Part shown: positions 1 to 64,000 of the stretch, in pieces | Layout: the number at the start of each line of letters is the position of its first letter | Position numbering within the stretch: position 1 is the stretch's first letter | DNA from: Escherichia coli | GTDB taxonomy: Bacteria > Pseudomonadota > Gammaproteobacteria > Enterobacterales > Enterobacteriaceae | DNA length: 64,000 nucleotides | Direction: 5' to 3' (one strand) | Assembly (NCBI RefSeq): GCF_051903065.1 | Contig: NZ_CP178438.1 | Notes under the pieces: generated by a model | Database searches by the model: none | The model's input: the letters and a program-made list of their open reading frames with translations, nothing else | Told to the model about the DNA's origin: nothing | Made by a program: the position numbers and the translations under genes

Positions 1-692
1 ATCAGTGTTTGCGGTTCTGATGGATAGTGCTTGCGCGCATAACTCAATTTATCGTTGTCGGTATCGGTAATGACGAGCAGCGACGGGTTAACGGGTCCAT
101 GTAGCGCATAATCAATCGCCAACAGTCCCATTGGTCCGGTGCCGCCGAGGATCAGCGTGCGCCCTTGCGGGCGAATCCCCATCGTGTGGTTATAACTACC
201 TTCCTGAAGATGATAGTTGGCGTTGAACGCGCCAATCACGCAGGAAAGCGGTTCAACCAGCGAGCCTTCAAAGTAGGTTTCGCCTTCGTATGCCAGCAGG
301 CAATCTTGTTCCATAACCTCATTTGGGATAACCACATGTGTGGCTTCACCACCCACCCACGGGAAGGAGTAGCCGGGGCAGTCCGGGCGGTCGGGGAGTT
401 GCAGGTTGGCCTGAATCACATAACGCTGACCCGGCTGGAATTTGTGCTGCCACTTTTTACCCACGGCCAGAATATCGCCGCAAAACTCGTGGCCGATGAT
501 GATTGGGTTGGTCGCCACATCGTCGGGTACTTTTTTATGGTTTTCACCCAGGTTGGCCTCTTTCCAGGAAGAGAGGCACAGGCTGTCAGTGACCACCGTC
601 GCGAGGATTTCATCCTCCTGCATTTCAGGAAGGTCAAAGGTTTCCAGGCGTAAATCACGTTTACCATAAAGACGCAGAGCTGTTGTTTTCAT
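1..692 (-). CDS. sorE: Sorbose-1-phosphate reductase-like zinc-dependent dehydrogenase, N-terminal part (gene continues beyond window start)
   Basis: Reverse-strand reading from ATG at 692 gives MKTTALRLYGKRDLRLETFDLPEMQEDEILATVVTDSLCLSSW with a GAGGTGG RBS; last gene of a sor-type PTS operon. The + strand ORF 165..653 in the track is antisense to it. Confidence 0.6.
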   Translation of the reverse strand, partial: MKTTALRLYGKRDLRLETFDLPEMQEDEILATVVTDSLCLSSWKEANLGENHKKVPDDVATNPIIIGHEFCGDILAVGKKWQHKFQPGQRYVIQANLQLPDRPDCPGYSFPWVGGEATHVVIPNEVMEQDCLLAYEGETYFEGSLVEPLSCVIGAFNANYHLQEGSYNHTMGIRPQGRTLILGGTGPMGLLAIDYALHGPVNPSLLVITDTDNDKLSYARKHYPSEPQTL

Positions 693-743
693 AAACCACC
701 TCATGTTGAGCGATGGCCCCGGCAGTCGTGCCGGGGCGAAGAA

Positions 744-1598
744 TCAGGACAGGAAGCCCAGCGCATTGCCGATAATCCCTAAGCCAAACAGGGCGAAAAT
801 CAGCCATACCGGGTTAATTTTTTTGTTGAGCAGACGAACCATTAGTAGCGTCAGACCGAGCGCCAGCAAACCAGGGCAAAGTTGATCGAGAATGTTCTGC
901 ACGGTCATGGTGACGGTGGAGCCATCAGCGGCATGCGTTTGTGAAACCACCAACGGTACGTTGATTGACGTCCATTTGGTGACCAGCACGCCCATCACAA
1001 ACAGTCCGAGAATCGACGCGCCTTCGGTGAGTTTTTGCAGCACATTCCCGCCCATATCGCTGACGATATTCACCCCTTTGCGAAAGCCGAGCTGTAGGCC
1101 ATACCACTTCATCGCCAGACGCACCGCGTTGAAAATAAAGAAGAACAGCCGCGGGCCGAGAATGTTGCCCGAAAGTGCCAGAGATGCGCCGAGCGCGGCG
1201 GTAATCGTGCGCAGCGTTCCCCAGACCAGTGGATCGCCAACCCCTGCCAACGGTCCCATCAGACCGACTTTGATGCCGTTAATGGTACCGTCATCAATTT
1301 CCGCGCCGTTGGCCCGCGCCTCTTCCATGGCGGCAGTGACGCCGATGACCGGGCCACATACGGCTGGCGTGGTATTGAAGAACACCAGGTGTCGCCTGAG
1401 CGCCGCAACCTGATCCTCTTTTAATGGGTAAAGTCGCTTGATGGCGGGGATCATGTCGTAGCAAAAACCCAGCCCGTGAATACGTTCAAAGTTAAAGGAC
1501 GCCTGTTGCAGGTTGGAGCGCAGAAACATGCTCACCAGATCGCCGCGTGTAATTTTTCTCTGTTCCATGATGGCTCCGTTAATCGTCAAGTTGGTCAA
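744..1598 (-). CDS. sorM: PTS mannose/sorbose-family EIID component
   Basis: 284-aa ORF; overlaps the EIIC gene upstream; recognised as an EIID-type membrane protein by eye; operon context. Confidence 0.8.
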   Translation of the reverse strand: MTNLTINGAIMEQRKITRGDLVSMFLRSNLQQASFNFERIHGLGFCYDMIPAIKRLYPLKEDQVAALRRHLVFFNTTPAVCGPVIGVTAAMEEARANGAEIDDGTINGIKVGLMGPLAGVGDPLVWGTLRTITAALGASLALSGNILGPRLFFFIFNAVRLAMKWYGLQLGFRKGVNIVSDMGGNVLQKLTEGASILGLFVMGVLVTKWTSINVPLVVSQTHAADGSTVTMTVQNILDQLCPGLLALGLTLLMVRLLNKKINPVWLIFALFGLGIIGNALGFLS

Positions 1599-2376
1599 GG
1601 GCGGTGGAAGCGGGGGCCTGGAGTTGAGGTTCAGCTTTACGCCACTGTGGATTTAGCTGGATGTAGACCAGGGCCATGATCACGCCGACGCCACCGAACG
1701 CCAGCAGACTGAGATCGAGGTAGCCACCTGCGAGGAAACCGAGGAAAAAGAAAGGCATCAAATATTTCACGCCCATCATACGTAGCACCATGGCGTAACC
1801 GACCACCACGATAAAACCGCCAGCAATCTGTAGTCCTCGGGTCACAAATTCGGGAATGGCGTTTAACATATTGCTCACCATATCGGCGCTGACGAACAGC
1901 GAGACAATCAGTGCCGGAACAGCAACGCGCAGCGCCTGCACGCCAAGCGCGGAGACATGCAGAATATCGAGAGTGCGAAACCGTGCCTCTTCCGCTGCTT
2001 TATCCGCCGCGTGCTGGAACACTACGGTGATGGTACGTGCAAACACCGTCAGCACCTGGCCTGCCGCAGCCACAGGCAACGCGATGGCGATTCCGGTGGC
2101 GATGCTTTGCTGACCAACGATAACCAGAATGGCGGAGATTATGCTGGCGAGTGCAGAATCCGGAGATTGCGCCGCGCCGACGTTCATCCAGCCGAGAGCT
2201 ATCAATTCCAGCGTACCACCGAGTATTATTCCGGTTTTTAAATCACCGAGAATTAAACCAATCACCGTACAGGCAATTAACGGGCGATGAGTCTGGAATT
2301 CATCCAGCACGCTGCCCATTCCGGCAATACAGGAAAAAAGAAATATAGCAATAATTTGTAGGGTACTTATTTCCAT
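1579..2376 (-). CDS. sorA: PTS mannose/sorbose-family EIIC component
   Basis: 265-aa hydrophobic ORF between the EIIB and EIID genes. Confidence 0.8.
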   Translation of the reverse strand: MEISTLQIIAIFLFSCIAGMGSVLDEFQTHRPLIACTVIGLILGDLKTGIILGGTLELIALGWMNVGAAQSPDSALASIISAILVIVGQQSIATGIAIALPVAAAGQVLTVFARTITVVFQHAADKAAEEARFRTLDILHVSALGVQALRVAVPALIVSLFVSADMVSNMLNAIPEFVTRGLQIAGGFIVVVGYAMVLRMMGVKYLMPFFFLGFLAGGYLDLSLLAFGGVGVIMALVYIQLNPQWRKAEPQLQAPASTALDQLDD

Positions 2377-2441
2377 GATTTGTCACCTTTTAAGTGTCGT
2401 CATCCCTGCCTGTTAAAGCATATGTACACAGGCGCTATTAT

Positions 2442-2936
2442 TTAATTTGCGATTAACTGTTCGTTTATTTTGTCGATAATATTGATTGAGGGATCTGACG
2501 CTACGACGCGTAAATCCAGTATGACGCCAAGATTATTTAACTCATGAAATGCGTTAATATCATCATCATCTAATGAAACCGCTTTGGTTAACTGTTTTTT
2601 ACCGGGCCGCCAGGCCATGCCGCCAATATTTAGGGTGCCTATTTTTACCCCCTGGCGAACCATCGCTAAGGCATCCTGTGGGCGAGTGAAAAGATAAAAA
2701 ACGGTTTCGTCCTGATATTGCGGGTTGTGATAAACCGCGACGGCTTTTTCAATATTGACCACGTTAACCTTCATTCCCGGTGGCGCAGCCTGACGCAATA
2801 ATGTCCGGCGAACTTCATCGTTATAAACTTCGTCATTGCAGATAATAATGCGCTGGGCGTTAGCCACTTTCGACCAGACGGTAGTGACCTGACCGTGGAT
2901 CAGGCGGTCATCAATGCGGGCGAGCGTAATGTTCAT
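2442..2936 (-). CDS. sorB: PTS mannose/sorbose-family EIIB component
   Basis: 164-aa ORF with N-terminal MNITLARIDDRLIHGQVTT (phospho-histidine motif of mannose-family EIIB). Confidence 0.8.
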   Translation of the reverse strand: MNITLARIDDRLIHGQVTTVWSKVANAQRIIICNDEVYNDEVRRTLLRQAAPPGMKVNVVNIEKAVAVYHNPQYQDETVFYLFTRPQDALAMVRQGVKIGTLNIGGMAWRPGKKQLTKAVSLDDDDINAFHELNNLGVILDLRVVASDPSINIIDKINEQLIAN

Positions 2937-3343
2937 CAGAAATCCTCCTCTGTCGTTGCCAGTTGTTTCCAGACAACGCAGGTTTGCTTTGCGATTTGCG
3001 TCAGGTGTTCACACAGTTCATCAACATTCATGCTGTCCTGGTTATCAACCAGTTCGAGCGCCAGCGGCAGAGAAAGTCCGCTGATTACCCGCAGACGAGG
3101 ATTGCGCATCGCAAGCATCGCTGCCGCATTCCACGGGCTGCCGCACTGTAAATCCACGGCAATCAGCCACTCATCTTGATTGTGAATGCTTACTAACTTT
3201 TCCAGCTTTGCTACGATGTCTCCGGCGTTCTCGCCGGGCACAAATTCAACGGCTTCAACATTGGCGTTGCCGTAAACCATCTGAACCGATTCCAGCATGG
3301 CGCAAGCTAATTTGCCGTGGGCACAAAAAATGGCGTTGACCAT
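2936..3343 (-). CDS. sorF: PTS mannose/sorbose-family EIIA component
   Basis: 135-aa ORF MVNAIFCAHGKLA...; start overlaps the stop of the EIIB gene. Confidence 0.75.
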   Translation of the reverse strand: MVNAIFCAHGKLACAMLESVQMVYGNANVEAVEFVPGENAGDIVAKLEKLVSIHNQDEWLIAVDLQCGSPWNAAAMLAMRNPRLRVISGLSLPLALELVDNQDSMNVDELCEHLTQIAKQTCVVWKQLATTEEDF

Positions 3344-3352
3344 AAAGCCTCC

Positions 3353-4159
3353 TTAGCCGCGCGTTTTGCCGCCCGCAATGTTAGTGGTTACTCCGGTGAT
3401 ATAGCTGGCGCGTTCAGACAGCAGATAACAAACAAAATCAGCGACTTCTGCTAATCTTCCGGCGCGCCCAATAGGAATGGCGTTTTTGGTATAGCCTTCA
3501 CGCAGCTGCTCGACGGTGATATTGCGCGTCCACGCCAGCGCTTCTTCATATTCCGGCGTGCGTAGCCCGGTTTTTTCCAGAATCCCCGGCGCGATACCGA
3601 CTACACGGATACCGTGTTTACCCAATTCTTTCGACCAGGATCGCGTGAAGCTATTAAGCGCGGCTTTGGTAGCGGCGTAACAGCTTTGTCCTTCTGAGCC
3701 TTCCAGCCCACTTTCTGAGGAAACATTCACAATCACGCCATCATGTTGTTTGACCATCTGTCGCGCCACCGCCTGCGACATCAGAAAAACGCCTTTCTGG
3801 TTGATATTGACCATTTTTTCGAATGCAGCTTCGTTGAGTTCATACTGCCCGGCAGGCGCTTTCTCATCGACCAGCAGACGCGGGAAATTGACCCCGGCGT
3901 TATTGACCAGACCGTCGATGCGACCAAAACGCTGGATAATTTCCGCTACCGTATGATTTACCTCTTTGGCGCTGGAAATATCGGTCGGCCAAAACTGATA
4001 GCCTTTATGAACTTCATATTGACCATCGCCACCGTGAATATCTACCATCTGTACGTTTGCGCCTTGTGCTAATAATTCCTCTACAATAGCCAGACCAATA
4101 CCGGATGCGCCGCCGGTGACGATAATGATTTTATCCTGCAAATTTAACCACGTTTGCAT
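3353..4159 (-). CDS. sorD: Short-chain dehydrogenase/reductase (sorbitol-6-phosphate dehydrogenase-like)
   Basis: 268-aa ORF with Rossmann motif TGGASGIGLA near the N-terminus. Confidence 0.75.
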   Translation of the reverse strand: MQTWLNLQDKIIIVTGGASGIGLAIVEELLAQGANVQMVDIHGGDGQYEVHKGYQFWPTDISSAKEVNHTVAEIIQRFGRIDGLVNNAGVNFPRLLVDEKAPAGQYELNEAAFEKMVNINQKGVFLMSQAVARQMVKQHDGVIVNVSSESGLEGSEGQSCYAATKAALNSFTRSWSKELGKHGIRVVGIAPGILEKTGLRTPEYEEALAWTRNITVEQLREGYTKNAIPIGRAGRLAEVADFVCYLLSERASYITGVTTNIAGGKTRG

Positions 4160-4228
4160 AACAGACTCCTGATTTTAGATAATAGGGACCCGCCGTAATT
4201 TTTATTACGGTAAACATCGGGAAGATTT

Positions 4229-5176
4229 TTATTTCAGTAATAGTTCAGCTGTGCTGCTATTCGTTACCAGACAATTAATATATTTTCCACGCAGTGCACC
4301 AATAATTCCGCTGTATTTTTCTTCACTCATGGCAATGCCAATGGAATATCGTGCCTGCTTTAATTTATTCATTTCGATAGAGAGTGTTTTTTCGCTCATA
4401 TTCGTTTCAACCATTGCGCCGTGAATATCAAAAAAGCGCGAGCAAATATCGCCAGCAACCTGGCGGGCATTCAGGTCGTCACTCTCTTCACCACCATAAA
4501 ACGCATGCCAGTTAGCGCCGTCGCGAATGGCCGGTGAGCCAATTCCCACCAGGGCGACATCCAGATTATCCCAGTAGGCAGAGATGGTTTTAAAGTGCTG
4601 AGACTGCATGATCCCATTACGAATTAATGGGTTATCCAGTAGAGCCGGAAAATCCGCGAGGTGCGATTCCCCTTTCAGCTTCGCTGCCGCGCTGTAGGTT
4701 AATGTGTTTACGTGATAGCGGCTTTCGAGTTTACCGGACGGTCCGCCAATAATTGGTACGCAGATTAACTGCCGCGATTGCCCCGCCTGCGGCAAGTTTT
4801 CAACCAGTGCGCTCACCGCGCGACCCCAGGAAAAACCGACAATATCGCCAGGCTCCAGCAAGCGATCCAGCAGTTGCGCGCCGTGTAACCCCATCATCGC
4901 CAGTTGAGTCTCTTCATCCTCATCATTTCCCGACACCACCACAACGTCTTTCAGGCCAAACTTTTGCTTCAGTTGCTGCTCCAGCCAGAGATTTTCGTTG
5001 TAGTCATAGTTGATGGCGATGGTGACAATTCCCTGATCGCGGCCTCGTTTAAGCAAGCGGCTGATGGTGGTGCGGTAAATACCCAGTTCGCGCGCGATTT
5101 GCGCCTGCGTCATATCCTGTTCGTAATAGAGTTGGGCAATCTTCACAATCAAACGGATATCGTCACTGTTTTCCAT
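4229..5176 (-). CDS. sorC: SorC-family transcriptional regulator
   Basis: ORF 4229..5260 in track; start placed at internal ATG (MENSDDIRLIV...) preceded by AGGAGG RBS; HTH segment QIARELGIYRTTISRLL followed by a sugar-binding domain. Confidence 0.75.
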   Translation of the reverse strand: MENSDDIRLIVKIAQLYYEQDMTQAQIARELGIYRTTISRLLKRGRDQGIVTIAINYDYNENLWLEQQLKQKFGLKDVVVVSGNDEDEETQLAMMGLHGAQLLDRLLEPGDIVGFSWGRAVSALVENLPQAGQSRQLICVPIIGGPSGKLESRYHVNTLTYSAAAKLKGESHLADFPALLDNPLIRNGIMQSQHFKTISAYWDNLDVALVGIGSPAIRDGANWHAFYGGEESDDLNARQVAGDICSRFFDIHGAMVETNMSEKTLSIEMNKLKQARYSIGIAMSEEKYSGIIGALRGKYINCLVTNSSTAELLLK

Positions 5177-5523
5177 TGCCGCCTCCTGGTTCTGCACATT
5201 TGTGCAAATACGCTTTCTCACCGCTTGATCTGATATAACCCCATCATGATGGCCTTTCAAAGCGATTTTTCACTCTTTGCATGGGGAGAAATAGCGCTTT
5301 CTCTTGCACATTTGTTTCTCTGCGCAGTAGTCATCAGCACAGGTGTGCGGAGATTCGTAATAGGTTGATTATCCTTATTTTGCCAGGCAAATTTGCATTG
5401 TACTTCCGGAGACACTTTTGTGATAAAAGGCGTGGCAGATCACATTTAATTTCGACGTTGCCGCATAACCCTGTTTTTCCCCGCTAAGAGGTACGGTATA
5501 TTCCGCGTTTTACAGGAGAATTT

Positions 5524-6396
5524 ATGCTGCCCGACTCATCAGTCCGTTTAAATAAATACATCAGCGAAAGCGGAATTTGCTCACGCCGCGAAGCGGATCG
5601 CTATATCGAGCAAGGCAATGTGTTCCTTAATGGCAAGCGAGCCACCATTGGCGATCAGGTGAAACCCGGCGACGTTGTGAAAGTAAACGGTCAGTTGATT
5701 GAACCTCGGGAAGCCGAAGATTTGGTACTTATCGCCCTGAACAAGCCCGTCGGTATTGTCAGCACCACCGAAGATGGCGAGCGCGATAACATTGTCGATT
5801 TTGTTAACCACAGCAAACGCGTGTTCCCGATTGGCCGCCTGGATAAAGACTCCCAGGGGCTGATTTTCCTCACCAATCACGGCGATCTGGTGAATAAGAT
5901 CCTCCGTGCGGGTAACGATCATGAGAAAGAGTATCTGGTGACGGTCGATAAACCGATTACCGATGAATTTATTCGTGGTATGGGGGCGGGGGTGCCGATC
6001 CTCGGGACGGTGACTAAAAAGTGCAAAGTCAAAAAAGAAGCGCCGTTTGTCTTCCGCATTACCCTGGTGCAGGGGCTGAACCGTCAGATCCGGCGCATGT
6101 GCGAGCATTTCGGCTATGAAGTGAAAAAGCTGGAACGCACGCGCATCATGAACGTTAGCTTAAGCGGCATTCCGCTGGGGGAATGGCGCGATTTAACCGA
6201 CGATGAGTTAATCGACCTCTTTAAGCTCATTGAAAATTCCTCTTCCGAGGCAAAACCTAAAGCGAAGGCTAAACCGAAAACGGCGGGCATCAAACGCCCG
6301 GTGGTGAAGGTAGAAAAAACGGCGGAGAAAGGTGGCCGCCCGGCATCAAACGGCAAGCGTTTCGCCTCGCCGGGGCGGAAGAAAAAAGGTCGTTAA
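5524..6396 (+). CDS. rluF: 23S rRNA pseudouridine synthase F
   Basis: 290-aa ORF with S4-like N-terminus and RluF-like sequence throughout. Confidence 0.9.
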
Positions 6397-6669
6397 TCAG
6401 CGTTTGCCGCGCGTCGACGTATTTGCCGACCAACTGAATGACGCTTCAGGATCCGGTTTATAAGCCTGCTTTTTCTTTAACTGGCGGGCTTTTTTCGCTT
6501 CAGCCTCACGCTCGACCATTAATTTATCGATGTACTCTTTCTTAATGCTGTTGGTTTCGGAGTTGGTCAGTACGCGACCATGCGCAATCCGCGCCCGATC
6601 CAGCAGTGTTTTAAGTTCACGCTGCTCGCGTTCAGTCATCTCTTTTTGGGTAATACGGGGGAGTGCCAT
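6397..6669 (-). CDS. yjbD: Small conserved protein YjbD (DUF3811-like)
   Basis: 90-aa ORF MALPRITQKEMTEREQRELK...; convergent with rluF; expected position upstream of lysC. Confidence 0.7.
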   Translation of the reverse strand: MALPRITQKEMTEREQRELKTLLDRARIAHGRVLTNSETNSIKKEYIDKLMVEREAEAKKARQLKKKQAYKPDPEASFSWSANTSTRGKR

Positions 6670-6921
6670 GATGGTGCCCTCAGTGAGCCAGAGAGTTCAG
6701 TGTACGGGAATTCGTTTGCGAGCAGAACTGATAATATTCATTTTGCCTTCTCTTAACTATTTATCTCTTTCGATAATTAATTAGAGATGCAGATAAAAAA
6801 ATTAAAGGCAATTATTCTCCGATAAAGACGCTGGTTAACAGAGTACAGGCTCGTTTATTGATGAGCATAGTGACAAGAAAATCAATACGGCCCGAAATAT
6901 AGCTTCCAGGCCATACAGTAT

Positions 6922-8271
6922 TTACTCAAACAAATTACTATGCAGTTTTTGTACCACCTGCTCGGCATCTTCGCCGGGCACCAGGAAGCACAGGTTATGG
7001 CTGGATGCGCCGTAACAAATCATGCGAATGTTGAACGGTTCCAGTACGCCGAATACCTCTTTGCCAACGCCGCAGGCTTTTGACAGGTCATTGCCAATCA
7101 ACGCGACCAGCGCCAGACCTTCTTCCACCTCCACCCGGCACAGTGCGGAAAGCTCCATCAGCAGAGATTGCGTTAGCAACGTATCGCCAGTGGAGGTTGA
7201 ACCGGTGGTATCAAGGGTTAATGCCACGCTCACTTCTGACGTGGTGATTAAGTCTACCGAAATATTATGCCGCGCGAGGATGCCGAAAACTTCCGCGAGG
7301 AAACCGCGAGAATGCAGCATATTCAGGCTGTGCAAAGTGAGCAGAGTCTGATTGCGACGAAGCGCCAGCGCGCGGAACAGCGGCGGATTTTCAGTTTTAT
7401 TGCACACCAGCGTACCACCTGCGCGTGGGTCTTTGCTGGAGCCGACAAAGACCGGGATATCGCTGCGTACTGCGGGTAGCAACGTTGCCGGATGCAGTAC
7501 TTTTGCACCAAAAGTTGCCATCTCTGCCGCTTCGGCAAACGCGATTTCATCAATGCGTTTTGCTGCGGAAACCACGCGTGGATCGGTGGTGTAGATGCCC
7601 GGGACGTCGGTCCAGATATCAACACGAGATGCGTGTAAAGCCTCCGCCAGCAAGGCTGCCGTATAATCGCTGCCTCCACGGCCAAGCGTCGTTGTTCGAC
7701 CTTTATTTTCGCTACCGATAAATCCCTGGGTGATCACTAAGCCTTCATTGAGGCGTGGGAGCAGCTGCAGCGCGGCCAGTTCCGCCAGCGCGGCTACATC
7801 TGGCTCTGCACGACCAAATCGGTCGTTGGTACGCATCACTTTACGTACATCAAACCACTGTGCCTGAACATCGCGTTCGCGCAGGATCTCAACAAACAGC
7901 AGGGTCGACATCAGCTCGCCGTGGCTGACCAGTTCATCTGTCAGCGCCGGAGACGTTGCCAGCGCCGCCGCTTCTGCCAGAACAGTAATGTTCTCCAGCA
8001 GACGTTCAATCTCTTCACGGATAACGTTCGGGTAACGCAGACGTTCCAGAATGGCAAACTGGATATTGCGGATTGCGTCGAGTTTTTCGAATCGCTCGCC
8101 AGGTTCCAGTCCTTCCGCTAAAGCGACCAGCAGATTAGTGATACCAGCAGAAGCCGAGAGGACAACTAAACGCACGTTGGCATCAGAAAGCACAATATCA
8201 GCGCTGCGGTTCATGGCGTCAAAATCAGCTACGCTGGTACCGCCAAATTTGGAGACAACAATTTCAGACAT
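6922..8271 (-). CDS. lysC: Lysine-sensitive aspartokinase III
   Basis: 449-aa ORF MSEIVVSKFGGTSVADFDAM... (aspartokinase N-terminus), ACT domains at C-terminus. Confidence 0.95.
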   Translation of the reverse strand: MSEIVVSKFGGTSVADFDAMNRSADIVLSDANVRLVVLSASAGITNLLVALAEGLEPGERFEKLDAIRNIQFAILERLRYPNVIREEIERLLENITVLAEAAALATSPALTDELVSHGELMSTLLFVEILRERDVQAQWFDVRKVMRTNDRFGRAEPDVAALAELAALQLLPRLNEGLVITQGFIGSENKGRTTTLGRGGSDYTAALLAEALHASRVDIWTDVPGIYTTDPRVVSAAKRIDEIAFAEAAEMATFGAKVLHPATLLPAVRSDIPVFVGSSKDPRAGGTLVCNKTENPPLFRALALRRNQTLLTLHSLNMLHSRGFLAEVFGILARHNISVDLITTSEVSVALTLDTTGSTSTGDTLLTQSLLMELSALCRVEVEEGLALVALIGNDLSKACGVGKEVFGVLEPFNIRMICYGASSHNLCFLVPGEDAEQVVQKLHSNLFE

Positions 8272-8560
8272 AACTACCTCGTGTCAGGGGATCCATTTTC
8301 AGCCTTGGCACAAGGGAAGAGCGGAAGACGGGTGGGCGCAGAGCGATACTTCGCTACTATTTTCACCCAGAAGTGCTCCACCACTTGCGAAACGCCCGAC
8401 TGCGAACGCTTCTGGTGACAACCCAGGGGATTCAGCCCCTGTAGCCGATGATGAACGTGGCCAGCCGTTCAATCACCTCGGCGATGCACCCCCTCAGGTG
8501 TTATCACAGGACTGGCTCCTCCAACACCGTTACTTGGGCAACGCGCCTCTTCTGGCCTGC
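8272..8560 (-). promoter_or_regulatory. lysC leader containing lysine riboswitch (LYS element)
   Basis: About 290 nt GC-rich untranslated leader directly upstream of the lysC start; matches the known position of the lysine riboswitch; boundaries approximate. Confidence 0.65.
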
Positions 8561-8795
8561 GCTAGCGCAGGTAGTACATTTATAAATAAAGGGTGAGCGG
8601 GGCGGTTGTCAACGACGGGGTCATGCGGATTTTTCATCCACTCCTGGCGGTCAGTAGTTCAGCTAATAAATGCTTCACTGCGCTAAGGGTTTACACTCAA
8701 CATTACGCTAACGGCACTAAAACCATCACATTTTTCTGTGACTGGCGCTACAATCTTCCAAAGTCACAATTCTCAAAATCAGAAGAGTATTGCTA

Positions 8796-10445
8796 ATGAA
8801 AAACATCAATCCAACGCAGACCGCTGCCTGGCAGGCACTACAGAAACACTTCGATGAAATGAAAGACGTTACGATCGCCGATCTTTTTGCTAAAGACGGC
8901 GATCGTTTTTCTAAGTTCTCCGCAACCTTCGACGATCAGATGCTGGTGGATTACTCCAAAAACCGCATCACTGAAGAGACGCTGGCGAAATTACAAGATC
9001 TGGCGAAAGAGTGCGATCTGGCGGGCGCGATTAAGTCGATGTTCTCTGGCGAGAAGATCAACCGCACTGAAAACCGCGCCGTGCTGCACGTAGCGCTGCG
9101 TAACCGTAGCAATACCCCGATTCTGGTTGATGGCAAAGACGTAATGCCGGAAGTCAACGCGGTGCTGGAGAAGATGAAAACCTTCTCACAAGCGATTATC
9201 TCCGGTGAGTGGAAGGGTTATACCGGCAAAGCAATCACTGACGTAGTGAACATCGGGATCGGCGGTTCTGACCTCGGCCCGTACATGGTGACCGAAGCAC
9301 TGCGTCCGTACAAAAATCACCTGAACATGCACTTTGTTTCTAACGTCGATGGGACTCACATCGCGGAAGTGCTGAAAAAAGTAAACCCGGAAACCACGCT
9401 GTTCCTGGTAGCATCTAAAACCTTCACCACTCAGGAAACCATGACCAACGCCCATAGCGCGCGTGACTGGTTCCTGAAAGCGGCAGGTGATGAAAAACAC
9501 GTTGCGAAACACTTTGCGGCGCTCTCAACCAATGCCAAAGCCGTTGGCGAGTTTGGTATTGATACTGCCAACATGTTCGAGTTCTGGGACTGGGTCGGTG
9601 GCCGTTACTCTTTGTGGTCAGCGATTGGCCTGTCGATTGTTCTCTCCATCGGCTTTGATAACTTCGTTGAACTGCTTTCTGGCGCACACGCGATGGACAA
9701 GCATTTCTCCACCACGCCTGCCGAGAAAAACCTGCCTGTCCTGCTGGCGCTGATTGGCATCTGGTACAACAATTTCTTTGGTGCGGAAACTGAAGCGATT
9801 CTGCCGTATGACCAGTATATGCACCGTTTTGCGGCGTACTTCCAGCAGGGCAATATGGAGTCCAACGGTAAGTATGTTGACCGTAACGGTAACGTTGTGG
9901 ATTACCAGACTGGCCCGATTATCTGGGGTGAACCAGGCACTAACGGTCAGCACGCGTTCTACCAGCTGATCCACCAGGGAACCAAAATGGTACCGTGCGA
10001 TTTCATCGCTCCGGCTATCACCCATAACCCGCTCTCTGATCACCACCAGAAACTGCTGTCTAACTTCTTCGCCCAGACCGAAGCGCTGGCGTTTGGTAAA
10101 TCCCGCGAAGTGGTTGAGCAGGAATATCGCGATCAGGGTAAAGATCCGGCAACGCTTGACTACGTGGTGCCGTTCAAAGTGTTCGAAGGTAACCGCCCGA
10201 CCAACTCTATCCTGTTGCGCGAAATCACTCCGTTCAGCCTGGGTGCGTTGATTGCGCTGTATGAGCACAAAATCTTTACTCAGGGCGTGATCCTGAACAT
10301 CTTCACCTTCGACCAGTGGGGCGTGGAACTGGGTAAACAGCTGGCGAACCGTATTCTGCCAGAGCTGAAAGATGATAAAGAAATCAGCAGCCACGATAGC
10401 TCGACCAATGGTCTGATTAACCGCTATAAAGCGTGGCGCGGTTAA
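8796..10445 (+). CDS. pgi: Glucose-6-phosphate isomerase
   Basis: ORF 8790..10445; start taken at [15 protein letters not shown]; diagnostic PGI sequence throughout. Confidence 0.95.
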
Positions 10446-10570
<125 letters not shown>

Positions 10571-10615
10571 TCGTATTCGGCAATTAATGCATAGCACGAT
10601 TAATTAAATAACCTT

Positions 10616-10650
10616 AAAAACAATGCCGACTATAAGTCGGCATTGTTTTA
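10616..10650 (+). terminator. Rho-independent terminator downstream of pgi
   Basis: Hairpin caatgccgac...gtcggcattg followed by TTTTA. Confidence 0.6.
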
Positions 10651-10957
10651 TCAGATAAATCTCCTTGTCTGTGATTTAACGGAAATCATACCGTGAGGTT
10701 AATCCTAAAATAGATTTTTAATCGTGATTTATTTCGGAAAATACTCAGATTAATTACTTTTGCTTTTATTTTAACACTATGATTTTTAATGTTATTTATA
10801 TATAAGTTGTAGCTTATATTTGATATTCATTCCAATTATCCTAAAACCCCATCTCTAATTCCCCGCGCCGTAATTCGCATGCTTTAGTTGTGTATACTCG
10901 ATCCCGCCCGAAATGTTTTTGGGTAAATCTCCATTCATTCAATGAAGGGAAATTGTT

Positions 10958-11200
10958 ATGAAAAAAGTTCTGTATGGCATTTTTGCCATATCTGCGCTTG
11001 CGGCGACTTCTGCGTGGGCTGCACCTGTACAGGTGGGCGAAGCGGCAGGGTCGGCAGCAACGTCGGTTTCGGCGGGTAGTTCCTCCGCGACCAGCGTCAG
11101 CACCGTAAGCTCGGCGGTGGGTGTCGCGCTCGCGGCAACCGGTGGCGGTGATGGTTCTAATACCGGGACCACAACAACCACGACCACCAGTACCCAGTAA
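10958..11200 (+). CDS. yjbE: Small secreted Ala/Ser/Thr/Gly-rich protein
   Basis: 80-aa ORF with signal peptide and low-complexity body; RBS GGGAAATTGTT upstream; first gene of the yjbEFGH cluster. Confidence 0.75.
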
Positions 11201-11313
11201 TAAAGTATGTATCCCCAAAATAATTCGAGTCATCGCATCTGTGGCTTGAAGTATGAAGGGATTTACCATAACCACACTCCGGTGTGGTTATTCTGCCCCT
11301 CTGGAGAAGAGTC

Positions 11314-11952
11314 GTGAAGCGACCTGCACTCATTCTTATCTGCCTGCTATTACAGGCCTGTTCAGCCACGACTAAAGAGCTGGGCAATTCACTGTGGGAC
11401 AGTCTGTTCGGTACGCCAGGTGTACAGCTGACGGACGATGATATTCAAAATATGCCCTACGCCAGCCAGTACATGCAGCTTAATGGCGGGCCGCAGTTGT
11501 TTGTGGTGCTGGCCTTCGCTGAAGACGGACAACAAAAATGGGTCACTCAGGATCAGGCCACTCTCGTCACACAACATGGTCGTCTGGTGAAGACTCTGCT
11601 TGGCGGCGACAACTTGATTGAGGTGAATAACCTTGCCGCCGACCCGCTGATTAAACCCGCACAAATCATTGATGGTGCAACCTGGACGCGCACGATGGGC
11701 TGGACCGAGTACCAGCAGGTACGCTACGCCACCGCACGCTCAGTCTTCAAATGGGATGGCACCGATACCGTCAAGGTCGGCAGCGATGAAACCCCGGTTC
11801 GCGTGCTGGACGAAGAAGTCTCCACCGACCAGGCGCGCTGGCATAACCGCTACTGGATCGACAGCGAAGGGCAAATTCGCCAGTCGGAACAGTATCTCGG
11901 CGCGGATTATTTCCCGGTGAAAACCACCCTCATCAAGGCGGCAAAACAATGA
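11314..11952 (+). CDS. yjbF: Lipoprotein YjbF
   Basis: ORF 11284..11952; lipobox LLLQAC; start probably GTG at 11314 (VKRPALILICLLLQACSATT). Confidence 0.75.
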   Translation: MKRPALILICLLLQACSATTKELGNSLWDSLFGTPGVQLTDDDIQNMPYASQYMQLNGGPQLFVVLAFAEDGQQKWVTQDQATLVTQHGRLVKTLLGGDNLIEVNNLAADPLIKPAQIIDGATWTRTMGWTEYQQVRYATARSVFKWDGTDTVKVGSDETPVRVLDEEVSTDQARWHNRYWIDSEGQIRQSEQYLGADYFPVKTTLIKAAKQ

Positions 11953-12686
11953 TCAAACAAACTTTTGTCGCGTTGCTTTTGAGTGTGGGAGCGTCATCGG
12001 TCTTCGCGGCAGGAACCGTCAAGGTGTTCAGCAATGGCAGCAGTGAGGCCAAAACACTAACAGGCGCAGAGCATTTAATCGATCTGGTAGGCCAACCGCG
12101 GCTGGCAAACAGCTGGTGGCCCGGTGCGGTGATCAGCGAAGAGCTGGCAACGGCGGCAGCATTGCGTCAGCAGCAGGCGTTGCTGACACGGCTGGCAGAA
12201 CAGGGCGCAGATTCCAGCGCCGACGATGCCGCTGCGATTAACGCCTTACGCCAGCAAATTCAGGCGTTGAAGGTGACGGGCAGGCAAAAAATCAATCTTG
12301 ATCCCGATATCGTCCGCGTTGCTGAACGCGCTAACCCGCCGTTGCAGGGCAACTACACGCTGTGGGTCGGACCACCACCGTCCACGGTCACGTTGTTCGG
12401 GCTTATCAGCCGTCCTGGCAATCAGCCATTCACTCCCGGTCGCGACGTGGCGAGCTATCTCTCCGGGCAAAGTCTGCTTAGCGGTGCGGATCGTAGCTAC
12501 GCGTGGGTGGTTTACCCGGACGGACGCACACAAAAAGCGCCGGTGGCTTACTGGAACAAGCGTCACGTAGAGCCGATGCCCGGCAGCATTATTTATGTTG
12601 GCCTCGCGGACTCCGTCTGGAGTGAGATGCCTGATGCCCTTAACGCCGACATTCTTCAGACTCTGACGCAGCGGATACCTCAATAA
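11949..12686 (+). CDS. yjbG: Periplasmic protein YjbG
   Basis: 245-aa ORF with signal peptide; overlaps yjbF stop (ATGA). Confidence 0.75.
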
Positions 12687-14782
12687 TGAAAAAAAGACAT
12701 CTGCTTAGCTTACTGGCGCTGGGCATTAGCACAGCTTGCTACGGCGAAACATATCCTGCGCCCATTGGTCCGTCGCAGTCGGATTTCGGTGGCGTAGGAT
12801 TATTACAAACGCCCACCGCGCGTATGGCACGGGAAGGGGAGTTGAGTCTGAACTATCGTGATAACGATCAGTACCGTTATTACTCAGCTTCAGTGCAACT
12901 CTTCCCGTGGCTGGAAACAACGCTGCGCTACACCGACGTGCGCACCCGGCAGTACAGCAGCGTCGAAGCGTTCTCTGGCGATCAAACGTATAAAGATAAA
13001 GCCTTCGATCTCAAACTGCGTTTGTGGGAAGAGAGTTATTGGCTGCCGCAAGTGGCGGTTGGTGCGCGGGATATCGGCGGTACGGGGCTGTTTGATGCGG
13101 AATATCTTGTTGCCAGCAAAGCCTGGGGGCCGTTCGATTTTACGCTCGGCCTGGGCTGGGGATATCTGGGCACCAGCGGTAATGTGAAAAATCCGCTCTG
13201 TTCAGCCAGTGATAAATATTGCTATCGCGATAACAGCTACAAACAGGCGGGATCTATCGACGGTAGCCAGATGTTCCACGGTCCTGCCTCACTGTTTGGC
13301 GGCGTGGAATACCAGACGCCCTGGCAACCGCTGCGCCTGAAACTGGAGTATGAAGGCAATAATTATCAGCAGGATTTTGCCGGGAAGCTGGAGCAAAAAA
13401 GTAAGTTTAACGTCGGGGCGATTTATCGCGTTACCGATTGGGCCGACGTTAACCTTAGCTATGAACGTGGCAACACCTTTATGTTTGGCATCACGCTGCG
13501 CACCAACTTTAACGATCTGCGCCCGTCTTACAACGATAACGCCCGCCCGCAATATCAACCGCAGCCGCAGGATGCCATTTTGCAGCATTCGGTGGTGGCG
13601 AATCAGTTAACGCTGTTGAAATACAATGCCGGACTTGCCGATCCGCAGATCCAGGCGAAAGGCGATACGCTGTATGTTACCGGCGAGCAGGTGAAATATC
13701 GTGATTCGCGCGAAGGGATCATCCGTGCTAATCGGATCGTGATGAATGATCTGCCGGATGGGATCAAGACGATCCGCGTTACGGAAAATCGCCTTAACAT
13801 GCCGCAGGTGACGACGGAAACGGATGTCGCCAGCCTGAAAAATCATCTCGCCGGAGAGCCGTTGGGCCACGAAACGAAGCTGGCGCAAAAACGCGTCGAG
13901 CCAGTGGTTCCGAAGTCCACCGAGCAGGGCTGGTATATCGACAAATCACGCTTTGATTTCCATATCGATCCGGTGCTGAACCAGTCGGTCGGTGGCCCGG
14001 AAAACTTTTACATGTATCAGCTCGGCGTGATGGGAACGGCAGATTTGTGGCTGACGGACCATCTGCTGACCACCGGCAGCCTGTTCGCTAACCTTGCCAA
14101 CAACTACGACAAGTTTAACTACACCAATCCGCCGCAGGACTCGCACTTACCGCGCGTGCGTACCCATGTGCGCGAGTATGTGCAGAACGATGTCTATGTG
14201 AATAACCTGCAAGCCAACTACTTCCAGCATCTGGGCAACGGCTTCTACGGTCAGGTCTACGGCGGCTATCTCGAAACCATGTTTGGCGGTGCGGGGGCAG
14301 AAGTGTTGTATCGCCCGCTGGACAGCAACTGGGCGTTTGGTGTGGATGCCAACTACGTTAAACAGCGCGACTGGCGTAGTGCAAAAGATATGATGAAATT
14401 CACCGACTACAGCGTGAAAACCGGACATCTGACCGCCTACTGGACGCCATCTTTCGCTCAGGATGTGTTAGTTAAAGCCAGCGTCGGGCAGTATCTGGCA
14501 GGGGATAAAGGCGGCACGCTGGAGATCGCCAAACGCTTTGATAGCGGTGTGGTGGTGGGTGGCTATGCCACGATCACTAATGTTTCGAAAGAGGAGTACG
14601 GCGAAGGGGACTTCACCAAAGGCGTGTATGTCTCTGTACCGTTGGATCTCTTCTCGTCTGGCCCGACACGCAGCCGTGCGGCAATTGGCTGGACGCCGCT
14701 GACGCGTGACGGTGGTCAGCAACTTGGGCGTAAGTTCCAGTTGTATGACATGACCAGCGACCGTAGCGTCAATTTCCGCTAA
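12686..14782 (+). CDS. yjbH: Outer-membrane/exopolysaccharide-associated protein YjbH
   Basis: 698-aa ORF with signal peptide, Tyr/Gly-rich beta-rich composition; coupled to yjbG. Confidence 0.8.
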
Positions 14783-14828
14783 GTCATGGGAAAGGTGCCA
14801 GTTTTCGCACTCACTGGCACCTTCATTC

Positions 14829-15107
14829 TTAATGGCCTGTCGAGCCATCAGGAACGCAGTTCACCCCCGGTTTGCGATCTGGTGTGTAAAGGCGAAAACA
14901 TTCTGTCTTCCTGTCCGTCGATATCGGTTGCAGGTCTGGTTGCCTGAGCGACTGGGCCATCATTGGGCTGGAGACATTGCTTTGCGGTAGGTCGGCTTTA
15001 TCAGCAGTACCGAGCGGACCAGCATAAGCAGGAAGAACAGAGACTGATAACATCAAAGCAGCAAAATAAGGCTTCATTTTTACCACCTTTATCAGGTTAC
15101 GTTTCAT
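14829..15107 (-). CDS. yjbT: Small secreted protein YjbT
   Basis: 92-aa ORF with signal peptide MKPYFAALMLSVSVLPAYA. Confidence 0.6.
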   Translation of the reverse strand: MKRNLIKVVKMKPYFAALMLSVSVLPAYAGPLGTADKADLPQSNVSSPMMAQSLRQPDLQPISTDRKTECFRLYTPDRKPGVNCVPDGSTGH

Positions 15108-15376
15108 TTGTTCCAGAGGAACATTGTCGATTTTTCGCGCATTGCTGGTGGCTGGGAATCACCTGAATGGGTGATTTTTGAATTACCGGCTTTGGTGCGG
15201 TTTGTCTTGCCGGATGCGCCGCCAGGCGCGGCTTATCCGGCCTACGGGTAGGTATATCCGGCTTTGGTGGAGGCGCGCTCCAAATCCAGGCTGAACAAAA
15301 CATACACAAAAAATATAGATCTCCGTCACATTTTTGCGTTATACAGGAAGCTCGCCACTGTGAAGGAGGTACTGCT

Positions 15377-15787
15377 ATGACGTCACTCTCTCGTCCGCGC
15401 GTGGAGTTTATCTCCACCATTTTGCAGACCGTACTCAATCTTGGCCTGCTGTGCCTCGGCCTTATTTTGGTTGTCTTCCTCGGCAAAGAAACGGTGCATC
15501 TGGCTGATGTGCTGTTCGCGCCAGAACAAACCAGCAAATATGAGCTGGTAGAAGGACTGGTGGTTTACTTTCTCTATTTCGAATTTATCGCGCTGATTGT
15601 GAAGTACTTTCAGTCCGGTTTTCACTTCCCGCTACGTTACTTTGTCTATATTGGGATCACCGCCATTGTGCGCTTGATCATCGTCGATCATAAATCGCCA
15701 CTGGATGTGTTGATCTACTCGGCTGCGATCCTGTTACAGGTGATCACCCTGTGGCTGTGTAATTCGAAACGGCTGAAGCGGGAGTAA
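15377..15787 (+). CDS. psiE: Phosphate-starvation-inducible protein PsiE
   Basis: 136-aa membrane [25 protein letters not shown]...; RBS GGAGG upstream. Confidence 0.9.
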
Positions 15788-15793
15788 AAAGAC

Positions 15794-15820
15794 AGCACGC
15801 CGAACTGGCGCGGCGTGCTG
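15794..15820. terminator. Bidirectional hairpin terminator between psiE and xylE
   Basis: cagcacgccg...cggcgtgctg inverted repeat between convergent genes. Confidence 0.6.
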
Positions 15821-15830
15821 GACAGGAAGA

Positions 15831-17306
15831 TTACAGCGTAGCAGTTTGTTGTGTTTTCTTCGTTTCCGGTTCCCAGAGGGCTTCCAGCTCCTCAAGGGTT
15901 TTACCTTTGGTTTCCGGGACAAATTTCCACATAAATAGTGCTGCCAGAACGCCCATACACCCGTAAATCCAGTAGGAGAAACCGTTGTGGAAATGGGCCA
16001 CCAGCCAGGAGTTTTTGTCCATCATCGGGAAGGTCCAGGAGACGAAGTAGTTCGCCAGCCACTGGGCCGCCACCGCGATTGCCAGCGCTTTACCACGAAT
16101 AGCATTCGGGAAGATTTCCGACAGCAGTACCCAGCATACCGGACCCCAGGACATGGCAAAGGCGGCAACATAGAACAGCATCGACAGAAGCGCCACAATA
16201 CCCGGTGCCTGAGTGTAAAACGCGGTACCGAGGCTAAACATACCGATTGCCATTCCGAGTGCGCCGATAATTTGCAGTGGCTTACGACCAAATTTATCCA
16301 CCGTCATAATTGCCAGAACGGTGAAGGTGAGGTTGATAACTCCGACAATAATGGTCTGCAACAGCGCGATATCCGTGCTGGCCCCCAGCGTTTTGAACAC
16401 TTCCGGCGCGTAGTACAGCACCACATTGATGCCGACAAATTGCTGGAAGATGGAGAGCATAACGCCGATTACAATCACGCCTACGCCAAACATCAGCAGA
16501 CGACCACCGGTTTTGCGGCCATGATCCAGAGAGTGTTTAATTTCCTGTACTGCCTGAGTTGCAAGCGTGTTGCCCATAATTTTGCGCAGGATACCTTCCG
16601 CCTGTTCTTGCTTGCCGCGTGACATCAGCCAGCGAGGACTTTCTGGCACGGTATACAGCAGCATTAAGAACAGCAGTGCAGGGATACATTCCGAGGCAAA
16701 CATATAACGCCAGCCGTCAGTATTCAGCCAGCTGGCATCACCGGAACGCGCAATAAAATAGTTTACGCAGTAAACTAAAAGTTGCCCGAAAATAATCGCA
16801 AACTGGTTAAAAGAGACCAGTTTCCCGCGAATATGAGCAGGAGCAAGTTCCGCAATATACATTGGTGAAAGCATTGAGGCTAAACCAACGCCAATACCGC
16901 CAATAATACGATAAATAACAAATTCCGGGACATAACCTGCCAGATAAACAGGCACTGTGTTGTCCGGGTTTATAGAGGTAAAACCAAGTTCTGGCCAGGC
17001 AGAACCTACACCAGAAATAAAAAACAGGACAGCAGCAATCTTAAGTGAATCACGACGACCGAAGCGGTTACTGCAATAACCACCGAGGGCACCGCCGATG
17101 ATGCAACCAATCAGAGCGCTGGCCACGCAAAACCCTAACAGGGAGTTGGCAGCGGATTCACTTAAGTTTTGTGGAGCAACAAAGACGGTATTGAGTGACT
17201 CAACAGTACCGGAAATAACGGCGGTGTCGTAGCCAAATAATAAACCACCTAATGTAGCGACTAAGGTAATCGAAAATATATAACTGGAATTATACTGGGT
17301 ATTCAT
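15831..17306 (-). CDS. xylE: D-xylose:proton symporter (MFS)
   Basis: 491-aa ORF MNTQYNSSYIFSITLVATLGGLLFGYDTAVISG... (sugar-porter signature). Confidence 0.95.
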   Translation of the reverse strand: MNTQYNSSYIFSITLVATLGGLLFGYDTAVISGTVESLNTVFVAPQNLSESAANSLLGFCVASALIGCIIGGALGGYCSNRFGRRDSLKIAAVLFFISGVGSAWPELGFTSINPDNTVPVYLAGYVPEFVIYRIIGGIGVGLASMLSPMYIAELAPAHIRGKLVSFNQFAIIFGQLLVYCVNYFIARSGDASWLNTDGWRYMFASECIPALLFLMLLYTVPESPRWLMSRGKQEQAEGILRKIMGNTLATQAVQEIKHSLDHGRKTGGRLLMFGVGVIVIGVMLSIFQQFVGINVVLYYAPEVFKTLGASTDIALLQTIIVGVINLTFTVLAIMTVDKFGRKPLQIIGALGMAIGMFSLGTAFYTQAPGIVALLSMLFYVAAFAMSWGPVCWVLLSEIFPNAIRGKALAIAVAAQWLANYFVSWTFPMMDKNSWLVAHFHNGFSYWIYGCMGVLAALFMWKFVPETKGKTLEELEALWEPETKKTQQTATL

Positions 17307-17677
17307 TCAGACCTGCCTTAGACCATTCTGATCTTTTATCAGTGCATTGATGTTGGAATTGTCAGGCAGTTAAGGCAATTATCATTTTTTACAATGCGTT
17401 TACGTAATGTCTTTTCTGTGATCTTAATTGTGATAATTATCCAAAATTGATAAAAACAATACTATTGCCGTGACTCAGAGCACGAAAGAGAATTATCGTA
17501 AGTGGGAAAACAAATAACGTAAAAATAATAAGTTCTATGATGGAAATATTAACCGGCGAACGATTCAGATTGCAGACGAAAGAAAAAAAGGCGCTCCGTG
17601 GAGCGCCGAATAACAGTCACAAGTTGGGATAACGTAAGTTGAGGGTGCAGCGGCATAACATTGGCAGAACAACATCT

Positions 17678-18568
17678 TTAACCTTTCACACCACCTGCCG
17701 TCAGGCCGTTGACCAGCCAGCGTTGAGCCAGCAAGAAGACGATGGTGATCGGTAATGCAGACATCACGGCAGCGGCGGCAAAGTCACCCCACAGGTAGTT
17801 TTGCGGGTTGAGGTATTGCTGCATCCCCACGGCCAGGGTGTAGCTGTTTACGTCACGCAGTAACAGCGATGCGACCGGAACTTCAGTAATGGCAGCGATA
17901 AACGACAGGATGAACACCACCGCCAGAATCGGTACTGACAGCGGCAACAGGACAAGGCGGAAGGCCTGCCACGGTGTCGCACCATCCAGCGCAGCCGCTT
18001 CTTCCAGCGAACTGTCGATGGTTTCGAAATAGCCTTTGATGGTCCAGACGTGCAGCGCAATCCCACCCAGATACGCGAAAATTACGCCGCCGTGAGTATT
18101 CAGGCCAATGAATGGAATGTACTCACCCAGACGATCAAACAACGCATACAACGCGACCAGTGAAAGTACTGCCGGGAACATCTGGAAAATCAGCATTCCT
18201 TTCAGCAGCGTCGCTTTGCCTGGAAAGCGCATACGGGCGAAAGCGTAGGCGCAGGTGGTGGAGAGCGCCACAATGCCAATCGCGGAAATCCCGGCGACCT
18301 TTACCGAGTTCCACAGCCACAGCAGTACCGGGAATGGCGGTGGCGTAATGCGACCATCAGCCTGTTCAACGCTAAAACCTAACGCCAGTTTCCAGTGATC
18401 CCAGGAGATTTGCTCCGGGATCAGGCTACCGGTCGCGAAGTTTCCCTGACGCAGCGAGATAGCGACGACCATCAGCAGCGGGAACATAATCGCCGCGATA
18501 AAAAGTAGCAGTAGCAGGTGAGTAATAAACAAACGTGCTTTTTGCGATTTCGGTTGGACCATTGCCAT
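17678..18568 (-). CDS. malG: Maltose ABC transporter permease
   Basis: 296-aa ORF with EAA-loop motif; downstream of malF. Confidence 0.95.
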
Positions 18569-18582
18569 TTTTGTTATCTCCC

Positions 18583-20127
18583 TTAATCAAACTTCATTCG
18601 CGTGGCTTTCAGGTTCACTATCGCCAGCGCACCCACCAGCAGGAAGATCAGCGTGGCAATTGCTGCTGCCAGACCGAAGTCCTGACCCCCGCCGCCTTCA
18701 AAAGCGATGCGGTAGGTGTAGTTAACAAGCAGGTCGGTATAACCGGCTGGCGTGGTCGTGCCAAGACGATCCGGGCCGCCGTTGGTTAACAGTTGAATCA
18801 GCACGAAGTTGTTAAAGTTAAAGGCGAAGCTGGCGATCATCAGCGGCGTCAGCGGTTTAATCAGCAGCGGCAGCGTAATCTTAAAGAAGTTCTGGAACGG
18901 ACCTGCACCATCCATTGCTGAGGCTTCATACAAATCGTCCGGAATCGCTTTCAGCAAGCCCATGCAGAGGATCATCATGTACGGATAGCCCAGCCAGGTA
19001 TTGACGATAATCAACATCGTTCGGGCGGTGGTCGGATCGCTGAACCAGGCGGGCTTCACGCCAAACAGCGCGCTCAACATCATGTTGATCTCACCGAAGC
19101 TCTGGTTAAACAACCCTTTGAAAATCAAGATTGAAATGAACGATGGCACCGCGTAGGGCAGAATCAGCAGGACGCGATAGACCGCTTTGCCGCGCAACGC
19201 TTCCCACTGCACCAGACATGCCAGAACCATGCCGACCGCCACCGTTAAAAAGACGGTGATCAGTGAAAACACCACGGTCCAGACGAAAATGGCGAGGAAC
19301 GGTTTCTGAATGCCTTCGTCGGTAAAGACGCGGGTAAAGTTTTTCCAGCCAGTAGTCACGGTGTAACCGGGGCTTAGCTTTTCATCGCCCCAGTTGCCGT
19401 CGGCGGTAATGGACTGGTAAAAGCCAATTTGGTTATTCGGACGATATTTCACGCCGCTCTGATTATTCGTCAACGTGCCGTCACCGTCGAGTGTGTAGAG
19501 CGGCTGCGTGCCAGAAAACTGGCGTAGGGAGCTCATCATCACTTTGTTGCCATCCGGCAGAATGGCGGTAATGTCACTCAGCGCCTGACGATTCTGGGTA
19601 ATAACGCGTAGATTCGCGCGTTCGCCTTCGGGCTGGGCGGTCGTTTCTTTCAGTTGCAGTTTTTGCTCGCCGCCAAATTTAAAAGCGTCGGAAAGGTAAT
19701 TTTTGCCGGTTTCGCCGTCGCTGAGGGCTAGTTGCCACTCATCGCCCGCCGGGTAAAGACCAAAATTATAGGTTTTGCCTGCTTGCCAGGAGCGATCTAA
19801 CAACACTTCCTGCGCACGTTCAAAAGTCAGCTGGTTAGTGCTGCTGTAGTTGGTGAAGGCAATGGCGATGGTGCAGACCAGAGGGAAGAGGACGAATAAT
19901 CCCATTCCAGCCATTCCCGGGTAAACATAGCGCCAGGCGTAGGCTTTACGATTGGCGAAAATATACAGCCCCGCTGAACTCAATATCAGCGTGGTAATGG
20001 CGAACAGGTATTCCCCTTGTGCGTACATTAAAACAACAAGGTAACCCACCAGCAGGCCGAGCAGACCTAACACTGACCATTTCAGCGCGTCGCTTTGCCA
20101 CCAATGTTTCTTTTTAATGACATCCAT
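18583..20127 (-). CDS. malF: Maltose ABC transporter permease
   Basis: ORF 18583..20142; start taken at [16 protein letters not shown]. Confidence 0.95.
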
Positions 20128-20139
20128 GGGGTTCTTCCT

Positions 20140-20280
20140 CATTCCAGGACGGATAAGGCTTTCACGCCTTATCCGACAACAACTGCCTGATGCGACGCTG
20201 ACGCGTCTTATCAGACCTACATACGTTTCGGTTTTGTAGGCCGGACAAGGCGTTCACGCCGCATCCGGCATTTCACAGCA
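20140..20280. repeat. REP/BIME repeats in malE-malF intergenic region
   Basis: ggataaggc...gccttatccg and gccggacaaggcgttcacgccgcatccggca palindromic units. Confidence 0.7.
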
Positions 20281-21835
<1,555 letters not shown>

Positions 21836-22951
21836 ATGGCGAGCGTACAGCTGCAAAATGTAACGAAAGCCTGGGGCGAGGTCGTGGTATCGAAAGATAT
21901 CAATCTCGATATCCATGAAGGTGAATTCGTGGTGTTTGTCGGACCGTCTGGCTGCGGTAAATCGACTTTACTGCGCATGATTGCCGGGCTTGAGACGATC
22001 ACCAGCGGCGACCTGTTCATCGGTGAGAAACGGATGAATGACACTCCGCCAGCAGAACGTGGCGTTGGTATGGTGTTTCAGTCCTACGCGCTCTATCCCC
22101 ACCTGTCAGTAGCAGAAAACATGTCATTTGGCCTGAAACTGGCAGGCGCAAAAAAAGAGGTGATTAACCAACGCGTCAACCAGGTGGCGGAAGTGCTACA
22201 ACTGGCGCATTTGCTGGATCGCAAACCGAAAGCGCTCTCCGGTGGTCAGCGTCAGCGTGTGGCGATTGGCCGTACGCTGGTGGCCGAGCCAAGCGTATTT
22301 TTGCTCGATGAACCGCTCTCCAACCTCGATGCTGCACTGCGTGTGCAAATGCGTATCGAAATCTCCCGTCTGCATAAACGCCTGGGCCGCACAATGATTT
22401 ACGTCACCCACGATCAGGTCGAAGCGATGACGCTGGCCGACAAAATCGTGGTGCTGGACGCCGGTCGCGTGGCGCAGGTTGGGAAACCGCTGGAGCTGTA
22501 CCACTATCCGGCAGACCGTTTTGTCGCCGGATTTATCGGTTCGCCAAAGATGAACTTCCTGCCGGTAAAAGTGACCGCCACCGCAATCGATCAAGTGCAG
22601 GTGGAGCTGCCGATGCCAAATCGTCAGCAAGTCTGGCTGCCAGTTGAAAGCCGTGATGTCCAGGTTGGAGCCAATATGTCGCTGGGTATTCGCCCGGAAC
22701 ATCTACTGCCGAGTGATATCGCTGACGTCATCCTTGAGGGTGAAGTTCAGGTCGTCGAGCAACTCGGCAACGAAACCCAAATCCATATCCAGATCCCTTC
22801 CATTCGTCAAAACCTGGTGTACCGCCAGAACGACGTGGTGTTGGTAGAAGAAGGTGCCACATTCGCTATCGGCCTGCCGCCAGAGCGTTGCCATCTGTTC
22901 CGTGAGGATGGCACTGCATGTCGTCGACTGCATAAGGAGCCGGGCGTTTAA
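21836..22951 (+). CDS. malK: Maltose ABC transporter ATP-binding protein
   Basis: ORF 21746..22951; start at [18 protein letters not shown]; Walker [10 protein letters not shown], signature LSGGQRQR. Confidence 0.95.
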
Positions 22952-22992
22952 GCACCCCACAAAACACACAAAGCCTGTCACAGGTGATGTGA

Positions 22993-24363
<1,371 letters not shown>

Positions 24364-24369
24364 TAGCAA

Positions 24370-24500
<131 letters not shown>

Positions 24501-24605
24501 AAAACAGGTTGTCATTATCTGAAAGGGGCGAAAGCCCCTCTGATTATCGGGTTTAGCGCGCTATTGCCTGGCTACCGCTGAGCTCCAGATTTTGAGGTGA
24601 AAACA

Positions 24606-25526
24606 ATGAAAATGAATAAAAGTCTCATCGCCCTCTGTTTATCAGCAGGGTTGCTGGCAAGCGCGCCTGGAATCAGCCTTGCCGATGTTAACTACGTACC
24701 GCAAAACACCAGCGACGCGCCAGCCATTCCATCTGCCGCGCTGCAACAACTCACCTGGACACCGGTCGATCAATCTAAAACCCAGACCACCCAACTGGCG
24801 ACTGGCGGCCAACAACTGAACGTTGCTGGCATCAGTGGTCCGGTTGCTGCGTACAGCGTCCCGGCAAACATTGGCGAACTGACCCTGACGCTGACCAGCG
24901 AAGTGAACAAAAAAACCAGCGTATTTGCGCCGAACGTGCTGATTCTTGATCAGAACATGACCCCATCAGCCTTCTTCCCCAGCAGTTATTTCACCTACCA
25001 GGAACCAGGCGTGATGAGTGCAGATCGTCTGGAAGGCGTTATGCGCCTGACACCGGCGTTAGGGCAGCAAAAACTTTATGTTCTGGTCTTTACCACGGAA
25101 AAAGATCTCCAGCAGACGACCCAACTGCTCGACCCGGCTAAAGCCTATGCCAAAGGCGTCGGTAACTCGATCCCGGATATTCCCGATCCGGTTGCTCGTC
25201 ATACCAGCGATGGCTTACTGAAACTGAAAGTGAAAACGAACTCCAGCTCCAGCGTGTTGGTCGGGCCTTTATTTGGTTCTTCCGCTCCAGCTCCGGTTAC
25301 GGTAGGCAACACGGCGGCACCAGCTGTGGCTGCACCCGTTCCGGCACCGGTGAAGAAAAGCGAGCCGATGCTCAACGACACGGAAAGTTATTTTAATACC
25401 GCGATCAAAAACGCTGTCGCGAAAGGTGATGTTGATAAGGCGTTAAAACTGCTTGATGAAGCTGAACGCCTGGGATCGACATCTGCCCGTTCCACCTTTA
25501 TCAGCAGTGTAAAAGGCAAGGGGTAA
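24606..25526 (+). CDS. malM: Maltose operon periplasmic protein
   Basis: ORF 24597..25526; start at MKMNKSLIALCLSAGLLASAPGISLA. Confidence 0.9.
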   Translation: MKMNKSLIALCLSAGLLASAPGISLADVNYVPQNTSDAPAIPSAALQQLTWTPVDQSKTQTTQLATGGQQLNVAGISGPVAAYSVPANIGELTLTLTSEVNKKTSVFAPNVLILDQNMTPSAFFPSSYFTYQEPGVMSADRLEGVMRLTPALGQQKLYVLVFTTEKDLQQTTQLLDPAKAYAKGVGNSIPDIPDPVARHTSDGLLKLKVKTNSSSSVLVGPLFGSSAPAPVTVGNTAAPAVAAPVPAPVKKSEPMLNDTESYFNTAIKNAVAKGDVDKALKLLDEAERLGSTSARSTFISSVKGKG

Positions 25527-25558
25527 TTACGCCCCACAGTGCTGATTTTGCAACAACT

Positions 25559-25585
25559 GGTGCGTCTCCTGGCGCACCTTTTTTT
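25559..25585 (+). terminator. Rho-independent terminator after malM
   Basis: ggtgcgtctcctggcgcacc hairpin followed by TTTTTTT. Confidence 0.7.
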
Positions 25586-25951
25586 ATGCTTCATTCCAGG
25601 GATATGAGCGATTTTTTATAGTACTTCACTTCTTCTTCACTAAGAATATCCATTATCTCAATGCATTATCAGAGATTCTTTTCCTTTCGCCGGTAGTGTC
25701 TGGACGCTCAGGCTACTTTTTCCAGTTATTTCATTTCTGTAATGCAGAGGTTTTATGTTAGGTCATATCTCAAAGTTTGACGGCAATAACTCTTTGATAA
25801 AACATGGTGTGGTGCAAGGAAATAATATAGTAGATTTTGATTTACTACGTAATTTTAATGGGGTGCCAGGGTTAAATCGAGAAAACTTTATTTATATCAG
25901 CAATATTTTTTAAATATAAAACAACGGAACGAAAAAAATCATTCAATAAAT

Positions 25952-37689: not shown

Positions 37690-38105
37690 CGGATTATCAG
37701 CCATACAGGAAAGGAACTGTGCTTGCCCCAACTGGGCCATGCAATCATCTTCATGTGATTTGTAATGATCCTGTTTATTACCCCGTTAACGATTGTTATT
37801 GTGTTTTAGTTGTTAATATTTCTAGTATCAAGGATGGTGTCCCCCACGATCCGTCTTGCGTCTTGAATTCTGGTGATCATCGCTTTATCAAGCATCCAAG
37901 TTATGTTGTTTACGCTGAAGCTATAATTTGGCGAGTGGATAACATGGTTAGAAAGCAGCGATCGGGTGAGATTTCTGTTCATGATGATATGCCAGAAGCT
38001 ACATTCAATAGAATTCTGGACGGTTTTGATATCTCTGATGAAGTTACGCCAAAGAACCTTAAATTTAAAAATAAATATTGCGTATCATCTATTGATGATG
38101 AGTAA
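37686..38105 (+). CDS. Hypothetical 139-aa protein translationally coupled to the Panacea-like gene (candidate toxin/effector)
   Basis: ATGA start/stop overlap at 37686-37689; no family recognised; Cys/His cluster CNHLHVICND...DCYC. Confidence 0.5.
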   Translation: MTDYQPYRKGTVLAPTGPCNHLHVICNDPVYYPVNDCYCVLVVNISSIKDGVPHDPSCVLNSGDHRFIKHPSYVVYAEAIIWRVDNMVRKQRSGEISVHDDMPEATFNRILDGFDISDEVTPKNLKFKNKYCVSSIDDE

Positions 38106-38145
38106 ACAACAGGAATTGTTTCGGTATAACTTCAGGAGTTTTCTA

Positions 38146-38319
38146 TGGAAGATCAAAAAGCAACCAAGCCACAGGTTAAGTTCGACACAATGAAAGCATT
38201 CGCAGGTATGGGTGCTGCTGTTGAAGTTCTGATGAAGGCTGCTCCTAATGCGTTCACTCACGCTACTGTCTCTGGTAAAGAGCAGCAGGGTAAGCTTCGT
38301 CGTCGCAAAGCAGCATGAT
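38146..38319 (+). CDS. Small hypothetical protein (57 aa)
   Basis: ATG at 38146 (MEDQKATKPQVKFDTMKAFAGMGAAVEVLMKAAPNAFTHA...) ending just before a strong terminator; below the ORF-track size cutoff. Confidence 0.35.
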
Positions 38320-38337
38320 CATAGCTGGTGCTTTTTG

Positions 38338-38366
38338 AAAACCCGCCTTTAGGCGGGTTTTTTATT
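38338..38366. terminator. Rho-independent (possibly bidirectional) terminator
   Basis: aaaacccgcctttaggcgggttttttatt hairpin with flanking A and T runs, between convergent genes. Confidence 0.7.
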
Positions 38367-38647
38367 TAGTGATGTTCTTTGCCCTTCTGTTTGCTTGTTC
38401 TGACCTGTTCCCACTCGATACGTCCTTCTTCTCGTCTTTTGTCTATGTATTCCGCAAGATCCTGAATATTGATGCAACGTTTTGCTTTTTGTGATGTGCC
38501 GATGCGATATGTTGGAACGGGCAACTTACAAGCGTTTGCTTTTGCTTCTGCCGTGGCTGGACTCATGCCAAAGTACTTTTGGCTAACTGCTGAGAGTTCA
38601 ATGTTAGGGGTATTGAATTCAGCCATCAGTAAAAACAAGGTGTTCAT
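38366..38647 (-). CDS. Excisionase/PrtN-like small DNA-binding protein
   Basis: ORF 38366..38674; likely start at MNTLFLLMAEF (GGAG RBS); basic C-terminus; position at prophage end. Confidence 0.5.
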   Translation of the reverse strand: MNTLFLLMAEFNTPNIELSAVSQKYFGMSPATAEAKANACKLPVPTYRIGTSQKAKRCINIQDLAEYIDKRREEGRIEWEQVRTSKQKGKEHH

Positions 38648-38683
38648 AATTTTCTCCATCAAAACCGGCTGCACCCGGGAAAA

Positions 38684-39259
38684 TCATAATTCTGTGCTGG
38701 TGGCAGGAATTAATTTCTGCCAGATAGCGGAAACATATTTTGCCTGATGACGGGCATCAGCCAGGGCGTTGTGCCGTTCGCCATCGAAAGGCATGTCCAT
38801 TTTGGGGTCGAATCCGATGGAACGCCCAAGCGTAACGATCGTGCGTACATCGTGGTCATTCCAGTATGCCCACGGGCAGATTTGTCCTGCTCGCTCATAA
38901 GCTCCACGTAAAATTACGTTGTCGAAGGTGGCTCCGTTACCCCAGACTTTTAAATATTTCGTATTGTCTGCGTGCCGGTTAATGAAATGATTTAGTTCTG
39001 AGAGAGCATCGCTGATCGACAAAGTATCATCAATACAGATTGCAGCTCGTGCTTCAGGGCTTTGTTTCAACCACCACAGGATGGTATCGCCGTCAGGTGT
39101 AGCTCCTTGCCCCATAGCACTTTCCAGGCTAACAACCGTATAGAATTCTTGTCCGATGTCTCCGGTTTCTGGAGTGAAGAACACCGCGCCAATGGAAACG
39201 ATCGGTGCATCCTTATTTTTCCCCATCGTCTCAAGGTCGATCATTAAGTTGTTCATCAC
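38684..39259 (-). CDS. Phage 3'-5' exonuclease (DnaQ-like fold)
   Basis: 191-aa ORF MMNNLMIDLETMGKNKDAPIVSIGAVFF... with DxE exonuclease motif. Confidence 0.65.
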   Translation of the reverse strand: MMNNLMIDLETMGKNKDAPIVSIGAVFFTPETGDIGQEFYTVVSLESAMGQGATPDGDTILWWLKQSPEARAAICIDDTLSISDALSELNHFINRHADNTKYLKVWGNGATFDNVILRGAYERAGQICPWAYWNDHDVRTIVTLGRSIGFDPKMDMPFDGERHNALADARHQAKYVSAIWQKLIPATSTEL

Positions 39260-40065
39260 TTCACCTCTTGTGATGGTTTTGCTGCAAAATACTCGATACC
39301 TTTATCCCAGATAGATTTTATGGTCGACCACGTGACTGGCACTTTAATTTCAATACGTCCGCTCCCGTCACAGGTATCGCAATCATCATCGCCAAAGCAT
39401 TCCAGGCAGCTTATAAACGTAGTTTCTGAAAATTCACCGGATAGCGCCCCCTTAGCGCCGTTCTCGGCTGTTAGTCTCTTCGGCACCATAACCCAACCAT
39501 CCGGAGTTACCGGAGAGTTGCCAGACAGTGCGTTCTGCAATCGTTCCAGCTTAACGTATTCCTGAACCCTGTTTCCGTCGCACGCCTGAAGCCATTGCAC
39601 AGCCTTTTGCGCATCAGTGTGAAAGGCACAAGTGCGACCGTCATCAAATTGCATTTCGTAGAGGTCAGCAACCTGTTTAAACTGCGTTTGTGGCAACTTG
39701 TAAGCCTGGCTTGCAGGTACGGCACCATAGAGCATGGCAGCGCGGCAGGCGTTCCAGCCTTCATCAAAACCGACTATGCCATTATTTAAAGACGGACGAG
39801 CATCTGGCACCACCGGCACTGGCTTGGCTATATATAGCGGCTGAACATACCAGCCCTTTGATAACCAACTGTCAGCAATGTTTTTACTCCTGGTTATTGC
39901 CGGAATACCTAAGCCATTGTCTGAATGCAGCCATGCCACCGGATCCTCTTCCAGCGATGCCAGAGCAATTTCATAAGCACGGCGCTCAACATTGTCTCGC
40001 ACGTCCATGCTGCTGATTCGTTCTTTGATTTCTTTAATCAGTTCTTTATCGGTAAATGTGGTCAT
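39256..40065 (-). CDS. Hypothetical phage early protein with C-terminal CxxCxGxG zinc-finger-like motif
   Basis: 269-aa ORF; C-terminal CLECFGDDDCDTCDGSGRIE. Confidence 0.5.
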   Translation of the reverse strand: MTTFTDKELIKEIKERISSMDVRDNVERRAYEIALASLEEDPVAWLHSDNGLGIPAITRSKNIADSWLSKGWYVQPLYIAKPVPVVPDARPSLNNGIVGFDEGWNACRAAMLYGAVPASQAYKLPQTQFKQVADLYEMQFDDGRTCAFHTDAQKAVQWLQACDGNRVQEYVKLERLQNALSGNSPVTPDGWVMVPKRLTAENGAKGALSGEFSETTFISCLECFGDDDCDTCDGSGRIEIKVPVTWSTIKSIWDKGIEYFAAKPSQEVK

Positions 40066-40427
40066 TATGCTCCAGCCTCCGGTGCTTTTGGCATTACTGC
40101 CCAGTGAGTGATGTTGACGTTTTCAAGGTCCCCGACCTGAAATGTCCACTGCCATTCTCCGGTTTCTTTTTGCCCCCATGTATACCAGAGAGAACGCCAG
40201 CCAATCAGCCAGCCTTCTCCATTAGCATCAAATAACAGAACACTTTCATTCGCTGGCGGCAGTTCAGCTGACACTGGTATTACTTTGTTTTCCAGTGCTG
40301 CACATTTAGCTTCAAGCGCATCAAATTTACGCACCAGGTATTCAGCATCCGTTTCATTCACTTTCAGATCTCGCGGTACACATTTCCCGCGAAGAAATCC
40401 TTCCATTTCGAAAACATTCATGCGCAT
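40065..40427 (-). CDS. DUF551-like phage protein
   Basis: 120-aa ORF; C-terminal GEGWLIGWRSLWYTWGQKETGEWQWT...HWAVMP resembles DUF551. Confidence 0.5.
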   Translation of the reverse strand: MRMNVFEMEGFLRGKCVPRDLKVNETDAEYLVRKFDALEAKCAALENKVIPVSAELPPANESVLLFDANGEGWLIGWRSLWYTWGQKETGEWQWTFQVGDLENVNITHWAVMPKAPEAGA

Positions 40428-40981
40428 TTGCGTAACTCCGATAATTCGTTAAAGCGTTCCATAAACATCCCGTAGGCATGGCCTGGAGCCAGTGGAATCA
40501 CGTTGAACATCTCTGTTGCCGGGATACCTTCCAGTACAGGCCAGAAAGAGCCATCATCAAGCCCGAGATCGCGGCGTTCGGTTGCCAGCATGATGAGATC
40601 GGCATATTTCACGGGCGTACTCATAACCGGTGGTAACCCGTATTTCTCACGGATTACGGCGTCTATTTTTTCTTCCATCCGTTTATAGTCAGGAAGAAGG
40701 CGTTTCAGTGGTGCGGGAATGTCCTGGCAATACGCTTCTGTTGCATCATGCATTAACGCTTCAAAAGCAAATTCCTGCGGCACCAGCTGGCTGCAAAGAA
40801 CCGCATGTTGGGCGACGCTGTAGAAGTGCGAAAGATGACCGGCAAAGCGACAGATATTTGAAAGGGAAACCGCGATATCGTTAATATCGATGTCGTCTTT
40901 ATTTATCCTGTCATAATAAAAATGCTTCCCAGAAAAAGTTTTGATAAATGACATTTTGTTCTCCACGTATATGCGCTGCAC
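40418..40981 (-). CDS. HD-domain phosphohydrolase (5'-nucleotidase-like)
   Basis: 187-aa ORF with H...HD metal-binding pattern (AQHAVLCS...MHDATEAYCQDI). Confidence 0.6.
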   Translation of the reverse strand: MQRIYVENKMSFIKTFSGKHFYYDRINKDDIDINDIAVSLSNICRFAGHLSHFYSVAQHAVLCSQLVPQEFAFEALMHDATEAYCQDIPAPLKRLLPDYKRMEEKIDAVIREKYGLPPVMSTPVKYADLIMLATERRDLGLDDGSFWPVLEGIPATEMFNVIPLAPGHAYGMFMERFNELSELRKCA

Positions 40982-41081
40982 CGCGCTGAATTCTGGTAAA
41001 AAGAATCCCTCACCATCCGGTGATTATTGAGTAAATTACGTTTCCATAAATGCCCCCGCAGGGGCATTTGCAGTAATGAAA

Positions 41082-41906
41082 TCAGGCGGTGAAAGTACCA
41101 ATAAAGGTTTCTACTTTGCTGTCCTTGAATTTCTCAACAAGCAGATCACGAAATTCGTTAGCCATTTCTTCCTGCACCGCCTCCAGCTGAATAATGCGCA
41201 GAACCAGTACAGGACGATCGCCAGTGATAATGCTGAGGCGTAATTTAAACGGACGTTCTTTCAGACCTTCAAACGGAACGCATTTAAATTCAAATGCCAC
41301 TGGCATAATGTCTTTGGTCTTCGCTTCGACAGACTCCATCAGGGAGCGTTTGCCGCTGAAGTCATTGTCTTCAAAATCAGCGGTCTGGTTCGCTTCAATT
41401 GTGATTTTACGGATCGCCGCAGCCGCTTTGGTTGCCTGAATGGCGTCACCATTAGCATCAAAGCCCACAAGGTAGTCTGCCCAGTCTTCAATCCATTCTG
41501 CCAGTGACTTCTGGGAGTTACGCTCGCCATTAACAGACAACAGAGCAGAGAACGGTGCTGTCTTTTTCAGTTTGAGAGTGGCGGTGTTATCTGCGTGACC
41601 TGGTTCATCAATAGTACCCAGGTTAAGCACACTGACGGCTCGCATATTATCGGCATCGATAAAGCAGCGGGTGCCTTCATCTGCAAGATCTTTAGAATAA
41701 CGGGTAAAGTCATCGATGCTGGCAGTGGAAAGTGCACCACGGAAACGGAAACGATTTAAATTAAATTTTTCCAGATCATGAATGCGGAAATTCTCAGGCA
41801 ATGCCACAGCATCGGCACCAATCTTACTGATAATTTCATTAACACCCTGAGCAGAAATAAGGGCATGGATTTGATTAATTGCGGTTGAGTCTAAGTTCTG
41901 AGACAT
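41082..41906 (-). CDS. DUF2303 (YfdQ-like) prophage protein
   Basis: 274-aa ORF resembling YfdQ-family prophage proteins by eye. Confidence 0.5.
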
Positions 41907-41971
41907 AATAAGTCCTCACTATATTAAGATATTCAGTGATGAGATAAATAATCAGTTAATTAAGAACGATA

Positions 41972-42323
41972 TTAATGACCTGCTGCGCGGAGTTTTCCGT
42001 CAGGTTCACCGGCAAGAGTCAGTAATTGTCCCTGGTCTTCCTGCAGAATAGTCAGGCGACCACCGCGATTGACATACATCGGCGTTTCGGTGGTGTCTTC
42101 TTCGGAAATTTTCCCGCGGTTAGTCGGGCGAACATATGAGAGTTTGTGTTTGATTTTCACACGGTTCTCATCAAATGGTTCGATTTCCAGGTTGAGTGAG
42201 ACCTTACCTTTGGTTTTCGTGTTCATCACACCGGAAGCGACTTCACTGAGAACTGCGCCGATTTTGGTTTCAAATACGCCGCCGTCCAGCTCCCCGATAA
42301 ATTCCTGCACGTTGGTACTGCGT
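41972..42323 (-). CDS. Hypothetical phage early protein (117 aa)
   Basis: ORF 41972..42565 in track; start placed at MASERSTNVQEF with GAGGAG RBS; upstream part of the long ORF looks non-coding (palindromes). Confidence 0.5.
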
Positions 42324-42942
42324 TCGCTAGCCATTTTGCTGCTCCTCATCATATCGACCCTGCAAGGTCGGTTGGTTTCTCCACAAAACAGAGAAGAACA
42401 CCTGCGGTGGTAGCCGCCCGGATGGATTGGGTTATGAGCCCGTCGTCCGGTGATGCTCTTCTCTGTTTTGTAAAAAGAGCGGTACCAGCCGGAAGCAAGT
42501 GTACAAACTGGTACCGCCAAAGCAGTGGCTGTTGTGGTGGGGTTGTCACTCAGGCGTATGGTCAACCTGACAATCCGGTGTCCTCAACGGGGAAAGAGTA
42601 ACCCCGCCATACTTACCGCCGCGCCATTTCGCGGATTACCACAACGCTGAGAGCACTTAGCCAGTTACGGCACCACACTTTGTCGAGGTTCCATAAATGC
42701 CCTCATCGTTGCACCCTGGTCTCTTCCCAGGCGTCAAACCGAATCGCCACGCTGGTTAGGCGTCTTATCAGCATCCTCATTGACTTGCACATTCCGGCTA
42801 CCTGGTTTGTTTGCCCGAGCAAGGAGTGGATTGTCCCCTTTAACGTCCCCAGACCGCTAACGACGCATGTGCCATACGCCGTGTTACAACCAAATTTTGT
42901 CAGGACCTTGTTTGTTGGTCTGGAAAGAAAGATAAAATGAAA

Positions 42943-42980
42943 TTGCGTAACGTGCAAGTATTTTATTGCGAGATATGCAA
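42943..42980. promoter_or_regulatory. Candidate leftward operator pair (TTGCG-N5-GCAA)
   Basis: ttgcgtaacgtgcaa (42943-42957) and ttgcgagatatgcaa (42966-42980). Confidence 0.45.
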
Positions 42981-42989
42981 TAGTGTGAG

Positions 42990-43016
42990 TAATGAAAAGC
43001 CACCTTCTGGTGGCTA
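42990..43016 (-). terminator. Hairpin terminator downstream of repressor gene
   Basis: gccaccttctggtggc hairpin; on minus strand followed by TTTTCATT. Confidence 0.5.
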
Positions 43017-43036
43017 ATTGATGTTGAGGTAGGGGG

Positions 43037-43729
43037 TTAATTGTGTCGCTTAAGGGTTTGTGACTGACTGATTAAGACCTTTCCAAAGACCATAAACCGG
43101 TGTTCGTTTTCGCTGGTAATTCCCCATTCGCGGTAAATCTGATTATCAGAAATTACCAGCAGTTTATCAGGTATCATTTGCAGTCGTTTGACGTAAATTT
43201 TATCATCAAAACCAAATACATATATACCATCCCCATCAAACTGATTGATACTGATATCAACGAAGATGAGATCTCCTGGCTCAATGGTTGGACACATACT
43301 GTCCCCACGAACGTTGATAACTTTAATGTGATTTGCTGGTCGTCCACCAAACATCGATACAGCATTATCAGTTCTGTATTCAATGGCATGAATCACATCA
43401 ATGACATCACCGCCCTGGATAAGGCCATTTCCCGCACTGGCACTGACATCCAGCATTTCAATACGGAATACATCCTTCACCTGCGCAACATCCTCACTAA
43501 TACTGTTTTTACATACAGTATTACTTTTGAGGTCTGAGGTAAAGAGATCAGCAATATCAACACCTAAGCTCCTGGCAATATTACTCAGGGCTTGTTCAGT
43601 GAATTGTTTCTGCTTACCTGTTTCGAGGCGCGAGATATTCGCCGCATCCACTCCTATTGCTTCAGCGAGATCGGCGATTTTCATGTTCTTCGCCTGGCGA
43701 AGTTGTCTGACTCGATTTCCTATGTTCAT
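43037..43729 (-). CDS. CI-like phage repressor (HTH-XRE plus S24 peptidase domain)
   Basis: 230-aa ORF MNIGNRVRQLRQAKNMKIADLAEAIGVDAANISRLETGK...; C-terminal RGDSMCPTI and KRL (Ser/Lys dyad). Confidence 0.85.
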   Translation of the reverse strand: MNIGNRVRQLRQAKNMKIADLAEAIGVDAANISRLETGKQKQFTEQALSNIARSLGVDIADLFTSDLKSNTVCKNSISEDVAQVKDVFRIEMLDVSASAGNGLIQGGDVIDVIHAIEYRTDNAVSMFGGRPANHIKVINVRGDSMCPTIEPGDLIFVDISINQFDGDGIYVFGFDDKIYVKRLQMIPDKLLVISDNQIYREWGITSENEHRFMVFGKVLISQSQTLKRHN

Positions 43730-43826
43730 GCGTTTATTACATTTCTTTATTGCGCGTTAAGCAAATCAACTTGCGCAAAATATTTGCGTGAAATAATATG
43801 CTCATCACGCAATATGTGGAGGTTAT
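43730..43826. promoter_or_regulatory. Repressor/Cro divergent promoter-operator region
   Basis: ttgcgcgttaagcaa (43750-43764), palindrome TTGCGCAA (43771-43778), and TTGCGTGA-N13-TCACGCAA (43785-43813). Confidence 0.6.
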
Positions 43827-44087
43827 ATGCAATCACCATTACGGAATGTGCGTAAGGCGCACGGATTTACTTTGCAGCATGTTGCTGCGGGCGTTCAGGT
43901 CAATCCAGCGACGCTGAGTCGTATTGAAAGACTGGAACAAATTCCATCTATCGATCTTGCAGAACGTCTGGCCAATTTTTTTAAGGGTGAAATCAGCGAA
44001 ATGCAGATTCTTTATCCGGCACGTTTTCAATCTAGCCAAAACCAGAATGGGTTTAAACCACAGGAACAGGAGGTAAGCCGTGGGTAA
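43827..44087 (+). CDS. Cro-like HTH regulator
   Basis: 86-aa ORF with GGAGG RBS; HTH FTLQHVAAGVQVNPATLSRIERLEQIPSIDLAERLANFF. Confidence 0.75.
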   Translation: MQSPLRNVRKAHGFTLQHVAAGVQVNPATLSRIERLEQIPSIDLAERLANFFKGEISEMQILYPARFQSSQNQNGFKPQEQEVSRG

Positions 44088-44631
44088 GCATCATTGGAAA
44101 GTGGAAAAACAACCTGAGTGGTACGTGAAAGCTGTCAGAAAAACTATCGCGGCATTGCCAGGGGGTTACGCTGAAGCTGCTGACTGGCTGGATGTAACAG
44201 AGAACGCTTTATTCAACCGCCTTCGTGCAGATGGCGATCAGATTTTCCCGTTGGGATGGGCAATGGTTTTACAGCGTGCTGCTGGCAATCACCACATTGC
44301 GGATGCTGTCGCACAGTCTGCTGGTGGGGTGTTTGTATCACTTCCTGAAATTGAGGAAGTAGAGAACGCCGATATCAACCAGCGCCTGCTGGAGGTCATT
44401 GAACAGATCGGCAGTTATTCCAGACAGATTCGTTCAGCAATTGAAGACGGGGTGGTGGAACCACACGAGCAGGCAGCAATTAACGACGAGCTGTACATGT
44501 CAATTTCGAAGCTGCAGGAGCATGCAGCACTGGTCTACAAAATCTTTTGCGCTCCAGAAAAGAGTGACGCCCGCGAGTGTGCAGCTCCGGGCGCCGTGGC
44601 GTTTTGTGTCTGTGGAGAAACTAACGCATGA
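44080..44631 (+). CDS. CII-position regulatory protein (possibly YdaT-like)
   Basis: 183-aa ORF, GTG start with AGGAGG RBS, overlapping cro stop; family uncertain. Confidence 0.4.
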
Positions 44632-44966
44632 ACAGTTTAACAACACACTACCGTCGCTCGCAACTGATTGCGCTTCCTGTACCGGGTGGAAAAGCGAAGG
44701 TGGAGTATTGCTATGCAGTGAATGTACCAGGTGACAGGGAAATTGTAACCCACAGCTTTGCAGAGTGGGCTGTGGGTGATTTCAACCGGCAGAAGGAGAC
44801 AGTCCTTTGCGACAAGTTAACCGCTGGTTCAAAGATCACTACGGAGTGCCCGTCAGAGTCATTCGTTGGGAGCCGGAAACACAACGGGTTATCTACCTCC
44901 GTGAAGGCTATGAACATGAATGCTTCAGTCCGCTCGAACAGTTTCGTCGTAAATTCAGGGAAATAG
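44628..44966 (+). CDS. Hypothetical protein (112 aa), overlapped by an alternative-frame small ORF
   Basis: ORF from track; ATGA coupling to preceding gene; no family recognised. Confidence 0.3.
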
Positions 44967-45019
44967 AGGTCGGTCATGAGCCTGTTAATGACATCCCAGC
45001 CCATTGTGATAAATCGTGA
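44807..45019 (+). CDS. Hypothetical small protein (70 aa), TTG start
   Basis: TTG at 44807 preceded by GAAGGAG; overlaps the previous ORF in another frame. Confidence 0.3.
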
Positions 45020-45968
45020 TCTTGCATGCCGTATTGGTCTGAATGAGGCAATTGTGTTGCAGCAGCTTCATTACTGGCTGAATGAAACGAATTCAGGCAC
45101 TGAGCATGGCGGAATTCGCTGGGTTTATAACACGACAGAACAGTGGCTGGAGCAGTTTCCGTTCTGGTCAGAGTCCACTCTGAAACGCACATTTGCAAGC
45201 CTGAAATCACTTGGGGTTTTGCGTCGCGAGCAACTCAATAAATCGAAGCGTGACATGACCAACTTCTACACGATCAACTATGAAAGTGAGCTTTTAGAAG
45301 AGGTCAAAGTGAACGAATCGATCAGGTCAAAATGCACTTCTCCATCGGGTCAAAGTGACCTGATGGATGGGCGCAAAATGACACGATCCATTGGTTCAAA
45401 ACGACACGCTGTCATCGGGTCAAAATGGCCCAATGATCTTACAGAGAATACAACAGAGATTACTACAGAGAATAAAACCTCTTCTCGTCCGGACGCTTCG
45501 CAACCGGACACGCAAACGGCTGAACAGGAGTTTTTAACTCGCCATCCTGATGCGGTTGTATTCAGCCCTAAAAAGCGCCAGTGGGGAACGCAGGATGATT
45601 TGACCTGCGCACAGTGGCTCTGGAAAAAAATCATCGCCCTGTACGAGCAGGCCGCCGAATGTGACGGCGAGGTGGTTCGTCCCAAAGAACCGAACTGGAC
45701 AGCCTGGGCAAACGAAATTCGCCTGATGTGTGTGCAGGATGGTCGTACTCACAAACAAATCTGCGAGATGTACAGCCGCGTCAGCCGCGATCCGTTCTGG
45801 TGCCGTAACGTGCTCAGCCCGTCGAAGTTGCGGGAAAAATGGGATGAGCTTTCCCTGCGCTTATCGCCGTCCGTCAGCACGCACACAGAAAAACGTGAAG
45901 ACCCGTACTTCAAAGCCAGTTACGACAACGTGGACTACAGCCAGATCCCGGCAGGATTCAGGGGGTGA
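44976..45968 (+). CDS. Phage replication initiation protein (O-like N-terminus)
   Basis: 330-aa ORF in the replication position after cro/cII; assignment by position and composition. Confidence 0.5.
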   Translation: MSLLMTSQPIVINRDLACRIGLNEAIVLQQLHYWLNETNSGTEHGGIRWVYNTTEQWLEQFPFWSESTLKRTFASLKSLGVLRREQLNKSKRDMTNFYTINYESELLEEVKVNESIRSKCTSPSGQSDLMDGRKMTRSIGSKRHAVIGSKWPNDLTENTTEITTENKTSSRPDASQPDTQTAEQEFLTRHPDAVVFSPKKRQWGTQDDLTCAQWLWKKIIALYEQAAECDGEVVRPKEPNWTAWANEIRLMCVQDGRTHKQICEMYSRVSRDPFWCRNVLSPSKLREKWDELSLRLSPSVSTHTEKREDPYFKASYDNVDYSQIPAGFRG

Positions 45969-46459
45969 TCATGAGTCTTTTGAATGAAGTTCAGAAATTC
46001 ATTGAAGCCCATCCGGGGTGTACTTCCGGAGACATTGCGGATGCTTTTGCAGGTTACTCACGGCAGCGCGTTCTGCAGTCAGCAAGCAAGTTACGTCAGA
46101 GTGGGCGTGTGGCTCACCGTTGTGAAGGAGATACACGCAGACATTTCCCACGCCTGACTGAGAGAGCGCAGGAGCCGGAACCACAACCAGTTCGTGAAAC
46201 CAGACCTGTGCGCAATTTCTATGTCGGCACTAACGATCCCCGGGTGATTTTGTGCCTGACCCGCCAGGCGGAAGAACTGGAGTCCAGGGGCCTATACCGT
46301 CGTGCTGCAACGGTGTGGATGGCGGCATTCCGTGAAAGCCACTCCCAGCCAGAACGAAACAATTTTCTGGTGCGTCGTGAGCAGTGTTTACGGAAAAGCA
46401 GCAAGCGCGCTGTATCGGGTGATGAGTGGTATCTGTCAGGGAATTACGTGGGGGCTTAA
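45965..46459 (+). CDS. PerC-like transcriptional activator homolog
   Basis: 164-aa ORF; segment LESRGLYRRAATVWMAAF resembles the PerC/Pch core from memory. Confidence 0.35.
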   Translation: MIMSLLNEVQKFIEAHPGCTSGDIADAFAGYSRQRVLQSASKLRQSGRVAHRCEGDTRRHFPRLTERAQEPEPQPVRETRPVRNFYVGTNDPRVILCLTRQAEELESRGLYRRAATVWMAAFRESHSQPERNNFLVRREQCLRKSSKRAVSGDEWYLSGNYVGA

Positions 46460-47112
46460 TGAGTAATAAATATTGCCAGGAGCTGGTGGAACTGCGGAAC
46501 AAACCAGCCCATGAACTGAAGGAAGTGGGTGATCAGTGGCGCACGCCGGACAACATTTTCTGGGGAATTAACACCCTGTTTGGCCCGTTTGTTCTGGATC
46601 TGTTCACTGACGGTGATAACGCCAAATGTGCCGCGTATTACACGGCGGAAGACAACGCGCTGGCGCATGACTGGTCAGAACGCCTTGCGGAGCTTAAAGG
46701 TGCTGCCTTTGGTAATCCTCCATACAGCCGCGCCAGTCAGCATGAGGGGCAATACATCACCGGCATGCGTTACATCATGAAACATGCCAGTGCCATGCGT
46801 GATAAGGGCGGGCGCTATGTTTTCCTGATCAAAGCTGCCACCAGCGAAGTGTGGTGGCCGGAAGATGCAGATCATATTGCTTTTATTCGCGGGCGTATTG
46901 GTTTTGAACTGCCTGTCTGGTTTATCCCGAAAGACGAGAAGCAGGTACCGACAGGAGCTTTTTTCGCTGGTGCTATTGCTGTTTTTGACAAGACCTGGAA
47001 GGGACCGGCAATCAGCTACATCGGGCGCGATGAACTTGAGGCATGTGGTGAGGCGTTTCTGGCGCAGGTTCGCCAGCAGGCGGAAAAACTGGTCAGGGAG
47101 ATGGCGGCATGA
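46459..47112 (+). CDS. Phage DNA N6-adenine methyltransferase (Dam-like)
   Basis: ORF 46426..47112; start at MSNKYCQ (GGGGG RBS); catalytic NPPY motif (FGNPPYSRA). Confidence 0.7.
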   Translation: MSNKYCQELVELRNKPAHELKEVGDQWRTPDNIFWGINTLFGPFVLDLFTDGDNAKCAAYYTAEDNALAHDWSERLAELKGAAFGNPPYSRASQHEGQYITGMRYIMKHASAMRDKGGRYVFLIKAATSEVWWPEDADHIAFIRGRIGFELPVWFIPKDEKQVPTGAFFAGAIAVFDKTWKGPAISYIGRDELEACGEAFLAQVRQQAEKLVREMAA

Positions 47113-47435
47113 CGACATTAACTCAATGCCAGCAGCAGGTGCTGGATATGCTGATTTCTTATCAGAAAGAGCGTGGCTTTCCGCCAACCAATCAGGAGGT
47201 GGCAACCATGCTGGGATACCGTTCAGTGAATGCAGCGGTGGAGCATCTTCGCGCACTGGAGAAAAAAGGCGTCATCACGATAAAGCGTGGCGTGGCCCGG
47301 GGGATAACGCTTCATACCGCGGTGAAGGACGACGACAGCGAGGCGGTCGGGATTATCCGCGCACTGCTTGCCGGTGAGGAAAACGCAAGGCTGCGTGCAA
47401 CCCACTGGTTACATGAGAGGGACCTGAAAGTATGA
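47109..47435 (+). CDS. LexA N-terminal DNA-binding-domain paralog (no S24 peptidase domain)
   Basis: 108-aa ORF MTTLTQCQQQVLDMLISYQKERGFPPTNQEVATMLGYRSVNAAVEHLRALEKKGVITIKRGVARGITL aligns by eye with host LexA residues 1-70 in this window. Confidence 0.7.
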   Translation: MTTLTQCQQQVLDMLISYQKERGFPPTNQEVATMLGYRSVNAAVEHLRALEKKGVITIKRGVARGITLHTAVKDDDSEAVGIIRALLAGEENARLRATHWLHERDLKV

Positions 47436-47821
47436 AGCTGATCCTGCCTTTTCCGCCCAGCGTGAACACGTACTGGCGACACCCCAACAAAGGGGCATTT
47501 TCTGGTAAGAGCCTGATAAGCGCGGCGGGGCGAAAATTTCAGAGCGCGGCGTGCGCAGCAATAGTTGAGCAGTTACGTCGTCTGCCAAAACCAACGTCGG
47601 CACCTGCTTCAGTGGAGATCGTGTTGTTTCCTCCGGATAACCGGATCCGCGATCTGGACAACTATAACAAGGCGCTGTTTGACGCCCTGACCCACGCGGG
47701 TGTGTGGGAAGACGACAGACAGGTGAAAAGAATGCTGGTGGAGTGGGGACCGGTTATCCCGGAAGGGAAGGTCGAGATCACTATCAGTAAGTACGAGAAA
47801 ACGGCGGGTGCAGCCGCCTGA
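47432..47821 (+). CDS. rusA: Holliday-junction resolvase RusA
   Basis: 129-aa ORF MKLILPFPPSVNTYWRH... with D-x-D-N-Y catalytic segment (RDLDNYNKALFDAL). Confidence 0.85.
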   Translation: MKLILPFPPSVNTYWRHPNKGAFSGKSLISAAGRKFQSAACAAIVEQLRRLPKPTSAPASVEIVLFPPDNRIRDLDNYNKALFDALTHAGVWEDDRQVKRMLVEWGPVIPEGKVEITISKYEKTAGAAA

Positions 47822-47840
47822 GCAAAAGGAGAAACGAAGT

Positions 47841-48650
47841 ATGAATAATCTGATGGTCATTGATGGTATTGAAGTTCGTCGTGATGCTTATGGGCGTTAC
47901 AGCCTGAACGATCTGCATCGCGCAGCAGTAGCATCTGGTGCAAATGCCAGAACCAAGGAGCCGGGAAAGTTTCTTTCCAGCCAACAAACTGTTGAGCTTG
48001 TTCATGAATTGACCAACACCCAGAATTTGGGTGTTGACCCGGTGAGTGTGATTCATGGGGGAAATGAAAGGGGAACGTATGTCTGCAAGGAACTGGTGTA
48101 TGCCTATGCAATGTGGATCAGCCCGTCATTCCATCTGAAGGTGATCCGTACTTTCGATATGGTAACCAGCGCACCGGAAAAATTATCCGGACAGGCTGCT
48201 GACAAGATGCAGGCTGGCGTGATCCTGCTGGACTTTATGCGCCGGGAGTTAAACCTGTCTAACTCTTCAGTGCTTGGTGCCTGTCAGAAACTCCAGGAGG
48301 CTGTTGGCTTACCGAATCTGGCACCGCGCTATGCCATTGATGCTCCTGCTGACGCGCCTGATGGCTCAAGCCGCCCCACGCTATCATTGAGTGCACTGCT
48401 GAAGCAGTATGGTATCCGCCTGACAGCTAATCAGGCATATCACCAGATGGCGAAGCTGGGGATCGTTGAACAACGTGAACGATACAGCCGCACTGCGATT
48501 AACAACATCAAAAAATTCTGGTCGCTGACAGCGAAAGGCTGCATGTTCGGCAAGAACATCACCAGTCCCGCAAATCCGCGCGAGACGCAGCCGCATTTCT
48601 TCGAATCCCGATTCCCTGAGCTGTTAAAGCTGCTCGATACCGTTCATTGA
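47841..48650 (+). CDS. KilA-N domain protein (antirepressor-like)
   Basis: ORF 47808..48650; start at MNNLMVIDGIEV (AAGGAG RBS); KilA-N-like N-terminus. Confidence 0.55.
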   Translation: MNNLMVIDGIEVRRDAYGRYSLNDLHRAAVASGANARTKEPGKFLSSQQTVELVHELTNTQNLGVDPVSVIHGGNERGTYVCKELVYAYAMWISPSFHLKVIRTFDMVTSAPEKLSGQAADKMQAGVILLDFMRRELNLSNSSVLGACQKLQEAVGLPNLAPRYAIDAPADAPDGSSRPTLSLSALLKQYGIRLTANQAYHQMAKLGIVEQRERYSRTAINNIKKFWSLTAKGCMFGKNITSPANPRETQPHFFESRFPELLKLLDTVH

Positions 48651-48651
48651 G

Positions 48652-49647
48652 GTGACCGTGAGAGCACTACTGACTCCTGAAATTGCCCCGCGTATGGGGA
48701 TCGTATTGTTCAGGCCAGGTTCAGAGCTGATGCCCCTGTTTATGCAGGGGCGTGTCCTGTTGGAGCCTGAGCCGGAACGTTATTCATCTTTTGCCAGTGG
48801 TGCCGTTCCGGCGGTATCACAACCGCTGGCGGATGATCCTGCCGTTCGGGGCGTGTTCCGCAATGAGGCAGTGATCCGTCGTGCTGGTGGCGTGGAATGT
48901 CTTGAAAGCTGGTTACTTCGTGAAAAGGGCTGTCAGTGGCCTCATTCCGACTGGCACAGCGAGAACATGACCACAATGCGGCACGCGCCGGGCGCAATCC
49001 GTCTGTGCTGGCACTGCGATAACCAGCTGCGCGATCAGTTCACGGAACGGCTGGAATCAATGGCAACGGATAACTGTGCCCGCTGGGTATTGTCTGTTGT
49101 GCGTCGGGATCTCGGTTTTGATGATAGTCACGTTGTGACAATGCCGGAACTGTGCTGGTGGCTGGTTCGTAATGACCTGGCGGATGCCTTACCGGAAAGT
49201 GCAGCCCGTAAGGCACTGAGATTACCGAAGCCTGTTGTGCCGTCTGTCACCCGGGAAAGTGACCTTGTGCCTTCGGTTCCTGCCACCAGCATCATCCAGG
49301 ATAAGGCGAAAAAGGTGCTGGCGCTGAAAGTGGATCCGGAGTCGCCGGAGTCTTTTATGTTACGCCCAAAACGTCGCCGCTGGGTTAATGAAAAGTACAC
49401 GCGCTGGGTTAAGACACAGCCGTGTGCATGTTGTGGAAAGCCCGCTGATGATCCCCACCACCTGATAGGCCACGGTCAGGGGGGAATGGGTACAAAAGCG
49501 CATGACCTCTTTGTGTTGCCTTTGTGCAGAAAGCATCACGACGAGCTGCATGCGGATACCGTGGCATTTGAAGAGAAGTATGGCTCCCAGTTGGAGCTGA
49601 TATTTCGTTTTATCGATCGTGCGCTGGCAATAGGCGTACTGGCGTAA
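48652..49647 (+). CDS. DUF968-family phage protein
   Basis: 331-aa ORF with C-terminal CACCGKPADDPHHLIGHGQGGMGTKAHD...PLCRKHHDELH; start uncertain. Confidence 0.55.
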   Translation: MTVRALLTPEIAPRMGIVLFRPGSELMPLFMQGRVLLEPEPERYSSFASGAVPAVSQPLADDPAVRGVFRNEAVIRRAGGVECLESWLLREKGCQWPHSDWHSENMTTMRHAPGAIRLCWHCDNQLRDQFTERLESMATDNCARWVLSVVRRDLGFDDSHVVTMPELCWWLVRNDLADALPESAARKALRLPKPVVPSVTRESDLVPSVPATSIIQDKAKKVLALKVDPESPESFMLRPKRRRWVNEKYTRWVKTQPCACCGKPADDPHHLIGHGQGGMGTKAHDLFVLPLCRKHHDELHADTVAFEEKYGSQLELIFRFIDRALAIGVLA

Positions 49648-49660
49648 GTGGAGAACGAGC

Positions 49661-50413
49661 ATGAACCTTGAAGCCTTACCAAAATATTACTCCCCAAAAT
49701 CTCCCAAATTGAGCGATGAGGCACCGGCGACAGGCTCGAGTGGTTTAACGATTACGGATGTGATGGCTGCGCAGGGGATGGTGCAGTCGAAAGCACCGCT
49801 TGGGTTTGCCTTATTTCTGGCAAAAGTTGGTGTTCAGGATCCTCAGTTTGCGATTGAAGGTCTGCTCAATTACGCGATGGCACTGGATAACCCGACATTG
49901 AACAAATTGAGTGAAGAAACCCGGTTACAGATCATCCCTTACCTTGTGAATTTTGCCTTTGCTGATTATTCCAGGTCTGCTGCAAGTAAGGCTCGCTGTG
50001 AGCATTGTGCTGGTACTGGATTTCATAATGTATTGCGCGAAGTGGTGAAACACTCCAGAAGCGGGGAATCTGTTATCAAGGAAGAGTGGGTGAAGGAACT
50101 ATGTCAGCATTGTTATGGTAAGGGAGAGGTCAGCACAGCGTGTAGAGGGTGTAAGGGGAAAGGTATTGTACTGGATGAAAAAAGAACCCGGCTTCATGGT
50201 GCGCCTGTTTATAAGGTTTGTGGGCGTTGCAATGGAAACCGGTTTAGCCGTTTACCAACCACACTGGCGCGGCATCATGTCCAGAAGCTGGTACCGGATC
50301 TGACGGATTATCAGTGGTACAAAGGATATGCAGATGTCATTGATAAACTGGTTACAAAGTGCTGGCAGGAAGAAGCATATGCAGAGACACAATTGAGAAA
50401 AGTGACAAGATAA
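49661..50413 (+). CDS. Late-gene antiterminator Q-like protein
   Basis: 250-aa ORF with zinc-binding cysteine pairs (CEHCAGTG, CQHCYGKG, CRGCKGKG, CGRCNG); immediately upstream of candidate late promoter and terminator. Confidence 0.65.
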   Translation: MNLEALPKYYSPKSPKLSDEAPATGSSGLTITDVMAAQGMVQSKAPLGFALFLAKVGVQDPQFAIEGLLNYAMALDNPTLNKLSEETRLQIIPYLVNFAFADYSRSAASKARCEHCAGTGFHNVLREVVKHSRSGESVIKEEWVKELCQHCYGKGEVSTACRGCKGKGIVLDEKRTRLHGAPVYKVCGRCNGNRFSRLPTTLARHHVQKLVPDLTDYQWYKGYADVIDKLVTKCWQEEAYAETQLRKVTR

Positions 50414-50446
50414 ATGATTTTCGCCGAAGATGGCGACATGATGCTT

Positions 50447-50476
50447 GCATTTTTCAAAAAATATGGATAAGATTTT
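50447..50476 (+). promoter_or_regulatory. Candidate late promoter (PR'-like)
   Basis: TTGCAT, 17-bp spacer, TAAGAT. Confidence 0.45.
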
Positions 50477-50520
50477 CCCAACGATGGGCTTTGTATGTCT
50501 ACCGTTGATAAGATTTAAGA

Positions 50521-50550
50521 ACCCGCCACTGAGCGGGTTTTTTGTACCTG
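50521..50550 (+). terminator. Rho-independent terminator (tR'-like)
   Basis: aacccgccactgagcgggttttttg. Confidence 0.7.
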
Positions 50551-50665
50551 TAAACTTGGTGCAGTACAGTAAACACGCTGGTGGTCGTGAATACTGACTT
50601 TTTATCTTGCTGGATTTTTAGACAAGAGTTATTGGTATGTCATGTTAACCAGAAGGGAAAAAGAC

Positions 50666-50869
50666 ATGCTAAAACAGCAAGATATGACAGAAACCGCCGC
50701 CGCAGTCCTTCATTTCTTACCTGCTGACAAGTGGGTAACGCCACGCATGATGACGAGAACTACCGGAGTAAGCGAAGCCCGGTGCCAGTTAATACTGACT
50801 CAGTTAGTTCTGGCGGGTCTGGCGAAGGATAACGGCGGGTACGGGAATAAATTCAGACGCTGCCAGTAA
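50666..50869 (+). CDS. Small hypothetical protein, possible winged-helix
   Basis: ORF 50642..50869; likely start at second ATG (MLKQQDMTETAAAV...). Confidence 0.35.
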   Translation: MLKQQDMTETAAAVLHFLPADKWVTPRMMTRTTGVSEARCQLILTQLVLAGLAKDNGGYGNKFRRCQ

Positions 50870-51019
50870 TGGCGGTTTCCTGCTGTGAAAATGGGCGGCT
50901 GGTGGGTGTTGGTAGCACCTGCCAGCCATTCGCTCATGCTTACTGGTCACAAGCGAACCACGGCCCACTGCTTTAGCGCAAAAGCAGAGTGAGCCTACCA
51001 GAGTTACGCTTACTGATCC

Positions 51020-52072
51020 ATGAAAAATACTGTAAAAATAAACAGTGTTGATTTAATCAACGCTGATTGCCTGCATTTTATTCAGTCCCTGCCTGATGAT
51101 TCCATTGACCTGATTGTTACCGATCCGCCTTACTTCAAGGTGAAACCTAACGGTTGGGACAATCAGTGGAAAGGGGACGAAGATTACCTTAAGTGGCTGG
51201 ACCACTGTCTGGCCCAGTTCTGGCGGGTGTTGAAACCTGCCGGAAGCCTTTACCTGTTCTGTGGGCATCGCCTGGCATCTGATATTGAGATCATGATGCG
51301 TGAACGTTTCAACGTGCTTAACCATATCATCTGGGCGAAGCCGTCCGGACGTTGGAATGGGTGTAATAAAGAAAGTCTGCGCGCATATTTTCCTGCCACA
51401 GAGCGCGTTCTGTTTGCTGAACATTACCAGGGGCCATATCGCGGCAAAAGTGACGGCTATGCGGCAAAAGAAAGGGAACTCAAACAGCACATAATGGCAC
51501 CGCTGATATCGTATTTCAGGGATGCTCGTGCCGAACTGGGTATAACGGCAAAACAAATTGCCGAAGCCACAGGTAAGAAAAATATGGTTTCCCACTGGTT
51601 TGGTGCCAGTCAGTGGCAGTTGCCGAATGAGGCTGACTATCGGAAGTTACAGGCACTGTTTTCCCGTATAGCGGCAGAGAAGTTTCAGGAACAACAACTG
51701 GAACAACCACACCACCAGCTGGTGGCATCTTATGATTCACTGAATCGCAAATATTCTGAATTGCTGGATGAGTTTAAATCTCTCCGGCGCTATTTCTCCG
51801 TATCAGTCTCCGTGCCTTATACCGATGTCTGGACGCATAAGCCCGTTCAGTTCTACCCGGGTAAACATCCGTGCGAGAAACCGACGGATATGCTCCGGCA
51901 AATAATCAATGCCAGTAGTCGACCTGGTGATCTGGTTGCTGATTTCTTTATGGGATCCGGTTCCACAATAAAAGCAGCAATGGCGCTGGGGCGTCGGGCG
52001 TTAGGTGTTGAACTTGAGTCAGAGCGGTTTAATCAGACGGTGAAAGAGGTAAGTGAACTGGTGGGGAAATAA
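51020..52072 (+). CDS. Orphan DNA methyltransferase (N6/N4 class, DPPY motif)
   Basis: 350-aa ORF with DPPYF catalytic motif and C-terminal SAM-binding segment FFMGSGSTI. Confidence 0.75.
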   Translation: MKNTVKINSVDLINADCLHFIQSLPDDSIDLIVTDPPYFKVKPNGWDNQWKGDEDYLKWLDHCLAQFWRVLKPAGSLYLFCGHRLASDIEIMMRERFNVLNHIIWAKPSGRWNGCNKESLRAYFPATERVLFAEHYQGPYRGKSDGYAAKERELKQHIMAPLISYFRDARAELGITAKQIAEATGKKNMVSHWFGASQWQLPNEADYRKLQALFSRIAAEKFQEQQLEQPHHQLVASYDSLNRKYSELLDEFKSLRRYFSVSVSVPYTDVWTHKPVQFYPGKHPCEKPTDMLRQIINASSRPGDLVADFFMGSGSTIKAAMALGRRALGVELESERFNQTVKEVSELVGK

Positions 52073-52077
52073 TTCTG

Positions 52078-52102
52078 GTGGCCACGTTGCGTGGCCTTTT
52101 TA
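52078..52102 (+). terminator. Hairpin terminator after methyltransferase gene
   Basis: ggccacgttgcgtggcc followed by TTTTTATTT. Confidence 0.55.
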
Positions 52103-52148
52103 TTTCCAACACAGCACCCGCAAATATCGCGAGGTGAGAGATGACGAA

Positions 52149-52484
52149 ATGCCTCATAACCCAAATACCTGGCCGGACTGGCTGGAGTTGTTTCAGAGCT
52201 GGTGGCGTGGAGACACACCGCTGGGTGCAGTGATTATGTCGATCGTTATGGCTGGTTTGCGCATCGCCTATTTTGGCGGTGGTGGTGGCTGGAAGCGAAA
52301 AACGCTCGAGATTTTGCTCTGTGGCGCTCTGACGCTGACCTTTGCATCCGCTCTTGAATATGTCGGATGGCCTAAATCGCTTTCTGTTGCCATTGGTGGT
52401 GGCGTGGGGCTGATCGGTGTCGATGCTATTCGTGGGGCTGCAATGCGAGTAATCGGTAACAAATTTGGTAGCTCGAAGGAGTAA
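52149..52484 (+). CDS. Putative holin
   Basis: ORF 52053..52484; start at MPHNPNTWPDW; hydrophobic segments; directly upstream of endolysin. Confidence 0.5.
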   Translation: MPHNPNTWPDWLELFQSWWRGDTPLGAVIMSIVMAGLRIAYFGGGGGWKRKTLEILLCGALTLTFASALEYVGWPKSLSVAIGGGVGLIGVDAIRGAAMRVIGNKFGSSKE

Positions 52485-52487
52485 TTT

Positions 52488-52964
52488 ATGCAGGCACTAA
52501 ATTCCCAGCGTAAAGCTTTCCTGGATATGGTGGCATGGTCAGAAGGAACGGATAACGGGCGACAACCGACACGTAACCACGGTTATGATGTTATTGTTGG
52601 TGGCGAACTGTTCACTGATTACTCCGATCACCCTCGCAAACTTGTCACGCTAAACCCAAAACTCAAATCAACAGCCGCCGGACGTTACCAGCTTCTTTCC
52701 CGTTGGTGGGATGCCTATCGTAAGCAGCTTGGCCTGAAAGACTTCTCTCCGAAAAGCCAGGACGCTGTGGCATTGCAGCAGATTAAGGAGCGTGGCGCTT
52801 TACCGATGATTGATCGCGGTGATATCCGTCAGGCTATCGATCGTTGCAGCAATATCTGGGCGTCGTTACCTGGTGCAGGTTATGGTCAGTATGAACATAA
52901 AATCAGTGATCTGATTTCCCGGTTTAAAGAGGCTGGTGGGGTGGTAAATGAAGTTGAGCTATAA
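52488..52964 (+). CDS. R: Endolysin, lambda R-type lytic transglycosylase
   Basis: 158-aa ORF ...QRKAFLDMVAWSEGTDNGRQPTRNHGYDVIVGGELFTDYSDHPRKLV... closely resembles lambda R from memory. Confidence 0.9.
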   Translation: MQALNSQRKAFLDMVAWSEGTDNGRQPTRNHGYDVIVGGELFTDYSDHPRKLVTLNPKLKSTAAGRYQLLSRWWDAYRKQLGLKDFSPKSQDAVALQQIKERGALPMIDRGDIRQAIDRCSNIWASLPGAGYGQYEHKISDLISRFKEAGGVVNEVEL

Positions 52965-53340
52965 GCTGGTTATCGCTGCATTCTTCTTTACTGTCATCGG
53001 TTCTTTCATCTGGTCTGCCAACCACTACTACAGCAAATATCAGCACGAAAAGAAACGTGCTGATGAGGCTGTACAAAATGCCAAATCGGCAACTGTCATT
53101 ACCAATAACGTCCTGCAATCACTGCAAATCGTCAATACAGTTCTGGAGGCTAACCAGCATGCAAAACAGCAGATCACACTGGAGTCACAGAGAACCCAGG
53201 AAGATATCAAAGTGGCTGTTGCGGATGATGATTGTGCTTCACGTCCTGTGCCTGCTGCCGCTGCTGACCGGTTGCGGAAGTACGCGAACAGTTTACGTAC
53301 CGATTCCGGCGGTACCGTTGCCAGCAAGCCTGACTACTGA
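52948..53340 (+). CDS. i-spanin (Rz-like)
   Basis: 130-aa ORF with N-terminal TM segment and coiled-coil-like body; after endolysin. Confidence 0.65.
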   Translation: MKLSYKLVIAAFFFTVIGSFIWSANHYYSKYQHEKKRADEAVQNAKSATVITNNVLQSLQIVNTVLEANQHAKQQITLESQRTQEDIKVAVADDDCASRPVPAAAADRLRKYANSLRTDSGGTVASKPDY

Positions 53341-53497
53341 AACTCCCCAGCCAGTCATTCCCGAGCCGCTGACCTATGGGGCCAGTCTGGATCTGAATGT
53401 GAGCCTGCTTTCGGCGTTGGGACAATGCAATATTGACAAAGCGGGGATTCGAAGTATCGAGATGCGCCGTAACGCTTTGCTGGCAGCAGGCAAATAG
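53225..53497 (+). CDS. o-spanin (Rz1-like lipoprotein) in alternative frame, overlapping and extending past Rz
   Basis: ATG at 53225; MMIVLHVLCLLPLLTGCGS lipobox; Pro-rich body. Confidence 0.6.
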   Translation: MMIVLHVLCLLPLLTGCGSTRTVYVPIPAVPLPASLTTETPQPVIPEPLTYGASLDLNVSLLSALGQCNIDKAGIRSIEMRRNALLAAGK

Positions 53498-53523
53498 TCC
53501 GGACAAAGAACAGGAATATATTT

Positions 53524-53874
53524 ATGCCCCCTCGAACTCCAAAAGCCTGCCGCGTTCGCGGCTGCCGTAATACCACGACAGACCCGTCAGGCTACTGCGA
53601 AAGCCACAAAAGCGAAGGCTGGAAGCAATACAAGTCAGGACAATCCCGTCATCAGCGCGGTTATGGTTCTAAGTGGGATGTTATCCGTGTGCGTGTGCTG
53701 CAACGTGACAAAGGCCTGTGTCAGTTATGTCTGCGTGCCGGTGTGGCGCGTGAAGCGAAAACCGTTGACCACATCATCCCTAAAGCACATGGCGGCACTG
53801 ATGCCGACAGTAATCTGCAGAGTCTGTGCTGGCCGTGTCATAAGGCGAAGACGGCCCGTGAACGGCTTAAGTGA
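53524..53874 (+). CDS. HNH endonuclease (terminase-associated)
   Basis: 116-aa ORF with HNH zinc motif CQLCLRAG...DHIIPKAHGG...NLQSLCWPCH. Confidence 0.8.
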   Translation: MPPRTPKACRVRGCRNTTTDPSGYCESHKSEGWKQYKSGQSRHQRGYGSKWDVIRVRVLQRDKGLCQLCLRAGVAREAKTVDHIIPKAHGGTDADSNLQSLCWPCHKAKTARERLK

Positions 53875-53999
53875 TAATAACTCTCAACTGTCTGAGGGGA
53901 GGGGCGGGTCAAATCTCTGTGACCTGACGTCTTCCGGACTGCCCGCCCCATCGTTTTTTTATACCCGCGAAAAATGAAATTTAACCAGGAGTGCCGCAT

Positions 54000-54494
54000 A
54001 TGGCTGGAACGGCGGGGCGTTCCGGGCGTCGCCCCAAGCCAACGGCGCGCAAGGCGCTGGCCGGAAACCCCGGCAAGCGAGCCCTGAACAAAGATGAACC
54101 TGTTTTTACGCCCATCAAAGGGGTTGAGCCACCGGAGTGGTTCGCAGAAGAAGATCTCCCTCTCGCTACGATCATGTGGCAACTGACAACTAAAGAACTC
54201 TGCGGTCAGGGTCTGCTGTGCGTGACTGACCTCGCGGTGCTTGAGCGGTGGTGCGTGGCCTACGAGTTCTGGCGACGTGCCGTGAAAAATATTGCCAGAC
54301 AGGGCAACACCATCACCGGTGCAATGGGCGGTATGGTCAAAAATCCGGAGCTGACCGCCAAAAAAGAACAGGAGTCCGAGATGAGCAGTACGGGGGCAAT
54401 GCTCGGACTCGACCCCAGCAGCCGCCAGCGTCTGATTGGCCTGGCGGGGCAGAAGAAAGCCACTAACCCGTTTCTGAAAATCATCGAATCATGA
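54000..54494 (+). CDS. Terminase small subunit
   Basis: ORF 53991..54494; start at [14 protein letters not shown] (AGGAG RBS); immediately upstream of large terminase. Confidence 0.7.
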
Positions 54495-56224
54495 GCCGGA
54501 AATCTTACCCCAACGTAAATGCTGCCAATCAGTATGCCCGTGATGTCGTGCGCGGAAAGATTGTGGCCTGCCAGTTTGTGATTCAGGCCTGCCAGCGCCA
54601 TCTTGATGACCTGATGGAGGAAAAAAGTAAGTCGTTTCGTTACCGCTTCGACAAGGACCTGGCTGAACGGGCCGCGAAATTTATTCAGCTGTTGCCGCAC
54701 ACCAAGGGTGAGTGGGCATTTAAACGGATGCCCATCACGCTGGAGCCGTGGCAGCTATTTGTGATCTGCTGTGCGTTTGGCTGGGTCAATAAAGGCACCC
54801 GGTTGCGCCGCTTCCGGGAGGTGTATACCGAAATTCCCCGTAAGAACGGCAAATCGGCAATCTCTGCCGGTGTTGCCCTGTATTGTTTTGCCTGTGATAA
54901 CGAGTTCGGCGCGGAAGTGTATTCCGGTGCCACGACGGAGAAACAGGCATGGGAAGTCTTTCGTCCGGCACGACTGATGTGTAAACGCACACCCATGCTG
55001 ACGGAAGCGTTCGGGATTGAGGTTAACGCCTCAAACATGAACCGTCCGGAGGATGGTGCGCGGTTTGAACCGCTGATCGGTAACCCCGGTGATGGTTCAT
55101 CACCCCACTGTGCCGTGGTGGATGAATATCACGAGCACGCCACAGATGCGCTTTACACCACGATGCTTACCGGGATGGGGGCGCGACGCCAGCCACTGAT
55201 GTGGGCCATTACCACCGCCGGGTACAACATTGAGGGGCCGTGCTACGACAAACGGCGGGAAGTCATCGAGATGCTCAACGGCTCGGTGCCCAACGATGAA
55301 CTGTTCGGGATCATCTATACCGTTGACGAAGGCGACGACTGGACCGACCCGCAGGTACTTGAAAAAGCTAACCCGAATATCGGTGTGTCGGTTTATCGCG
55401 AGTTTTTGTTAAGCCAGCAGCAACGTGCGAAAAATAACGCCCGTCTGGCAAACGTCTTTAAAACAAAACACCTCAATATCTGGGTGTCGGCGCGTTCGGC
55501 GTATTTCAACCTGGTGAGCTGGCAGAGCTGCGAGAATAAATCACTGACCCTTGAGCAGTTTGAGGGGCAGCCGTGCATTCTGGCCTTTGACCTGGCGCGT
55601 AAGCTGGATATGAACAGTATGGCGCGACTTTATACCCGCGAGATTGACGGTAAAACGCATTACTACAGTGTGGCTCCGCGCTTCTGGGTACCGTATGACA
55701 CGGTGTACAGCGTCGAGAAAAATGAAGATCGCCGGACAGCCGAACGCTTTCAGAAATGGGTGGAAATGGGCGTTCTGACCGTTACCGATGGTGCGGAGGT
55801 GGATTATCGCTACATCCTCGAGGAGGCCAAAGCGGCGAACAAAATCAGCCCGGTCAGTGAGTCACCCATCGACCCCTTCGGGGCGACCGGGCTGTCGCAT
55901 GACCTTGCGGATGAAGACCTGAACCCCATCACCATCATTCAGAACTACACCAACATGTCCGACCCGATGAAAGAGCTGGAAGCGGCAATTGAATCGGGGC
56001 GTTTTCATCATGACGGCAATCCCATCATGACCTGGTGTATCGGCAACGTGGTCGGCAAAACCATTCCGGGTAACGATGATGTGGTGAAGCCCGTCAAGGA
56101 GCAGGCGGAAAACAAAATTGATGGTGCAGTTGCGCTGATTATGGCGGTTGGCAGAGCCATGCTGTACGAGAAAGAAGACACGCTGTCTGATCACATTGAG
56201 TCCTACGGGATCCGCTCGCTTTAA
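54491..56224 (+). CDS. Terminase large subunit
   Basis: 577-aa ORF with Walker-A-like IPRKNGKSA and nuclease-domain acidic residues. Confidence 0.85.
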
Positions 56225-56235
56225 CTGAGGTAATT

Positions 56236-56418
56236 ATGATCATGCTGATTCTCGCGCCTCTGGTGGGCGTGCTGGGTGCGCTTTTGCTGGCGTATGGTGC
56301 CTGGCTGATTTATCCCCCGGCTGGGTTTGTTGTTGCCGGGGCGCTGTGCCTGTTCTGGTCGTGGCTGGTGGCGCGATATCTCGACCGTACACAGCCGTCT
56401 GTCGGCGGAGGTAAATAG
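56236..56418 (+). CDS. Small hydrophobic protein (60 aa)
   Basis: ORF from track; two predicted TM segments. Confidence 0.3.

Positions 56419-64000: not shown

Follow-up and report, generated by a model that had tools for sequence, protein, structure and literature searches.

Analysis of positions 1-5523 of the window (the whole stretch of Escherichia coli DNA that was analysed, 64,000 nucleotides) leaves us highly confident that this segment is the chromosomal L-sorbose operon sorCDFBAME with its control region, located at the pepE-rluF site, and that the empty site of the K-12 type was most likely derived by deletion or recombination.

Gene content and orthology of the sor operon

The ORF list and translations show that the minus strand of positions 1-5176 encodes intact sorC, sorD, sorF, sorB, sorA and sorM genes and, after them, sorE (Table 1). 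According to the family scans and the RefSeq annotation of an identical genome, the order sorC-sorD-sorF-sorB-sorA-sorM-sorE on one strand is the classical Klebsiella order, in agreement with an earlier note on this DNA, which had recognised a sorbose PTS operon next to rluF. The rluF gene occupies positions 5524-6396 of the plus strand and is divergent from the sor genes. The note had also called the operon complete, and all seven genes were indeed found with the expected order and domains, except that the window edge cuts sorE, leaving 230 of its 409 codons inside and the 3' 44% outside.

Table 1. Positions of the sor genes, the control region with its conserved motifs, and the edge of the sor-specific segment in the window.
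Feature	Position	Strand	Evidence
sorE, L-sorbose-1-phosphate reductase, 5' part	1-692	-	Pfam ADH_N; GHEFCG stretch; translation start MKTTALRLYGKRDL
sorM, EIID membrane subunit, 274 aa	744-1568	-	TIGR00828 1.4e-139, full length; Pfam EIID-AGA; same RefSeq coordinates
sorA, EIIC membrane subunit, 265 aa	1579-2376	-	TIGR00822 EII-Sor 2.5e-127, full length; Pfam EII-Sor
sorB, EIIB phosphocarrier subunit, 164 aa	2442-2936	-	TIGR00854 1.5e-66; RLIHGQV His15 present
sorF, EIIA subunit, 135 aa	2936-3343	-	TIGR00824 EIIA-man 1e-43; N-terminal His (FCAHGKLA) present
sorD, D-glucitol(sorbitol)-6-phosphate dehydrogenase, SDR family, 268 aa	3353-4159	-	NF004817 6.6e-151; Pfam adh_short
sorC, SorC-family regulator, 315 aa	4229-5176	-	N-terminal HTH and sugar-phosphate-binding domain, Pfam Sugar-bind 3e-80; RefSeq start 5176
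Divergent sorC-rluF control region	5177-5523	.	Repeats; spacer alignment of 13 loci
Palindrome CTGCACATTTGTGCAAA	5192-5208		Conserved across genera
Conserved motif CTTGATCTGATATAACC	5224-5240		Cross-genus alignment
Conserved motif TTGCACATTTG	5304-5314		Cross-genus alignment
Conserved motif GCACAGGTGTGC	5337-5348		Cross-genus alignment
Conserved motif ACACTTTTGTG	5412-5422		Cross-genus alignment
Conserved motif CAGATCACATT	5436-5446		Cross-genus alignment
Right-hand edge of the sor-specific segment	5489-5523	+	First K-12-shared sequence (blastn); 35 bp upstream of rluF ATG

In the NCBIfam scan, each of the six complete genes matches its family profile over the whole length, and none carries a frameshift. 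The E-values of the PTS and SDR proteins (about 1e-44 to 1e-151) are such that chance is not an issue, and each of the models TIGR00824, TIGR00854, TIGR00822 and TIGR00828 scored above its own cutoff, which identifies a mannose-family EII made of four separate subunits. SorD reached 501 bits against NF004817 (sorbitol-6-phosphate dehydrogenase subunit; curated cutoff 304), and its translation contains the TGGASGIG and YAATK motifs. Judged by its sequence, the SorE fragment appears to be the N-terminal part of a reductase of the zinc-ADH (MDR) type, on the basis of the Pfam ADH_N domain and the RefSeq name sorE. Open reading frames of the plus strand across the sor genes (e.g. 165-653 and 892-1413) were taken as antisense shadows, the minus-strand genes being strongly supported. 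A scan of the whole window with Rfam detected no RNA family within positions 1-5523.

The earlier note had placed the end of the operon at position 5260, where the longest possible ORF starts with a TTG. This limit has to be corrected, since the ATG at 5176 brings residue 1 of the protein into alignment with residue 1 of K. pneumoniae SorC (2W48), and RefSeq agrees with this start. The supposed N-terminal extension of sorC includes the palindrome at 5192-5208, which is invariant across genera.

SorC aligns with 2W48 over residues 1-315 of both proteins (about 88% identity, E 1.4e-183), and SorB aligns over residues 1-160 with the sorbose-specific IIB of K. pneumoniae (PDB 1NRZ; about 88% identity, E 5.6e-91), with the histidine of RLIHGQV aligned. 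The histidine of FCAHG in SorF is in register with that of solved mannose-family IIA domains, and the five Sor proteins other than SorC and SorB are 86-95% identical to those of a K. oxytoca locus (L090). The sorCDFBAME operon of K. pneumoniae (Sprenger and Lengeler 1984; Wohrl, Wehmeier and Lengeler 1990, as cited in PMC2831201 and PMC12817954) has the same seven genes in the same order and the same predicted pathway, and the sor genes of K. oxytoca also share the chromosomal position. The sor operon of strain CFT073 has 78% nucleotide identity to that of K. pneumoniae (PMC2831201).

Comparison within E. coli revealed that the CFT073 genes c4981-c4987 and the sor genes of ST131 and ST648 have the same locus, genes and neighbours as those of the window, with allelic differences only. 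B2 strains show 96.7-96.8% DNA identity over positions 1-5523. Between lineages, no gene of the operon varies more than sorF, with 93.1% nucleotide identity to ST131, a divergence in line with the several sorF clusters already reported (PMC12817954). Some sor+ strains, such as H9, carry an additional shikimate-dehydrogenase-like gene after sorE, which is missing from the closest genome to the window. The manXYZ system of E. coli is another member of the mannose PTS family; it too has IIA, IIB, IIC and IID components and is phosphorylated on a histidine of IIB. Unlike manXYZ, the sor system has IIA and IIB as separate polypeptides, and its permease genes are accompanied by those of two dedicated oxidoreductases and of a regulator of the SorC type.

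Predicted pathway of L-sorbose utilization

Orthology to the Klebsiella proteins, together with published experiments on orthologous operons, predicts that L-sorbose would be taken up and phosphorylated by a four-subunit permease of the mannose PTS family. The phosphoryl group would pass from PEP through EI and HPr to the histidine of SorF (EIIA), then to His15 of SorB (EIIB) and finally to the sugar, which would be phosphorylated while crossing the SorA/SorM (EIIC/EIID) membrane complex to give L-sorbose-1-phosphate. SorE would reduce this product to D-glucitol-6-phosphate, and SorD would oxidize the latter to D-fructose-6-phosphate, which would enter glycolysis. SorC, encoded by the first gene of the operon, would act as a repressor when sorbose is absent and as an activator when it is present.

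The EII models of NCBIfam and Pfam are generic for mannose, fructose and sorbose, and for SorE no close solved homologue was found, two observations that would suit an operon with another physiological substrate (e.g. fructose, mannose or a sugar derivative) that bears the sorbose name by similarity only. We consider this extremely improbable, given that the identity to SorC and SorB of K. pneumoniae extends over the full length of proteins from a genetically characterised operon with the same seven-gene order. Moreover, E. coli operons with 96-97% DNA identity to that of the window confer L-sorbose use or are needed for it (PMC2831201; PMC12817954): the CFT073 operon cloned into DH5alpha allowed growth on L-sorbose (PMC2831201), and the work that produced ST131 knock-outs and an ST10 knock-in reported induction of the operon by L-sorbose, with transcriptome and proteome data (PMC12817954).

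L-sorbose thus being the substrate that we favour, the operon could still be inactive in the source strain, either cryptic or with a defect in the part of sorE that is outside the window, and sorbose phenotypes do vary among pathotypes (PMC2831201). The chance of this is small, although not quite as small as that of another substrate, in view of the end-to-end profile matches of the six complete genes and of a control region that retains every conserved motif. In addition, the public genome NZ_AP045789 is 100% identical over window positions 1-11523, differing from the window in the downstream prophage region, and carries the full sorE of 409 aa annotated as L-sorbose 1-phosphate reductase; because of this, sorE is expected to be intact beyond the window edge. 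An active operon remains our preferred reading; the source strain is not K-12-like and, very probably, is Sor+.

Conserved motifs between sorC and rluF

We aligned the sorC-rluF spacers of 13 loci from E. coli, Citrobacter, K. oxytoca, Pseudocitrobacter, Cedecea and Kluyvera. The motif blocks listed in Table 1 are invariant or nearly so across the 13 loci, and the intervening spacer sequence has diverged. These conserved motifs are candidate SorC operators or promoter elements, a proposal that comes from the alignment. A consensus promoter and terminator scan of positions 1-7000 found sites no more frequently than in shuffled sequence, and because of this result no promoter is claimed. An attenuator in the 69-bp sorC-sorD spacer was also considered and rejected, the hairpin being no more stable than those of shuffled sequences (z = -0.34).

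Distribution and origin of the occupied and empty sites

The ability to use L-sorbose is classically known to vary among E. coli strains. The sor segment was detected in 2865 of 5426 complete genomes (about 53%), without exception on the chromosome and in no case on a plasmid, and a contiguous empty pepE-rluF junction of the K-12 type in 2556 (about 47%); the flanking rluF-lysC segment is present in 5425 of the 5426. In MG1655, pepE and rluF are 211 bp apart with no sor genes between them, and window positions 1-5488 had no match in K-12 positions 4229000-4300000. These data bear out what the earlier note had stated, namely that the operon is strain-variable and absent from K-12, and show that it is not a feature of all E. 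coli.

On the left, the segment ends beyond the limits of the window, at about 82-90 bp from pepE. Positions 1-81 and 177-211 of the K-12 intergenic region match the sor+ genome on either side of a 6.3 kb segment, and Citrobacter sor+ loci have sequences homologous to these outer parts of the spacer close to pepE and close to rluF. For the K-12-specific filler of the spacer, no significant match was obtained in locus L001, where the short matches were at chance level, nor, at an E cut-off of 0.01, in any of 120 further loci.

The order pepE-sorEMABFDC-rluF-yjbD was found in Citrobacter spp. (locus L017 and, to the extent that they cover the region, loci L008, L027, L074 and L113), as well as in K. 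oxytoca (L090) and in an Escherichia of about 91% identity (L031). The GC content of the sor segment is about 0.51, like that of the flanks, and the divergence of the sor genes between E. coli lineages is within the range of the flanking core genes. Neither an integrase or transposase nor a tRNA was detected in the segment, and it is not flanked by direct repeats. Judged by mobility genes, insertion at a tRNA or att site and composition, it does not qualify as a mobile genomic island, and its syntenic position in other genera speaks against a mobile element. The word accessory, used in the earlier note, should not be taken to mean a recently acquired island, as the locus is syntenic in other genera.

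A horizontally acquired island recently gained in this lineage, with the empty K-12 site as the ancestral state, would explain the sharp boundaries of the presence/absence polymorphism, the REP-like sequence at the pepE-side boundary of sor+ genomes and the enrichment in particular phylogroups (PMC12817954), the operon being reported in more than 86% of the genomes of every phylogroup except A (9.6%) and B1 (12.1%) (PMC12817954). We regard such a gain as very unlikely: besides the missing mobility genes and repeats, the flank-like GC content and the strictly chromosomal location, it is opposed by the finding of sor genes in this order and at this site in Citrobacter, K. oxytoca and a divergent Escherichia, by a divergence between lineages within the range of the neighbouring core genes and by the homology that the K-12 spacer keeps to both edges of the occupied Citrobacter site.

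The presence/absence pattern is an old polymorphism with two alleles at a single chromosomal site. Because the occupied state is common to other enterobacterial genera, deletion, or spread through recombination, is the most likely source of the empty site of the K-12 type. The absence of island signs, the shared synteny and the flank-like divergence make loss in K-12-type lineages more likely than recent gain, judging from synteny among a limited number of representative species, and the present data suggest an occupied site as the basal state in Escherichia.

The feature itself is already known and ordinary, as publications describe its genes and pathway, its map position near metH and pepE, its lack in K-12 and its distribution over the phylogroups; the function and distribution of the E. 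coli sor operon were covered by PMC2831201 and PMC12817954, and the use of L-sorbose was recently tied to the competitive fitness of high-risk lineages (PMC12817954). What our study adds is modest: it counts the operon in 5426 complete genomes, defines the exact limits of the segment by comparison with K-12, reveals a synteny with Citrobacter and K. oxytoca that points to loss over gain, and provides the conserved candidate operator motifs. Taken jointly, that the TGCACA/TGTGCA-type boxes (5192-5446) are SorC operators and that sor is an ancestral enterobacterial locus deleted in A/B1-type lineages is a tentative proposal, to which we give slightly less than an even chance. If true, an ancestral sor locus with deletion in A/B1 lineages, and not gain by pathogens, would reverse the usual framing of the operon as a pathogen-enriched marker.

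The sor operon and its control region

The ORF list and the translation of the start of the window revealed seven minus-strand genes with short spacers between them, in which the PTS permease subunits IIA, IIB, IIC and IID are encoded by four separate genes. A 347-bp spacer separates sorC from the divergent rluF, beyond which lie yjbD, lysC and pgi. The earlier note had described a complete sor arrangement next to rluF; the description is right and six genes are whole, but sorE, named L-sorbose 1-phosphate reductase in RefSeq, is cut off, with 230 of its 409 codons inside the window. Its end coordinate for the operon, 5260, corresponds to the longest ORF opened from a TTG and has to be corrected, as the alignment with K. 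pneumoniae SorC and the RefSeq annotation of NZ_AP045789, a genome identical over this region, place the sorC start at the ATG at 5176.

Features of the sor locus in the window (sor genes assigned by NCBIfam and Pfam scans)
Feature	Position	Strand	Description
sorE	692 to base 1, cut by edge	-	N-terminal GroES-like domain of zinc-type alcohol dehydrogenase
sorM	744-1568	-	IID subunit, mannose/fructose/sorbose-family PTS permease; full length, above cutoff
sorA	1579-2376	-	IIC subunit, same family; full length, above cutoff
sorB	2442-2936	-	IIB subunit, same family; full length, above cutoff
sorF	2936-3343	-	IIA subunit, same family; full length, above cutoff
sorD	3353-4159	-	SDR; sorbitol-6-phosphate dehydrogenase model, 501 bits vs curated cutoff of 304
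sorC	4229-5176	-	SorC/DeoR-type regulator; HTH and Sugar-bind domain, 3e-80
Invariant palindrome TTTGCACAAATGTGCAG	5192-5208		16 nt upstream of sorC ATG; 13-locus alignment
Conserved block GGTTATATCAGATCAAG	5224-5240		13-locus alignment
Related TGCACA/TGTGCA-type boxes	5304-5314, 5337-5348, 5412-5422		13-locus alignment
Further conserved block	5436-5446		13-locus alignment
rluF	5524-6396	+	Equivalog match, 1e-182

Comparison with solved structures showed that SorC shares about 88% identity along its entire length with the crystallised K. pneumoniae SorC (2W48; E 1.4e-183), residues 1-315 of both proteins being aligned. SorB is also about 88% identical to the K. pneumoniae sorbose-specific IIB (1NRZ), including the histidine of RLIHGQV, and the N-terminal histidine of SorF aligns in register with solved mannose-family IIA domains; the same comparison found no close solved homologues of SorE and SorD. 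The sor genes are intact orthologues of the characterised operon, which supports the earlier reading as an L-sorbose PTS operon. From this orthology and the published pathway (Sprenger and Lengeler 1984; Wohrl et al. 1990, as cited in PMC2831201 and PMC12817954) we infer that phosphoryl groups would pass from PEP through EI and HPr to SorF and then SorB, and that SorA/SorM would translocate L-sorbose with concurrent phosphorylation to L-sorbose-1-phosphate. SorE would reduce this product to D-glucitol-6-phosphate, which SorD would oxidise to D-fructose-6-phosphate, and SorC would act as a repressor without L-sorbose and as an activator with it.

Alignment of the sorC-rluF spacer across 13 loci from six genera uncovered conserved blocks amid otherwise diverged sequence, the first three repeat copies being also caught by a repeat finder. 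These blocks are candidate SorC operators and promoter elements; a consensus promoter scan of the region performed no better than on shuffled sequence. Additionally, C. youngae, Citrobacter sp. Cu233 and K. oxytoca have an insertion of about 125 bp directly upstream of rluF, absent from the window, that on visual inspection resembles an ERIC-type repeat.

Distribution in E. coli

Of 5426 complete E. coli genomes, 2865 contain window 1-5523 at a coverage of at least 80%, consistent with the variability among strains that the earlier note had stated. The segment is chromosomal in every carrier and never on plasmids, nearly always in one copy (median 1, highest 3), and its identity to the window is mostly 95-99%. 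The adjacent rluF-lysC segment was found in 5425 of the 5426 genomes, and a contiguous K-12-type pepE-rluF junction in 2556. The occupied and the empty states together account for 5421 genomes, and the site is therefore essentially a two-allele polymorphism. The absence from K-12 given in the earlier note was confirmed, since only 211 bp separate pepE from rluF in MG1655 and nothing in K-12 4229000-4300000 corresponds to window 1-5488. The K-12 spacer has in common with genomes carrying the operon its first 81-90 bp, next to pepE, and its last 35 bp, next to rluF; its middle has no counterpart in E. coli carriers.

The finding is already known, since two published studies treat the same operon and fully cover it. 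In CFT073 it corresponds to c4981-c4987; it was present in 4/4 UPEC and 7/16 other strains, and the cloned CFT073 operon conferred growth on L-sorbose on the K-12 derivative DH5alpha (PMC2831201). In sets of 22,267 and 44,208 genomes, it was found in more than 86% of genomes per phylogroup, except A (9.56%) and B1 (12.12%); L-sorbose induces the operon, and the study built knock-outs of sorAM and of sorE as well as a knock-in at the native site of ST10 (PMC12817954).

Sequences flanking the operon

Identity of the last 107 nt of rluF (6290-6396) to the usual E. coli alleles (K-12, O157, ST131, H9) is only about 82%, and it is 90.7% to another rluF neighbourhood (L089) and 87% to a divergent Escherichia lineage (L031). 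This stretch alters only two protein residues, and the 190 bp beside it and yjbD are 97-98% identical to the usual alleles; it has the appearance of a very short patch acquired by recombination from a divergent lineage of Escherichia. The stop codons of the convergent rluF and yjbD abut in the window (6390-6396), which lacks the 139 bp found between them in K-12 (4231219-4231357), probably a REP-type insertion. Beyond sorE, strain H9 has an eighth gene overlapping the sorE end (4658-5470 of its locus, L129), annotated as shikimate 5-dehydrogenase, in place of which NZ_AP045789, O157 and ST131 contain 382 bp of REP-like sequence. In Citrobacter sp. FP75, about 1.2 kb from sorE to pepE leaves room for a gene of this type.

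The window is collinear with K-12 until about 104 bp into dusA, where a prophage is inserted; the sequence from 36863 to the window end at 64000 (27 kb) has no K-12 counterpart. At the same position NZ_AP045789 has a prophage of about 39 kb, with a tyrosine integrase beside an intact dusA copy, a P27-family terminase, an HK97-type head and a contractile tail; that of the window is related to it as a mosaic, with blocks of 93-98% identity and several replaced segments. The dusA-proximal end holds a two-gene cassette (37117-38105), different from the corresponding segment of NZ_AP045789, in which the gene of a 190-aa protein carrying a SocA/Panacea antitoxin domain (Pfam 2.2e-19) overlaps a 139-aa ORF without Pfam or PADLOC match. 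The cassette is possibly a Panacea-type toxin-antitoxin pair. Rfam matches at gathering score (8363-8559, 10475-10546, 10612-10761, 20147-20217 and 24376-24446) comprise the lysine riboswitch ahead of lysC, three REP-derived naRNA4 elements and STnc430 downstream of pgi, all expected in this part of the chromosome.

Origin of the locus

Nothing marks the sor segment as mobile: the ORF list and the RefSeq annotation of the identical genome contain no integrase or transposase in it, no tRNA was found there, and its GC content (about 0.51) is like that of the flanks. We searched by tblastn, with Sor, PepE and RluF proteins, 120 rluF neighbourhoods retrieved from species-representative genomes by a degenerate rluF motif scan. 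The complete pepE-sorEMABFDC-rluF-yjbD order was present in one Citrobacter species (Citrobacter sp. FP75), Klebsiella oxytoca and the Escherichia lineage L031, which shares only some 91% identity with the window. Most proteins of the Citrobacter and K. oxytoca loci show 86-97% identity, the lowest being SorF of K. oxytoca (78%). Four more Citrobacter loci (L008, L027, L074, L113), which end before pepE, keep this sor gene order beside rluF-yjbD over the stretch that each covers, and sorC adjoins rluF in Pseudocitrobacter and Cedecea; in many other genera of this set the operon was not found. In two Kluyvera loci, a sorC-like gene (70% identical) adjoins rluF with the TTTGCACATATGTGCAG palindrome kept upstream, and no further sor gene passed the search thresholds; these loci possibly hold the remains of the operon or an operon with a different gene content.

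The divergence of the sor genes among E. coli lineages is in the same range as that of flanking core genes: identity is 98.3-99.7% to O157 (pepE 97.8%, pgi 99.3%) and 93.1-98.2% to ST131 (pepE 95.7%, pgi 97.6%). In addition, in Citrobacter loci that carry the operon, the sequences next to pepE and next to rluF are homologous to the outer parts of the K-12 spacer. The simplest reading of these comparisons is that sor would be an old resident locus, deleted in an ancestor of the K-12-type allele, and that the empty allele may later have spread by recombination.

Follow-up and report, generated by a model that had tools for sequence, protein, structure and literature searches.

We consider it probable that a 57-codon open reading frame (ORF), located in a 64,000-nucleotide stretch of Escherichia coli DNA (contig NZ_CP178438.1 of assembly GCF_051903065.1; hereafter the window), is the intact but orphan second gene of a two-gene phage cassette, whose first gene, gp23, was swapped for a Panacea toxin-antitoxin (TA) pair, and that it is now a nearly neutral relic. 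The family to which it belongs, PHROG 2741/mEp460 gp24, is already catalogued, and of the pair, only the stranded half is present in the window. A wrong annotation is avoided in this way, as the small ORF is not to be counted as a third part of the Panacea module. It also led us to a conserved cassette formed by a GNAT-fold protein and a partner of ~57 aa, present in Enterobacterales, Haemophilus and Shewanella. In addition, the locus is a clean natural case in which cassettes were exchanged as modules at the end of a prophage and selection on the stranded gene relaxed measurably.

The coding sequence of the small ORF, a gp24 homologue, occupies positions 38145-38318 on the + strand, as established from the ORF list, the phrog_2741 match and the dN/dS analysis; its frame runs from an ATG at 38145 to a TGA at 38316-38318 and its translation is MEDQKATKPQVKFDTMKAFAGMGAAVEVLMKAAPNAFTHATVSGKEQQGKLRRRKAA. 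By reading the sequence, we found a Shine-Dalgarno motif, AGGAG, at 38134-38138 (+), 6 nt 5' of the ATG, and the DNA alignment showed that GGAG or GAGG is kept 5' of the ATG in all gp24 relatives. The stop codon is followed by a short 3' UTR, TCATAGCTGGTGCTTTTTG (38319-38337, + strand, delimited by DNA alignment), which is nearly invariant even among relatives with a dS of 0.5-0.7. Many E. coli chromosomes carry the window DNA around the small ORF with 100% identity. The initial annotation had described an unannotated 57-codon ORF starting at 38146 and ending before a strong terminator. We recovered the frame, its 57 codons and its end before the terminator from the sequence, the ORF list and the terminator scan, but the ATG lies one base to the left, and the ORF is unannotated only in the ORF track used at that time: the RefSeq/PGAP entry is the hypothetical protein WP_000390072.1 and phage records annotate the gene as well. 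With 90 mechanical ORFs of 30 aa or more in 8 kb, the length of the small ORF is within chance, and its reality therefore rests on purifying selection and on conservation across genera.

The small protein matches phrog_2741 over its full length (residues 1-57 of 57, E=8.4e-36) and is the counterpart of gp24 from the functional lambdoid phage mEp460 (YP_007112098.1), with 98% identity (RefSeq WP_000390072.1/WP_000654815.1); the gp24 gene is also present in phages SKA5 and Lys8385Vzw. Homologues were found in Salmonella, Enterobacter, Atlantibacter, Cronobacter, Franconibacter and Hafnia, and searching 1.84 billion representative proteins with a profile yielded 13 clusters, with members down to ~35% identity. 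The family shares the motif FDT..AFa.MGAAvevL.KAAP...(Q/H)G.., followed by a basic tail that almost always ends with Ala-Ala, and in our alignments every invariant family residue is present in the window protein. This conserved basic tail ending in -AA is reminiscent of ClpX recognition tails, such as those of ssrA and MuA. Pairwise dN/dS values of the small gene range from 0.06 to 0.19 at dS 0.28-0.71, and variable sites are distributed 16/16/46 over codon positions 1/2/3. The small ORF is a genuine protein gene, under purifying selection at the level of the family. When the small protein was modelled alone by AF2, one helix was predicted (residues 15-37), with low to modest confidence (pLDDT 53-81). 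No match was found for it in Pfam, NCBIfam or PDB sequences, where gp23 gave nothing useful either, and neither protein matched the PADLOC v2 HMMs at E<=0.1. In the literature, we found no paper characterising the gp23-gp24 cassette and no function recorded for PHROG 2741. The window gene and mEp460 gp24 share, in dusA-integrating lambdoid phages, the same neighbouring excisionase gene and the same terminator; however, mEp460 has gp23 upstream, whereas the window has the Panacea pair instead.

A lambdoid prophage integrated at dusA has its left end in the window. Host genes (lexA-side dinF, yjbJ, zur and a DUF2713 gene) are followed by a truncated 5' piece of dusA at 36759-36863 (+), which corresponds to the left prophage junction, attL (PGAP pseudogene, attP-side alignment), and the early-left genes of the prophage (yfdP/Q/R, exonuclease, PrtN-like) are on the - strand. 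The gene order of the phage is dinI(-), int(-), attP bearing a dusA 5' mimic(+), cargo(+), gp24(+), terminator, excisionase(-), exonuclease(-), and this order places the small ORF in the att-adjacent cargo slot, opposite the integrase end of the prophage. DNA alignments delimit a swapped-in cargo cassette at 36924-38130 (+), with a left breakpoint at ~36924 and a right one at ~38130, the latter falling on the small ORF's ribosome-binding site; native gp23-gp24 homology resumes at this position and breaks off just upstream of it. The cassette comprises a promoter-like site at 36962-36990 (+, promoter scan), the Panacea antitoxin gene at 37117-37689 (+, Pfam SocA_Panacea 2e-19) and the Panacea-linked toxin gene at 37686-38105 (+), which has a 4-nt ATGA overlap with the antitoxin gene. 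In the window, gp23 and a structured spacer are replaced by this Panacea module, and no gp23 homologue is present within the window.

Some features of the cassette and its border were also noted. The segment 36864-36923 is conserved phage backbone, common to both cassette types. PGAP places the start of the toxin at 37719, which gives a protein of 128 aa; a 139-aa form, used in the SKA5 and Lys8385Vzw records, starts at the antitoxin stop via the ATGA overlap, an overlap typical of coupled TA genes. The toxin belongs to no Pfam family and matches only phrog_19071.

In this lineage of prophages, an exchange of ~1.2 kb at the dusA-proximal cargo slot took out gp23 and the gp23-gp24 spacer and put the Panacea antitoxin-toxin pair in their place. 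It spared gp24 from its ribosome-binding site onward, plus the terminator common to the excisionase operon, and the new operon therefore probably still includes the ORF as a transcribed and translated third cistron. Its co-transcription with the Panacea pair would start from the 36962-36990 site or from the host dusA promoter; indeed, the latter faces the cargo cassette, so that the cargo and the small ORF could be expressed from it in lysogens. The ORF would then be translated from a good ribosome-binding site and yet serve no function, gp24 presumably evolving as a nearly neutral relic after the loss of its partner.

In mEp460, this partner, gp23, is a GNAT-fold gene of ~177 aa and the native order of the cassette is gp23 then gp24. 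Among viral contigs recovered with a gp23 profile, gp24 is found 116-201 nt downstream in 80 out of 80, and every diverged gp24 has a gp23 homologue directly upstream. Diverged relatives carrying the pair come from Hafnia, Serratia-like metagenomes, P2-like E. coli phages, Haemophilus and Shewanella. In Hafnia and several metagenomic phages, gp24 (67-70% identical) sits in the interval from the antiterminator Q to the holin, and in Brenneria just after a cI-like repressor; in all of these a gp23 homologue of 172-181 aa is directly upstream. The most distant gp23 homologues (30-45% identity) each have downstream a recognisable gp24-like ORF with the family motif. The downstream ORF has 58 aa in the P2-like E. 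coli phage, where the gp23 relative is between gpA/dinI and the portal gene, 54 aa in Haemophilus, where it is next to capsid genes, and 57 aa in Shewanella, where its gene cluster also encodes a DNA methylase. The pair occupies various cargo slots (att-proximal, Q-holin, cI-adjacent, P2 gpA-portal hotspot). This last position is the old/tin defence hotspot (PMC9122126), and no GNAT or acetyltransferase system is named in the papers on the P2 hotspot. As the cassette is located in recognised phage cargo/defence slots and matches no PADLOC v2 family, it is a candidate new TA or defence system. Judging from its gene neighbourhoods, the pairing of gp24 with gp23 is obligate, and gp23, not Panacea, is its true partner.

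The native gp23-gp24 spacer, 116-200 nt long, has four to five conserved hairpins, one of them just 5' of the ribosome-binding site (E. coli O157, L002:3815-4013, with equivalents in L008 and L099-L111). Within the one at alignment columns 137-157, base changes in some pairs are compensatory or G-U-compatible, a pattern suggesting that the spacer could be a structured RNA leader controlling gp24. This spacer is missing from the window and is only 5 nt long in Haemophilus. A 45-codon upstream ORF present in the O157 spacer, and fused to gp24 in two database proteins, was also considered and rejected since it is not conserved in relatives. In the Hafnia and metagenomic phages (L014-L022), a RelA_SpoT (toxSAS-like) gene (PADLOC PDC-S33, E=1e-112) is located between the antiterminator Q and gp23-gp24, about 1-2 kb upstream of the pair, forming a stacked cargo island at a late-operon moron site. 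The avian pathogenic strain APEC E18005 has an orphan Panacea-type copy on its chromosome and a full gp23-gp24 pair on the 205-kb plasmid pEND_Eco 18005 (NZ_CP126947.1; L003), in a prophage fragment next to psiA and hok.

We then considered how the two proteins might work together. When gp23 and gp24 were fused in a single AF2 model, gp24 gained short strands and its residues ~13-53 reached a pLDDT of 88-97, with a pTM of 0.82; the fusion is artificial and was modelled from 19 paired sequences, with no PAE, coordinates or negative control behind the pLDDT figures. The model predicts that gp23 and gp24 form a complex. Based on this prediction, gp24 is most likely a neutralising or regulatory partner of the GNAT-fold gp23, in a TA-like arrangement, although models with an enzyme plus its substrate or an enzyme plus its activator fit the same data. 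The GNAT/RHH TA systems (TacAT, AtaRT, KacAT, ItaRT) likewise combine a GNAT-fold protein with a small binder on mobile elements, the binding being a prediction for gp23-gp24. In contrast to these systems, the gp24 gene is downstream of gp23 and not upstream, an intergenic structured spacer separates the two genes, and gp24 consists of a single helix and a basic tail, with no RHH/DUF1778 domain and no Pfam match. Moreover, gp23 is at least as close to N-terminal acetyltransferases such as RimI and Naa20 as it is to the TacT toxins. It is conceivable, though we hold it only tentatively, that gp23-gp24 is a new TA-like or abortive-infection defence cassette, in which a GNAT-fold effector is checked by a short protease-labile helical protein, and which moves between phage defence hotspots. 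The window would then represent one TA-type module displacing another, the old antitoxin being left as a decaying relic or as cross-immunity.

To compare selection on the orphan and paired copies, we analysed 70 Panacea-type and 70 gp23-linked alleles, with a neutral expectation of 0.77 nonsynonymous. The Panacea-type (orphan) alleles contain 3 synonymous and 16 nonsynonymous variants, which is indistinguishable from neutrality (p=0.59), whereas the gp23-linked (paired) alleles contain 9 synonymous and 3 nonsynonymous variants (p=1.7e-4 versus neutral); the two distributions differ by Fisher's exact test (p=0.0019). Several of the orphan nonsynonymous variants affect family-invariant residues (A20, V26, L29, A33, P34, K50, A56 and A57), and frameshifted, truncated or start-less alleles found in databases are mostly of the orphan 'ME...' type. 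The orphan copy is thus under relaxed constraint after the loss of gp23 and appears to drift without selection. An adaptation to a new role could in principle produce an excess of nonsynonymous variants, but the 16:3 ratio is statistically compatible with the neutral expectation. The window allele is intact and its sole difference from the gp23-linked allele is K2E; the case for loss of function consequently comes from population data, this copy giving no sign of it. Since one swap may have given rise to all Panacea-type arrangements, there is a single event behind the observation that gp24 can survive without gp23, and not the reverse. The situation resembles that of orphan antitoxins and decaying TA remnants, in which one partner is kept after the loss of the other and selection is relaxed, with the qualification that the TA status of the ancestral pair is only inferred here.

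These data also bear on the idea that the orphan is an antitoxin that has been kept, as an anti-addiction or immunity factor against the GNAT-fold protein encoded by gp23-type phages or plasmids that enter or share the cell. The predicted binding of gp24 to gp23 in the fused model is in line with this idea, as are the intact window allele with its good ribosome-binding site and the circulation of both cassette types in E. coli, where strain E18005 has an orphan together with a plasmid pair. However, orphan alleles gain frameshifts and nonsynonymous changes at invariant sites at about the neutral rate, and we regard such a retained immunity function as unlikely.

We give a similarly low probability to a self-sufficient small protein, for example a regulator or a lysogenic-conversion factor, whose linkage to gp23 would reflect shared descent only. 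In the same loci gp24 is more conserved than gp23 (89-95% versus 66-75% identity), and the spacer that separates it from gp23 in most members could contain a promoter for gp24. But the pairing persists down to 30% gp23 identity and in at least four different genomic slots, the AF2 confidence for gp24 depends on gp23, and constraint falls where gp23 is absent.

The small ORF starts 39 nt after the stop of the Panacea toxin gene, on the same strand and with no terminator between them, just downstream of the candidate TA module as the initial annotation had placed it; in position it is the final cistron, behind the Panacea pair. It had also been suggested that the ORF might be a third component of the cargo module or, alternatively, an independent small protein. 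A third component of the Panacea TA module (chaperone, regulator or second antitoxin) would explain this proximity, with the terminator after the ORF and not before it, and the presence of the ORF after each of 65 near-identical copies of the module recovered from viral contigs by a toxin search. In contrast, conservation next to Panacea modules in other genomes, which had been put forward as a check, was not observed: in viral contigs, none of 14 diverged modules (toxin 70-86% identity) has the small ORF, at least 12 of them being followed by over 2.3 kb of sequence. The toxin gene of one of the 14 directly abuts the excisionase gene, and another module sits among tail genes. Moreover, the ORF was detected in 561 of 5426 complete E. 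coli genomes, 204 with the Panacea pair upstream and 358 with gp23. The ORF is thus older and more widespread than its link with Panacea, being elsewhere always paired with gp23; a homology breakpoint separates it from the module, and selection on it is relaxed in exactly the Panacea context. A role as third component is therefore very improbable. The proposal of an independent small protein was correct as regards a real small protein gene, but not as regards independence, since its obligate partner, gp23, is absent here. On this comparative evidence, the small ORF does not seem to be a third TA component and the Panacea module of the window looks like an ordinary two-gene system. Described PanAT systems are two-gene modules (PMC8832971); in the window the small ORF is their immediate neighbour and is probably co-transcribed with them, whereas diverged PanAT homologues are without it. 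None of the five protein accessions involved was found in the supplements of two Panacea/NetFlax papers.

The least probable explanation, which we practically discard, is an RNA-only region (sRNA, 3'-end element or terminator) with an incidental ORF: the 3' UTR and the terminator are indeed more conserved than synonymous sites and a published prophage sRNA is known in this phage type, but no Rfam family was detected at threshold, the third-position variation and low dN/dS indicate selection at the protein level in the family, and the published RNA, sRNA-17, maps 4 kb off, at ~42.5 kb. With the Rfam 15 covariance models, the region gave terminator-like matches only, all below the gathering score. 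sRNA-17 of E. coli K1 RS218 is an ArcA-regulated prophage sRNA (PMC7719688). We rejected its identity with the small-ORF transcript, since a primer-derived 40-mer matches exactly positions 42479-42518 (+), near yfdP. An inverted repeat, GGTACC...GGTACC, occurs at that site, which also overlaps a mechanical ORF of 197 aa on the - strand.

The 3' UTR of the small ORF leads into an intrinsic terminator hairpin at 38338-38363, found by terminator scan, folding and DNA alignment. It has the structure AAAACCCGCC-TTTA-GGCGGGTTTT followed by a T-run, its core being CCCGCC/GGCGGG between an A-tract and the T-run, and the scan gave an 11-pair stem with 6 GC pairs. Folding energies are about -17 to -19 kcal/mol for the + strand (z -3.4) and -16.2 kcal/mol for the - strand (z -4.9), and across relatives the stem is invariant and the loop variable. 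From its sequence the terminator should be strong on the + strand, and it could act on the - strand too, where the U-tract is just 4 long. On the other side, at 38366-38674 (-), is a PrtN-family excisionase-like gene (Pfam PyocinActivator 4e-23), the last of the early-left operon, whose mEp460 counterpart is annotated as excisionase. As the hairpin is 2 nt from the stop of this convergent gene, it lies between two converging transcription units. It would stay useful to both operons, and it is probably the part of the finding with remaining functional weight.

A second variable slot was observed between the small ORF and the excisionase gene: ETEC H10407 has a CoiA-like gene at this place (L004:4352-5386), and one Salmonella prophage has an HTH/2TM gene (L012:5381-5848).

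Follow-up and report, generated by a model that had tools for sequence, protein, structure and literature searches.

The leader between a CI-like repressor gene and yfdP in Escherichia coli is a chain of four conserved RNA modules

The transcribed leader that runs from the repressor gene to the first leftward gene in a 64,000-nt stretch of Escherichia coli DNA (contig NZ_CP178438.1, assembly GCF_051903065.1; hereafter the window) is about 620 nt long, from roughly 42953 to 42335 on the minus strand, and is a chain of four conserved RNA modules that we designate, in order of transcription, Y, X, T, and H; it holds no hidden gene. The small-RNA part (X+T) is of a known kind; Y, a large covarying RNA with neither an Rfam family nor an annotation, and H both appear to be undescribed so far. 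On balance we favor the view that the leader is a non-coding, multi-module precursor, transcribed leftward from a repressor-controlled PL promoter and cut into stable RNAs, with T limiting entry into the genes from yfdP to xis. A sequence-only reading of the same DNA had proposed an RNA-based regulatory element, for example a put-like antitermination RNA, a small RNA, or a structured leader; the element is indeed non-coding and RNA-based, and it contains both of the latter two.

The locus begins with a CI-like (S24/LexA-type) repressor gene on the minus strand (43037..43729 in the ORF list; PHROG transcriptional repressor / CI-like repressor, E 2e-62), followed by a minus-strand terminator hairpin for that gene (AGCCACCAGAAGGUGGCU then UUUUC, 42998..43015) which was called by a terminator scan and is annotated as a terminator at the same position in phage SfII. 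Next comes a sigma70-like, PL-type promoter (42944..42989, minus strand; -35 CTCACA at 42989-42984 and -10 TAAAAT at 42965-42960 in a promoter scan), overlapped by two operator-like 15-mers that can be read directly from the DNA (TTGCGAGATATGCAA at 42967-42981 and TTGCGTAACGTGCAA at 42944-42958); a third operator-like 15-mer resembling the PL pair, TTGCGCGTTAAGCAA, lies beside cro at 43749-43763. From 42960 to 42336 the scan found no second sigma70-like site on this strand. The leader had earlier been taken to span 42324-43036; it is gene-poor as described, but 42957-43036 is occupied by the repressor terminator, the promoter, and the operator-like 15-mers, and lies outside the leader. The minus strand from 42320 to 42940 folds better than shuffled sequences (z = -3.86; 0 of 20 shuffles equal it), and the leader is a mosaic with sharp exchange points whose separate modules match separate phages. 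An Rfam search, which the sequence-only reading had called for, gave no family match in the leader, either for the whole window at gathering thresholds or for 41900-43900 at E<=5.

Downstream of the leader lies yfdP, the first gene of the leftward operon (41972..42347, minus strand, including a Shine-Dalgarno sequence GAGGAG at 42347-42342; ATG at 42334, stop at 41972, 120 aa). YfdP belongs to PHROG 204, a family of unknown function (E 3e-49, residues 1-119 of the protein from ATG 42334), and this start agrees with the calls for mEp460 gp35 and the RefSeq "protein YfdP"; the longer ORF at 41972-42565 does enter the leader, and its extension is non-coding, as had been suspected. We consider it exceedingly improbable that any small protein is encoded in the leader, be it the 84-aa ORF at 42706-42957 or an N-terminal extension of YfdP. 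Minus-strand ORFs of 84, 66, and 197 aa do exist, and two ORFs are annotated here in mEp460, on the opposite strand; however, no frame stays open across 22 Y homologues, mismatches among them are evenly distributed over codon positions with no codon periodicity in the substitutions, the variable hairpins of Y carry indels of every length, the 84-aa ORF inside Y has no PHROG family match, and the PHROG profile of YfdP is already spanned by residues counted from ATG 42334. We therefore reject protein coding in Y for want of a conserved open frame, periodicity, and a PHROG match; the absence of a convincing ORF noted earlier holds, and the third-position variation that had been named as the sign against an RNA-based element is absent from the Y homologues.

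Y (42641..42895, minus strand) is a structured RNA of about 255 nt, made up of a core (42886-42693), a variable insert, and a 14-bp closing helix, P8, in which 42711-42698 pairs with 42655-42642; its 5′ boundary is set by homology with P1, where Y begins directly after the CCA of trnI. A Y covariance model matches 42693-42886 at 158 bits. Among 15 sequences the fold has 46 pairs in 7 helices, with 97% of cells paired, and 18 pairs have changed on both sides, compared with 6.8+-1.7 in shuffles (0 of 500 reach this count) and at most 3 in slid controls. By this covariation Y is a genuine structured RNA. It apparently has two pseudoknots, the first of which (GGCACAU with AUGUGC) is invariant, so that covariation is silent for or against it; Y also contains 19 consecutive invariant bases in addition to invariant helices. 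No Rfam family matches Y in the window or, at E<=1, in nine related loci, and a literature search with Y sequence strings found no paper.

Y occurs in 1375 of the 5426 complete genomes of E. coli, where every listed match carries the annotation "none"; in 23 loci of Citrobacter, Klebsiella, Kosakonia, Phytobacter, Pseudescherichia, and Erwinia; and in phages P1/P7, phiV10, SPN1S, and mEp390. Its surroundings differ: a tRNA-Arg lies directly 3′ of Y in epsilon15-like phages; in P1, Y is located 2.3 kb downstream of the ban promoter and just before ban; P1 and mEp390-type loci have Y with another 3′ part and lack X and T; and the neighboring genes vary from one context to the next. These contexts bear on the idea that Y is a sensor, either a riboswitch or a leader responsive to tRNA or protein, that decides between processing, termination at T, and read-through. 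A compact, pseudoknotted element with many invariant junction and loop bases right behind a promoter has the usual anatomy of an aptamer, and CGUUGU can pair either with ACAACG within Y (P8) or with ACAAC after X (the X closing helix), the two pairings being mutually exclusive. However, the 115-nt X parts T from Y, so that the usual competition between terminator and antiterminator is absent, every variant has P8 as a stable 14-bp helix, P1 and mEp390-type loci do without X, T, and the same 3′ part, and the changing neighbor genes suggest no ligand; we consider a sensor quite unlikely.

X, of type A in the window (42531..42645, minus strand), is a multi-branched cassette closed by pairing of GUUGUGGU (42645-42638) with ACCACAAC (42538-42531). 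Over 42539-42645 it is about 93% (91-94%) identical to a block of about 107 nt upstream of dicF in Qin, which in K-12 ends some 28 nt short of dicF. Alignment of the window with phiV10 extends as far as ...CAGCGUUGUGG, and the phiV10 tRNA-Arg begins at that GUGG. Four types of X interior share one common closing helix among 121 viral loci, and in predicted folds the closing helix and the positions of the first and last hairpins are common to six unrelated interiors; all X types are predicted to have an acceptor-type closing helix on which a D-like first hairpin and a T-like last hairpin are stacked, and an X variant from Klebsiella ATCC 13883 is predicted to retain canonical-type D and T arms (GCUC...GAGC and GCUGG-UUCGACU-CCAGC). 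We conclude that X, cloverleaf-shaped according to these predicted folds, is a cassette in the exact slot of the tRNA-Arg(UCU) gene of epsilon15-like phages. For type A, the fold shows no clear gain in stability over shuffles (z = -1.06). ARAGORN found no tRNA or tmRNA in 42000-43200, and RF00005 matched neither the X of the window nor any of five further X types, although true phage tRNAs score 65-75 bits in these searches.

The same features could be read as decay, the conserved blocks being tRNA-gene remnants and recombination "linker" sequences that are kept by the exchange of phage modules. The exchange points are sharp, each module matches different phages, the X interior of mEp460 has been swapped as a cassette between flanks that are 99% identical, and X sits in a tRNA slot, with the Klebsiella arms as a possible relic. 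Linkers, however, need no compensatory changes, and these preserve 18 of the pairs in Y and 9 of those in H; nor would decay keep the closing helix and hairpin positions of six unrelated X interiors, or account for RNAs detected experimentally from two homologous loci. We regard this explanation as very unlikely.

T (42471..42518, minus strand) is a DicF-like intrinsic terminator hairpin in which GGCGGUACCAG (42518-42508) pairs with CUGGUACCGC (42488-42479), followed by CUCUUUUU. It corresponds to a perfect 10-bp inverted repeat (I4, 42479-88 / 42508-17) that the sequence-only reading did not mention, and it has the GGCGG...CCGCC stem base and U-run of the DicF terminator (GGCGGUACCAG...CUGGUACCGCUCUUUUU). 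The terminator scan did not call T in the window, where the loop is 19 nt; it did call the phiV10 counterpart, and T variants of other genera covary in the upper stem. Two further candidates were dropped: CGCUCUUUUUA in the T tail as a boxA, since other genera have CGCCCUUUUUA, and CCUUG as a seed motif common to the loops of T and of P3 in Y, since in phiV10 it belongs to the T stem and Y does not conserve it.

Together, X and T are predicted to yield a 174-nt small RNA (42473..42646, minus strand), the counterpart of the 190-nt form of DicF and of sRNA-17 of E. coli K1 RS218, with ends transferred from these relatives. RS218 sRNA-17 is a detected RNA whose 3′ end was determined by RACE (PMC7719688). 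We took its ends from the published primers, which reflect RACE-defined ends, and from the supplementary alignment (PMC7719688). Both end motifs occur in the window: the 5′ motif CGUUGUGGU places the 5′ end at 42646, and the 3′ motif ...GGUACCGCUCUUUU places the 3′ end at 42473; of the "full length" primers, AAAAGAGCGGTACC... is exact at 42473-42504 and CGTTGTGGT falls at 42646-42638. The 190-nt form of DicF is reported to have a 5′ end made by RNase III and no internal promoter, and 189 nt separate GUUGUGG from the DicF terminator in Qin, compared with the 190 nt reported.

H (42383..42471, minus strand) is the inverted repeat to which the sequence-only reading had drawn attention. The repeat is present (I1 in a repeat search, arms 42383-42407 / 42447-42471, each 25 nt, 84% complementary, and 39 nt apart), the 15 bp noted earlier being its perfect first 15 nt; by our own arithmetic, an 800-nt region should by chance hold about 7e-5 perfect 15-mer complements lying within 100 nt of each other. 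So too is the nested palindrome, GCTCTT at 42455 and AAGAGC at 42475. H is a long stem-loop, paired almost perfectly, with a 23-bp basal stem, extending to 42378-42476, and two apical hairpins. Aligning 9 sequences from five genera gives H a consensus fold of 37 pairs, of which 9 show compensatory changes. The folding and covariance analysis across relatives that had been suggested as a check thus finds compensatory changes in H (9 pairs) as well as in Y (18 pairs). The extensive structure seen earlier is real, but H is the last and smallest of the four modules, and Y and X+T had been missed. Between H and the ribosome-binding site, the hairpin scan finds a further small hairpin, GACCUUGCAGGGUC (42353..42372, minus strand), of which a variant in relatives, CCGCCCCUGCGGGG, still pairs.

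We envisage the following course of events for the precursor that we favor, in which the RNA ends and RNase assignments are carried over to the window from its relatives. Y would fold during transcription, the structure itself being supported by covariation. RNase III would then cut at the base either of P8 or of the helix that closes X to create the 5′ end of X+T at CGUUGUGG, about 42646, because the sRNA-17 RACE end falls at the same motif and the 190-nt DicF of Qin depends on RNase III. Most transcripts would stop at T, about 42473, where the window has the very sequence of the sRNA-17 3′ end, leaving an RNA of about 174 nt of the DicF / sRNA-17 / STnc100 type that presumably acts in trans. 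A 23-bp stem such as that of H is a typical RNase III substrate, and cleavage there in transcripts that read through T would free the RNA part from the mRNA for yfdP to xis. The leader might thereby double as an early source of stable RNA after derepression and as a transcriptional barrier to the leftward genes. In favor of the barrier role, deletion of sRNA-17 raised yfdP about 95-fold (log2 6.58; PMC7719688), although, judging from the primer design, the rise could have an alternative source in the resistance cassette's own promoter. Likewise, sRNA-17 is probably a processing product rather than a separately promoted RNA, because the leader lacks an internal sigma70-like site and the authors' qPCR amplicon begins at the 5′ end of Y (PMC7719688 primers).

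As to Y itself, our best guess is that it may be a stable RNA, binding a protein or RNA polymerase, that is freed from the 5′ end of the precursor. We also entertain, tentatively and with more doubt than belief, a broader proposal: that Y represents a new functional class of RNA in temperate enterobacterial phages, a double pseudoknot acting on the machinery of transcription or of RNA processing. Possible examples are an RNA-only processive antiterminator unrelated to put, and a cis catalyst or guide that matures the abutting tRNA or tRNA-like domain.

More specifically, Y could act in cis as a processive antiterminator, like put in its action though not related to it, that would bind the polymerase transcribing it, carry that polymerase past T and later terminators, and so replace N; this seems to us unlikely, much as the layout invites it. 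Y begins about 58 nt past the predicted PL start and always lies upstream of T, which precedes the protein genes; the viable phages mEp460 and Stx2a_WGPS2 annotate a Q-like but no N-like gene, and have their entire leftward operon through xis behind the leader; in phiV10 the next gene stands behind two intrinsic terminators with no recognizable promoter of its own; and the run of 19 invariant bases together with the invariant helices would fit docking on a conserved host machine. Against this, i) similarity to HK022 PL/putL does not exceed chance, a blastn comparison of the leader with HK022 22-30 kb giving only chance matches (E>=0.6); ii) Y, at about 255 nt with pseudoknots, is unlike put, which is about 70 nt with two stem-loops (PMC9378689); iii) the covariance model finds one copy of Y in the whole mEp460 genome and no second copy elsewhere in the 64-kb window, the rightward operon included; iv) in P1, Y is far removed from the ban promoter; and v) a terminator-resistant polymerase could not give the RACE 3′ end of sRNA-17 at T. 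The earlier suggestion of a put-like RNA thus finds no support in sequence or copy number, as there is neither similarity to putL nor one copy per early operon; the accompanying remark that no N-like gene is evident applies here and to both annotated relatives.

DicF is among the oldest known bacterial small RNAs. Those who have worked on it reported no counterpart in phage genomes (PMC5069750), but the architecture of its locus, X plus a terminator, linked to tRNA-Arg, turns up in a set of viable phages: mEp460, cdtI, Ayreon, Stx2c/Stx2a phages, P1, and phiV10-like phages. DicF and sRNA-17, and probably STnc100 as well, thereby acquire a shared origin in phages. If the proposal of a new RNA class is correct, Y followed by a tRNA or X and then by T would be a mobile non-coding RNA operon ancestral to DicF, sRNA-17, and the STnc100-type small RNAs. 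Y itself, in phage P1 and in a quarter of complete E. coli genomes, is an RNA that had gone unrecognized in a well-studied system. The leader is also the obvious place to test how lambdoid phages that lack N (mEp460, SfV-like phages, and several Shiga-toxin phages) achieve expression of the leftward early operon, excision functions included.

Compared with known systems, the leader resembles the PL leader of lambda, with nutL and an RNase III site before N, in that both are long and structured with a long hairpin just before the first gene; it differs in that we identified no conserved boxA/boxB pair, and the arginine-rich N protein gene, the first of the lambda PL operon, is absent, the first gene here being yfdP with no conserved leader ORF before it. 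The put sites of HK022 (putL and putR) are likewise non-coding RNA at the start of the PL transcript in an N-less lambdoid phage, but put is present in both early operons, whereas Y occurs once per window or mEp460 genome.

In shape and position, X recalls the tRNA-like elements that punctuate longer RNAs, among them the C4 RNA of P1, which is processed by RNase P, the MALAT1-mascRNA pair, and the plant-virus pseudoknot domain with its tRNA-like structure. The likeness consists of a tRNA-shaped domain between RNA segments with a pseudoknot-rich domain directly 5′, and X sits in a true tRNA slot; the differences are that no tRNA detector recognizes X, and that the site homologous to X has experimental support for RNase III, not RNase P.

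The STnc100 (Rfam RF02076)/PasD prophage small RNAs share the build that is predicted for X+T from the folds of six X types: the closing helix pairs UGGUGA with CACCA, the first hairpin follows at a distance of 3 nt, the last hairpin abuts the 3′ strand, and a spacer and a terminator come next. The STnc100 model does not match type A in the window at E<=5, and gives type-C relatives 34-36 bits against a gathering score of 47. A preprint on Pas-sRNAs deals with other loci.

The dicBF operon of Qin occupies the same position, a leftward operon adjoining the immunity repressor, with T in the place of DicF, a common block UUUGGCGGUAyCAGUUU plus the terminator tail, and a 190-nt RNase III-dependent species equivalent to X+DicF. 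It differs upstream, where ydfABC replaces Y, and downstream, where H and yfdP are lacking; the 5′ part of DicF, UUUCUGGUGACG, is absent from the window (a 19-nt gap in the alignment), and the hairpin loop, used for target pairing in DicF, is different. The Rfam DicF model (RF00039), which scores Qin dicF at 76.7 bits, has no match in 41900-43900 of the window at E<=5.

The small RNA sRNA-17 comes from the same locus in an mEp460-like prophage of RS218 (PMC7719688), shares the 5′ motif CGUUGUGGU, and is identical to the window over its 3′ 67 nt, T included. RS218 and mEp460 carry a type-B interior (a 141-nt cassette and a 193-nt RNA), compared with type A in the window (121 nt and a predicted 174 nt), so that the window would be a "degenerative sRNA-17" in the published classification (PMC7719688). 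That study takes Y to be the sRNA-17 promoter; we read the same segment as a transcribed structured RNA.

The ORF list and a PHROG search place a lambdoid prophage immunity region in the window, with a CI-like S24 repressor gene (43037-43729, minus strand), cro-like, CII-like, and O-like genes to its right, and yfdP, yfdQ, and yfdR homologues to its left. The repressor-gene terminator hairpin (42998-43015, terminator scan) is followed by a sigma70-like promoter, PL (-35 at 42989, -10 at 42960, promoter scan), overlapped by two operator-like 15-mers read from the sequence, and a similar 15-mer adjoins cro. By the ORF list, the annotation of relatives, and PHROG, yfdP starts at ATG 42334 rather than at the long ORF's TTG; the N-terminal part of that ORF is non-coding, as the sequence-only reading had supposed. 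From the promoter position and this ATG, the transcribed leader is about 620 nt on the minus strand; the promoter scan found no further sigma70-like site inside it, and the minus strand over 42320-42940 folds more stably than shuffles (z = -3.86). Gathering-level Rfam matches elsewhere in the window, outside the prophage, are a lysine riboswitch (8363-8559, minus), three naRNA4 (REP-type) elements (10475-10546, 20147-20217, and 24376-24446, plus), and STnc430 (10612-10761, minus).

We reject a protein-coding leader: among 22 homologues of the promoter-proximal part, mismatches are evenly distributed over the three codon positions, so that the coding-type conservation which would have spoken against an RNA element is not seen; no frame is open throughout all 22, and the 84-aa ORF within this part has no PHROG family. 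In mEp460 and Stx2a_WGPS2, two viable relatives with complete annotations, a Q-like antiterminator is annotated and an N-like one is not, in agreement with the earlier failure to see an N-like gene, and the whole leftward operon to the excisionase is placed behind the leader. In the mEp460 rightward operon (L002 5697-5898), C4 antisense RNA, isrK, and c4-a1b1 elements adjoin an antirepressor-type gene; these elements are absent from the window's prophage.

By sequence matches, the leader is a mosaic in which separate stretches match separate phages: query 66-322 matches P1, P7, the epsilon15-like phiV10, TL-2011b, and SPN1S; 316-438 matches Qin-like prophages; and 441-625 matches SfV, SfII, and ST64B. 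mEp460 is about 99% identical to the window throughout, except for one cassette swapped between identical flanks.

The promoter-proximal element, Y (42895-42641, minus strand), was delimited by homology and a covariance model. Scanning one genome of each species for an exact pattern gave 23 Y loci in Citrobacter, Klebsiella, Kosakonia, Phytobacter, Pseudescherichia, Pseudocitrobacter, Superficieibacter, and Escherichia, and also in Erwinia dacicola; their alignment holds 19 consecutive invariant bases, GGUAGCCGGAAUGUGCAAG, among variable hairpins. In the structure we name (46 pairs in 7 helices, counted on 15 sequences), 97% of cells are paired and 18 pairs show changes on both sides, as against 6.8+-1.7 in shuffles (0/500) and at most 3 in slid controls. 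The 14-bp helix P8 (42711-42698 with 42655-42642), which closes a variable insert, contributes 7 compensatory pairs, and a second hairpin pairs its loop CACC with a downstream GGUG (C-G to A-U in three sequences). A candidate pseudoknot pairs the invariant loop GGCACAU of a 5-bp hairpin with its complement AUGUGC, likewise invariant, 80 nt further downstream; covariation is uninformative about it. The 3′ strand of P8 (window 42642-42655; variants at loci L132, L137, and L140) has the sequence UGCUCUC, replaced in some genera by UGCUCUUU, and is boxA-like (UGCUCUUUA) yet base-paired within P8.

By a covariance model built on 22 sequences, the window has a single Y (158 bits), mEp460 and Stx2a_WGPS2 have one each, and Qin, SfII, and HK022 have none. 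Of 5426 complete E. coli genomes, 1375 carry Y, with 256 of its occurrences on plasmids, and no feature is annotated under it among the matches listed; the suggested Rfam search (Rfam 15) came back empty for Y in the window and nine other loci. These results bear on the proposal that Y is a put-like antiterminator. In its favour are the place of Y in the leader, the lack of N in the relatives, and the arrangement in phiV10, whose next gene has two terminators ahead of it and no recognisable promoter; the proposal fails both the similarity test against HK022 and the two-copy test, the window and mEp460 having one Y each. In Candidatus Erwinia dacicola (L144), a second, incomplete copy of the 3′ portion of Y (P7-like hairpin and P8) lies in tandem downstream of Y, and beyond it come a further GUUGUGGUGAA cassette and a T-arm-like GGGUUCGACUCCC.

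What stands 3′ of Y varies. In phiV10, SPN1S, O157 typing phage 9, and a Klebsiella phage, P8 ends in ...CAGCGUU, tRNA-Arg(UCU) begins with the very next base (GUGGCAU...), and a hairpin and DicF-like terminator come after it; the window/phiV10 alignment extends to the same GUGG, where the cassette X replaces the tRNA in the window. In P1, Y starts immediately 3′ of the tRNA-Ile CCA and extends to the ban translation start, and the ban operon opens with an X relative and terminator, the annotators' "dicF-like region". That the conserved blocks are purely recombination linkers or tRNA debris would leave the compensatory changes unexplained. A conserved hairpin that the window lacks, AAUCACGCCUUAGGACCGUGAU, lies between tRNA-Arg or the X cassette and the DicF-like terminator in phiV10 (L006 2319-2345) and, at the corresponding place, in loci of SPN1S, Klebsiella, Citrobacter, and Superficieibacter. 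In phiV10 (L006 2362-2520), two intrinsic terminators in succession, T and one rich in GC, precede gene p03, and a simple scan gave no sigma70-like promoter, a hint that p03 depends on terminator readthrough. Between Y and ban, P1 (L004 2735-2790) has a 14-codon ORF, MPIISDIQHAWVEC, with its own Shine-Dalgarno and ending in a UAAUG overlapping the ban start, possibly a coupled leader peptide; immediately before it, GAUUUUCUGGUGAUGAC is similar to the 5′ end of DicF.

X (type A, 42645-42531, minus strand; closing helix GUUGUGGU / ACCACAAC) is followed by T (42518-42471, minus strand; perfect 10-bp hairpin 42479-88 / 42508-17). A scan for the closing-helix pattern returned 121 viral loci, whose interiors fall into four types (121, 141, 130, and 127 nt), and additional types occur in other genera. 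The six types folded have a common predicted build, in which the first 5-bp hairpin comes 3 nt after the closing helix and the last abuts the 3′ strand. In a Klebsiella ATCC 13883 variant the D- and T-arms are still canonical (UUCGACU loop), and tRNA detectors accepted none of the window and other types; a tRNA shape for X remains a prediction.

The inverted repeat reported earlier is in place at the leader's distal end (42383-42407 / 42447-42471, 25 nt with 84% complementarity), and the perfect repeat first noticed is its outermost 15 nt; by our own arithmetic, a perfect 15-mer complement within 100 nt is expected by chance in such a region at about 7e-5. The nested GCTCTT...AAGAGC palindrome was likewise located (42455 / 42475). 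The repeat forms the base of a Y-shaped element, H (42471-42383, minus strand), whose consensus from nine variants in Escherichia, Citrobacter, Pseudescherichia, Kosakonia, and Phytobacter has 37 pairs, 9 of which show compensatory changes. The stem at the base of H measures 23 bp, the first pairs using the U-run of T; a helix of this length is a typical RNase III substrate. H lies 48 nt before the yfdP start, and between them come a small hairpin, also conserved (42372-42353), and the Shine-Dalgarno. The covariance check across relatives thus yielded compensatory pairs in both Y and H which, with the stable fold of the leader, uphold the original proposal of an RNA-based element.

As the most likely mechanism, we propose that a non-coding precursor would be made from PL; that Y would fold; that RNase III would cleave at P8 or the X closing helix; that the majority of polymerases would terminate at T, releasing an X+T small RNA (42646-42473); and that the remainder would pass H into yfdP...xis, H serving as a second RNase III site. 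The analysis itself establishes the Y and H structures, the homologies, and the lack of coding and internal promoter signals; from these we infer the cleavages, how efficiently T terminates, and any action in trans. Y could possibly also be a sensor, as CGUUGU can pair alternatively with Y or with the X 3′ end.

X and T have counterparts among known small RNAs. The window X is about 93% identical to the block immediately upstream of dicF in K-12 Qin, and T occupies the position of DicF, sharing UUUGGCGGUAyCAGUUU and the terminator tail but lacking the DicF 5′ segment. DicF has a 190-nt form with an RNase III-made 5′ end and no internal promoter, and a 53-nt form produced by RNase E (bioRxiv 10.1101/2023.04.14.536235); from GUUGUGG to the DicF terminator, Qin measures 189 nt. 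sRNA-17, 193 nt by RACE and Northern blot, comes from a mEp460-like prophage of E. coli K1 RS218 (PMC7719688); by the primers and supplementary alignment of that paper, its 5′ end maps to CGUUGUGGU, at window 42646, while ...GCUCUUUU, at window 42473, marks its 3′ end, and its final 67 nt are identical to the window. Because the "sRNA-17 promoter" fragment of the ArcA gel shifts (PMC7719688 Table S2) is Y itself (compared with window 42647-42890) and the qPCR amplicon begins at the Y 5′ end, sRNA-17 is more likely cut from the PL transcript than separately initiated, and the reported ArcA regulation may need re-examination, the promoter fragment being Y. The roughly 95-fold rise of yfdP upon sRNA-17 deletion (PMC7719688) agrees, in our reading, with a barrier role, and the resistance cassette's own promoter may contribute.

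Rfam STnc100 gives sub-threshold matches (33-36 bits; gathering score 47) on type-C X and T at L001 2217-2426 (minus; K-12 Qin), L042 5714-5916 (minus), L077 3625-3744 (minus), and L004 1571-1690 (P1); the first lies between dicF and dicB, and Qin appears from its sequence to carry two tandem X-type units. Because of these matches, and because the STnc100 consensus has the build predicted for X, X+T units look like one broad prophage small-RNA family. No Rfam family and no annotation came to light, and sequence strings retrieved no paper; the put comparison was with HK022, the further put-like RNAs of King et al. 2011 being the main caveat on novelty. Y as a transcribed, covarying, tRNA-linked RNA common to lambdoid, P1-like, and epsilon15-like phages, the behaviour of the X cassette in the tRNA slot, and H thus appear undescribed; the small-RNA part belongs with the known DicF long form, sRNA-17, and STnc100.

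Follow-up and report, generated by a model that had tools for sequence, protein, structure and literature searches.

Which DNA sequence is likely to serve as operator in this prophage immunity region, and how are the sites arranged around its early promoters? The window (the whole stretch of Escherichia coli DNA that was analyzed, 64,000 nucleotides in length) contains a repressor gene which a first-pass annotation had described as flanked by an operator family of the formula TTGCG-N5-GCAA, in a layout like that of OL and OR of a lambdoid switch.

The Prophage and Its Immunity Genes

The content of the window is that of an E. coli host chromosome with a lambdoid prophage. A scan with Rfam found the host features lysine riboswitch, three naRNA4/REP elements, and STnc430 (listed jointly at 8363-8559 on the minus strand, 10475-10546, 20147-20217, 24376-24446, and 10612-10761), which indicates that the first ~36 kb of the window are host chromosome and that the prophage lies at the dusA-side junction near 36.7 kb. 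The neighbors in the best-matching genome are the lamB...lexA-dinF-zur genes and a truncated tRNA-dihydrouridine synthase gene. The genes and signals of the immunity region are the following:

43037-43729, minus strand: cI-like repressor gene, 230 aa (Pfam HTH_3 and Peptidase_S24; PHROG transcriptional repressor/CI-like repressor)
43827-44087, plus strand: cro-like gene, 86 aa, with a single HTH_3 domain (open reading frame, Pfam, and PHROG)
43818-43822, plus strand: Shine-Dalgarno sequence GGAGG of cro (read directly from the sequence; "ggagg" is kept in the stacked alignment)
44080-44631, plus strand: cII-like activator gene of the YmfL/CP76 family, context rather than part of the operators (Pfam Phage_CP76; PHROG CII-like activator; 87% identity to e14 YmfL)
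42998-43015, minus strand: intrinsic terminator hairpin closing cI transcription, between cI and OL (terminator prediction)

The cI gene diverges from cro over a 97-bp spacer and the cII-like gene comes next, which is the gene order of a lambdoid immunity region. A hairpin with an A/T run equivalent to the cI terminator is found in relatives and is an annotated terminator in phage SfII. At the nucleotide level, the immunity segment shares ~97% identity with phages PhiR47_1 and mEp460 and with several Stx2 phages and 91% with Shigella phage SfII, and the three genes are annotated as cI, cro, and cII in the PhiR47_1, mEp460, Stx2 phage, and SfII records. At least 80% of a 1-kb immunity query was found in 1039 of 5426 complete E. 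coli genomes, and the region is also present in Stx2-converting, cdt-carrying, and Shigella serotype-converting phages.

The CI protein carries a helix-turn-helix domain at its N-terminus (Pfam HTH_3, HTH_26, and HTH_31 over residues 3-64) and a Peptidase_S24 domain at its C-terminus (E 6e-19, residues 104-218). In the alignment of CI with its relatives, S-A99-G100, G-D-S144-M, and V-K181-R-L are invariant; these are features of a RecA-inducible repressor of the CI/LexA type, with Ala99-Gly100 as the candidate cleavage site and Ser144/Lys181 as the candidate S24 dyad. Among solved structures, no close relative of this CI was found. The recognition helix of Cro (ATLSRIE) is similar to that of CI (ANISRLE).

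The Probable Operator Motif and Its Four Sites

The repeated unit is a 15-nucleotide inverted repeat, [T/A]TGC-N7-GCAA, which can equivalently be written as TTGCG-N6-GCAA or TTGCR-N5-YGCAA. The formula in the first-pass annotation was thus off by one: TTGCG-N5-GCAA has no match in the region and a single match in the window, at 22211, and the sites are 15-mers of the form TTGC-N7-GCAA. The five strings quoted there are nevertheless all present, at 42943-42957, 42966-42980, 43750-43764, 43771-43778, and 43784-43791/43805-43812. Four strong sites are found in the window, two to the left of cI past its terminator and two in the cI/cro spacer; the scores are from a weight matrix trained only on relatives whose CI is at most 84% identical:

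42943-42957, unstranded: distal operator of OL, TTGCGTAACGTGCAA (first quoted as ttgcgtaacgtgcaa); matrix score 19.0, second in the window
42966-42980, unstranded: proximal operator of OL, TTGCGAGATATGCAA (first quoted as ttgcgagatatgcaa), 23 bp from the distal one; matrix score 19.1, best in the window
43750-43764, unstranded: OR site adjoining cI, TTGCGCGTTAAGCAA (first quoted as ttgcgcgttaagcaa); matrix score 15.5
43798-43812, unstranded: OR site adjoining cro, ATGCTCATCACGCAA, with A as first base; matrix score 14.0, fifth in the window

By count alone, the motif is not enriched, as TTGC-N7-GCAA has five matches over the whole window where 2.9 are expected, and five are also attained in 16 of 100 shuffles. 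Its placement is a different matter. Three of the five exact matches fall within ~140 nt of noncoding DNA flanking one repressor gene (binomial P ~1e-7 by our own arithmetic), and the five best matrix scores in the 64-kb window include those at 42966, 42943, 43750, and 43798. Together, the exact matches and the ranking by a matrix built on distant relatives indicate a clustering far beyond chance. The consensus refined with the matrix is TTGCR-N5-YGCAA with A or T at the center.

One other high-scoring match, TTGCGGAATATGCAA, lies in the host SOS gene dinF at 33433-33447; with a score of 18.8, it is third in the window and as good as the true sites. This look-alike is more than 3 kb outside the prophage and ~9.5 kb from OL, and it is probably a chance match, as ~0.3 matches of that score are expected per window.

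Conservation in Related Prophages

Three sets of relatives were compared. The first consists of the cI neighborhood of five diverged phages with CI 68-96% identical to that of the window, the second of 80 IMG/VR contigs with CI at least 99% identical, and the third, drawn from bacterial assemblies at one genome per species, of 18 loci that were usable, with CI identities of 40-94% (Citrobacter, Kluyvera, Klebsiella, Trabulsiella, Pantoea, Mixta, Rosenbergiella, Cedecea, Providencia, Serratia, and Phaseolibacter). With Escherichia, Shigella, and Salmonella added to these genera, 23 diverged loci with CI 40-100% identical were available from about ten enterobacterial genera.

The 23 loci share the recognition helix and the offsets of the sites from cI and cro, and in the sites themselves, the outer TTGC and GCAA are fixed and the inner bases variable. 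The peptide pattern by which 18 of the 23 loci were retrieved (R[LV]ETGKQK) contains the recognition helix, so an invariant helix in those 18 follows from the search, and the result to be read from them is that the same helix goes with the same operator. In 19 of the 23 loci, the cI-side OR site begins at +21 relative to the cI start codon, and in the other four, it stands at an equivalent place; ATGC-N7-GCAA is found at +69 from the cI start, or at an equivalent place, in 22. On the left, most loci have two sites just past the cI terminator, the second 22-24 bp from the first. When the 23 right-hand regions are stacked without gaps, the information peaks exactly on TTGC, GCAA, TTGCGCAA, ATGC...GCAA, and two -10-like hexamers.

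Closely related phages give the same picture on a shorter scale. In 82 loci whose CI proteins are at least 99% identical, the extra alleles per alignment column, taken as the measure of polymorphism and added up across the four sites, amount to 0.25 for the outer eight bases compared to 2.4 for the inner seven and 1.9 for the flanks. At 42943-42957, where the position of the site is kept in the relatives, only inner bases vary among such loci.

A motif search across related prophages, proposed with the first-pass annotation as a check, bore out the sites, as both they and their half-sites are kept in the 23 diverged loci across the full range of CI identity. As in a lambdoid immunity region, inverted repeats of one family stand on both sides of cI and overlap conserved -35/-10 pairs of the proposed divergent and leftward promoters. 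The OL/OR layout claimed at the outset receives strong comparative support, with 15-mers that would lie on the leftward promoter beyond the cI terminator and on PRM and PR in the 97-bp spacer. Collectively, these results make it very probable that the [T/A]TGC-N7-GCAA 15-mers are the operators of a prophage immunity region of the mEp460/SfII/PhiR47 type. The literature on mEp460, SfII/SfV, ymfK/ymfT, Stx2k phage, and lambdoid operator half-sites, searched also for the exact operator strings, contained no description of these sites within the reach of the search, which did not extend to older subscription papers. The recognition sequence seems never to have been described before, and the kind of element is itself ordinary.

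Probable Operators and Proposed Early Promoters

The sites are closely tied to a recurrent promoter-like geometry. The pattern TTGCNN-17-TAnnnT, to which an operator contributes its initial TTGCNN, is found at PRM, PR, and PL alike, and the -10 elements proposed from it are as follows:

42929-42934, minus strand: proposed PL -10, TATCTT (TAnnnT stands 17 nt past a TTGCNN -35 in ~19 of 23 loci)
43736-43741, minus strand: proposed PRM -10, TGTAAT, 6 nt before the cI ATG (inferred from the conserved offset)
43794-43799, plus strand: proposed PR -10, TAATAT, which shares its final two bases with the beginning of the operator at 43798 (TAnnAT at a fixed 17-nt spacing)

The corresponding -35 elements would be supplied by operator half-sites. 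For PL, the proposed -35 is the right half of the 42943-42957 site read on the minus strand (TTGCAC, 42957-42952), and an AAGATAA block at the PL -10 is conserved in the relatives. For PRM, it is the right half of the 43750-43764 site on the minus strand (TTGCTT, 43764-43759); TGTAAT, TTAAAT, or TTTAAT is found at the PRM -10 offset in 22 of the 23 loci and is followed in 19 by 6 nt and the ATG without a Shine-Dalgarno sequence, a distance which implies that the cI mRNA is leaderless. For PR, the proposed -35 is TTGCGC (43771-43776), and TTGCGC, 17 nt, and TAnnAT follow one another in 22 loci, the remaining locus reading TAATGT. The overlap of the PR -10 with the first two bases of the cro-side operator accounts for why this operator always begins with ATGC and not TTGC. 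In terms of coverage, the last bases of the proposed PR -10 and the start point predicted for PR fall under 43798-43812, the PL -35 and spacer under 42943-42957, and the PRM -35 under 43750-43764. Transcription is predicted to start at about 43729 for the leaderless cI mRNA, about 43806 for PR, and about 42922 for PL.

Measured against the consensus, the proposed promoters are weak (7-8 of 12 positions), and a generic promoter scan made no call on them. The promoters which that scan listed instead, TCCACA-16-TATTAT (43820 to 43793) and CTCACA-18-TAAAAT (42989 to 42960), were rejected, as their hexamers are not kept in relatives.

The coincidence of three motifs with the proposed hexamers TTGCTT, TTGCGC, and TTGCAC raises the question of whether TTGC is there only as the sigma-70 -35 element of the three early promoters, the palindromes being incidental and no repressor recognizing them. 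This is very hard to reconcile with the data, and we regard it as highly improbable. First, conservation of the partner GCAA, at a distance of exactly 7 nt, equals that of TTGC in the 23-locus stack, and polymorphism spares both half-sites equally. Second, the sites at 42966-42980 and 43798-43812 are at no -35. Third, TTGCNN is a poor match to TTGACA. Recognition of the 15-mers as operators, some of whose half-sites would double as -35 elements, is the reading followed below.

The Middle Element and the Long Inverted Repeat

Between the two strong OR sites lies a further element, which the first-pass annotation had counted as an operator:

43771-43778, unstranded: 8-bp palindrome TTGCGCAA (ttgcgcaa); proposed PR -35 and left half-site of a degenerate middle operator, 43771-43785

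The palindrome is present as claimed and is kept in 21 of the 23 loci, the other two having TTGCGCAT, and it is preceded by aAC. By count, it is unremarkable in the window, with one match against 3.1 expected. The 15-mer starting at 43771 has a matrix score of -5.1 in the window and of 8-14 in about eight of the 23 relatives. The preferred interpretation is that the element combines the PR -35 with the strong half of a degenerate middle operator, rather than being a complete operator, for three reasons: it holds the same place at PR as the full operators hold at PRM and PL, the 15-mer there is consensus-like in about eight relatives, and HK022 likewise has a degenerate middle OR site. Two other possibilities were rejected. 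A self-standing operator would have to accommodate a helix-turn-helix dimer, for which an 8-bp palindrome does not suffice, and the palindrome is not enriched in the window. The 15-mer that ends at TTGCGCAA (43764-43778) has AATC, AAGC, AATT, and the like as its left half and matches the consensus only in one locus (L091). On inspection of the sequence, no full site was found 23 bp from either strong OR site.

No full operator is as strictly conserved as TTGCGCAA, and the constancy of the last three bases of this palindrome is explained by neither the -35 nor the operator matrix.

The region also contains a longer repeat, of which the left arm is the following:

43784-43791, unstranded: TTGCGTGA, a half-site-like motif and left arm of an inverted repeat with 13 nt between the arms (TTGCGT only in the E. 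coli/SfII/Citrobacter lineage and in one Pantoea locus, L100)

The right arm, TCACGCAA at 43805-43812, is the right half of the 43798-43812 site. The repeat TTGCGTGA-N13-TCACGCAA reported in the first-pass annotation is real in the window, with perfect 8-nt arms 13 nt apart, but it is not a conserved unit, and the conserved site at this place is ATGCTCATCACGCAA. One could take the right-hand operator to be this long repeat (43784-43812), or else a 32-nt imperfect palindrome centered at 43781, whose arm pair (I1) is 72% complementary and also exists in the window. The comparison leaves very little room for either. The left arm is absent from most relatives; complementarity between the 8-nt arms is lost even in SfII, as well as in Citrobacter and all more distant relatives; and what is kept instead, in 22 of the 23 loci, is ATGC-N7-GCAA. 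In addition, half-sites 21 bp apart are beyond the reach of one helix-turn-helix dimer. A long-repeat operator is thus most unlikely, and the 15-mer at 43798-43812 is retained as the cro-side operator.

Which Protein May Bind the Sites

The sites could in principle serve a regulator other than CI, namely, the CII-like activator or Cro alone. Lambda CII recognizes TTGC-N6-TTGC repeats. The tetranucleotide TTGC is the half-site of lambda CII (also quoted in PMC2629481), a CII-like gene lies immediately downstream of cro in the window, and the helix of Cro resembles that of CI. Several observations speak against such a regulator. The repeats in the window are inverted with N7 and not direct, and they are placed on PL, PR, and PRM; sites of the lambda CII type are instead direct TTGC repeats that flank the -35 of an establishment promoter. 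Moreover, the CII-like protein belongs to the CP76/YmfL family and not to the lambda CII family. It is 87% identical to e14 YmfL, yet e14 has sites of the GTAC type, which argues that the sites track CI/Cro and not CII. Binding by the CII-like activator, or by Cro alone, is accordingly considered improbable, and CI, probably joined by Cro, is kept as the putative binder.

Proposed Operation of the Switch

Which protein binds, in what order the sites fill, where transcription starts, and whether autoregulation is positive or negative are inferred here from sequence. In the proposed mechanism, dimers of CI would set one helix-turn-helix on each TTGC/GCAA half-site, and dimers of Cro probably do so too, since its recognition helix resembles that of CI. 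On the left, the two sites 23 bp apart (42943-42957 and 42966-42980) would control PL, with the TTGCAC half of the distal site acting as -35 and 42966-42980 as a helper site upstream. On the right, occupancy of 43798-43812 would cover the start point of PR together with the last bases of its -10 and so shut off cro and the early right operon, TTGCGC(AA) at 43771 serving as the PR -35 and as the strong half of the degenerate middle site. The site at 43750-43764 would supply the -35 (TTGCTT) of PRM, which would make the leaderless cI mRNA, and CI at high concentration, or Cro, would turn cI transcription down from this site. On SOS induction, self-cleavage of CI at Ala99-Gly100, stimulated by RecA, is predicted to free all sites.

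Another operator-like sequence is found within the cro gene:

43848-43862, unstranded: degenerate operator-like 15-mer GTGCGTAAGGCGCAC, which is exactly cro codons 8-12 (score 2.1 in the window, P 0.25)

In ~12 relatives, TTGCGnAAATCGCA[A/T] is found in frame as cro codons 8-12 (L-R-K-S-Q/H), in the same register in L003-L005, L091-L093, L095, L098, L100, L103, and L104. The score of the 15-mer in these relatives is above the synonymous-codon expectation, with P 0.001-0.01 per locus (0.1-1% of recodings), and in the lineage of the window, the site has decayed to GTGCGTAAGGCGCAC. This 15-mer could be a fourth operator, ~40 nt past the PR start and with its center 50 bp from that of the 43798 site.

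A more far-reaching possibility is that the switch is wired unlike that of lambda in four respects jointly: a TTGC half-site that doubles as -35 at each of the three early promoters, two strong OR sites separated by 48 bp, the over-conserved TTGCGCAA between them, and a further operator in cro codons 8-12 of most relatives that is kept against synonymous drift. We put this forward tentatively and consider it somewhat doubtful as a whole. If the first of these holds, CI would be a direct competitor of sigma region 4, with repression as its only possible effect on PRM, and autoregulation would be simple and negative, without activation of PRM by CI.

The leader of PL has features of its own. It extends over 42340-42925 on the minus strand, is ~580 nt long, precedes a yfdP-like gene, and contains no convincing open reading frame. 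It folds better than 100 of 100 shuffles (z -3.8), with a ~25 bp hairpin near its 3' end, and has no match to Rfam at E up to 1. No N-like gene is found after PL in the window. The leader may be a structured regulatory or antitermination RNA. In several other loci, L001 (SfII), L003, L005, L092, L093, L096, and the K-12 prophage e14 (L008, just past the ymfK terminator), a conserved element of ~65 nt stands at the start of the PL transcript, with the form ...AACAGGCAGGACGCCCACGAAGUAGCCGCC-stem-loop-GAUGAUUCG and compensatory changes in three base pairs. It is absent from the window and has no sequence similarity to HK022 putL, and it could be a put-like or nut-like RNA common to different immunity types.

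Knowledge of the operator would have several uses. First, with TTGCR-N5-YGCAA in hand, superinfection-immunity groups would become predictable from sequence. Second, it would help the design of reporters and induction assays for these toxin phages. Third, it would add one more pair of recognition helix and operator to the catalogue on the evolution of repressor specificity.

Comparison with Known Systems

The cryptic prophage e14 of E. coli K-12 (ymfK-ymfT-ymfL) has the same gene order and layout as the window, with palindromes between ymfK and ymfT and past the ymfK terminator, and its YmfL is the close relative of the CII-like protein mentioned above. In contrast, its YmfK is only 23% identical to the CI of the window, a BLAST comparison of YmfT with Cro gave no match, and its palindromes are GTAC-based (e.g., TTGTACCGTTAAGGTACAA) rather than of the TTGC/GCAA kind. 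The low identity of YmfK and the GTAC-type sites rule out e14 as the same immunity type.

Lambda shares with the window the divergent cI and cro genes, a repressor with a helix-turn-helix and a self-cleaving S24 domain, operators on both sides of cI over PL and PR/PRM, a PRM transcript of cI that is leaderless in lambda and would be so in the window, and, next to cro, a cII-type gene. The lambda sites are 17 bp long and stand in adjacent groups of three per side at a spacing of 23-24 bp, with OR2 centered at -42 of PRM, where CI activates PRM. Compared to this arrangement, the window has two strong OR sites 48 bp apart (starts at +21 and +69) and only two OL sites, the distance between OL and OR is ~0.8 kb instead of 2.4 kb, and the operator half-site itself is the proposed -35 of all three promoters. 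The cI-nearest site is centered at approximately -28 of the proposed PRM start, from which repression is predicted and not activation as from lambda OR2. The OR of the window is not a tripartite one in the style of lambda, the middle 15-mer being centered at approximately -49 of the proposed PRM start; as the window has no more than a half-site at this middle position, with a score of -5.1, a cooperative pair like lambda OR1-OR2 is not evident.

The closest characterized analogue is coliphage HK022, whose CI is 43% identical to that of the window. According to the annotation of GenBank X16093, its operators are of 15 bp with 5-bp half-sites and a 5-bp center, as in the window. HK022 also has two OL sites around the PL -35 (24 bp apart), and its OR comprises a cro-nearest site just past the PR -10, a middle site of degenerate sequence within the PR spacer, and a third at the cI start; like the window, it has no N gene. 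In sequence, the PL leader of the window showed no similarity to HK022 putL. The differences lie in the half-site, which is TGAAC/GTTCA (TGAAC-N5-GTTCA) in HK022 compared to TTGCR/YGCAA in the window; in the third OR site, which overlaps the cI start codon in HK022, whereas in the window, it stands 21 nt upstream and would supply the PRM -35; and in the middle OR site, which in the window, unlike in HK022, retains one half-site only. Homologues with other recognition helices, such as those of HK022 and e14, have different palindromes in the same layout, and what the window reveals is not a new kind of mechanism but a seemingly undescribed specificity in a well-known kind of system.

Follow-up and report, generated by a model that had tools for sequence, protein, structure and literature searches.

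The closest described counterpart of the locus considered here is ymfM (b1148) of the e14 prophage of Escherichia coli K-12, which has been identified as SfiC, an inhibitor of cell division that is SOS-inducible (Ansari et al., bioRxiv 10.1101/2020.11.19.390815). Expression of the K-12 YmfM ORF, cloned whole in pBAD24, blocked Z-ring formation and caused filamentation, and a ymfM deletion was used in the same study (bioRxiv 10.1101/2020.11.19.390815); the fragments recovered in earlier screens span ymfL'-ymfM-ymfN'. Published ymfM work treats the gene as single-frame. As a small, SOS- or induction-linked prophage product that blocks Z-ring formation, YmfM resembles lambda Kil, Rac KilR and Qin DicB; their genes, however, belong to PL-type or other operons, whereas ymfM is located between cII and O in the rightward operon, and no similarity in sequence or fold was found between the ymfM module and these three proteins.

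A second described protein that bears on the locus is RgdR (ECs1581), encoded by prophage CP-933C of EHEC O157:H7, which activates LEE1/type III secretion and represses motility, binds DNA non-specifically, and carries an RGD motif at residues 20-22 that matters for T3SS activation (Flockhart et al. 2011, PMC3378721). RgdR belongs to the DUF4222 family, and in the locus described below a DUF4222 gene and the distal part of a ymfM gene occupy the same DNA in two different frames. The reading favored here, held at a probability of about 0.72, is that both ORFs are genuine genes of the early rightward operon, in a selected and conserved out-of-frame overlap in which the ymfM tail would deliver ribosomes to the replication gene.

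The window analyzed is a stretch of 64,000 nucleotides of E. coli DNA, and the segment that hosts the two ORFs is the immunity/replication region of an E. coli e14/SfII-type lambdoid prophage. Its gene order begins with a cI-like repressor gene on the minus strand (43037-43729) and continues with a cro-like HTH gene (43827-44087) and, on the plus strand, ymfL (44080-44631), the regulator in the CII position (Pfam Phage_CP76 (CII), E=5e-16; NCBIfam phage_reg_YmfL, 169 bits). The TGA of ymfL (44629-44631) overlaps the start of the following gene in an ATGA junction that is kept across lineages; this gene, ORF-A, extends on the plus strand from 44628 to 44966 (ATG start, 112 aa). ORF-B (44807-45019, plus strand, 70 aa) begins inside it with a TTG, in the frame A+2 (equivalent to A-1), and is preceded by a Shine-Dalgarno sequence, GAAGGAG (44792-44798), which lies within the ORF-A coding sequence 8 nt before the TTG. 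The two ORFs share exactly 160 nt (44807-44966, plus strand), comprising codons 61-112 plus the stop of ORF-A and codons 1-53 of ORF-B, and the end of ORF-B overlaps the first 44 nt (44976-45019) of an O-like replication initiation gene (44976-45968, plus strand; PHROG 'replication initiation O-like', phrog_391, E=1e-101), 3' of which lies a PerC-domain gene, a 164-aa ORF. The first-pass annotation, made from the sequence alone, had reported a 112-aa and a 70-aa ORF overlapping by about 160 nt, the latter with a TTG start and a GAAGGAG ribosome-binding site, placed between the CII-position gene and the replication gene; the ORF list and the sequence bear out the first part of this description, and the Pfam/NCBIfam match of ymfL and the PHROG match of the O-like gene bear out the second. 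It had offered three explanations, namely that only one of the ORFs is real, that a gene has been frameshifted, or that the overlap is deliberate.

ORF-A is a ymfM orthologue, of the e14 SfiC division-inhibitor family. It is identical to K-12 YmfM (b1148) at 108/112 residues, is of equal length, and lies in the same synteny (ymfL-ymfM-replication gene); phrog_1170 matches it over its full length (E=1e-69), and no Pfam or NCBIfam model matched ORF-A, PHROG 1170 being its only hit. In the AlphaFold2 model of YmfM an N-terminal module is predicted with moderate confidence over residues 10-66 (pLDDT 73-84 for residues 10-60), and residues 68-112 have a pLDDT below 40; the tail, formed by the last 52 codons, is probably disordered by this prediction. 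The first ~59 codons, which make up the single-frame part of the gene (44628-44806, plus strand), are by comparative evidence a conserved functional module. The window differs from K-12 by five bases in all. Four of them fall in the overlap, where each changes the A protein and leaves that of B unaltered; the fifth, in the single-coding part, is silent in A.

ORF-B (RefSeq WP_001250270.1) matches Pfam PF13973 (DUF4222) with 66.5 bits against a gathering threshold of 27 (E=1.5e-18), residues 2-53 aligning to profile positions 3-52 of 53. The near-invariant residues of the family (R6, D10, G13, V16, V18, V28, I29, R32, Y35, C39, P42, F46 and F50) are all present in ORF-B, which served as the reference row of the alignment. 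With five strands and a short helix predicted by AlphaFold2 at a pLDDT of ~90 over residues 1-55, the protein is modeled as a small SH3/Tudor-like beta-barrel of the DUF4222 (RgdR) family, the folded domain being followed by a variable tail (residues 56-70). Its likeness to the Tudor domains of UvrD/CarD is weak, and an association with RNA polymerase is on this ground no more than a lead. The family is small, with 85 representative clusters among 1.84 billion proteins, stand-alone genes included, and its members are mostly 58-78 aa long. In every lineage examined a GGAG-like motif stands 8-12 nt before the B start, whether ATG or TTG. The gene ends 47-53 nt past the ymfM stop, inside the replication gene, or, where it is followed by another replication module, codes for 59 aa; K-12 e14 has the same embedded DUF4222 ORF with a TTG start and 59 aa, and the length of 70 aa in the window is attributed to the different, intact replication module downstream.

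RgdR (P0278) and ORF-B are both small and prophage-encoded, and both are matched by Pfam DUF4222 (84 and 66.5 bits, respectively), with an hhalign probability of 97.5%. In further comparing the two, RgdR has 99 aa and is found in a P4-like element, with no ymfM upstream and with a +1 frame full of stops. The RGD motif of RgdR-type regulators is absent from ORF-B, which has VNR in its place, and in the hhalign alignment RgdR D22 stands opposite ORF-B R6. By analogy, the activity described for RgdR is the only experimental lead to what ORF-B may do.

In the window lineage, the GAAGGA of the B Shine-Dalgarno and a UCCUUU at the TTG are predicted to pair inside a larger stem (44776-44839) with an MFE of -34.2 kcal/mol and a marginal z of -1.98. 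Through a hairpin of this kind, translation of B could come to rely on that of ymfM; the hairpin is absent as a conserved feature from the other lineages, which use ATG, and with its marginal z it was dropped as evidence.

For the analysis of selection, ~200 related loci were gathered from viral contigs and assemblies; the DUF4222 alignment is very diverse, without a stretch conserved enough for a locus search, and single distant queries were used instead. By Nei-Gojobori counts, frame B in the overlap gives a pN/pS of 0.04-0.16 at a pS of 0.6-0.83, and frame A an apparent pN/pS of 1-8. In the first 55 codons of ymfM, outside the overlap, pN/pS is 0-0.25 between closer lineages and 0.4-0.58 to the distant/window lineage. 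Frame B is by these counts under strong purifying selection and DUF4222 a real gene, and the ymfM N-terminal module is, on the same kind of evidence, real coding sequence under purifying selection. As the synonymous divergence of B is at least that of the single-coding ymfM N-terminus (pS of 0.44-0.61), the amino-acid sequence of the ymfM tail appears to be unconstrained.

These values weigh heavily against the view that ymfM, with its 112 aa, is the one real gene and the DUF4222 frame is spurious, which is in effect the annotation of K-12 MG1655 and of the phage records, where the 339-nt ORF is listed alone (K-12, SfII, mEp460_4F5 and Kati). A spurious frame would have to be reconciled with the low pN/pS of B, with a 66.5-bit Pfam match, with a family of 85 clusters that includes stand-alone genes, with a confident AlphaFold2 fold, and with RgdR as an experimentally characterized relative; as far as sequence evidence allows, this view is refuted, and it can be given almost no credence.

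A single gene broken up by a frameshift, or a programmed -1 frameshift that would fuse the ymfM N-terminus to DUF4222, has in its favor that B lies in the -1 frame relative to A and that a few N-module/DUF4222 fusion proteins are present in databases (P0031, P0052, P0059 and P0065). The junction differs in each of these fusions, however, which points to independent indels at different positions or to assembly errors, and frame B contains a TGA (44777-44779) 28 nt before the B start, with no X XXY YYZ slippery heptamer between this TGA and the TTG. Every lineage examined provides B with a Shine-Dalgarno and start of its own, proteins of 58-78 aa are the norm for DUF4222, and in other lineages the two units stand side by side as separate genes, or the module is present and DUF4222 is not. 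One continuous conserved ORF in relatives, which the first-pass annotation had named as the refuting result, is not what they contain: two frames are kept in 65/65 distinct close relatives and in most of the distant ones. The single frameshifted gene was thus rejected on account of the two frames kept by relatives and the differing fusion junctions, and the programmed frameshift on account of the missing heptamer, the separate start signals of B and the sporadic, heterogeneous nature of the fusions; together they are considered highly improbable.

The tail of ymfM is set apart by an open frame that is retained over long divergence. The 65 distinct close relatives all have an A frame that starts at an upstream ATG and ends at the same stop, 157 nt into B, even where the ymfM N-terminal module is another sequence type. 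Across the DUF4222 core, the A frame is open in 125/137 distinct sequences and the third frame in 0/137. Synonymous resampling of the B coding sequence, using the codon usage of the loci themselves, gave an A frame without stops in 3.5-17% of the trials for each lineage, and with 125/137 observed, two coexisting open frames exceed chance.

The same can be seen at the level of single codons, where a site is termed dangerous if a B codon for Val, Leu or Ile stands before A (or G), as a purine ending then gives TAA, TAG or TGA in the A frame. Purines were found at 0/455 dangerous sites, at 0/41 when 13 representatives with less than 80% nucleotide identity were taken (Fisher p=1e-6), and at 0/38 in about nine effectively independent lineages; where the site is safe, codons of these types have a purine ending in 38-43% of cases. 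With 55-94% of 4-fold sites differing between them, the major lineages are regarded as saturated at synonymous sites. In the long flanking ORFs of the same loci, taken as a control, purines occur at 45% of dangerous versus 51% of safe sites. The negative control was provided by RgdR-type DUF4222 genes (L204-L213, 99 aa), which lie in another context without ymfM upstream; in this clade the figures are 40% for dangerous and 39% for safe sites, and the A-equivalent frame contains 1-3 stops. Stop avoidance as an intrinsic property of DUF4222, or as a local codon-pair property, is ruled out by these two controls. By parsimony within closer lineages, ~7 third-position changes were counted at dangerous sites, all of them pyrimidine-to-pyrimidine, and 6/15 changes at safe sites were between pyrimidine and purine; counted as events of this kind the signal is modest, and its strength comes from the deep, saturated comparisons.

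It could still be held that nothing matters here beyond DUF4222 and a short upstream ORF, and that the latter extends through DUF4222 fortuitously and without selection, as the RefSeq/PGAP annotation in effect implies. PGAP annotates DUF4222 only in sampled records of ~2000 E. coli genomes, the tail is unconstrained and disordered, and frameshifted 63-aa variants are present in databases, all of which would suit an extension of no consequence. These variants are rare, however (3-5 members against >1295 for the 112-aa form), and a fortuitous extension does not account for 0/38 stop-creating codons in the ~nine saturated lineages, compared with 40-45% in the controls, nor for a joint chance probability below 1e-7; such an extension is accordingly judged quite improbable. 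What is selected in the ymfM tail, as read from these comparisons, is its openness and the position of its stop, and not its sequence. With selection signatures in both frames, the earlier suggestion that only one ORF is real can be set aside, and among the explanations first offered the deliberate overlap is favored by the low pN/pS of B, the avoidance of stops in A, and the keeping of the overlap in 125/137 distinct sequences. The comparison of codon positions that the first-pass annotation had proposed as a check was carried out, and gave purifying selection in frame B and an A frame kept free of stops.

Overprinted and embedded genes are known from phages, as in lambda Rz/Rz1, the overlapping genes of phiX174 and the MS2 lysis gene. 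The present locus is like these in placing two proteins on one DNA stretch in different frames, and in that the older frame dominates constraint and the newer is compositionally biased and poorly conserved. Unlike these cases, the overprinted part is here only the C-terminal tail of an ordinary gene.

The overprinting of the ymfM tail on DUF4222 probably serves to deliver ribosomes to the replication gene. In the mechanism proposed, a ribosome would enter at the ymfL/ymfM ATGA junction, stay on the message through the tail and terminate 9 nt upstream of the replication gene ATG; the chain cro-ymfL-ymfM-O would thereby stay translationally coupled, and/or Rho-dependent polarity would be prevented. 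DUF4222 would be produced from this mRNA through separate internal initiation, with ORF-B translated from its own Shine-Dalgarno and start and dominating the amino-acid constraint in the shared 160 nt. A translational rather than a protein-level role of the tail is indicated, as only openness and stop position are conserved and the sequence is unconstrained. From sequence comparison we infer both the in vivo translation of the two frames and the coupling or anti-polarity role of the tail; a literature search found no ribosome profiling or proteomics of either frame.

The geometry for termination-reinitiation is present at both ends of ymfM. At its start lies the ATGA junction with ymfL, and at its end the stop TAG (44964-44966) is overlapped by GAGG (44966-44969), the Shine-Dalgarno of the replication gene, whose ATG (44976) is 9 nt past the stop and in the same frame as ymfM. 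The stop lies, and the GAGG begins, within AAATTCAGGGAAATAGAG (44951-44968, plus strand), which covers B codons 49-54 including rare AGG and ATA, and in which no nucleotide varies among 48 distinct sequences; the three lineages that these represent are elsewhere saturated at synonymous sites. The ymfM stop is formed by a rare NTA codon at B codon 53: in three lineages ATA-G gives TAG, and in another lineage TTA-A gives a TAA stop at the same position. In diverged lineages, too, ymfL and ymfM meet in an ATGA, and the stop of A lies 9 nt upstream of the O start codon and shares the O frame. Similarity to SfII ends at ~44981, adjoining AAATTCAGGGAAATAGAG, and this segment may therefore also serve as a module-exchange junction.

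RNA structure that would hide the start of the replication gene and force coupling was looked for at its initiation region and was not found, this region being less structured than shuffled sequence (z=+2.2). Being unstructured and provided with a GAGG of its own, the O initiation region has no obvious need of coupling, and with the start not sequestered in predicted RNA structure a dependence on upstream translation would go through reinitiation or anti-polarity. Ribosomes translating B would also cover the start region of the replication gene.

Three natural arrangements of these units are seen. In the first (L216), the ymfM module stands alone, with 78 aa and no DUF4222, and ends directly at the replication gene. 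In the second (L087 and L168-L185), the module stops at the DUF4222 start and DUF4222 in turn ends in an ATGA with the replication gene; in the third, that of the window, the ymfM module reads through DUF4222. Judged from the ORFs, an unbroken relay of reading frames reaches the start of the replication gene in all three. The loci of the second arrangement, a distant group, have the ymfM-module homologue in the third frame (e.g. L168:1486-1680), with its stop 7-9 nt past the DUF4222 ATG; the module TGA overlaps an A-frame ATG (ATGA), and the A frame is open for ~55 codons in DUF4222, with a hydrophobic start. That the module stops at the DUF4222 start and the A frame is still open is unexplained by the coupling idea. 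The openness has a chance of ~0.05 per lineage and is not significant alone, and in the sister group L186-L201 an A-frame stop is forced by a Met-Ile pair in B; the open frame in L087/L168-L185 may have arisen by chance, may be a relic, or may encode a peptide that is made separately.

These loci also bear on the alternative that the ymfM tail is functional in itself, in division inhibition or as a degron or linker for which composition and not exact sequence counts, with the frame kept open for the sake of the protein. Stop avoidance shows that read-through is selected and does not thereby give the reason for it, the opening of the frame with an ATG in the ATGA junction of L087/L168-L185 hints at a separately made peptide, and the K-12 clone that caused filamentation carried the full 112 codons. 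A functional tail would, on the other hand, be one without amino-acid conservation (apparent pN/pS of 1-8 at saturated B synonymous sites) and predicted to be disordered, the ymfM module occurs naturally without any tail, and the second arrangement offers, as mentioned, an openness within reach of chance beside a sister group with a forced stop. A protein-level function of the tail is on balance unlikely, and the overprinted tail that delivers ribosomes to the replication gene is preferred.

The segment is present at >=95% identity in 2015/5426 complete E. coli genomes (~37%), and the module is also found in K-12 itself and in the viable phages SfII, mEp460 and Kati. RefSeq/PGAP annotates DUF4222 alone in every record examined among those 2015 genomes, the 339-nt ORF is the only one of the two listed in the curated record of K-12 and in those of the phages SfII, mEp460_4F5 and Kati, and among the annotations examined there was no record listing both. 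Each of the two genes is known individually, as is overprinting in phages; no mention of the ymfM/DUF4222 overlap was found in the literature.

The overlap affects a K-12 gene with an assigned function on one side and, on the other, a member of the family of RgdR, a pleiotropic virulence/motility regulator. The pBAD-ymfM clone carries the DUF4222 Shine-Dalgarno, the TTG and 53/59 codons, amounting to the whole Pfam domain, and the ymfM deletion removes both ymfM and DUF4222; the published constructs and deletion thus affect both frames, and no frame-specific mutant is described in published ymfM work. As the clones carry and the deletion removes DUF4222 too, the assignment of filamentation to YmfM is confounded. 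It is plausible that SfiC is the 112-aa frame, since the A frame is placed behind the strong start of the vector and B has a weak TTG. That SfiC filamentation is caused wholly or partly by the embedded DUF4222 protein is a minor, rather doubtful possibility; if true, the locus would be a two-protein module of a division inhibitor and an RgdR-like regulator, and the reading of one mRNA in two frames would fix the ratio in which they are expressed. With the overlap recognized, which product does what can be tested directly by changing single bases in ways that are silent in one of the frames. The locus is further a clean natural example of an overprinted tail with selected openness and stop position and an unselected sequence, and should be useful for gene-finder benchmarking and for studies of translational coupling.

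Several further features of the region were observed. Downstream of the replication gene, the window has the PerC-domain 164-aa ORF plus a 228-aa ORF (45965-47112); in strain E47 (L001:4466-4780), which is 100% identical over 44000-45400, the counterpart is annotated as a truncated pseudogene with a LexA-family gene directly after it, a difference that represents a mosaic or a deletion between otherwise identical prophages. In a Salmonella prophage remnant (L218:1501-1731), a 76-aa variant of the ymfM module is followed directly by a DUF968/HNH gene and a Q-like antiterminator; the DUF4222 and replication genes are both deleted, and the remnant resembles in this the deletion state of K-12 e14. 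A 111-aa ORF at 44399-44734 (plus strand) is an alternative frame of the ymfL 3' end that runs into ymfM, and some database gene calls (P0090 and P0165) begin in its frame ('VEKLTHEQF...'); it is probably spurious. On the minus strand, a 97-aa antisense ORF (44711-45004) lies exactly in register with the DUF4222 frame, and the equivalent frame is open in 125/135 related cores; as it suffices for this that frame B lack three rare codons (TTA, CTA and TCA), the antisense ORF is most likely a by-product.

Follow-up and report, generated by a model that had tools for sequence, protein, structure and literature searches.

A gene of 164 codons lies between the replication initiator and the adenine methyltransferase of a lambdoid prophage in Escherichia coli, raising the question of what its product is and what it might do in the early program of the phage. 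We examined this gene in a stretch of 64,000 nucleotides of an E. coli chromosome (GCF_051903065.1, NZ_CP178438.1), called here the window, to which all coordinates refer. An earlier note, made from the sequence alone, had described an open reading frame (ORF) at 45965-46459 on the + strand, placed it in the replication/nin region and suggested, with low certainty, that its peptide LESRGLYRRAATVWMAAF resembles the core of PerC/Pch-type activators. The ORF exists as described, running from a GTG at 45965 to the TAA at 46457-46459, and the peptide is found at residues 105-122 (46277-46330).

The suggested PerC/Pch-like core is supported by Pfam, by direct comparison with PerC and by the conservation of its key residues. 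A search with the PerC family HMM, which had been proposed as a check, was positive and above the curated threshold: residues 100-153 (46262-46423) match Pfam PerC (PF06069) at E 7.1e-10 with 39.5 bits, the gathering score being 22.6, and all 34 diverse full-length relatives of the protein match the same profile. Direct BLASTP against PerC of EPEC E2348/69, the canonical perC reference being taken from EPEC pMAR2, aligns 56 amino acids at 32% identity (E 2e-7). In an alignment that includes the short relatives, the ORF has all the invariant columns that PerC, PchA and PchE share (A102, L105, G109, R113, A114, R138 and C141), together with the nearly invariant core residues E106, R112, A115, W118 and R131, and the core motif of the ORF reads A..LE.RGLYRRAATVW..AF.....ER.....RR..CL. 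The match to PF06069 covers profile positions 5-58 of 90 only, short of a full-length PerC. The resemblance to PerC/Pch claimed earlier consequently holds for the core and fails for the remainder of the protein, and PerC-family membership, as judged from these alignments, is secure for the core only.

Over its entire length, the protein belongs to a family that is already named. Residues 2-163 match PHROG 1324 ('transcriptional activator') end to end with an E-value of 1.2e-77. Megablast finds 100% identical DNA in four E. coli chromosomes (CT29, MB53, D53-1 and EC332), for which the RefSeq/PGAP name is "yfdN: PerC family transcriptional regulator", and matches to yfdN in 2667 of 5426 complete E. 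coli genomes, annotated as yfdN or PerC family transcriptional regulator. The counterparts in phages mEp460, SfV (orf40), SfIV and SfII and in Stx2c phages are 94-98% identical at the protein level, and Sb43 of Salmonella ST64B is 67% identical to the ORF. Database clusters at 96-100% identity, the large ones at 96-98%, are named PerC family or CPS-53 prophage protein, and the overwhelming majority of database homologues carry the PerC family name. On these matches, the ORF is a copy of yfdN, a long two-domain branch of the PerC family that has been called "the K12 unique PerC homologue" (PMC5931665). The PerC call is thus correct but ordinary, the gene being already annotated and already known, and our additions are modest: the two-domain architecture and the overlap between the PerC and ANR profiles. 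The word 'activator' attached to YfdN is an annotation by analogy. Our literature search found no experiment on YfdN itself, which is listed as uncharacterised in 2025 and whose sole phenotype comes from an overexpression screen.

A chance ORF at 45965-46459 is ruled out by the homology evidence, because of the Pfam PerC match, the full-length match to PHROG 1324 and the 100 homologous proteins recovered. The latter come from a search of representative proteins at E<=0.001 and include full-length relatives at 25-47% identity; a sequence search of the PDB with the ORF returned no relative of solved structure. The position of the start codon deserves comment. The true start of yfdN is probably the ATG at 45971-45973, giving a product of 162 aa, because a Shine-Dalgarno sequence, AGGGGG (45960-45965, + strand, by reading of the sequence), is located 5 nt upstream of it and because the distant homologues in the alignment all begin MS(L/I) at this position. 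Some database clusters of YfdN-type proteins have 162 aa. PGAP all the same annotates the coding sequence from the GTG at 45965 (45965-46459, + strand, 164 aa), and we keep this numbering throughout.

We then considered how the PerC-like core is embedded in the longer protein. An AlphaFold2 model built on 34 aligned full-length relatives, the most distant at 23% identity, has a mean pLDDT of 84.7 and displays two confident domains: a winged helix at the N-terminus and, beyond a linker, the PerC core of three helices. The first domain spans residues about 4-62 (45974-46150, + strand) at pLDDT >90, with predicted helices at 5-15, 21-27 and 33-46 followed by strands at 49-54 and 57-62, in the H1-H2-H3-wing topology of winged helices. 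Its Foldseek neighbours in the PDB are MarR, ArsR/SmtB, BlaI/MecI, F-93 and AspA, superposing with an rmsd of 1.5-3 Å over about 60 residues; the TM-scores (target) reach 0.8, with E-values of just 0.02-0.08, which is weak. Some relatives of YfdN match Penicillinase_R, MarR_2, HTH_24 or PaaX directly by sequence. Both domains of YfdN are basic (pI 9.8 for the winged helix and 10.6 for the PerC core), and the residues of the recognition helix are poorly conserved across the family alignment. DNA binding by the winged helix is a prediction from the fold of the model, together with the basic charge of the domain (pI 9.8).

The remainder of the protein consists of the linker, the core and a short tail. 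The linker, rich in Pro and Glu (residues 63-91; 46151-46237, + strand), is modelled at pLDDT 50-70, falls in gapped and unconserved alignment columns and varies in length among relatives. The PerC/ANR-like core (residues 92-145; 46238-46399, + strand), delimited by Pfam, AlphaFold2, BLASTP and the alignment, is predicted to form three helices at 92-107, 111-124 and 128-145. Foldseek with the core modelled alone gave no significant match (best E 0.37), the nearest folds being TPR-like and MIT helical bundles. The C-terminal tail (residues 146-164; 46400-46456, + strand), delimited by the alignment and modelled at low pLDDT, ends in the family-specific WYLSGNYVGA (consensus LAGxYxG), which takes the place of the C-terminal third of PerC/Pch. 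A variation on this architecture is seen in a relative of 214 aa (P0188, L012:5001-5645), in which two tandem winged helices precede the PerC core and whose gene sits after the DnaB-type helicase of an O + DnaB module.

The genomic setting bears on when such a protein would be made. The window is a segment of the E. coli chromosome running into a lambdoid, SfV/mEp460-like prophage next to a 5' fragment of dusA, and the prophage carrying yfdN is inserted at dusA. The host side of the window is the same dinF-zur side as in strain CT29 and contains RNA elements that are ordinary E. coli features: a lysine riboswitch (8363-8559, - strand, 99.5 bits), three naRNA4/REP-type elements (10475-10546, 20147-20217 and 24376-24446) and STnc430 (10612-10761). 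The early rightward operon reads Cro-like HTH, YmfL/CII-like, DUF4222, O-like initiator, yfdN, Dam, a protein with a LexA DNA-binding domain, RusA, KilA-N, DUF968 and Q antiterminator, so that the placement in the replication/nin region proves right. Immediately upstream of yfdN is an O-like/DnaD-like replication initiator of 330 aa (44976-45968, + strand; C-terminal tail ..IPAGFRG) whose TGA stop at 45966-45968 abuts the yfdN start; immediately downstream, the ATG of a phage N6-adenine methyltransferase (Dam; 46459-47112, + strand) overlaps the yfdN stop in the sequence TAATG. A scan for a sigma-70-like consensus detected no promoter-like site on the + strand from 43206 to 50724, and so none belonging to yfdN itself. 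From this arrangement we infer delayed-early expression of yfdN, along with its replication and nin-type neighbours.

Several neighbours in the window merit separate mention. The DUF4222 ORF (44807-45019) shares 44 nt with the start of the initiator gene, and this pairing recurs at distant loci (L007, L010, L096 and L099). The 108-aa protein encoded at 47109-47435 (+ strand) is a bare LexA DNA-binding domain (PF01726, E 3e-19) that lacks the S24 self-cleavage domain. In distant relatives the module retains it as well, and it could mimic LexA at SOS boxes while resisting cleavage. The window contains three perfect CTGT-N8-ACAG SOS-box-like sites where 0.67 are expected; 3 of 100 shuffles reach three sites. 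The first (32121-32136) is found 30 nt before the ATG at 32166 of a 202-aa ORF that is lexA by gene order, the second (43503-43518) within the cI-like repressor gene and the third (51030-51045) at the start of a second methyltransferase gene (51020-52072). At the prophage edge, beside the dusA 5' fragment (at about 36760-36864), a protein with a SocA/Panacea antitoxin domain (37117-37689, + strand; PF13274, E 2e-19) is overlapped at its gene end by a 139-aa ORF without family match (37686-38105, + strand), and the two may form a toxin-antitoxin pair. PADLOC returned no meaningful defence-system match.

To what extent is the position of yfdN a property of this prophage or of the family? The order initiator, YfdN-like gene, methyltransferase, LexA-like gene and RusA recurs in relatives of 25-40% identity, and most of the initiators at those distant loci carry Phg_2220_C. 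In eight of ten independent contexts (the window, L007/8, L009, L010, L093-95, L096/97, L098 and L099), the YfdN-like gene comes directly after the replication initiator, with stop and start codons abutting or overlapping. The two exceptions are the relative with the double winged helix, which follows a complete O + DnaB module (L012), and a weak relative that follows RecT (L011). A sample of close copies was provided by 80 IMG/VR loci with 97-99% identical yfdN, the greater diversity coming from single look-ups. Among these 80 loci the initiator is a mosaic of at least four N-terminal types and two middle-domain types, and yfdN stays attached.

At all 80 loci with near-identical yfdN, the initiator has the same C-terminal tail of 24 aa. 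In the window, this tail corresponds to the last 24 codons of the initiator gene (45897-45968), ending ..DYSQIPAGFRG, with the general form [IL]PxGFR[GSQ]. It is seen in the window and in L007, L009, L010, L093-L098 and L100-L102, and distant initiators end in ..IPEGFRG, ..IPAGFRG or ..AGFRS. The tail looks like a short docking motif. The slot on the other side of the YfdN-like gene is occupied by three unrelated families of DNA adenine methyltransferases, Dam (PF05869), MT-A70 (PF05063) and D12 (PF02086), in the window, L006, L007, L096 and L099. Dam is absent from 19 of the 80 close loci, where yfdN abuts the LexA-like gene. As read from these gene orders, the methyltransferase slot is a case of non-orthologous replacement at a fixed position. 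A functional tie between YfdN and Dam was also considered and rejected, on account of both the loci without Dam and the unrelated methyltransferases of the relatives.

Taken together, we give a probability of roughly 0.6 to the reading that YfdN is an early-expressed transcription modulator in which the winged helix targets DNA and the PerC/ANR-like core makes protein contacts. Its synthesis would await infection or induction and coincide with that of the replication and nin-type proteins. The winged helix would supply DNA targeting, and the core would contact either another copy of itself or nucleoid-associated or other regulators, in a manner resembling the contacts with which Pch lifts silencing by H-NS and with which ANR proteins engage H-NS and AraC-type regulators. 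On DNA, Pch is located within regions bound by H-NS, and its activation is confined to places silenced by H-NS, StpA and Hha (PMC4764244). The same study describes the Pch mechanism as unsolved and reports that PchA did not co-precipitate H-NS, which counts against the proposed mechanism (PMC4764244). So does the lack, in YfdN, of the last third of PerC/Pch. Members of the PerC family differ in what they do: PchD/E hardly affect the LEE, PchE is a repressor of curli, and LEE1 is repressed by a PICI PerC-like protein whose similarity to ANR was noted by the authors as well (Kirsch et al., PMC11773190). Because function varies in this way within the family, neither the sign nor the target of regulation can be transferred to YfdN. 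The LEE itself is an unlikely target, as roughly half of the complete E. coli genomes carry yfdN, K-12 among them.

The modulator reading has its most serious competitor in the ANR proteins, which act by binding AraC-type regulators and H-NS, Aar binding AggR and H-NS directly. YfdN might be an ANR-like anti-regulator that works by protein binding purely, sequestering or remodelling H-NS/StpA or an AraC-family protein, with the winged helix as a second interaction or dimerisation surface. The two profiles do overlap: 30 of 41 PerC-core sequences match the NCBIfam ANR model (NF033650, ANR_neg_reg) at E<=0.01, the best at 6e-12. In addition, the residues conserved in ANRs (A10, E14, A22, W26 and A29; PMC4983702) line up with A102, E106, A114, W118 and A121 of YfdN, so that the conserved ANR face is present. 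The folds nearest to the core, in a match that is not significant, are peptide- or protein-binding helical repeats, the PICI PerC-like protein with noted ANR similarity behaves as a repressor, and the poor conservation of the recognition helix would fit a winged helix that does not read DNA. The ORF itself, however, scores 22.6 bits (full protein) or 24.4 bits (core alone) against the ANR profile, with E-values of 2e-5 to 7e-5, below the NCBIfam cut-off of 32. Moreover, no AraC-family gene is found in the prophage region examined, unlike at typical ANR loci, both domains are strongly basic, the N-terminal fold is that of a classical DNA-binding winged helix, and Pch has been located on DNA by ChIP. 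We therefore regard a purely protein-binding YfdN as unlikely, if the best placed of the alternatives.

The near-constant position behind the initiator fits equally well a role linked to replication. According to this alternative, YfdN is primarily not a transcription factor and works instead alongside the DnaD/G38P-like initiator, perhaps as an adaptor that recruits the helicase, in the slot of lambda P, SPP1 G39P and DnaC-like loaders. Besides the eight of ten contexts, the retention of yfdN while the initiator type is swapped agrees with such a role, as do the DnaC-like loader found in the same slot in Klebsiella phage Kp4886-1 and Vibrio phage douglas 12A4 and the lack of a recognisable helicase loader elsewhere in this module by Pfam, PHROG and annotation. 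Yet Pfam, PHROG and NCBIfam reveal no similarity of YfdN to lambda P, DnaC, SPP1 G39P or other loader families, and the DnaC-like proteins of the slot are unrelated to it. In Citrobacter phage phiNP, the same initiator type is followed directly by the methyltransferase, and the initiator can therefore do without any gene in the slot. The two exceptional relatives, placed after a complete O + DnaB-helicase module and after RecT, likewise speak against such a role, and the characterized homologues of the core (PerC, Pch and ANR) are all gene regulators. A replication-accessory role is possible from gene position, and we consider it improbable.

The ..PxGFRG tail of the initiator is present with or without a YfdN-like gene next to it and hence is not a partner motif specific to YfdN. 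Binding of this tail by the TPR-like PerC core was considered and rejected after a control, the tail being found also in phiNP, Kp4886-1 and douglas 12A4; because it occurs without a YfdN-like neighbour, the tail belongs to the initiator family.

A further reading, as improbable in our estimate as the replication accessory, would make YfdN-type proteins early-phage adaptors rather than classical activators, the PerC/ANR-like, TPR-like core binding a host or phage protein (for instance the nucleoid proteins H-NS/StpA, or part of the replication machinery) and the winged helix tethering this partner to phage DNA. If true, it would link the chromatin of the replication origin and early operon to counter-silencing, and would explain both why yfdN travels with the initiator across mosaic phages and why lambda Ren, possibly a stand-alone winged helix, occupies the same slot. 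Weakest of all is the reading of YfdN as a LEE/virulence activator equivalent to PerC/PchABC that switches on ler in an attaching-effacing host: it can point to the common PerC core and to the deletion of yfdN from K-12 as a possible confounder before the ler-lacZ assays of Uhlich et al., but is highly improbable given that the 2667 genomes with yfdN include K-12 and avian or commensal strains mostly devoid of LEE, that YfdN is without the C-terminal third of PerC/Pch, that yfdN is embedded in a lytic early operon while pchA stands alone on the opposite strand beside lysis genes, and that LEE1 activation is lacking even in the short homologues PchD/E and in PICI PerC-like proteins.

The finding matters little as such, the gene being annotated likewise in thousands of genomes. 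Its value lies mainly in an earlier call that has been confirmed and at the same time bounded: only a core of 55 residues is PerC-like, and transfer of the label 'LEE activator' is therefore not justified. YfdN is among the commonest uncharacterised prophage genes of E. coli. The combination of a winged helix with a PerC/ANR core, the presumed co-expression with replication genes and the overlap of the PerC and ANR profiles offer a basis for mechanistic work on PerC-family domains.

The preferred reading, a transcription modulator of the early operon, can finally be set against known systems, beginning with the most remote. Lambda Ren (96 aa), the first gene after P, occupies the same genomic slot as yfdN and, unlike YfdN, has no PerC core. 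An hhalign comparison of Ren (L103:1681-1968) with the N-terminal domain of YfdN (45971-46130) is collinear from the first residue of Ren with an E-value of 0.0016 at a probability of 16% only (phrog_142, E 0.007), and BLASTP of Ren against this domain has no match. That Ren is a stand-alone version of the YfdN winged helix is thus weakly hinted at, and we take it as a lead rather than as a finding. ANR proteins such as Aar (NF033650) share with the core of YfdN a three-helix build and the same conserved face, with its A, E, A, W, A spacing. In contrast to YfdN, with its 164 aa and extra domain, ANRs are about 60-70 aa long, stand alone and accompany AraC-family (AraC/XylS) genes.

PchE (Sakai Sp7, 90 aa) and PICI PerC-like proteins (e.g. 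EcCIMP1_025) have the same core as YfdN and are likewise encoded just downstream of replication genes of mobile elements (primase/SSB), demonstrating that members of the family need not be LEE activators. They are short and lack the winged helix, and their control of curli and flagella or repression of LEE1 is not transferable to YfdN. PerC (EPEC pEAF plasmid, 89 aa) and PchA/B/C (EHEC prophages, 104 aa) share with YfdN a homologous core some 55 residues long, in which the motif A..LE.KG(L/F)YRRAA..W......ER.....RR..C(L/I) is found, and a location on mobile elements of Enterobacteriaceae. The differences lie in architecture and setting: PerC and Pch have a single domain, extended at the C-terminus by a segment that YfdN lacks (profile positions 59-90), and no winged helix, whereas YfdN has the N-terminal winged helix, the linker and the WYLSGNYVG tail; and perC is part of the perABC operon and pchA stands alone, whereas yfdN lies inside an early operon. 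Activation of LEE1 is a demonstrated feature of PerC/PchABC. The closest counterparts are YfdN of E. coli K-12, from the CPS-53/KpLE1 prophage, and its phage orthologues, which are the same gene: they agree with the ORF in length, in their two-domain build and in lying between the replication gene and Dam, and they differ only in allelic variation and in the uncertainty of the start codon (GTG 45965 or ATG 45971).

Follow-up and report, generated by a model that had tools for sequence, protein, structure and literature searches.

The prophage and the order of its genes

The window, i.e. the whole 64,000-nt stretch of Escherichia coli DNA analysed here (contig NZ_CP178438.1), contains an SfV-like prophage (36864..64000, + strand) integrated in the 5′ end of dusA. 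The 5′ codons of dusA (36759-36863) are followed by foreign DNA from approximately 36864, and the chromosomal neighbours of the prophage are ubiA-plsB-lexA-dinF-zur-dusA. To the right, the prophage continues past the end of the window, which does not include the integrase. SfV and mEp460 have matching late and structural genes, and strain MB53 harbors an annotated copy that is syntenic with the prophage. Plasmid pEND_Eco18005 (NZ_CP126947) was considered as the context of the window and rejected: a 6.5-kb block comprising both genes discussed below is 100% identical in this plasmid, yet the contiguous alignment spans only 45466-63571, and the plasmid annotation was applied to this shared part only.

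Two genes annotated as DNA methyltransferases are located in this prophage, both on the + strand: a Dam-like gene of 217 aa with an NPPY motif (46459..47112) and a gene of 350 aa with a DPPY motif (51020..52072). The initial annotation had placed them at these coordinates in a single prophage, the former in the early or nin region and the latter just downstream of Q, without an adjacent restriction endonuclease gene, and all of this was borne out. Upstream of the Dam-like gene are an O-like replication gene and a PerC-family ORF (yfdN-like, 45965..46459, +, Pfam PF06069). Downstream, the rest of the early operon, identified through Pfam and PHROG matches (47109..50413, +), encodes a LexA-DBD protein, RusA, a KilA-N protein, a DUF968/HNH protein (48652-49647) and the antiterminator Q (49661-50413).

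Behind Q, a putative pR′-like late promoter (50445..50473, +; TTGCAT, 17-nt spacer, TAAGAT) was read by eye; it falls below the consensus threshold of the promoter scan and is absent from its site list, and the region is nearly identical in SfV. It is followed by a tR′-like intrinsic terminator (50520..50543, +; AACCCGC-CACTGA-GCGGGTT, then TTTT), whose homologous site in SfV has been annotated as a rho-independent terminator, and by a small ORF of phrog_331 (50666..50869, +), the counterpart of SfV orf47. The 350-aa gene comes next, preceded by a structured leader (see below), and directly 3′ of it a terminator-like hairpin with a T-run (52080..52106, +) separates it from the holin gene (52149-52484); the sites homologous to this hairpin have been annotated as terminators in SfV and phiKO2. 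The order is thus Q, pR′-like promoter, tR′, methyltransferase, terminator and holin. Gene order is the same in SfV, where Q and the methyltransferase are likewise each followed by a terminator and the leader is identical; the small ORF between the tR′ site and this leader is mosaic in comparison with SfV.

Both genes are already known. The 6.5-kb block is 97-98% identical at the DNA level to SfV (dam and orf48, the latter deposited as “unknown”; U82619), mEp460 and vB_EcoM-720R4, and it was found in 603 of 5,426 complete E. coli genomes, with at least 80% of the query covered. At the same coverage (at least 80%), the Dam-type gene was present in 1,724 complete E. coli genomes and the leader together with the 350-aa gene in 1,158. 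The pairing has already been annotated in many phages and occurs in about a tenth of E. coli genomes; it is not unusual. What the present analysis shows is the identity of the genes, their motifs and order, their orphan status and how prevalent they are.

The Dam-family methyltransferase

The 217-aa product (ATG start; an alternative GTG at 46426 would give 228 aa) matches Pfam PF05869 “Dam” (E 9.7e-46, 156 bits against a cut-off of 28.1) and NCBIfam TIGR01712 phage_N6A_met (256.5 bits, cut-off 97). The start of its gene overlaps the stop of the PerC-like ORF (TAATG, 46457-46461), and the gene shares a similar overlap at its 3′ end with the start of the following ORF (ATGA, 47109 vs 47112). 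No promoter-like site was found upstream of it in the window; the depositors of SfV marked a promoter for dam alone at the corresponding place, so some expression in the lysogen is conceivable. The protein is 98-99% identical to the dam products of SfII, the cdtI phage and Stx2c phages. No relative in the PDB was detectable by sequence, and a literature search found no experimental work on the SfV-type Dam.

The Dam enzymes of HP1, T1 and VT2-Sa belong to the same Pfam and TIGRFAM family. They are likewise small (173-237 aa) and devoid of a separate target-recognition domain, and the DxWxTP, LD and NPPYS motifs are kept, with D25, W27, T29, P30, L46, D47 and N54 invariant in the alignment and NPPYS at residues 86-90 (NPPY at 86-89); the VT2-Sa gene shares the early or nin-region location as well. 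Identity to these three enzymes is nevertheless only 23-27%; NPPYS is followed by an insertion of about 10 residues, and the last 60 residues are unrelated. Hia5-type promiscuous methyltransferases were also considered as relatives and ruled out, being alpha-class, Dam-related enzymes with a C-terminal DPPY. T1 and HP1 Dam, both members of PF05869, methylate GATC. M.EcoVT2Dam has been listed as a GATC enzyme (PMC6602927), and M.Btr190III, a further PF05869 member, has been reported to methylate GATC (PMC4996451). Given the low identity, the insertion after NPPY and the different C-terminus, GATC specificity of the 217-aa enzyme is a family-level guess and not secure. GATC avoidance was not found in the prophage (observed/expected 0.87), nor was avoidance of other 4-mer palindromes.

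The M.EcoGII-type methyltransferase

The 350-aa protein matches Pfam PF01555 N6_N4_Mtase (E 1.6e-42, residues 29-341), and the position of DPPY (residues 35-38) before FMGSG (310-314) corresponds to the motif order of a beta-class N6-adenine methyltransferase. Over its full length, with two single-residue gaps, it is 81% identical to M.EcoGII (282/349 residues; the M.EcoGII sequence was taken from the SUPREM supplement, PMC11551740, where machine-reading errors of the PDF mean that the true identity may be slightly higher). It is also about 89% identical to the reconstructed ancestor Anc291, and the reconstructed ancestors have all been reported to keep DNA and RNA methylation activity (PMC11551740). 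Relatives in the PDB are limited to distant beta-class methyltransferases.

M.EcoGII (349 aa) and M.EcoGI share with the window enzyme the beta-class order of DPPY, target-recognition domain and FxGxG, and are likewise orphan and prophage-borne. The 19% of residues that differ from M.EcoGII lie mostly in the central target-recognition region, and the host prophages are distinct, an SfV-like myovirus at dusA here versus the C227-11 prophages (E. coli O104:H4) for M.EcoGII and M.EcoGI. M.EcoGII is already a commercial enzyme. It has been shown to methylate adenine in any context, to be toxic when expressed constitutively and to belong to a large prophage family (Murray et al. 2018, PMC5778455). 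By homology, the 350-aa enzyme most likely methylates adenine in any sequence context, an activity that in this family extends to single-stranded DNA and RNA.

Since it lies directly after Q, the pR′-like promoter and tR′, the 350-aa gene is, judged by position, a late gene; in this “moron” position, no other large gene precedes it on the late transcript. A methyltransferase has been annotated at the same post-Q position in SfV, in a Stx2a phage and in phiKO2, where a “putative late promoter” and terminators surround it, and this position is shared by Stx phages with M.EcoGII-type genes. No methylation signal of M.EcoGI or M.EcoGII was detected in the C227-11 lysogen, where M.EcoGII was not expressed (PMC5778455), the M.EcoGI homologue of EC958 (ST131) was transcribed well below dam (PMC4659465), and O111 lysogens with M.EcoGI and M.EcoGII homologues showed no extra methylation motif (PMC6602927). 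Silence of the 350-aa gene in the lysogen would agree with its place behind the pR′-like promoter, tR′ and the structured leader.

A conserved structured leader RNA

The one unexpected feature of the locus is a conserved, folded RNA leader of about 140 nt (50882..51022, +), which ends at the start codon of the 350-aa gene. Five helices covary: P1 (50891-50896 with 50932-50937), P2 (50897-50910 with 50914-50927), P4 (50961-50964 with 50993-50996), P5 (50968-50973 with 50982-50987) and P7 (50945-50949 with 51014-51018), one of the helices stopping 1 nt before the start codon. Compensatory covariation is strong, the covariance model matches the leader with E 2.6e-29 as its sole match in the window, and folding of the single sequence gave z = -3.0. 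RNAalifold on a plain MAFFT alignment recovered the structure in part, and realignment with the covariance model was needed.

Among 120 independent motif matches, 119 were followed by an M.EcoGII-type methyltransferase. The leader accompanies this type of gene across unrelated phage backbones (SfV-like, Stx, N15-like and Aeromonas phages), and in some lineages it precedes a Com-like mini-ORF instead. Rfam 15 gave no match at the gathering threshold anywhere in 36000-64000 and none inside 50870-51020 even at E up to 10. In ten related loci, of which eight bear the leader, no match fell on it at E up to 0.05. A literature search found no paper in which the leader sequence is printed. The prophage anti-sRNAs AsxR and AgvB were ruled out as its identity, as those are 51-60 nt long and located 3′ of the moron gene.

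The leader is a candidate element for controlling the translation of a toxic enzyme. We put the odds that it is a genuine regulatory RNA, functional and so far undescribed, at somewhat better than even. It may gate translation of the context-free adenine methyltransferase, possibly by switching between two mutually exclusive pairings, in response to a ligand such as SAM or SAH, a phage protein or the methyltransferase itself. An energy test of exposed versus hidden Shine-Dalgarno did not separate the two proposed states, and a true ligand-sensing riboswitch is considered improbable.

Mu com-mom and comHia-hia5 (Drozdz et al. 2012, PMC3299994) follow the same functional logic, i.e. a broad and toxic adenine modification that is expressed late and controlled post-transcriptionally. 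The components differ: Mom, unlike the 350-aa enzyme, is not a methyltransferase, Hia5-type enzymes are alpha-class and Dam-related rather than beta-class, and the window has a structured leader only, with no com gene. In Aeromonas phages, relatives of the 350-aa enzyme have a Com-like CxxC..CxxC mini-ORF directly upstream.

Proposed function and alternative explanations

The interpretation that we favor, with a probability of about 0.75, is that of an SfV/mEp460-type dusA prophage with two unrelated orphan N6-adenine methyltransferases, one an orthologue of M.EcoGII/M.EcoGI and one Dam-type, acting in the lytic cycle. Specificities, expression timing and an anti-restriction role are inferred here from characterised homologues. 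Behind its Q-dependent late promoter and the terminator of that promoter, the 350-aa gene would be silent in the lysogen, and the structured leader would probably restrain its translation further. On induction, the enzyme would modify replicating and packaged phage DNA, and the m6A-modified progeny may resist many m6A-blocked Type I, II and III restriction systems. The 217-aa enzyme is a small “Dam” of the HP1/T1/VT2 type, encoded in the early pR operon by a translationally coupled gene. GATC is its most likely target, perhaps recognised with relaxed fidelity, and at the early lytic stage it would maintain methylation of the phage DNA during rapid replication. What it recognises exactly and what it does can only be inferred; if the 350-aa enzyme acts on every adenine, an additional GATC enzyme would seem redundant for protection, so the role of the 217-aa enzyme may be a different one. 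Of the functions suggested in the initial annotation, anti-restriction self-protection is supported by homology and has also been favored by those who characterised M.EcoGII (PMC5778455), and different specificities are very probable by homology (non-specific adenine vs GATC-like), whereas epigenetic regulation of the lysogen fits poorly with two genes in lytic operons and with published lysogen methylomes that lack a signal.

Such a regulatory role of both enzymes, on host or prophage genes in the lysogen, is quite unlikely. Phage-borne methyltransferases can reshape host expression, for which M.EcoGIII of a Stx phage has been cited (PMC6602927), and the SfV depositors marked a possible own promoter for dam; however, M.EcoGIII is part of an active restriction-modification system and not an orphan, and the window shows no promoter-like site in front of its Dam-like gene. 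The silence of M.EcoGI and M.EcoGII in the lysogen, the toxicity on expression (PMC5778455), the barely transcribed EC958 homologue (PMC4659465) and the lysogen methylomes without an extra motif (PMC6602927) also argue against it. A less distant possibility, although still the minor one, is that the 217-aa enzyme has a specificity other than GATC, whether different, relaxed or absent, or acts on another substrate. Its divergence from the GATC enzymes, including the insertion after motif IV and the C-terminal half, and the lack of a solved structure detectable by sequence point in this direction, as does a prophage family member 35% identical to M.EcoT1Dam, which methylates GATC with marked off-target activity (PMC4996451). 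On the other side, its score is far above the TIGR01712 “equivalog” cut-off. The four characterised PF05869 members considered here (T1, HP1, VT2-Sa and M.Btr190III) are also all GATC enzymes.

It is very improbable that the two genes are decaying remnants without function in this copy. Dead genes are common in prophages, and the window stops short of the right end with the integrase, but neither ORF is truncated or lacks a catalytic motif, the proteins are 98-100% identical to those of viable phage isolates (vB_EcoM-720R4, SfII, the cdtI phage and mEp460), identical DNA is present in other genomes, and the adjoining late and structural genes are intact. The least probable reading is that one or both methyltransferases form part of an unrecognised restriction-modification-like pair, for instance with the DUF968/HNH protein, which has a weak HNHc_6 nuclease signature and is labelled HNH endonuclease in PHROGs. 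In a Type II system a cognate endonuclease gene adjoins the methyltransferase; the genes found here are those for PerC, LexA-DBD, RusA, KilA-N, DUF968, Q, the small ORF and holin. PADLOC returned only methyltransferase models for the two genes, the DUF968 protein matched none of its restriction or defence models, and a terminase-associated HNH protein (53524-53874) showed weak generic HNH similarity only (E about 1e-5). No restriction enzyme appears where near-identical copies are annotated in RefSeq, and ydfU-type DUF968 genes next to Q in relatives have been annotated as ordinary lambdoid genes. Moreover, a nuclease with a specific target sequence cannot have a context-free methyltransferase as its cognate, and phiKO2 has the methyltransferase on its own, with a terminator on either side.

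Implications

SfV-like and lambdoid prophages carry the methyltransferase pair as a standard module, and by itself it matters little. A methylome comparison of lysogen and cured strain, the check put forward in the initial annotation, is expected to reveal no additional motif even with two fully active enzymes; both this check and the refuting outcome attached to it would mislead, because the 350-aa enzyme is predicted to be silent and motif-free and the 217-aa enzyme to be masked by the host Dam; such comparisons will not reveal enzymes of this kind. In annotation pipelines the 350-aa gene would be better labelled as an M.EcoGII-type non-specific methyltransferase than as a site-specific one. 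The leader could serve users expressing M.EcoGII-type enzymes, and it would give direct access to the means by which phages hold back, until the time of need, a methyltransferase that acts genome-wide and is toxic to the host.

The methyltransferase pair and its prophage

Both ORFs described in the initial annotation, a 217-aa one at 46459-47112 and a 350-aa one at 51020-52072, are present, as confirmed by family matches and motifs, and their Pfam/NCBIfam scores exclude chance matches. Long antisense ORFs overlap both genes, but they are without support and were taken as spurious. The block comprising the two genes (46000-52500) shows 97-98% identity to vB_EcoM-720R4, SfV and mEp460 and about 95% to Stx2c phages, and the GenBank record of SfV names the same two genes ‘dam’ and ‘orf48’. 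When only places with a query coverage of at least 80% were scored in 5,426 complete E. coli genomes, the whole block was found in 603, the Dam-type gene alone in 1,724 and the leader RNA together with methyltransferase 2 in 1,158. These counts, together with the SfV annotation, indicate that the pairing is common and had been annotated before. The two-methyltransferase finding is therefore known and ordinary, and its sole part that may be new is the leader RNA preceding the second gene.

The window is chromosomal, carrying ubiA, plsB, dgkA, lexA, dinF, yjbJ, zur, a DUF2713 gene and the 5′ part of dusA, which is broken after its initial 35 codons (36759-36863) and continues as phage DNA. This insertion site fits the dusA-specific class of integrases; the prophage extends beyond the window end, and its integrase is located outside the window. 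From the left, the prophage comprises an accessory pair with a Panacea-domain protein, a PrtN-like excisionase with leftward early genes, a repressor and a cro-like gene, followed by YmfL, an O-like replication gene, a PerC-like gene, methyltransferase 1, a LexA-DBD protein, RusA, a KilA-N protein, DUF968 and Q, and then by the small ORF, methyltransferase 2, holin, endolysin, Rz, HNH, terminase, and HK97-type head and myovirus tail genes. The accessory pair at the left end (37117-38105, +) consists of a SocA/Panacea-domain antitoxin-like ORF (PF13274) with a 4-nt overlap with a 139-aa ORF that had no match in a Pfam search; it is likely a toxin-antitoxin or defence pair.

Plasmid pEND_Eco18005 (NZ_CP126947.1; 205 kb, IncF, CTX-M-1) gave a 100% match to a 6.5-kb query; that the window itself is this plasmid was ruled out by direct comparison, in which contiguous alignment was limited to 45466-63571. 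The plasmid holds, in its leading region, a near-identical copy of the right part of the prophage (loci L001/L006; 154.8-196.2 kb), bordered by a psiA gene with a frameshift and by a parB-like gene that is truncated. The copy includes its own integrase as well as a 5′ fragment of dusA, and represents either a prophage captured by the plasmid or a misassembly. The plasmid additionally encodes its own leading-region methyltransferase.

METHYLTRANSFERASE 1: a phage Dam-type enzyme

Methyltransferase 1 (46459-47112; NPPY at residues 86-89) matched PF05869, ‘DNA N-6-adenine-methyltransferase (Dam)’, with an E-value of 9.7e-46, and the NCBIfam equivalog TIGR01712, ‘phage N-6-adenine-methyltransferase’, at 256 bits (cut-off, 97). 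PF05869 also takes in the Dam enzymes of T1, HP1 and VT2-Sa, of which those of T1 and HP1 are GATC enzymes. M.EcoVT2Dam is likewise listed with GATC specificity (PMC6602927), while a prophage enzyme with 35% identity to M.EcoT1Dam combined GATC methylation with marked off-target activity (PMC4996451). Although the invariant residues of the T1/HP1/VT2-Sa family are kept in methyltransferase 1, its identity to these three enzymes is only 23-27%, and it differs from them by additional residues past NPPYS and in its C-terminal part. A search by sequence for a solved structure detected none. Our best guess, held with moderate confidence, is a GATC specificity that is perhaps relaxed.

Within the early operon, translation of the gene is predicted to be coupled to that of both its neighbours. 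No promoter-like site was found in the window just 5′ of it, whereas the depositors of SfV annotated a promoter just upstream of dam.

METHYLTRANSFERASE 2: an M.EcoGII-type enzyme in a late-gene position

Methyltransferase 2 (51020-52072) matched PF01555 (N6_N4_Mtase; E-value 1.6e-42) and carries DPPY at residues 35-38 and FMGSG at 310-314, the beta-class motif order. It shares 81% identity with M.EcoGII (reference sequence from the supplement of PMC11551740) across 349 residues with two one-residue gaps, and about 89% with the reconstructed ancestor Anc291; every reconstructed M.EcoGII ancestor that could be purified kept DNA and RNA methylation activity. M.EcoGII, described as belonging to a very large prophage family, modifies adenine whatever the surrounding sequence, and acts on single-stranded DNA and RNA as well; its constitutive expression was poorly tolerated, it was silent in the C227-11 lysogen, and the authors suggested that it is turned on upon prophage excision (PMC5778455). 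In O111 STEC, M.EcoGI/II homologues were classed as ‘nonspecific’ and had no motif in the lysogen methylome (PMC6602927), and transcription of an M.EcoGI homologue in ST131 was well under that of dam (PMC4659465).

Upstream of methyltransferase 2 lie Q (49661-50413), a pR′-like promoter (50445-50473, +) that was read by eye and is under the promoter scan threshold, and a strong hairpin with a T-run (tR′; 50520-50543, +), homologous to the terminator annotated in SfV, whose record marks rho-independent terminators 3′ of Q and 3′ of orf48. A small mosaic ORF (50666-50869) separates tR′ from the leader, and a terminator-like hairpin (about 52080-52096) follows methyltransferase 2, ahead of the holin gene. 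Other phages share this slot, past the late promoter and terminator and ahead of the lysis genes: in one Stx2a phage (Q, small ORF, methylase, tRNAs, stx2AB) the methylase is placed as in the window, as it is in the record of the N15-like phage phiKO2 (‘putative late promoter’, terminator, methyltransferase, terminator). We infer from gene position that methyltransferase 2 is expressed late and in a Q-dependent manner, which agrees with the published silence in lysogens.

The pR′-like promoter and tR′ (50445-50543, +) would also yield a terminated transcript of ~65 nt, which corresponds in position to the lambdoid short pR′ RNAs; an Rfam search with this putative transcript gave no family above threshold.

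A structured leader RNA upstream of methyltransferase 2

The 140 nt 5′ of the methyltransferase 2 start (leader, 50882-51022, +) are identical in the window and SfV, despite the mosaic ORF just upstream. The mosaic boundary is sharp: between window 50666-50885 and the SfV locus (L008 5164-5370) the small ORF is swapped while both flanks are nearly identical, indicating that leader and methyltransferase move as one module. The leader folds stably (z = -3.0). Among homologous loci gathered from INPHARED and IMG/VR, with methyltransferase identities to the window protein of about 43%-100%, a motif of ~140 nt with obvious compensatory changes lies immediately upstream of the gene in most. Covariance models derived from these sequences gave, in 75 of 95 sources (351 kb, both strands), a single match per locus, which abutted the start codon in every case; in the 64-kb window they gave exactly one match (E 2.6e-29).

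In helices P1, P2, P4 and P5, 91% of cells were paired, compared with 79.3 ± 0.5% after shuffling, and 250 were compensatory, compared with 70.8 ± 9.8, and none of 500 shuffles reached the observed level; sliding the partners by 1-3 columns left at most 46% paired, and both-sided changes occurred in 21 of 30 pairs. With P7 (50945-50949 with 51014-51018) added, the corresponding figures were 89.3% against 77.9 ± 0.4% paired, 288 against 84.6 ± 10.4 compensatory (0/500) and at most 41% after sliding. All these figures call for caution, since they come from model-fitted alignments of mutually related sequences. P7, whose 3′ strand stops 1 nt short of the ATG, is weaker on its own (78.5% paired). 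That the structure belongs to the mRNA strand follows from its many G-U pairs. In viral contigs, a pattern search that made no use of protein sequence gave 120 leader matches; 119 of them have an M.EcoGII-family ORF 16-20 nt downstream, and the last is truncated where its locus ends.

These data make a structured RNA well supported. No match was obtained in Rfam 15, and the sequence was not found in print in the literature searched; a known prophage anti-sRNA was rejected, as those map to other places and are far shorter. Pairing of 50929-50934 with 50952-50957 is an alternative that would exclude both P1 and P7 and that also shows compensatory changes, and such mutually exclusive pairings suggest a possible switch; a crude energy test of the ribosome-binding region did not reveal a clean on/off difference between leader states. 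Translational control of the toxic methyltransferase is the likely function. In a group of Aeromonas phages (L011 1230-1500; L145, L165-L167, L206), the leader is followed by a Mu-Com-like CxxC..CxxC zinc-finger mini-ORF and then the methyltransferase, a com-mom-like arrangement.

The 3′ arm of P7 contains a GATC site (51015-51018), 1 nt from the start codon, and the 5′ arm has one too (GAUCAC) in many related leaders. A further group of M.EcoGII relatives, at 51-56% identity (loci L146-L153, L155-L158, L163), carries a different conserved leader about 170 nt upstream of the gene, with the pattern GATGCCTTGAGTACCTGAGACCCAG..CTGGAGAGGAAGCA..hairpin..TGTATTCAAGGCTCTTT; it appears structured, and an Rfam scan of three of these loci gave no match.

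Orphan status and proposed function

No restriction endonuclease gene is adjacent to either gene, as initially noted: PADLOC returned methyltransferase models only for both, and the RefSeq annotation of near-identical copies is without a restriction enzyme. In the same search the DUF968 protein had no match and the terminase-associated HNH (53524-53874) only weak generic HNH similarity. If context-free, as predicted, methyltransferase 2 could in no case pair with a nuclease that is sequence-specific.

Of the roles proposed in the initial annotation, anti-restriction and differing specificities are supported by homology, while epigenetic regulation in the lysogen is unlikely. The methylome comparison of lysogen and cured strain proposed there is expected to reveal nothing new even with both enzymes active, so that finding no new motif cannot refute a function. 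A Dam-type enzyme beside a context-free one might serve to protect phage DNA early, to keep GATC sites from being hemimethylated when replication is fast, or to regulate.

Upon induction, the early operon would yield the Dam-type enzyme during phage replication; Q action would then allow the late transcript to pass tR′ and the M.EcoGII-type enzyme to be produced. This enzyme could methylate a large fraction of phage DNA adenines ahead of packaging, and the methylated progeny would be insensitive, in the next host, to restriction systems blocked by m6A. A possible second cost, besides host toxicity, is that m6A-dependent nucleases may attack the methylated DNA. The toxicity of the M.EcoGII-type enzyme to the host would explain its tight silencing.

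Follow-up and report, generated by a model that had tools for sequence, protein, structure and literature searches.

The window analysed here is a 64,000-nucleotide stretch of Escherichia coli DNA (contig NZ_CP178438.1), and all positions are counted from its first nucleotide. The region running from its Q antiterminator gene into its lysis genes contains the following features.

49661-50413, plus strand: Q antiterminator gene of the lambda-Q family, 250 amino acids
50445-50473, plus strand: predicted late promoter pR′, with the -35 hexamer TTGCAT (50445-50450), the 17-nt spacer TTTTCAAAAAATATGGA and the -10 hexamer TAAGAT (50468-50473)
50480-50488, plus strand: predicted transcription start (A at 50480) and candidate σ70-dependent pause element, AACGAT followed by GGG (AACGATGGG)
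50507-50516, plus strand: second exact copy of GATAAGATTT, from a repeat search; the first copy is at 50466-50475
50517-50546, plus strand: intrinsic terminator tR′, with stem arms 50517-50526 and 50533-50542, loop CACTGA and a U6 tract
50547-50665, plus strand: conserved leader of the small open reading frame (ORF), with a Chi site at 50577-50584 and a possible hairpin
50666-50869, plus strand: small late gene, 67 amino acids, from an ATG at 50666 to a TAA at 50869; predicted stand-alone winged-helix protein
50861-51019, plus strand: structured RNA candidate in the methylase 5′ UTR, conserved and with covariation
51020-52072, plus strand: DNA methyltransferase, 350 amino acids (N6_N4_Mtase; PF01555 at 1.6e-42, phrog_67)
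52080-52105, plus strand: second intrinsic terminator, GGCCACG-TTG-CGTGGCC and then a T run, -12.5 kcal/mol
52149-52484, plus strand: holin (Pfam PF05106)
52488-52964, plus strand: endolysin (ORF; SfV and 720R4 annotation)
52948-53340, plus strand: Rz (ORF; SfV and 720R4 annotation)

The holin, endolysin, Rz and terminase genes are co-directional and lie downstream of the cassette. The methylase gene comes second in the cassette, with no restriction gene next to it, and its relatives are annotated as DNA methylases. The second terminator, between methylase and holin, was the top match of our terminator scan and is annotated in the SfV and Ayreon phage records. As a separate observation, Chi sites are approximately ten-fold enriched in the window, with a strong strand-biased excess that may protect phage DNA from RecBCD.

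The cassette is an ordinary one, because it occurs in 1128 of 5426 complete E. coli genomes (~21%) and is, across 50380-51030, 94-99% identical in DNA sequence to phages SfV and vB_EcoM-720R4. SfV, vB_EcoM-720R4, Ayreon and mEp460 have the same gene order as the window, with the small ORF corresponding to SfV orf47 and the methylase to orf48; the SfV allele of the small ORF differs from that of the window (51% amino acid identity). The promoter and pause element are unannotated in all four records, and the terminator at tR′ is annotated in those of SfV and Ayreon. In Ayreon, mEp460 and Stx2c phages, a 677-bp lipoprotein moron is inserted at this terminator, which is duplicated on both sides of the insertion.

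The stop codon of the Q gene, at 50413, places a PF03589 gene (2.1e-53, above the cut-off; phrog_127 at 1e-107) immediately upstream of the unit that begins with the predicted promoter at 50445. Residues 1-120 and 160-250 of the Q protein align to chain Q of PDB entry 7ubm (E=2.6e-38), and the alignment takes in the N-terminal residues from which the lambda-Q torus is built. However, lambda Q has 207 amino acids and a single zinc ribbon, whereas the Q protein of the window has 250 and four CxxCxGxG motifs; its approximately 40 extra residues sit where lambda Q has its zinc-ribbon arm. The promoter spacer TTTTCAAAAAATATGGA, the presumed Q-binding element, is nearly invariant among relatives and equals the lambda spacer at 11 of 17 positions in a hand comparison. 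Because of the extra residues and this limited spacer match, the DNA contacts of Q may differ from those of lambda Q. A literature search on the function of quuQ or ydfT, the K-12 counterpart, gave nothing relevant.

An earlier note on this DNA, made from the sequence alone, had proposed a TTGCAT-17-TAAGAT promoter behind Q, and that sequence is present at 50445-50473. Its hexamers agree with the consensus at 7 of 12 positions, equally good sites have a density of about 7.8 per kb per strand in the window, and a consensus promoter scan of the window left the site off its list, below threshold. Taken alone, the hexamers are not above chance, and the case for a promoter therefore rests on homology and conservation. 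The homology is to lambda pR′. The window reads TTGCAT-17-TAAGAT-TTTCCC-AACGATGGGC and lambda reads TTGACT-17-TAAATT-TGACTC-AACGATGGGT, such that the two -35 elements differ (TTGCAT in the window, TTGACT in lambda) and AACGATGGG at 50480-50488, 6 nt past the -10, is identical in both sequence and spacing to positions +1 to +9 of lambda pR′. Judged by its sequence, AACGAT would supply the -10-like element in the initial transcribed region that defines a σ70-dependent pause. The conservation is found in 34 distinct variants (~90 loci), which keep the -35, the -10, AA(C/T)GAT (present in nearly all variants) and a terminator about 40 nt downstream. Across these relatives the -35/-10/pause block is conserved, whereas there is free variation in the linker that leads to the terminator and in the sequence past it. 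Moreover, one locus (L018) is a natural hybrid in which a promoter of the window type is joined to lambda 6S DNA exactly at AACGATGGG. We infer a start at 50480, with a pause near +16/+17 (50495-50496), by this comparison because no 5′-end mapping was found for the cassette: a search for published 5′-end or transcription start site data found none, and Cappable-seq supplements have no entry at the K-12 homologue in either coordinate system. The predicted start falls within the range 50480-50490 named in the earlier note.

That note had also placed a strong terminator at 50521-50550, 45 bp after the promoter; we locate it a few bases away, at 50517-50546, between the promoter and the late genes and beginning 44-47 bp past the -10 element. 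Terminator tR′ reads AAGAACCCGC / CACTGA / GCGGGTTTTT at 50517-50542, with a G+C core at 50522-50526 / 50533-50537 and a T6 run at 50538-50543. The folding energy of the hairpin is -13.5 kcal/mol, and the fold of the 71-nt RNA has z = -3.2. The terminator scan of the window did not list tR′; our guess is that, once the stem is extended (AAGAA with UUUUU), the tail no longer holds enough T residues for the rule of the scan. In an alignment of relatives, 94.8% of cells in the stem are paired, as against 23-56% for slid controls, a value that did not exceed shuffle controls; covariation is thin, given how closely related the sequences are. In Salmonella-type variants, tR′ is swapped for an independent hairpin, CCTCGC-TTCG-GCGGGG. 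Termination here would place the 3′ end at about 50545 and yield an RNA of about 66 nt (65-67 nt), in which an A/U-rich linker would join a 5′ hairpin to a terminator with a U-tail. A search of the plus strand at 50480-50546 returned no Rfam match at gathering score. A minus-strand match to STnc130 (50511-50647; 29.5 bits against a threshold of 55) was driven by the terminator hairpin and was treated as chance, as were weaker matches of the same class to Trp, Leu and isrK-like families. The ORF that spans promoter and terminator (50445-50597) has no family matches and is not a gene.

The Qin cryptic prophage of E. coli K-12 carries the same cassette downstream of ydfT (quuQ), with the same type of Q, promoter, pause element and terminator. 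Unlike the window, Qin is defective, its linker differs, its RNA is 1 nt longer, and ynfS, cspF and cspB lie downstream in place of the winged-helix gene and the methylase. Term-seq of K-12 recorded a dominant ‘orphan’ 3′ end at 1642356(-), in the homologous terminator (PMC7815308, supplementary file 1). Counted from the predicted start this end is at +67, 8 nt past the stem; it has three entries in a file that covers three growth conditions, belongs to a set of roughly 1000 dominant ends and has high read counts (PMC7815308). It shows that an RNA ends at this position; neither where that RNA starts nor whether the end arises by termination or by processing follows from it. No ncRNA is annotated at the K-12 site.

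We conclude that the region is very probably a Q-dependent late regulatory cassette of the lambda type. Like the window, with its predicted promoter and start, the lambda cassette has a PF03589 Q, a promoter just past Q with a 17-nt spacer, 6 nt from -10 to start, AACGATGGG and a terminator before the late genes. The proposal in the earlier note of a short 6S-like transcript with a terminator overridden by Q is thus supported in its layout by the Q family, AACGATGGG, the conserved terminator and the K-12 3′ end; the likeness to 6S does not extend to length, as the terminated RNA would be about 66 nt in the window and is 194 nt in lambda. In all described Q systems the promoter lies immediately downstream of Q, and lambda Q together with NusA forms a nozzle on the RNA exit channel that blocks terminator hairpins (PMC9388147). 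In the mechanism that we propose, host σ70 RNA polymerase would start at pR′ at about 50480, probably constitutively in a lysogen, as in lambda. AACGAT and GGG resemble a -10 element, so that σ70 would re-bind there and hold the polymerase near +16/+17. If Q is absent, the enzyme would leave the pause, terminate at 50517-50546 and free an RNA of about 66 nt. Once the prophage is induced, Q is predicted to bind the spacer DNA of the promoter and to load onto the paused polymerase, where, by analogy with lambda Q, a Q and NusA nozzle on the exit channel would stop hairpin formation. The Q-modified polymerase would then pass both tR′ and the terminator at 52080 and transcribe the winged-helix gene, as the first late gene, followed by the methylase, lysis, head and tail genes. 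The start site, the pause, the binding of Q to the spacer and the Q-dependent readthrough are each steps that we infer.

Unlike lambda, the window has a winged-helix gene, a methylase and a second terminator ahead of the lysis genes. The ORF from ATG to TAA at 50666-50869 that the earlier note had pointed out is a genuine gene that is conserved, and a GAAGGGA ribosome-binding site precedes it at 50652-50658. The note had called it unexpected, a description that does not hold: its homologues include SfV orf47, P27 L23 and cdtI orf55, and together with the methylase it travels behind lambda-type, 82-type and short Q genes. The protein matches phrog_331 (3e-26) and has 150 homologues with mosaic alleles, of which the middle part is hypervariable. 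The suggestion of a possible winged helix is borne out at the level of the predicted fold. The AlphaFold model (pLDDT 87.6, pTM 0.76) has H-H-H-E-E topology, with helices at residues 4-17, 26-33 and 37-49 and strands at 53-55 and 63-65, consistent with the three helices and β-hairpin wing of a winged helix-turn-helix. Foldseek matched the model to Zalpha (TM 0.84), to IclR and NsrR (0.75-0.77) and also to TrmBL2, with probability 1.00 and E-values of only about 5e-3. The predicted fold is the same ~65-residue fold as ADAR1 Zalpha and the N-terminal domains of TrmB, IclR, Rrf2 and MarR; the small protein differs in lacking an effector or dimerisation domain.

Sequence searches with the small protein gave less. 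No Pfam family reached threshold, the only match being MarR_2 (0.045-0.058; 14 bits against a cut-off of 27), NCBIfam returned nothing, and single-sequence and profile searches of the PDB gave nothing significant. Its relatives have sub-threshold matches to TrmB, MarR_2 and DprA_WH, those to TrmB in 20 of 27 relatives (best 2.5e-4, which seems weak to us for a model of a curated domain), and the Pfam TrmB N-terminal domain has no match in the protein of the window. We therefore do not adopt the name ‘TrmB family transcriptional regulator’ that some allele records carry: the TrmB threshold is not reached, the C-terminal sugar-binding effector domain is absent, and the winged helix fills all 67 residues. 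The small protein is most likely, at low confidence, an accessory or regulatory protein that binds DNA and is linked to the methylase, its usual downstream neighbour. In the leader of its gene, UGGUAUGUC (50631-50639) could pair with GACAUGCUA (50663-50671) in a candidate hairpin that encloses the start codon (z = -2.3), which is weakly supported because the only changes seen are compatible with G-U pairs and one-sided. Two long-range leader pairings, I3 and I4 (50595-50612 with 50653-50684), lack consistent covariation and were rejected. Neither the scan nor inspection by eye revealed a σ70 promoter in the interval from tR′ to the small ORF or in the spacer ahead of the methylase.

This 150-nt spacer encodes a conserved RNA of ~160 nt with the following predicted elements.

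50861-50876, plus strand: P0, hairpin
50892-50896 / 50963-50967, plus strand: P1, stem of a three-way junction
50897-50908 / 50916-50927, plus strand: P2, which holds a Chi site at 50898-50905
50929-50934 / 50952-50957, plus strand: P3, stem of the three-way junction
50968-50974 / 50981-50987, plus strand: P4, hairpin
50988-50994 / 51008-51014, plus strand: P5, hairpin, followed by GAUCC and the AUG

The spacer is 86-91% identical, as against 74-75% for the methylase and 64-68% for the small ORF, and covariation is seen across 49 distinct sequences. In 110 of 116 scorable loci the element sits immediately in front of the start of the methylase gene. In the window, 5 nt separate the end of the element from the methylase AUG, an AUG that lacks a Shine-Dalgarno sequence. 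A search of the plus strand at 50861-51019 returned no Rfam match. Two ORFs in the spacer (50869-50976 and 50885-50992) are not genes, as they lack family matches and 1-nt indels disrupt them in relatives. We set aside a pseudoknot in which UCAUG of the P3 loop would pair with CAUGA at the methylase start; its support is mixed, and it is absent from L128-type variants. The RNA element could serve to time phage DNA methylation, as a riboswitch-like element or as an operator of translation, in response for example to the methylase, the winged-helix protein or SAM/SAH. On this reading, which has a rather low probability, the late leader would be more than a promoter and a terminator: the RNA at 50861-51019 may represent an undescribed class of cis-regulatory RNA and, separately, the 66-nt RNA may act in trans as StxS does.

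A more specific role for the small protein would be that of a dedicated, C-protein-like controller of the methylase, which would bind DNA or the structured 5′ UTR RNA and so time methylase expression. The small ORF precedes the RNA element and the methylase in 103 of 116 scorable loci, behind several types of Q, and its modelled fold would be one that binds nucleic acids. However, the linkage is incomplete: seven loci have the methylase and the RNA element without the small ORF, and six loci have the small ORF without the methylase, as does an Stx2k phage. Moreover, there is no evident operator or promoter between the two genes, and a hypervariable, mosaic middle is unusual for a surface that binds a fixed operator. 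We regard a dedicated controller as a rather doubtful reading.

As an addition to the lambda-type switch, the ~66-nt pR′-tR′ RNA might also act in trans in lysogens, as an Hfq-binding sRNA like StxS. StxS, which regulates rpoS and stx1, is made in lysogens by termination at tR′ of transcription from a constitutive late promoter (PMC7547250). The predicted RNA has the usual sRNA layout, and the K-12 homologue stands among the dominant Term-seq 3′ ends, with high reads, in a cassette as widespread in complete E. coli genomes as described above. By contrast, StxS, from Stx1 and Stx2a phages, is cut from a 258-nt precursor and occurs with a 144-amino-acid Q, and its sequence is unrelated to that of the window RNA; homology to StxS was rejected, given this lack of similarity and the 250-amino-acid, lambda-type Q of the window. 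No Rfam family fits the RNA, no ncRNA is annotated at the K-12 site, no Hfq or target data were found, and conservation is lowest in the linker, where a seed region would most likely lie. A function in trans is improbable.

The lambda-type cassette has also to be set against the reading that there is no promoter at all, such that the early-right (Q) message simply ends at the hairpin and the K-12 short RNA is a processed or terminated tail of upstream transcription. The 7/12 hexamers at background frequency are compatible with this, as are the search for start site data, which found none, and the K-12 Term-seq entry, which records a 3′ end only. It leaves without explanation why AACGATGGG lies exactly 6 nt past a -10-like hexamer, as in lambda pR′, why the -35/-10/pause block is conserved while the flanking linker and post-terminator sequence are free to vary, and why a natural hybrid has lambda 6S joined at the start site; it also runs counter to the position of the promoter in the described Q systems (PMC9388147). 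We consider it very unlikely.

Least likely is a function for the second copy of the -10 region, which reads TGATAAGAT (50506-50514), an extended -10-like motif, and could act either as an extended -10 promoter with its start at about 50521 or as a second σ-dependent pause, near +45: the 10-nt copy, at about +28 to +37, is exact (shuffle probability about 0.01) and its TG lies one base before TAAGAT, the spacing of an extended -10, but related cassettes carry GTTAACGAAATC, GTTAAGAAAAAG, GGTAAATGTC and others at this position, the variation there does not track that of the true -10, and an RNA starting at about 50521 would still contain the whole terminator hairpin. A conserved pause site or promoter was ruled out here, and the copy is probably lineage-specific because it is not conserved in related cassettes.

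On the preferred reading, a lambda-type late switch, the subfamily of 250-amino-acid Q proteins, which includes K-12 Qin ydfT/quuQ and those of SfV, mEp460 and the Stx2c and Stx2k phages, would use the logic of lambda pR′, down to an identical start and pause element. The cassette predicts where late transcription begins and, in Stx2c and Stx2k phages, where toxin transcription begins as well. It would also explain the unassigned ‘orphan’ 3′ end in the K-12 Term-seq data. The switch itself is common and unsurprising; the new points are the structured RNA and the Chi excess. Both the covarying RNA, which is absent from Rfam and fixed ahead of a widespread phage DNA methyltransferase, and the Chi excess are of more potential value than the switch itself.

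The earlier note had described a TTGCAT-17-TAAGAT promoter behind Q, a strong terminator shortly after it and a small, possibly winged-helix ORF ahead of the methyltransferase and lysis genes. Reading the sequence of 49400-52400 located the promoter (TTGCAT at 50445-50450 and TAAGAT at 50468-50473, separated by 17 nt), which we call pR′. The terminator, tR′, is present as a AAGAACCCGC / CACTGA / GCGGGTTTTT hairpin at 50517-50542, and a run of six T spans 50538-50543. The features discussed here are as follows.

49661-50413, + strand: Q gene, 250 aa, lambda-Q-family antiterminator (Pfam PF03589, 2.1e-53; phrog_127)
50666 (ATG) to 50869 (TAA), + strand: small ORF, with ribosome-binding site GAAGGGA at 50652-50658
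50861-51019, + strand: structured RNA candidate (P0 hairpin, three-way junction P1-P3, hairpins P4 and P5)
50577-50584, 50898-50905, 51718-51725 and 52198-52205: examples of Chi sites

Taken alone, the pR′ hexamers are weak: 7 of 12 positions agree with the consensus, the window holds about 7.8 equally good pairs per kb on each strand, and a consensus promoter scan of the window did not list them. Lambda pR′ reads TTGACT-17 nt-TAAATT-TGACTC-AACGATGGGTT, and the window reads TTGCAT-17 nt-TAAGAT-TTTCCC-AACGATGGGCT; by hand comparison, 11 of the 17 spacer positions are identical. In lambda, AACGAT at +1 to +6 is the sigma70-dependent pause element and the Q loading site (PMC9388147). Because nine bases are identical to lambda at an equal distance from the −10 element, the predicted start falls at 50480, with the pause expected near 50495-50496. 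On homology, and not on consensus, we take the promoter call to be supported despite its weak hexamers. An exact 10-nt direct repeat, GATAAGATTT, lies at 50466-50475 and 50507-50516 (shuffle probability ~0.01), the second copy making an extended −10-like TGATAAGAT directly before the terminator; no conservation of this copy was seen in related cassettes.

The tR′ hairpin has a folding energy of −13.5 kcal/mol (ViennaRNA), and comparison with shuffles gives the 71-nt RNA a folding z-score of −3.2. A terminator scan of the window did not pick up tR′, perhaps because, once the stem is extended, the remaining tail has fewer T than the scan's rule requires. In a 24-sequence alignment, 94.8% of cells are paired, versus 23-56% in slid controls, with few true double changes because the sequences are closely related. 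The SfV and Ayreon records already list this hairpin as a terminator. A second, strong terminator was found at 52080-52096 by terminator scan and folding.

A mapped 3′ end comes from the Qin prophage (ydfT) of K-12, which carries the same cassette with a predicted start at 1642422(-). The curated Term-seq data of Adams et al. (eLife 2021, PMC7815308, supplementary file 1) place a 3′ end, classed as dominant and ‘orphan’, at 1642356(-), with a printed flank of ...AAAACCCGCTGATGAGCGGGTTTTGTGC; the coordinate has three entries, and the file as a whole covers three growth conditions. This end lies at +67 from the predicted Qin start and 8 nt past the stem, which is the position expected of an intrinsic terminator that ends a 67-nt RNA. 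We account for this ‘orphan’ as the tR′ terminus of the late-promoter RNA of Qin. There is no annotated ncRNA at NC_000913 1642356-1642422 (-), and the search for 5′-end datasets found none covering the Qin site, so the start position stays inferred.

Residues 1-120 and 160-250 of the window Q align with lambda Q in PDB 7ubm (2.6e-38), and its N-terminal segment matches well the part of lambda Q that builds the torus at the exit channel (PMC9388147). The arm through which lambda Q touches sigma region 4 and the Q-binding element is a single zinc ribbon (PMC9388147), whereas residues ~113-190 of the window Q hold four CxxCxGxG motifs and ~40 extra residues at that place. This DnaJ-like pattern suggests two zinc sites, and given the motifs and extra residues the DNA contacts may differ from those of lambda.

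Q family membership, the pause element, the terminator and gene order all agree with a lambda-type switch, and the lambda model is the best explanation of the cassette. As in lambda, pR′ would probably be constitutive; transcription would begin there, and sigma70 would make the polymerase pause at +16/17. In the lysogen, polymerase would stop at tR′ and yield a ~66-nt RNA. On induction, Q would bind the promoter spacer and load onto the paused complex, and the resulting termination-resistant complex would pass both tR′ and the second terminator into the lysis and morphogenesis genes. We assign the cassette to the lambda-type Q-dependent late switches, with Q binding and readthrough as predictions. 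StxS, a tR′-terminated regulatory RNA of Stx phages (PMC7547250), shows that by-product tR′ RNAs can gain function. The window RNA is not StxS, which accompanies a 144-aa Q, unlike the 250-aa Q here. Because its architecture matches StxS-type RNAs and it is abundant in K-12, it may also act in trans, though the probability is low.

The 156-bp cassette is common: of 5426 complete E. coli genomes, 1128 carry it. Phage vB_EcoM-720R4 is 99% identical over a 651-bp region and SfV 94% over the core 256 bp (50405-50660). Among 34 distinct versions extracted from ~90 loci, TTG(C/T)AT with the −10 element and a hairpin with U-tract ~40 nt past the start are kept in all, and the AA(C/T)GAT pause element in nearly all; the linker and everything beyond the terminator vary. 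Salmonella-type versions have another hairpin, CCTCGC-TTCG-GCGGGG. In L018 (a related locus, IMG/VR UViG_2565956633_000004), positions 2285-2400 follow the window-type promoter as far as AACGATGGG and then lambda 6S DNA, and from its sequence we regard this locus as the product of natural recombination at the start site that both share. Ayreon (2630-3347 of its locus), mEp460 and Stx2c and Stx2k phages carry at tR′ a 677-bp moron with a 141-aa lipoprotein-like ORF. The moron is inserted exactly there and the terminator hairpin is duplicated on both flanks, so that tR′ serves as a joint at which modules recombine.

The 64-kb window has 24 copies of Chi (GCTGGTGG), against 2.4 expected, a count reached in 0 of 100 shuffles; within 38.6-62.7 kb, the + strand carries 14 of 17 sites. 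Should cos be located immediately ahead of the terminase genes, we infer that + strand Chi would be active for RecBCD entering from the right end. Judged by eye from the ORF translations, there appear to be two DNA methyltransferase genes in the prophage, 46426-47112 in the nin-like region, which looks like a putative Dam-like enzyme, and the late gene 51020-52072 (PF01555).

The small ORF is real (phrog_331, 3e-26), with 150 homologues of 61-67 aa in Escherichia, Salmonella, Shigella, Klebsiella, Kosakonia and Pantoea. The earlier note had called it unexpected, which it is not, being SfV orf47, P27 L23 and cdtI orf55. The suggested winged helix is borne out by prediction: the AlphaFold model (pLDDT 87.6, helix-helix-helix-strand-strand) is matched by Foldseek to stand-alone or N-terminal winged-helix domains, namely Zalpha (TM 0.84), IclR, NsrR and TrmBL2. 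No Pfam or NCBIfam family reached threshold, and the name ‘TrmB family’ in some records rests on weak domain matches. Alleles are mosaic, with an invariant N-terminus (MLKQQDMTETA), an invariant RCQLILTQL motif and a variable middle; alleles with only ~50% identity in the middle still have almost the same leader and first 11 codons. A possible hairpin at 50631-50671 (+), UGGUAUGUC with GACAUGCUA, would enclose the start codon and hold the ribosome-binding site in its loop; sequence changes there retain pairing only through G-U. The upstream Q varies, from lambda-type in the window to 120-126 aa in cdtI, P27, ASU11 and 1720a-02 and 82-type (PF06323) in Kosakonia. The methylase follows the small ORF in 103 of 116 scorable loci, and in our reading the late genes start with the small ORF, whose product would be a putative nucleic-acid-binding accessory tied to the methylase.

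The 150-nt spacer between these genes keeps a constant length in distant relatives and outranks both in conservation, being 86-91% identical to Kosakonia and metagenome copies (methylase 74-75%, small ORF 64-68%); every ORF inside it is broken by one-base indels. RNAalifold and pair counts support helices P1-P5 in alignments of 42 (MAFFT) and 49 distinct (CM) sequences, and P0 is a variable hairpin over the small-ORF stop codon (alignment, partly by eye). One P3 pair is found as U-A, C-G and A-U, and P5 has two-sided changes in 5 of 7 pairs. The covariation score was reached by 0 of 500 shuffles, with slid controls far lower, and because of its G-U pairs the structure can form only from the + strand. 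The P2 5′ arm includes a Chi site. An Rfam 15 search returned no match. The element always ends 5 nt ahead of the methylase AUG, which is preceded by an invariant GAUC and no Shine-Dalgarno sequence, and it accompanies the methylase also in loci without the small ORF. From these features we take it to be a candidate cis-regulatory 5′ UTR RNA. The promoter-terminator finding is correct and, given near-identity to published phages and textbook logic, ordinary; the structured RNA ahead of the methylase is the item that deserves a separate look.
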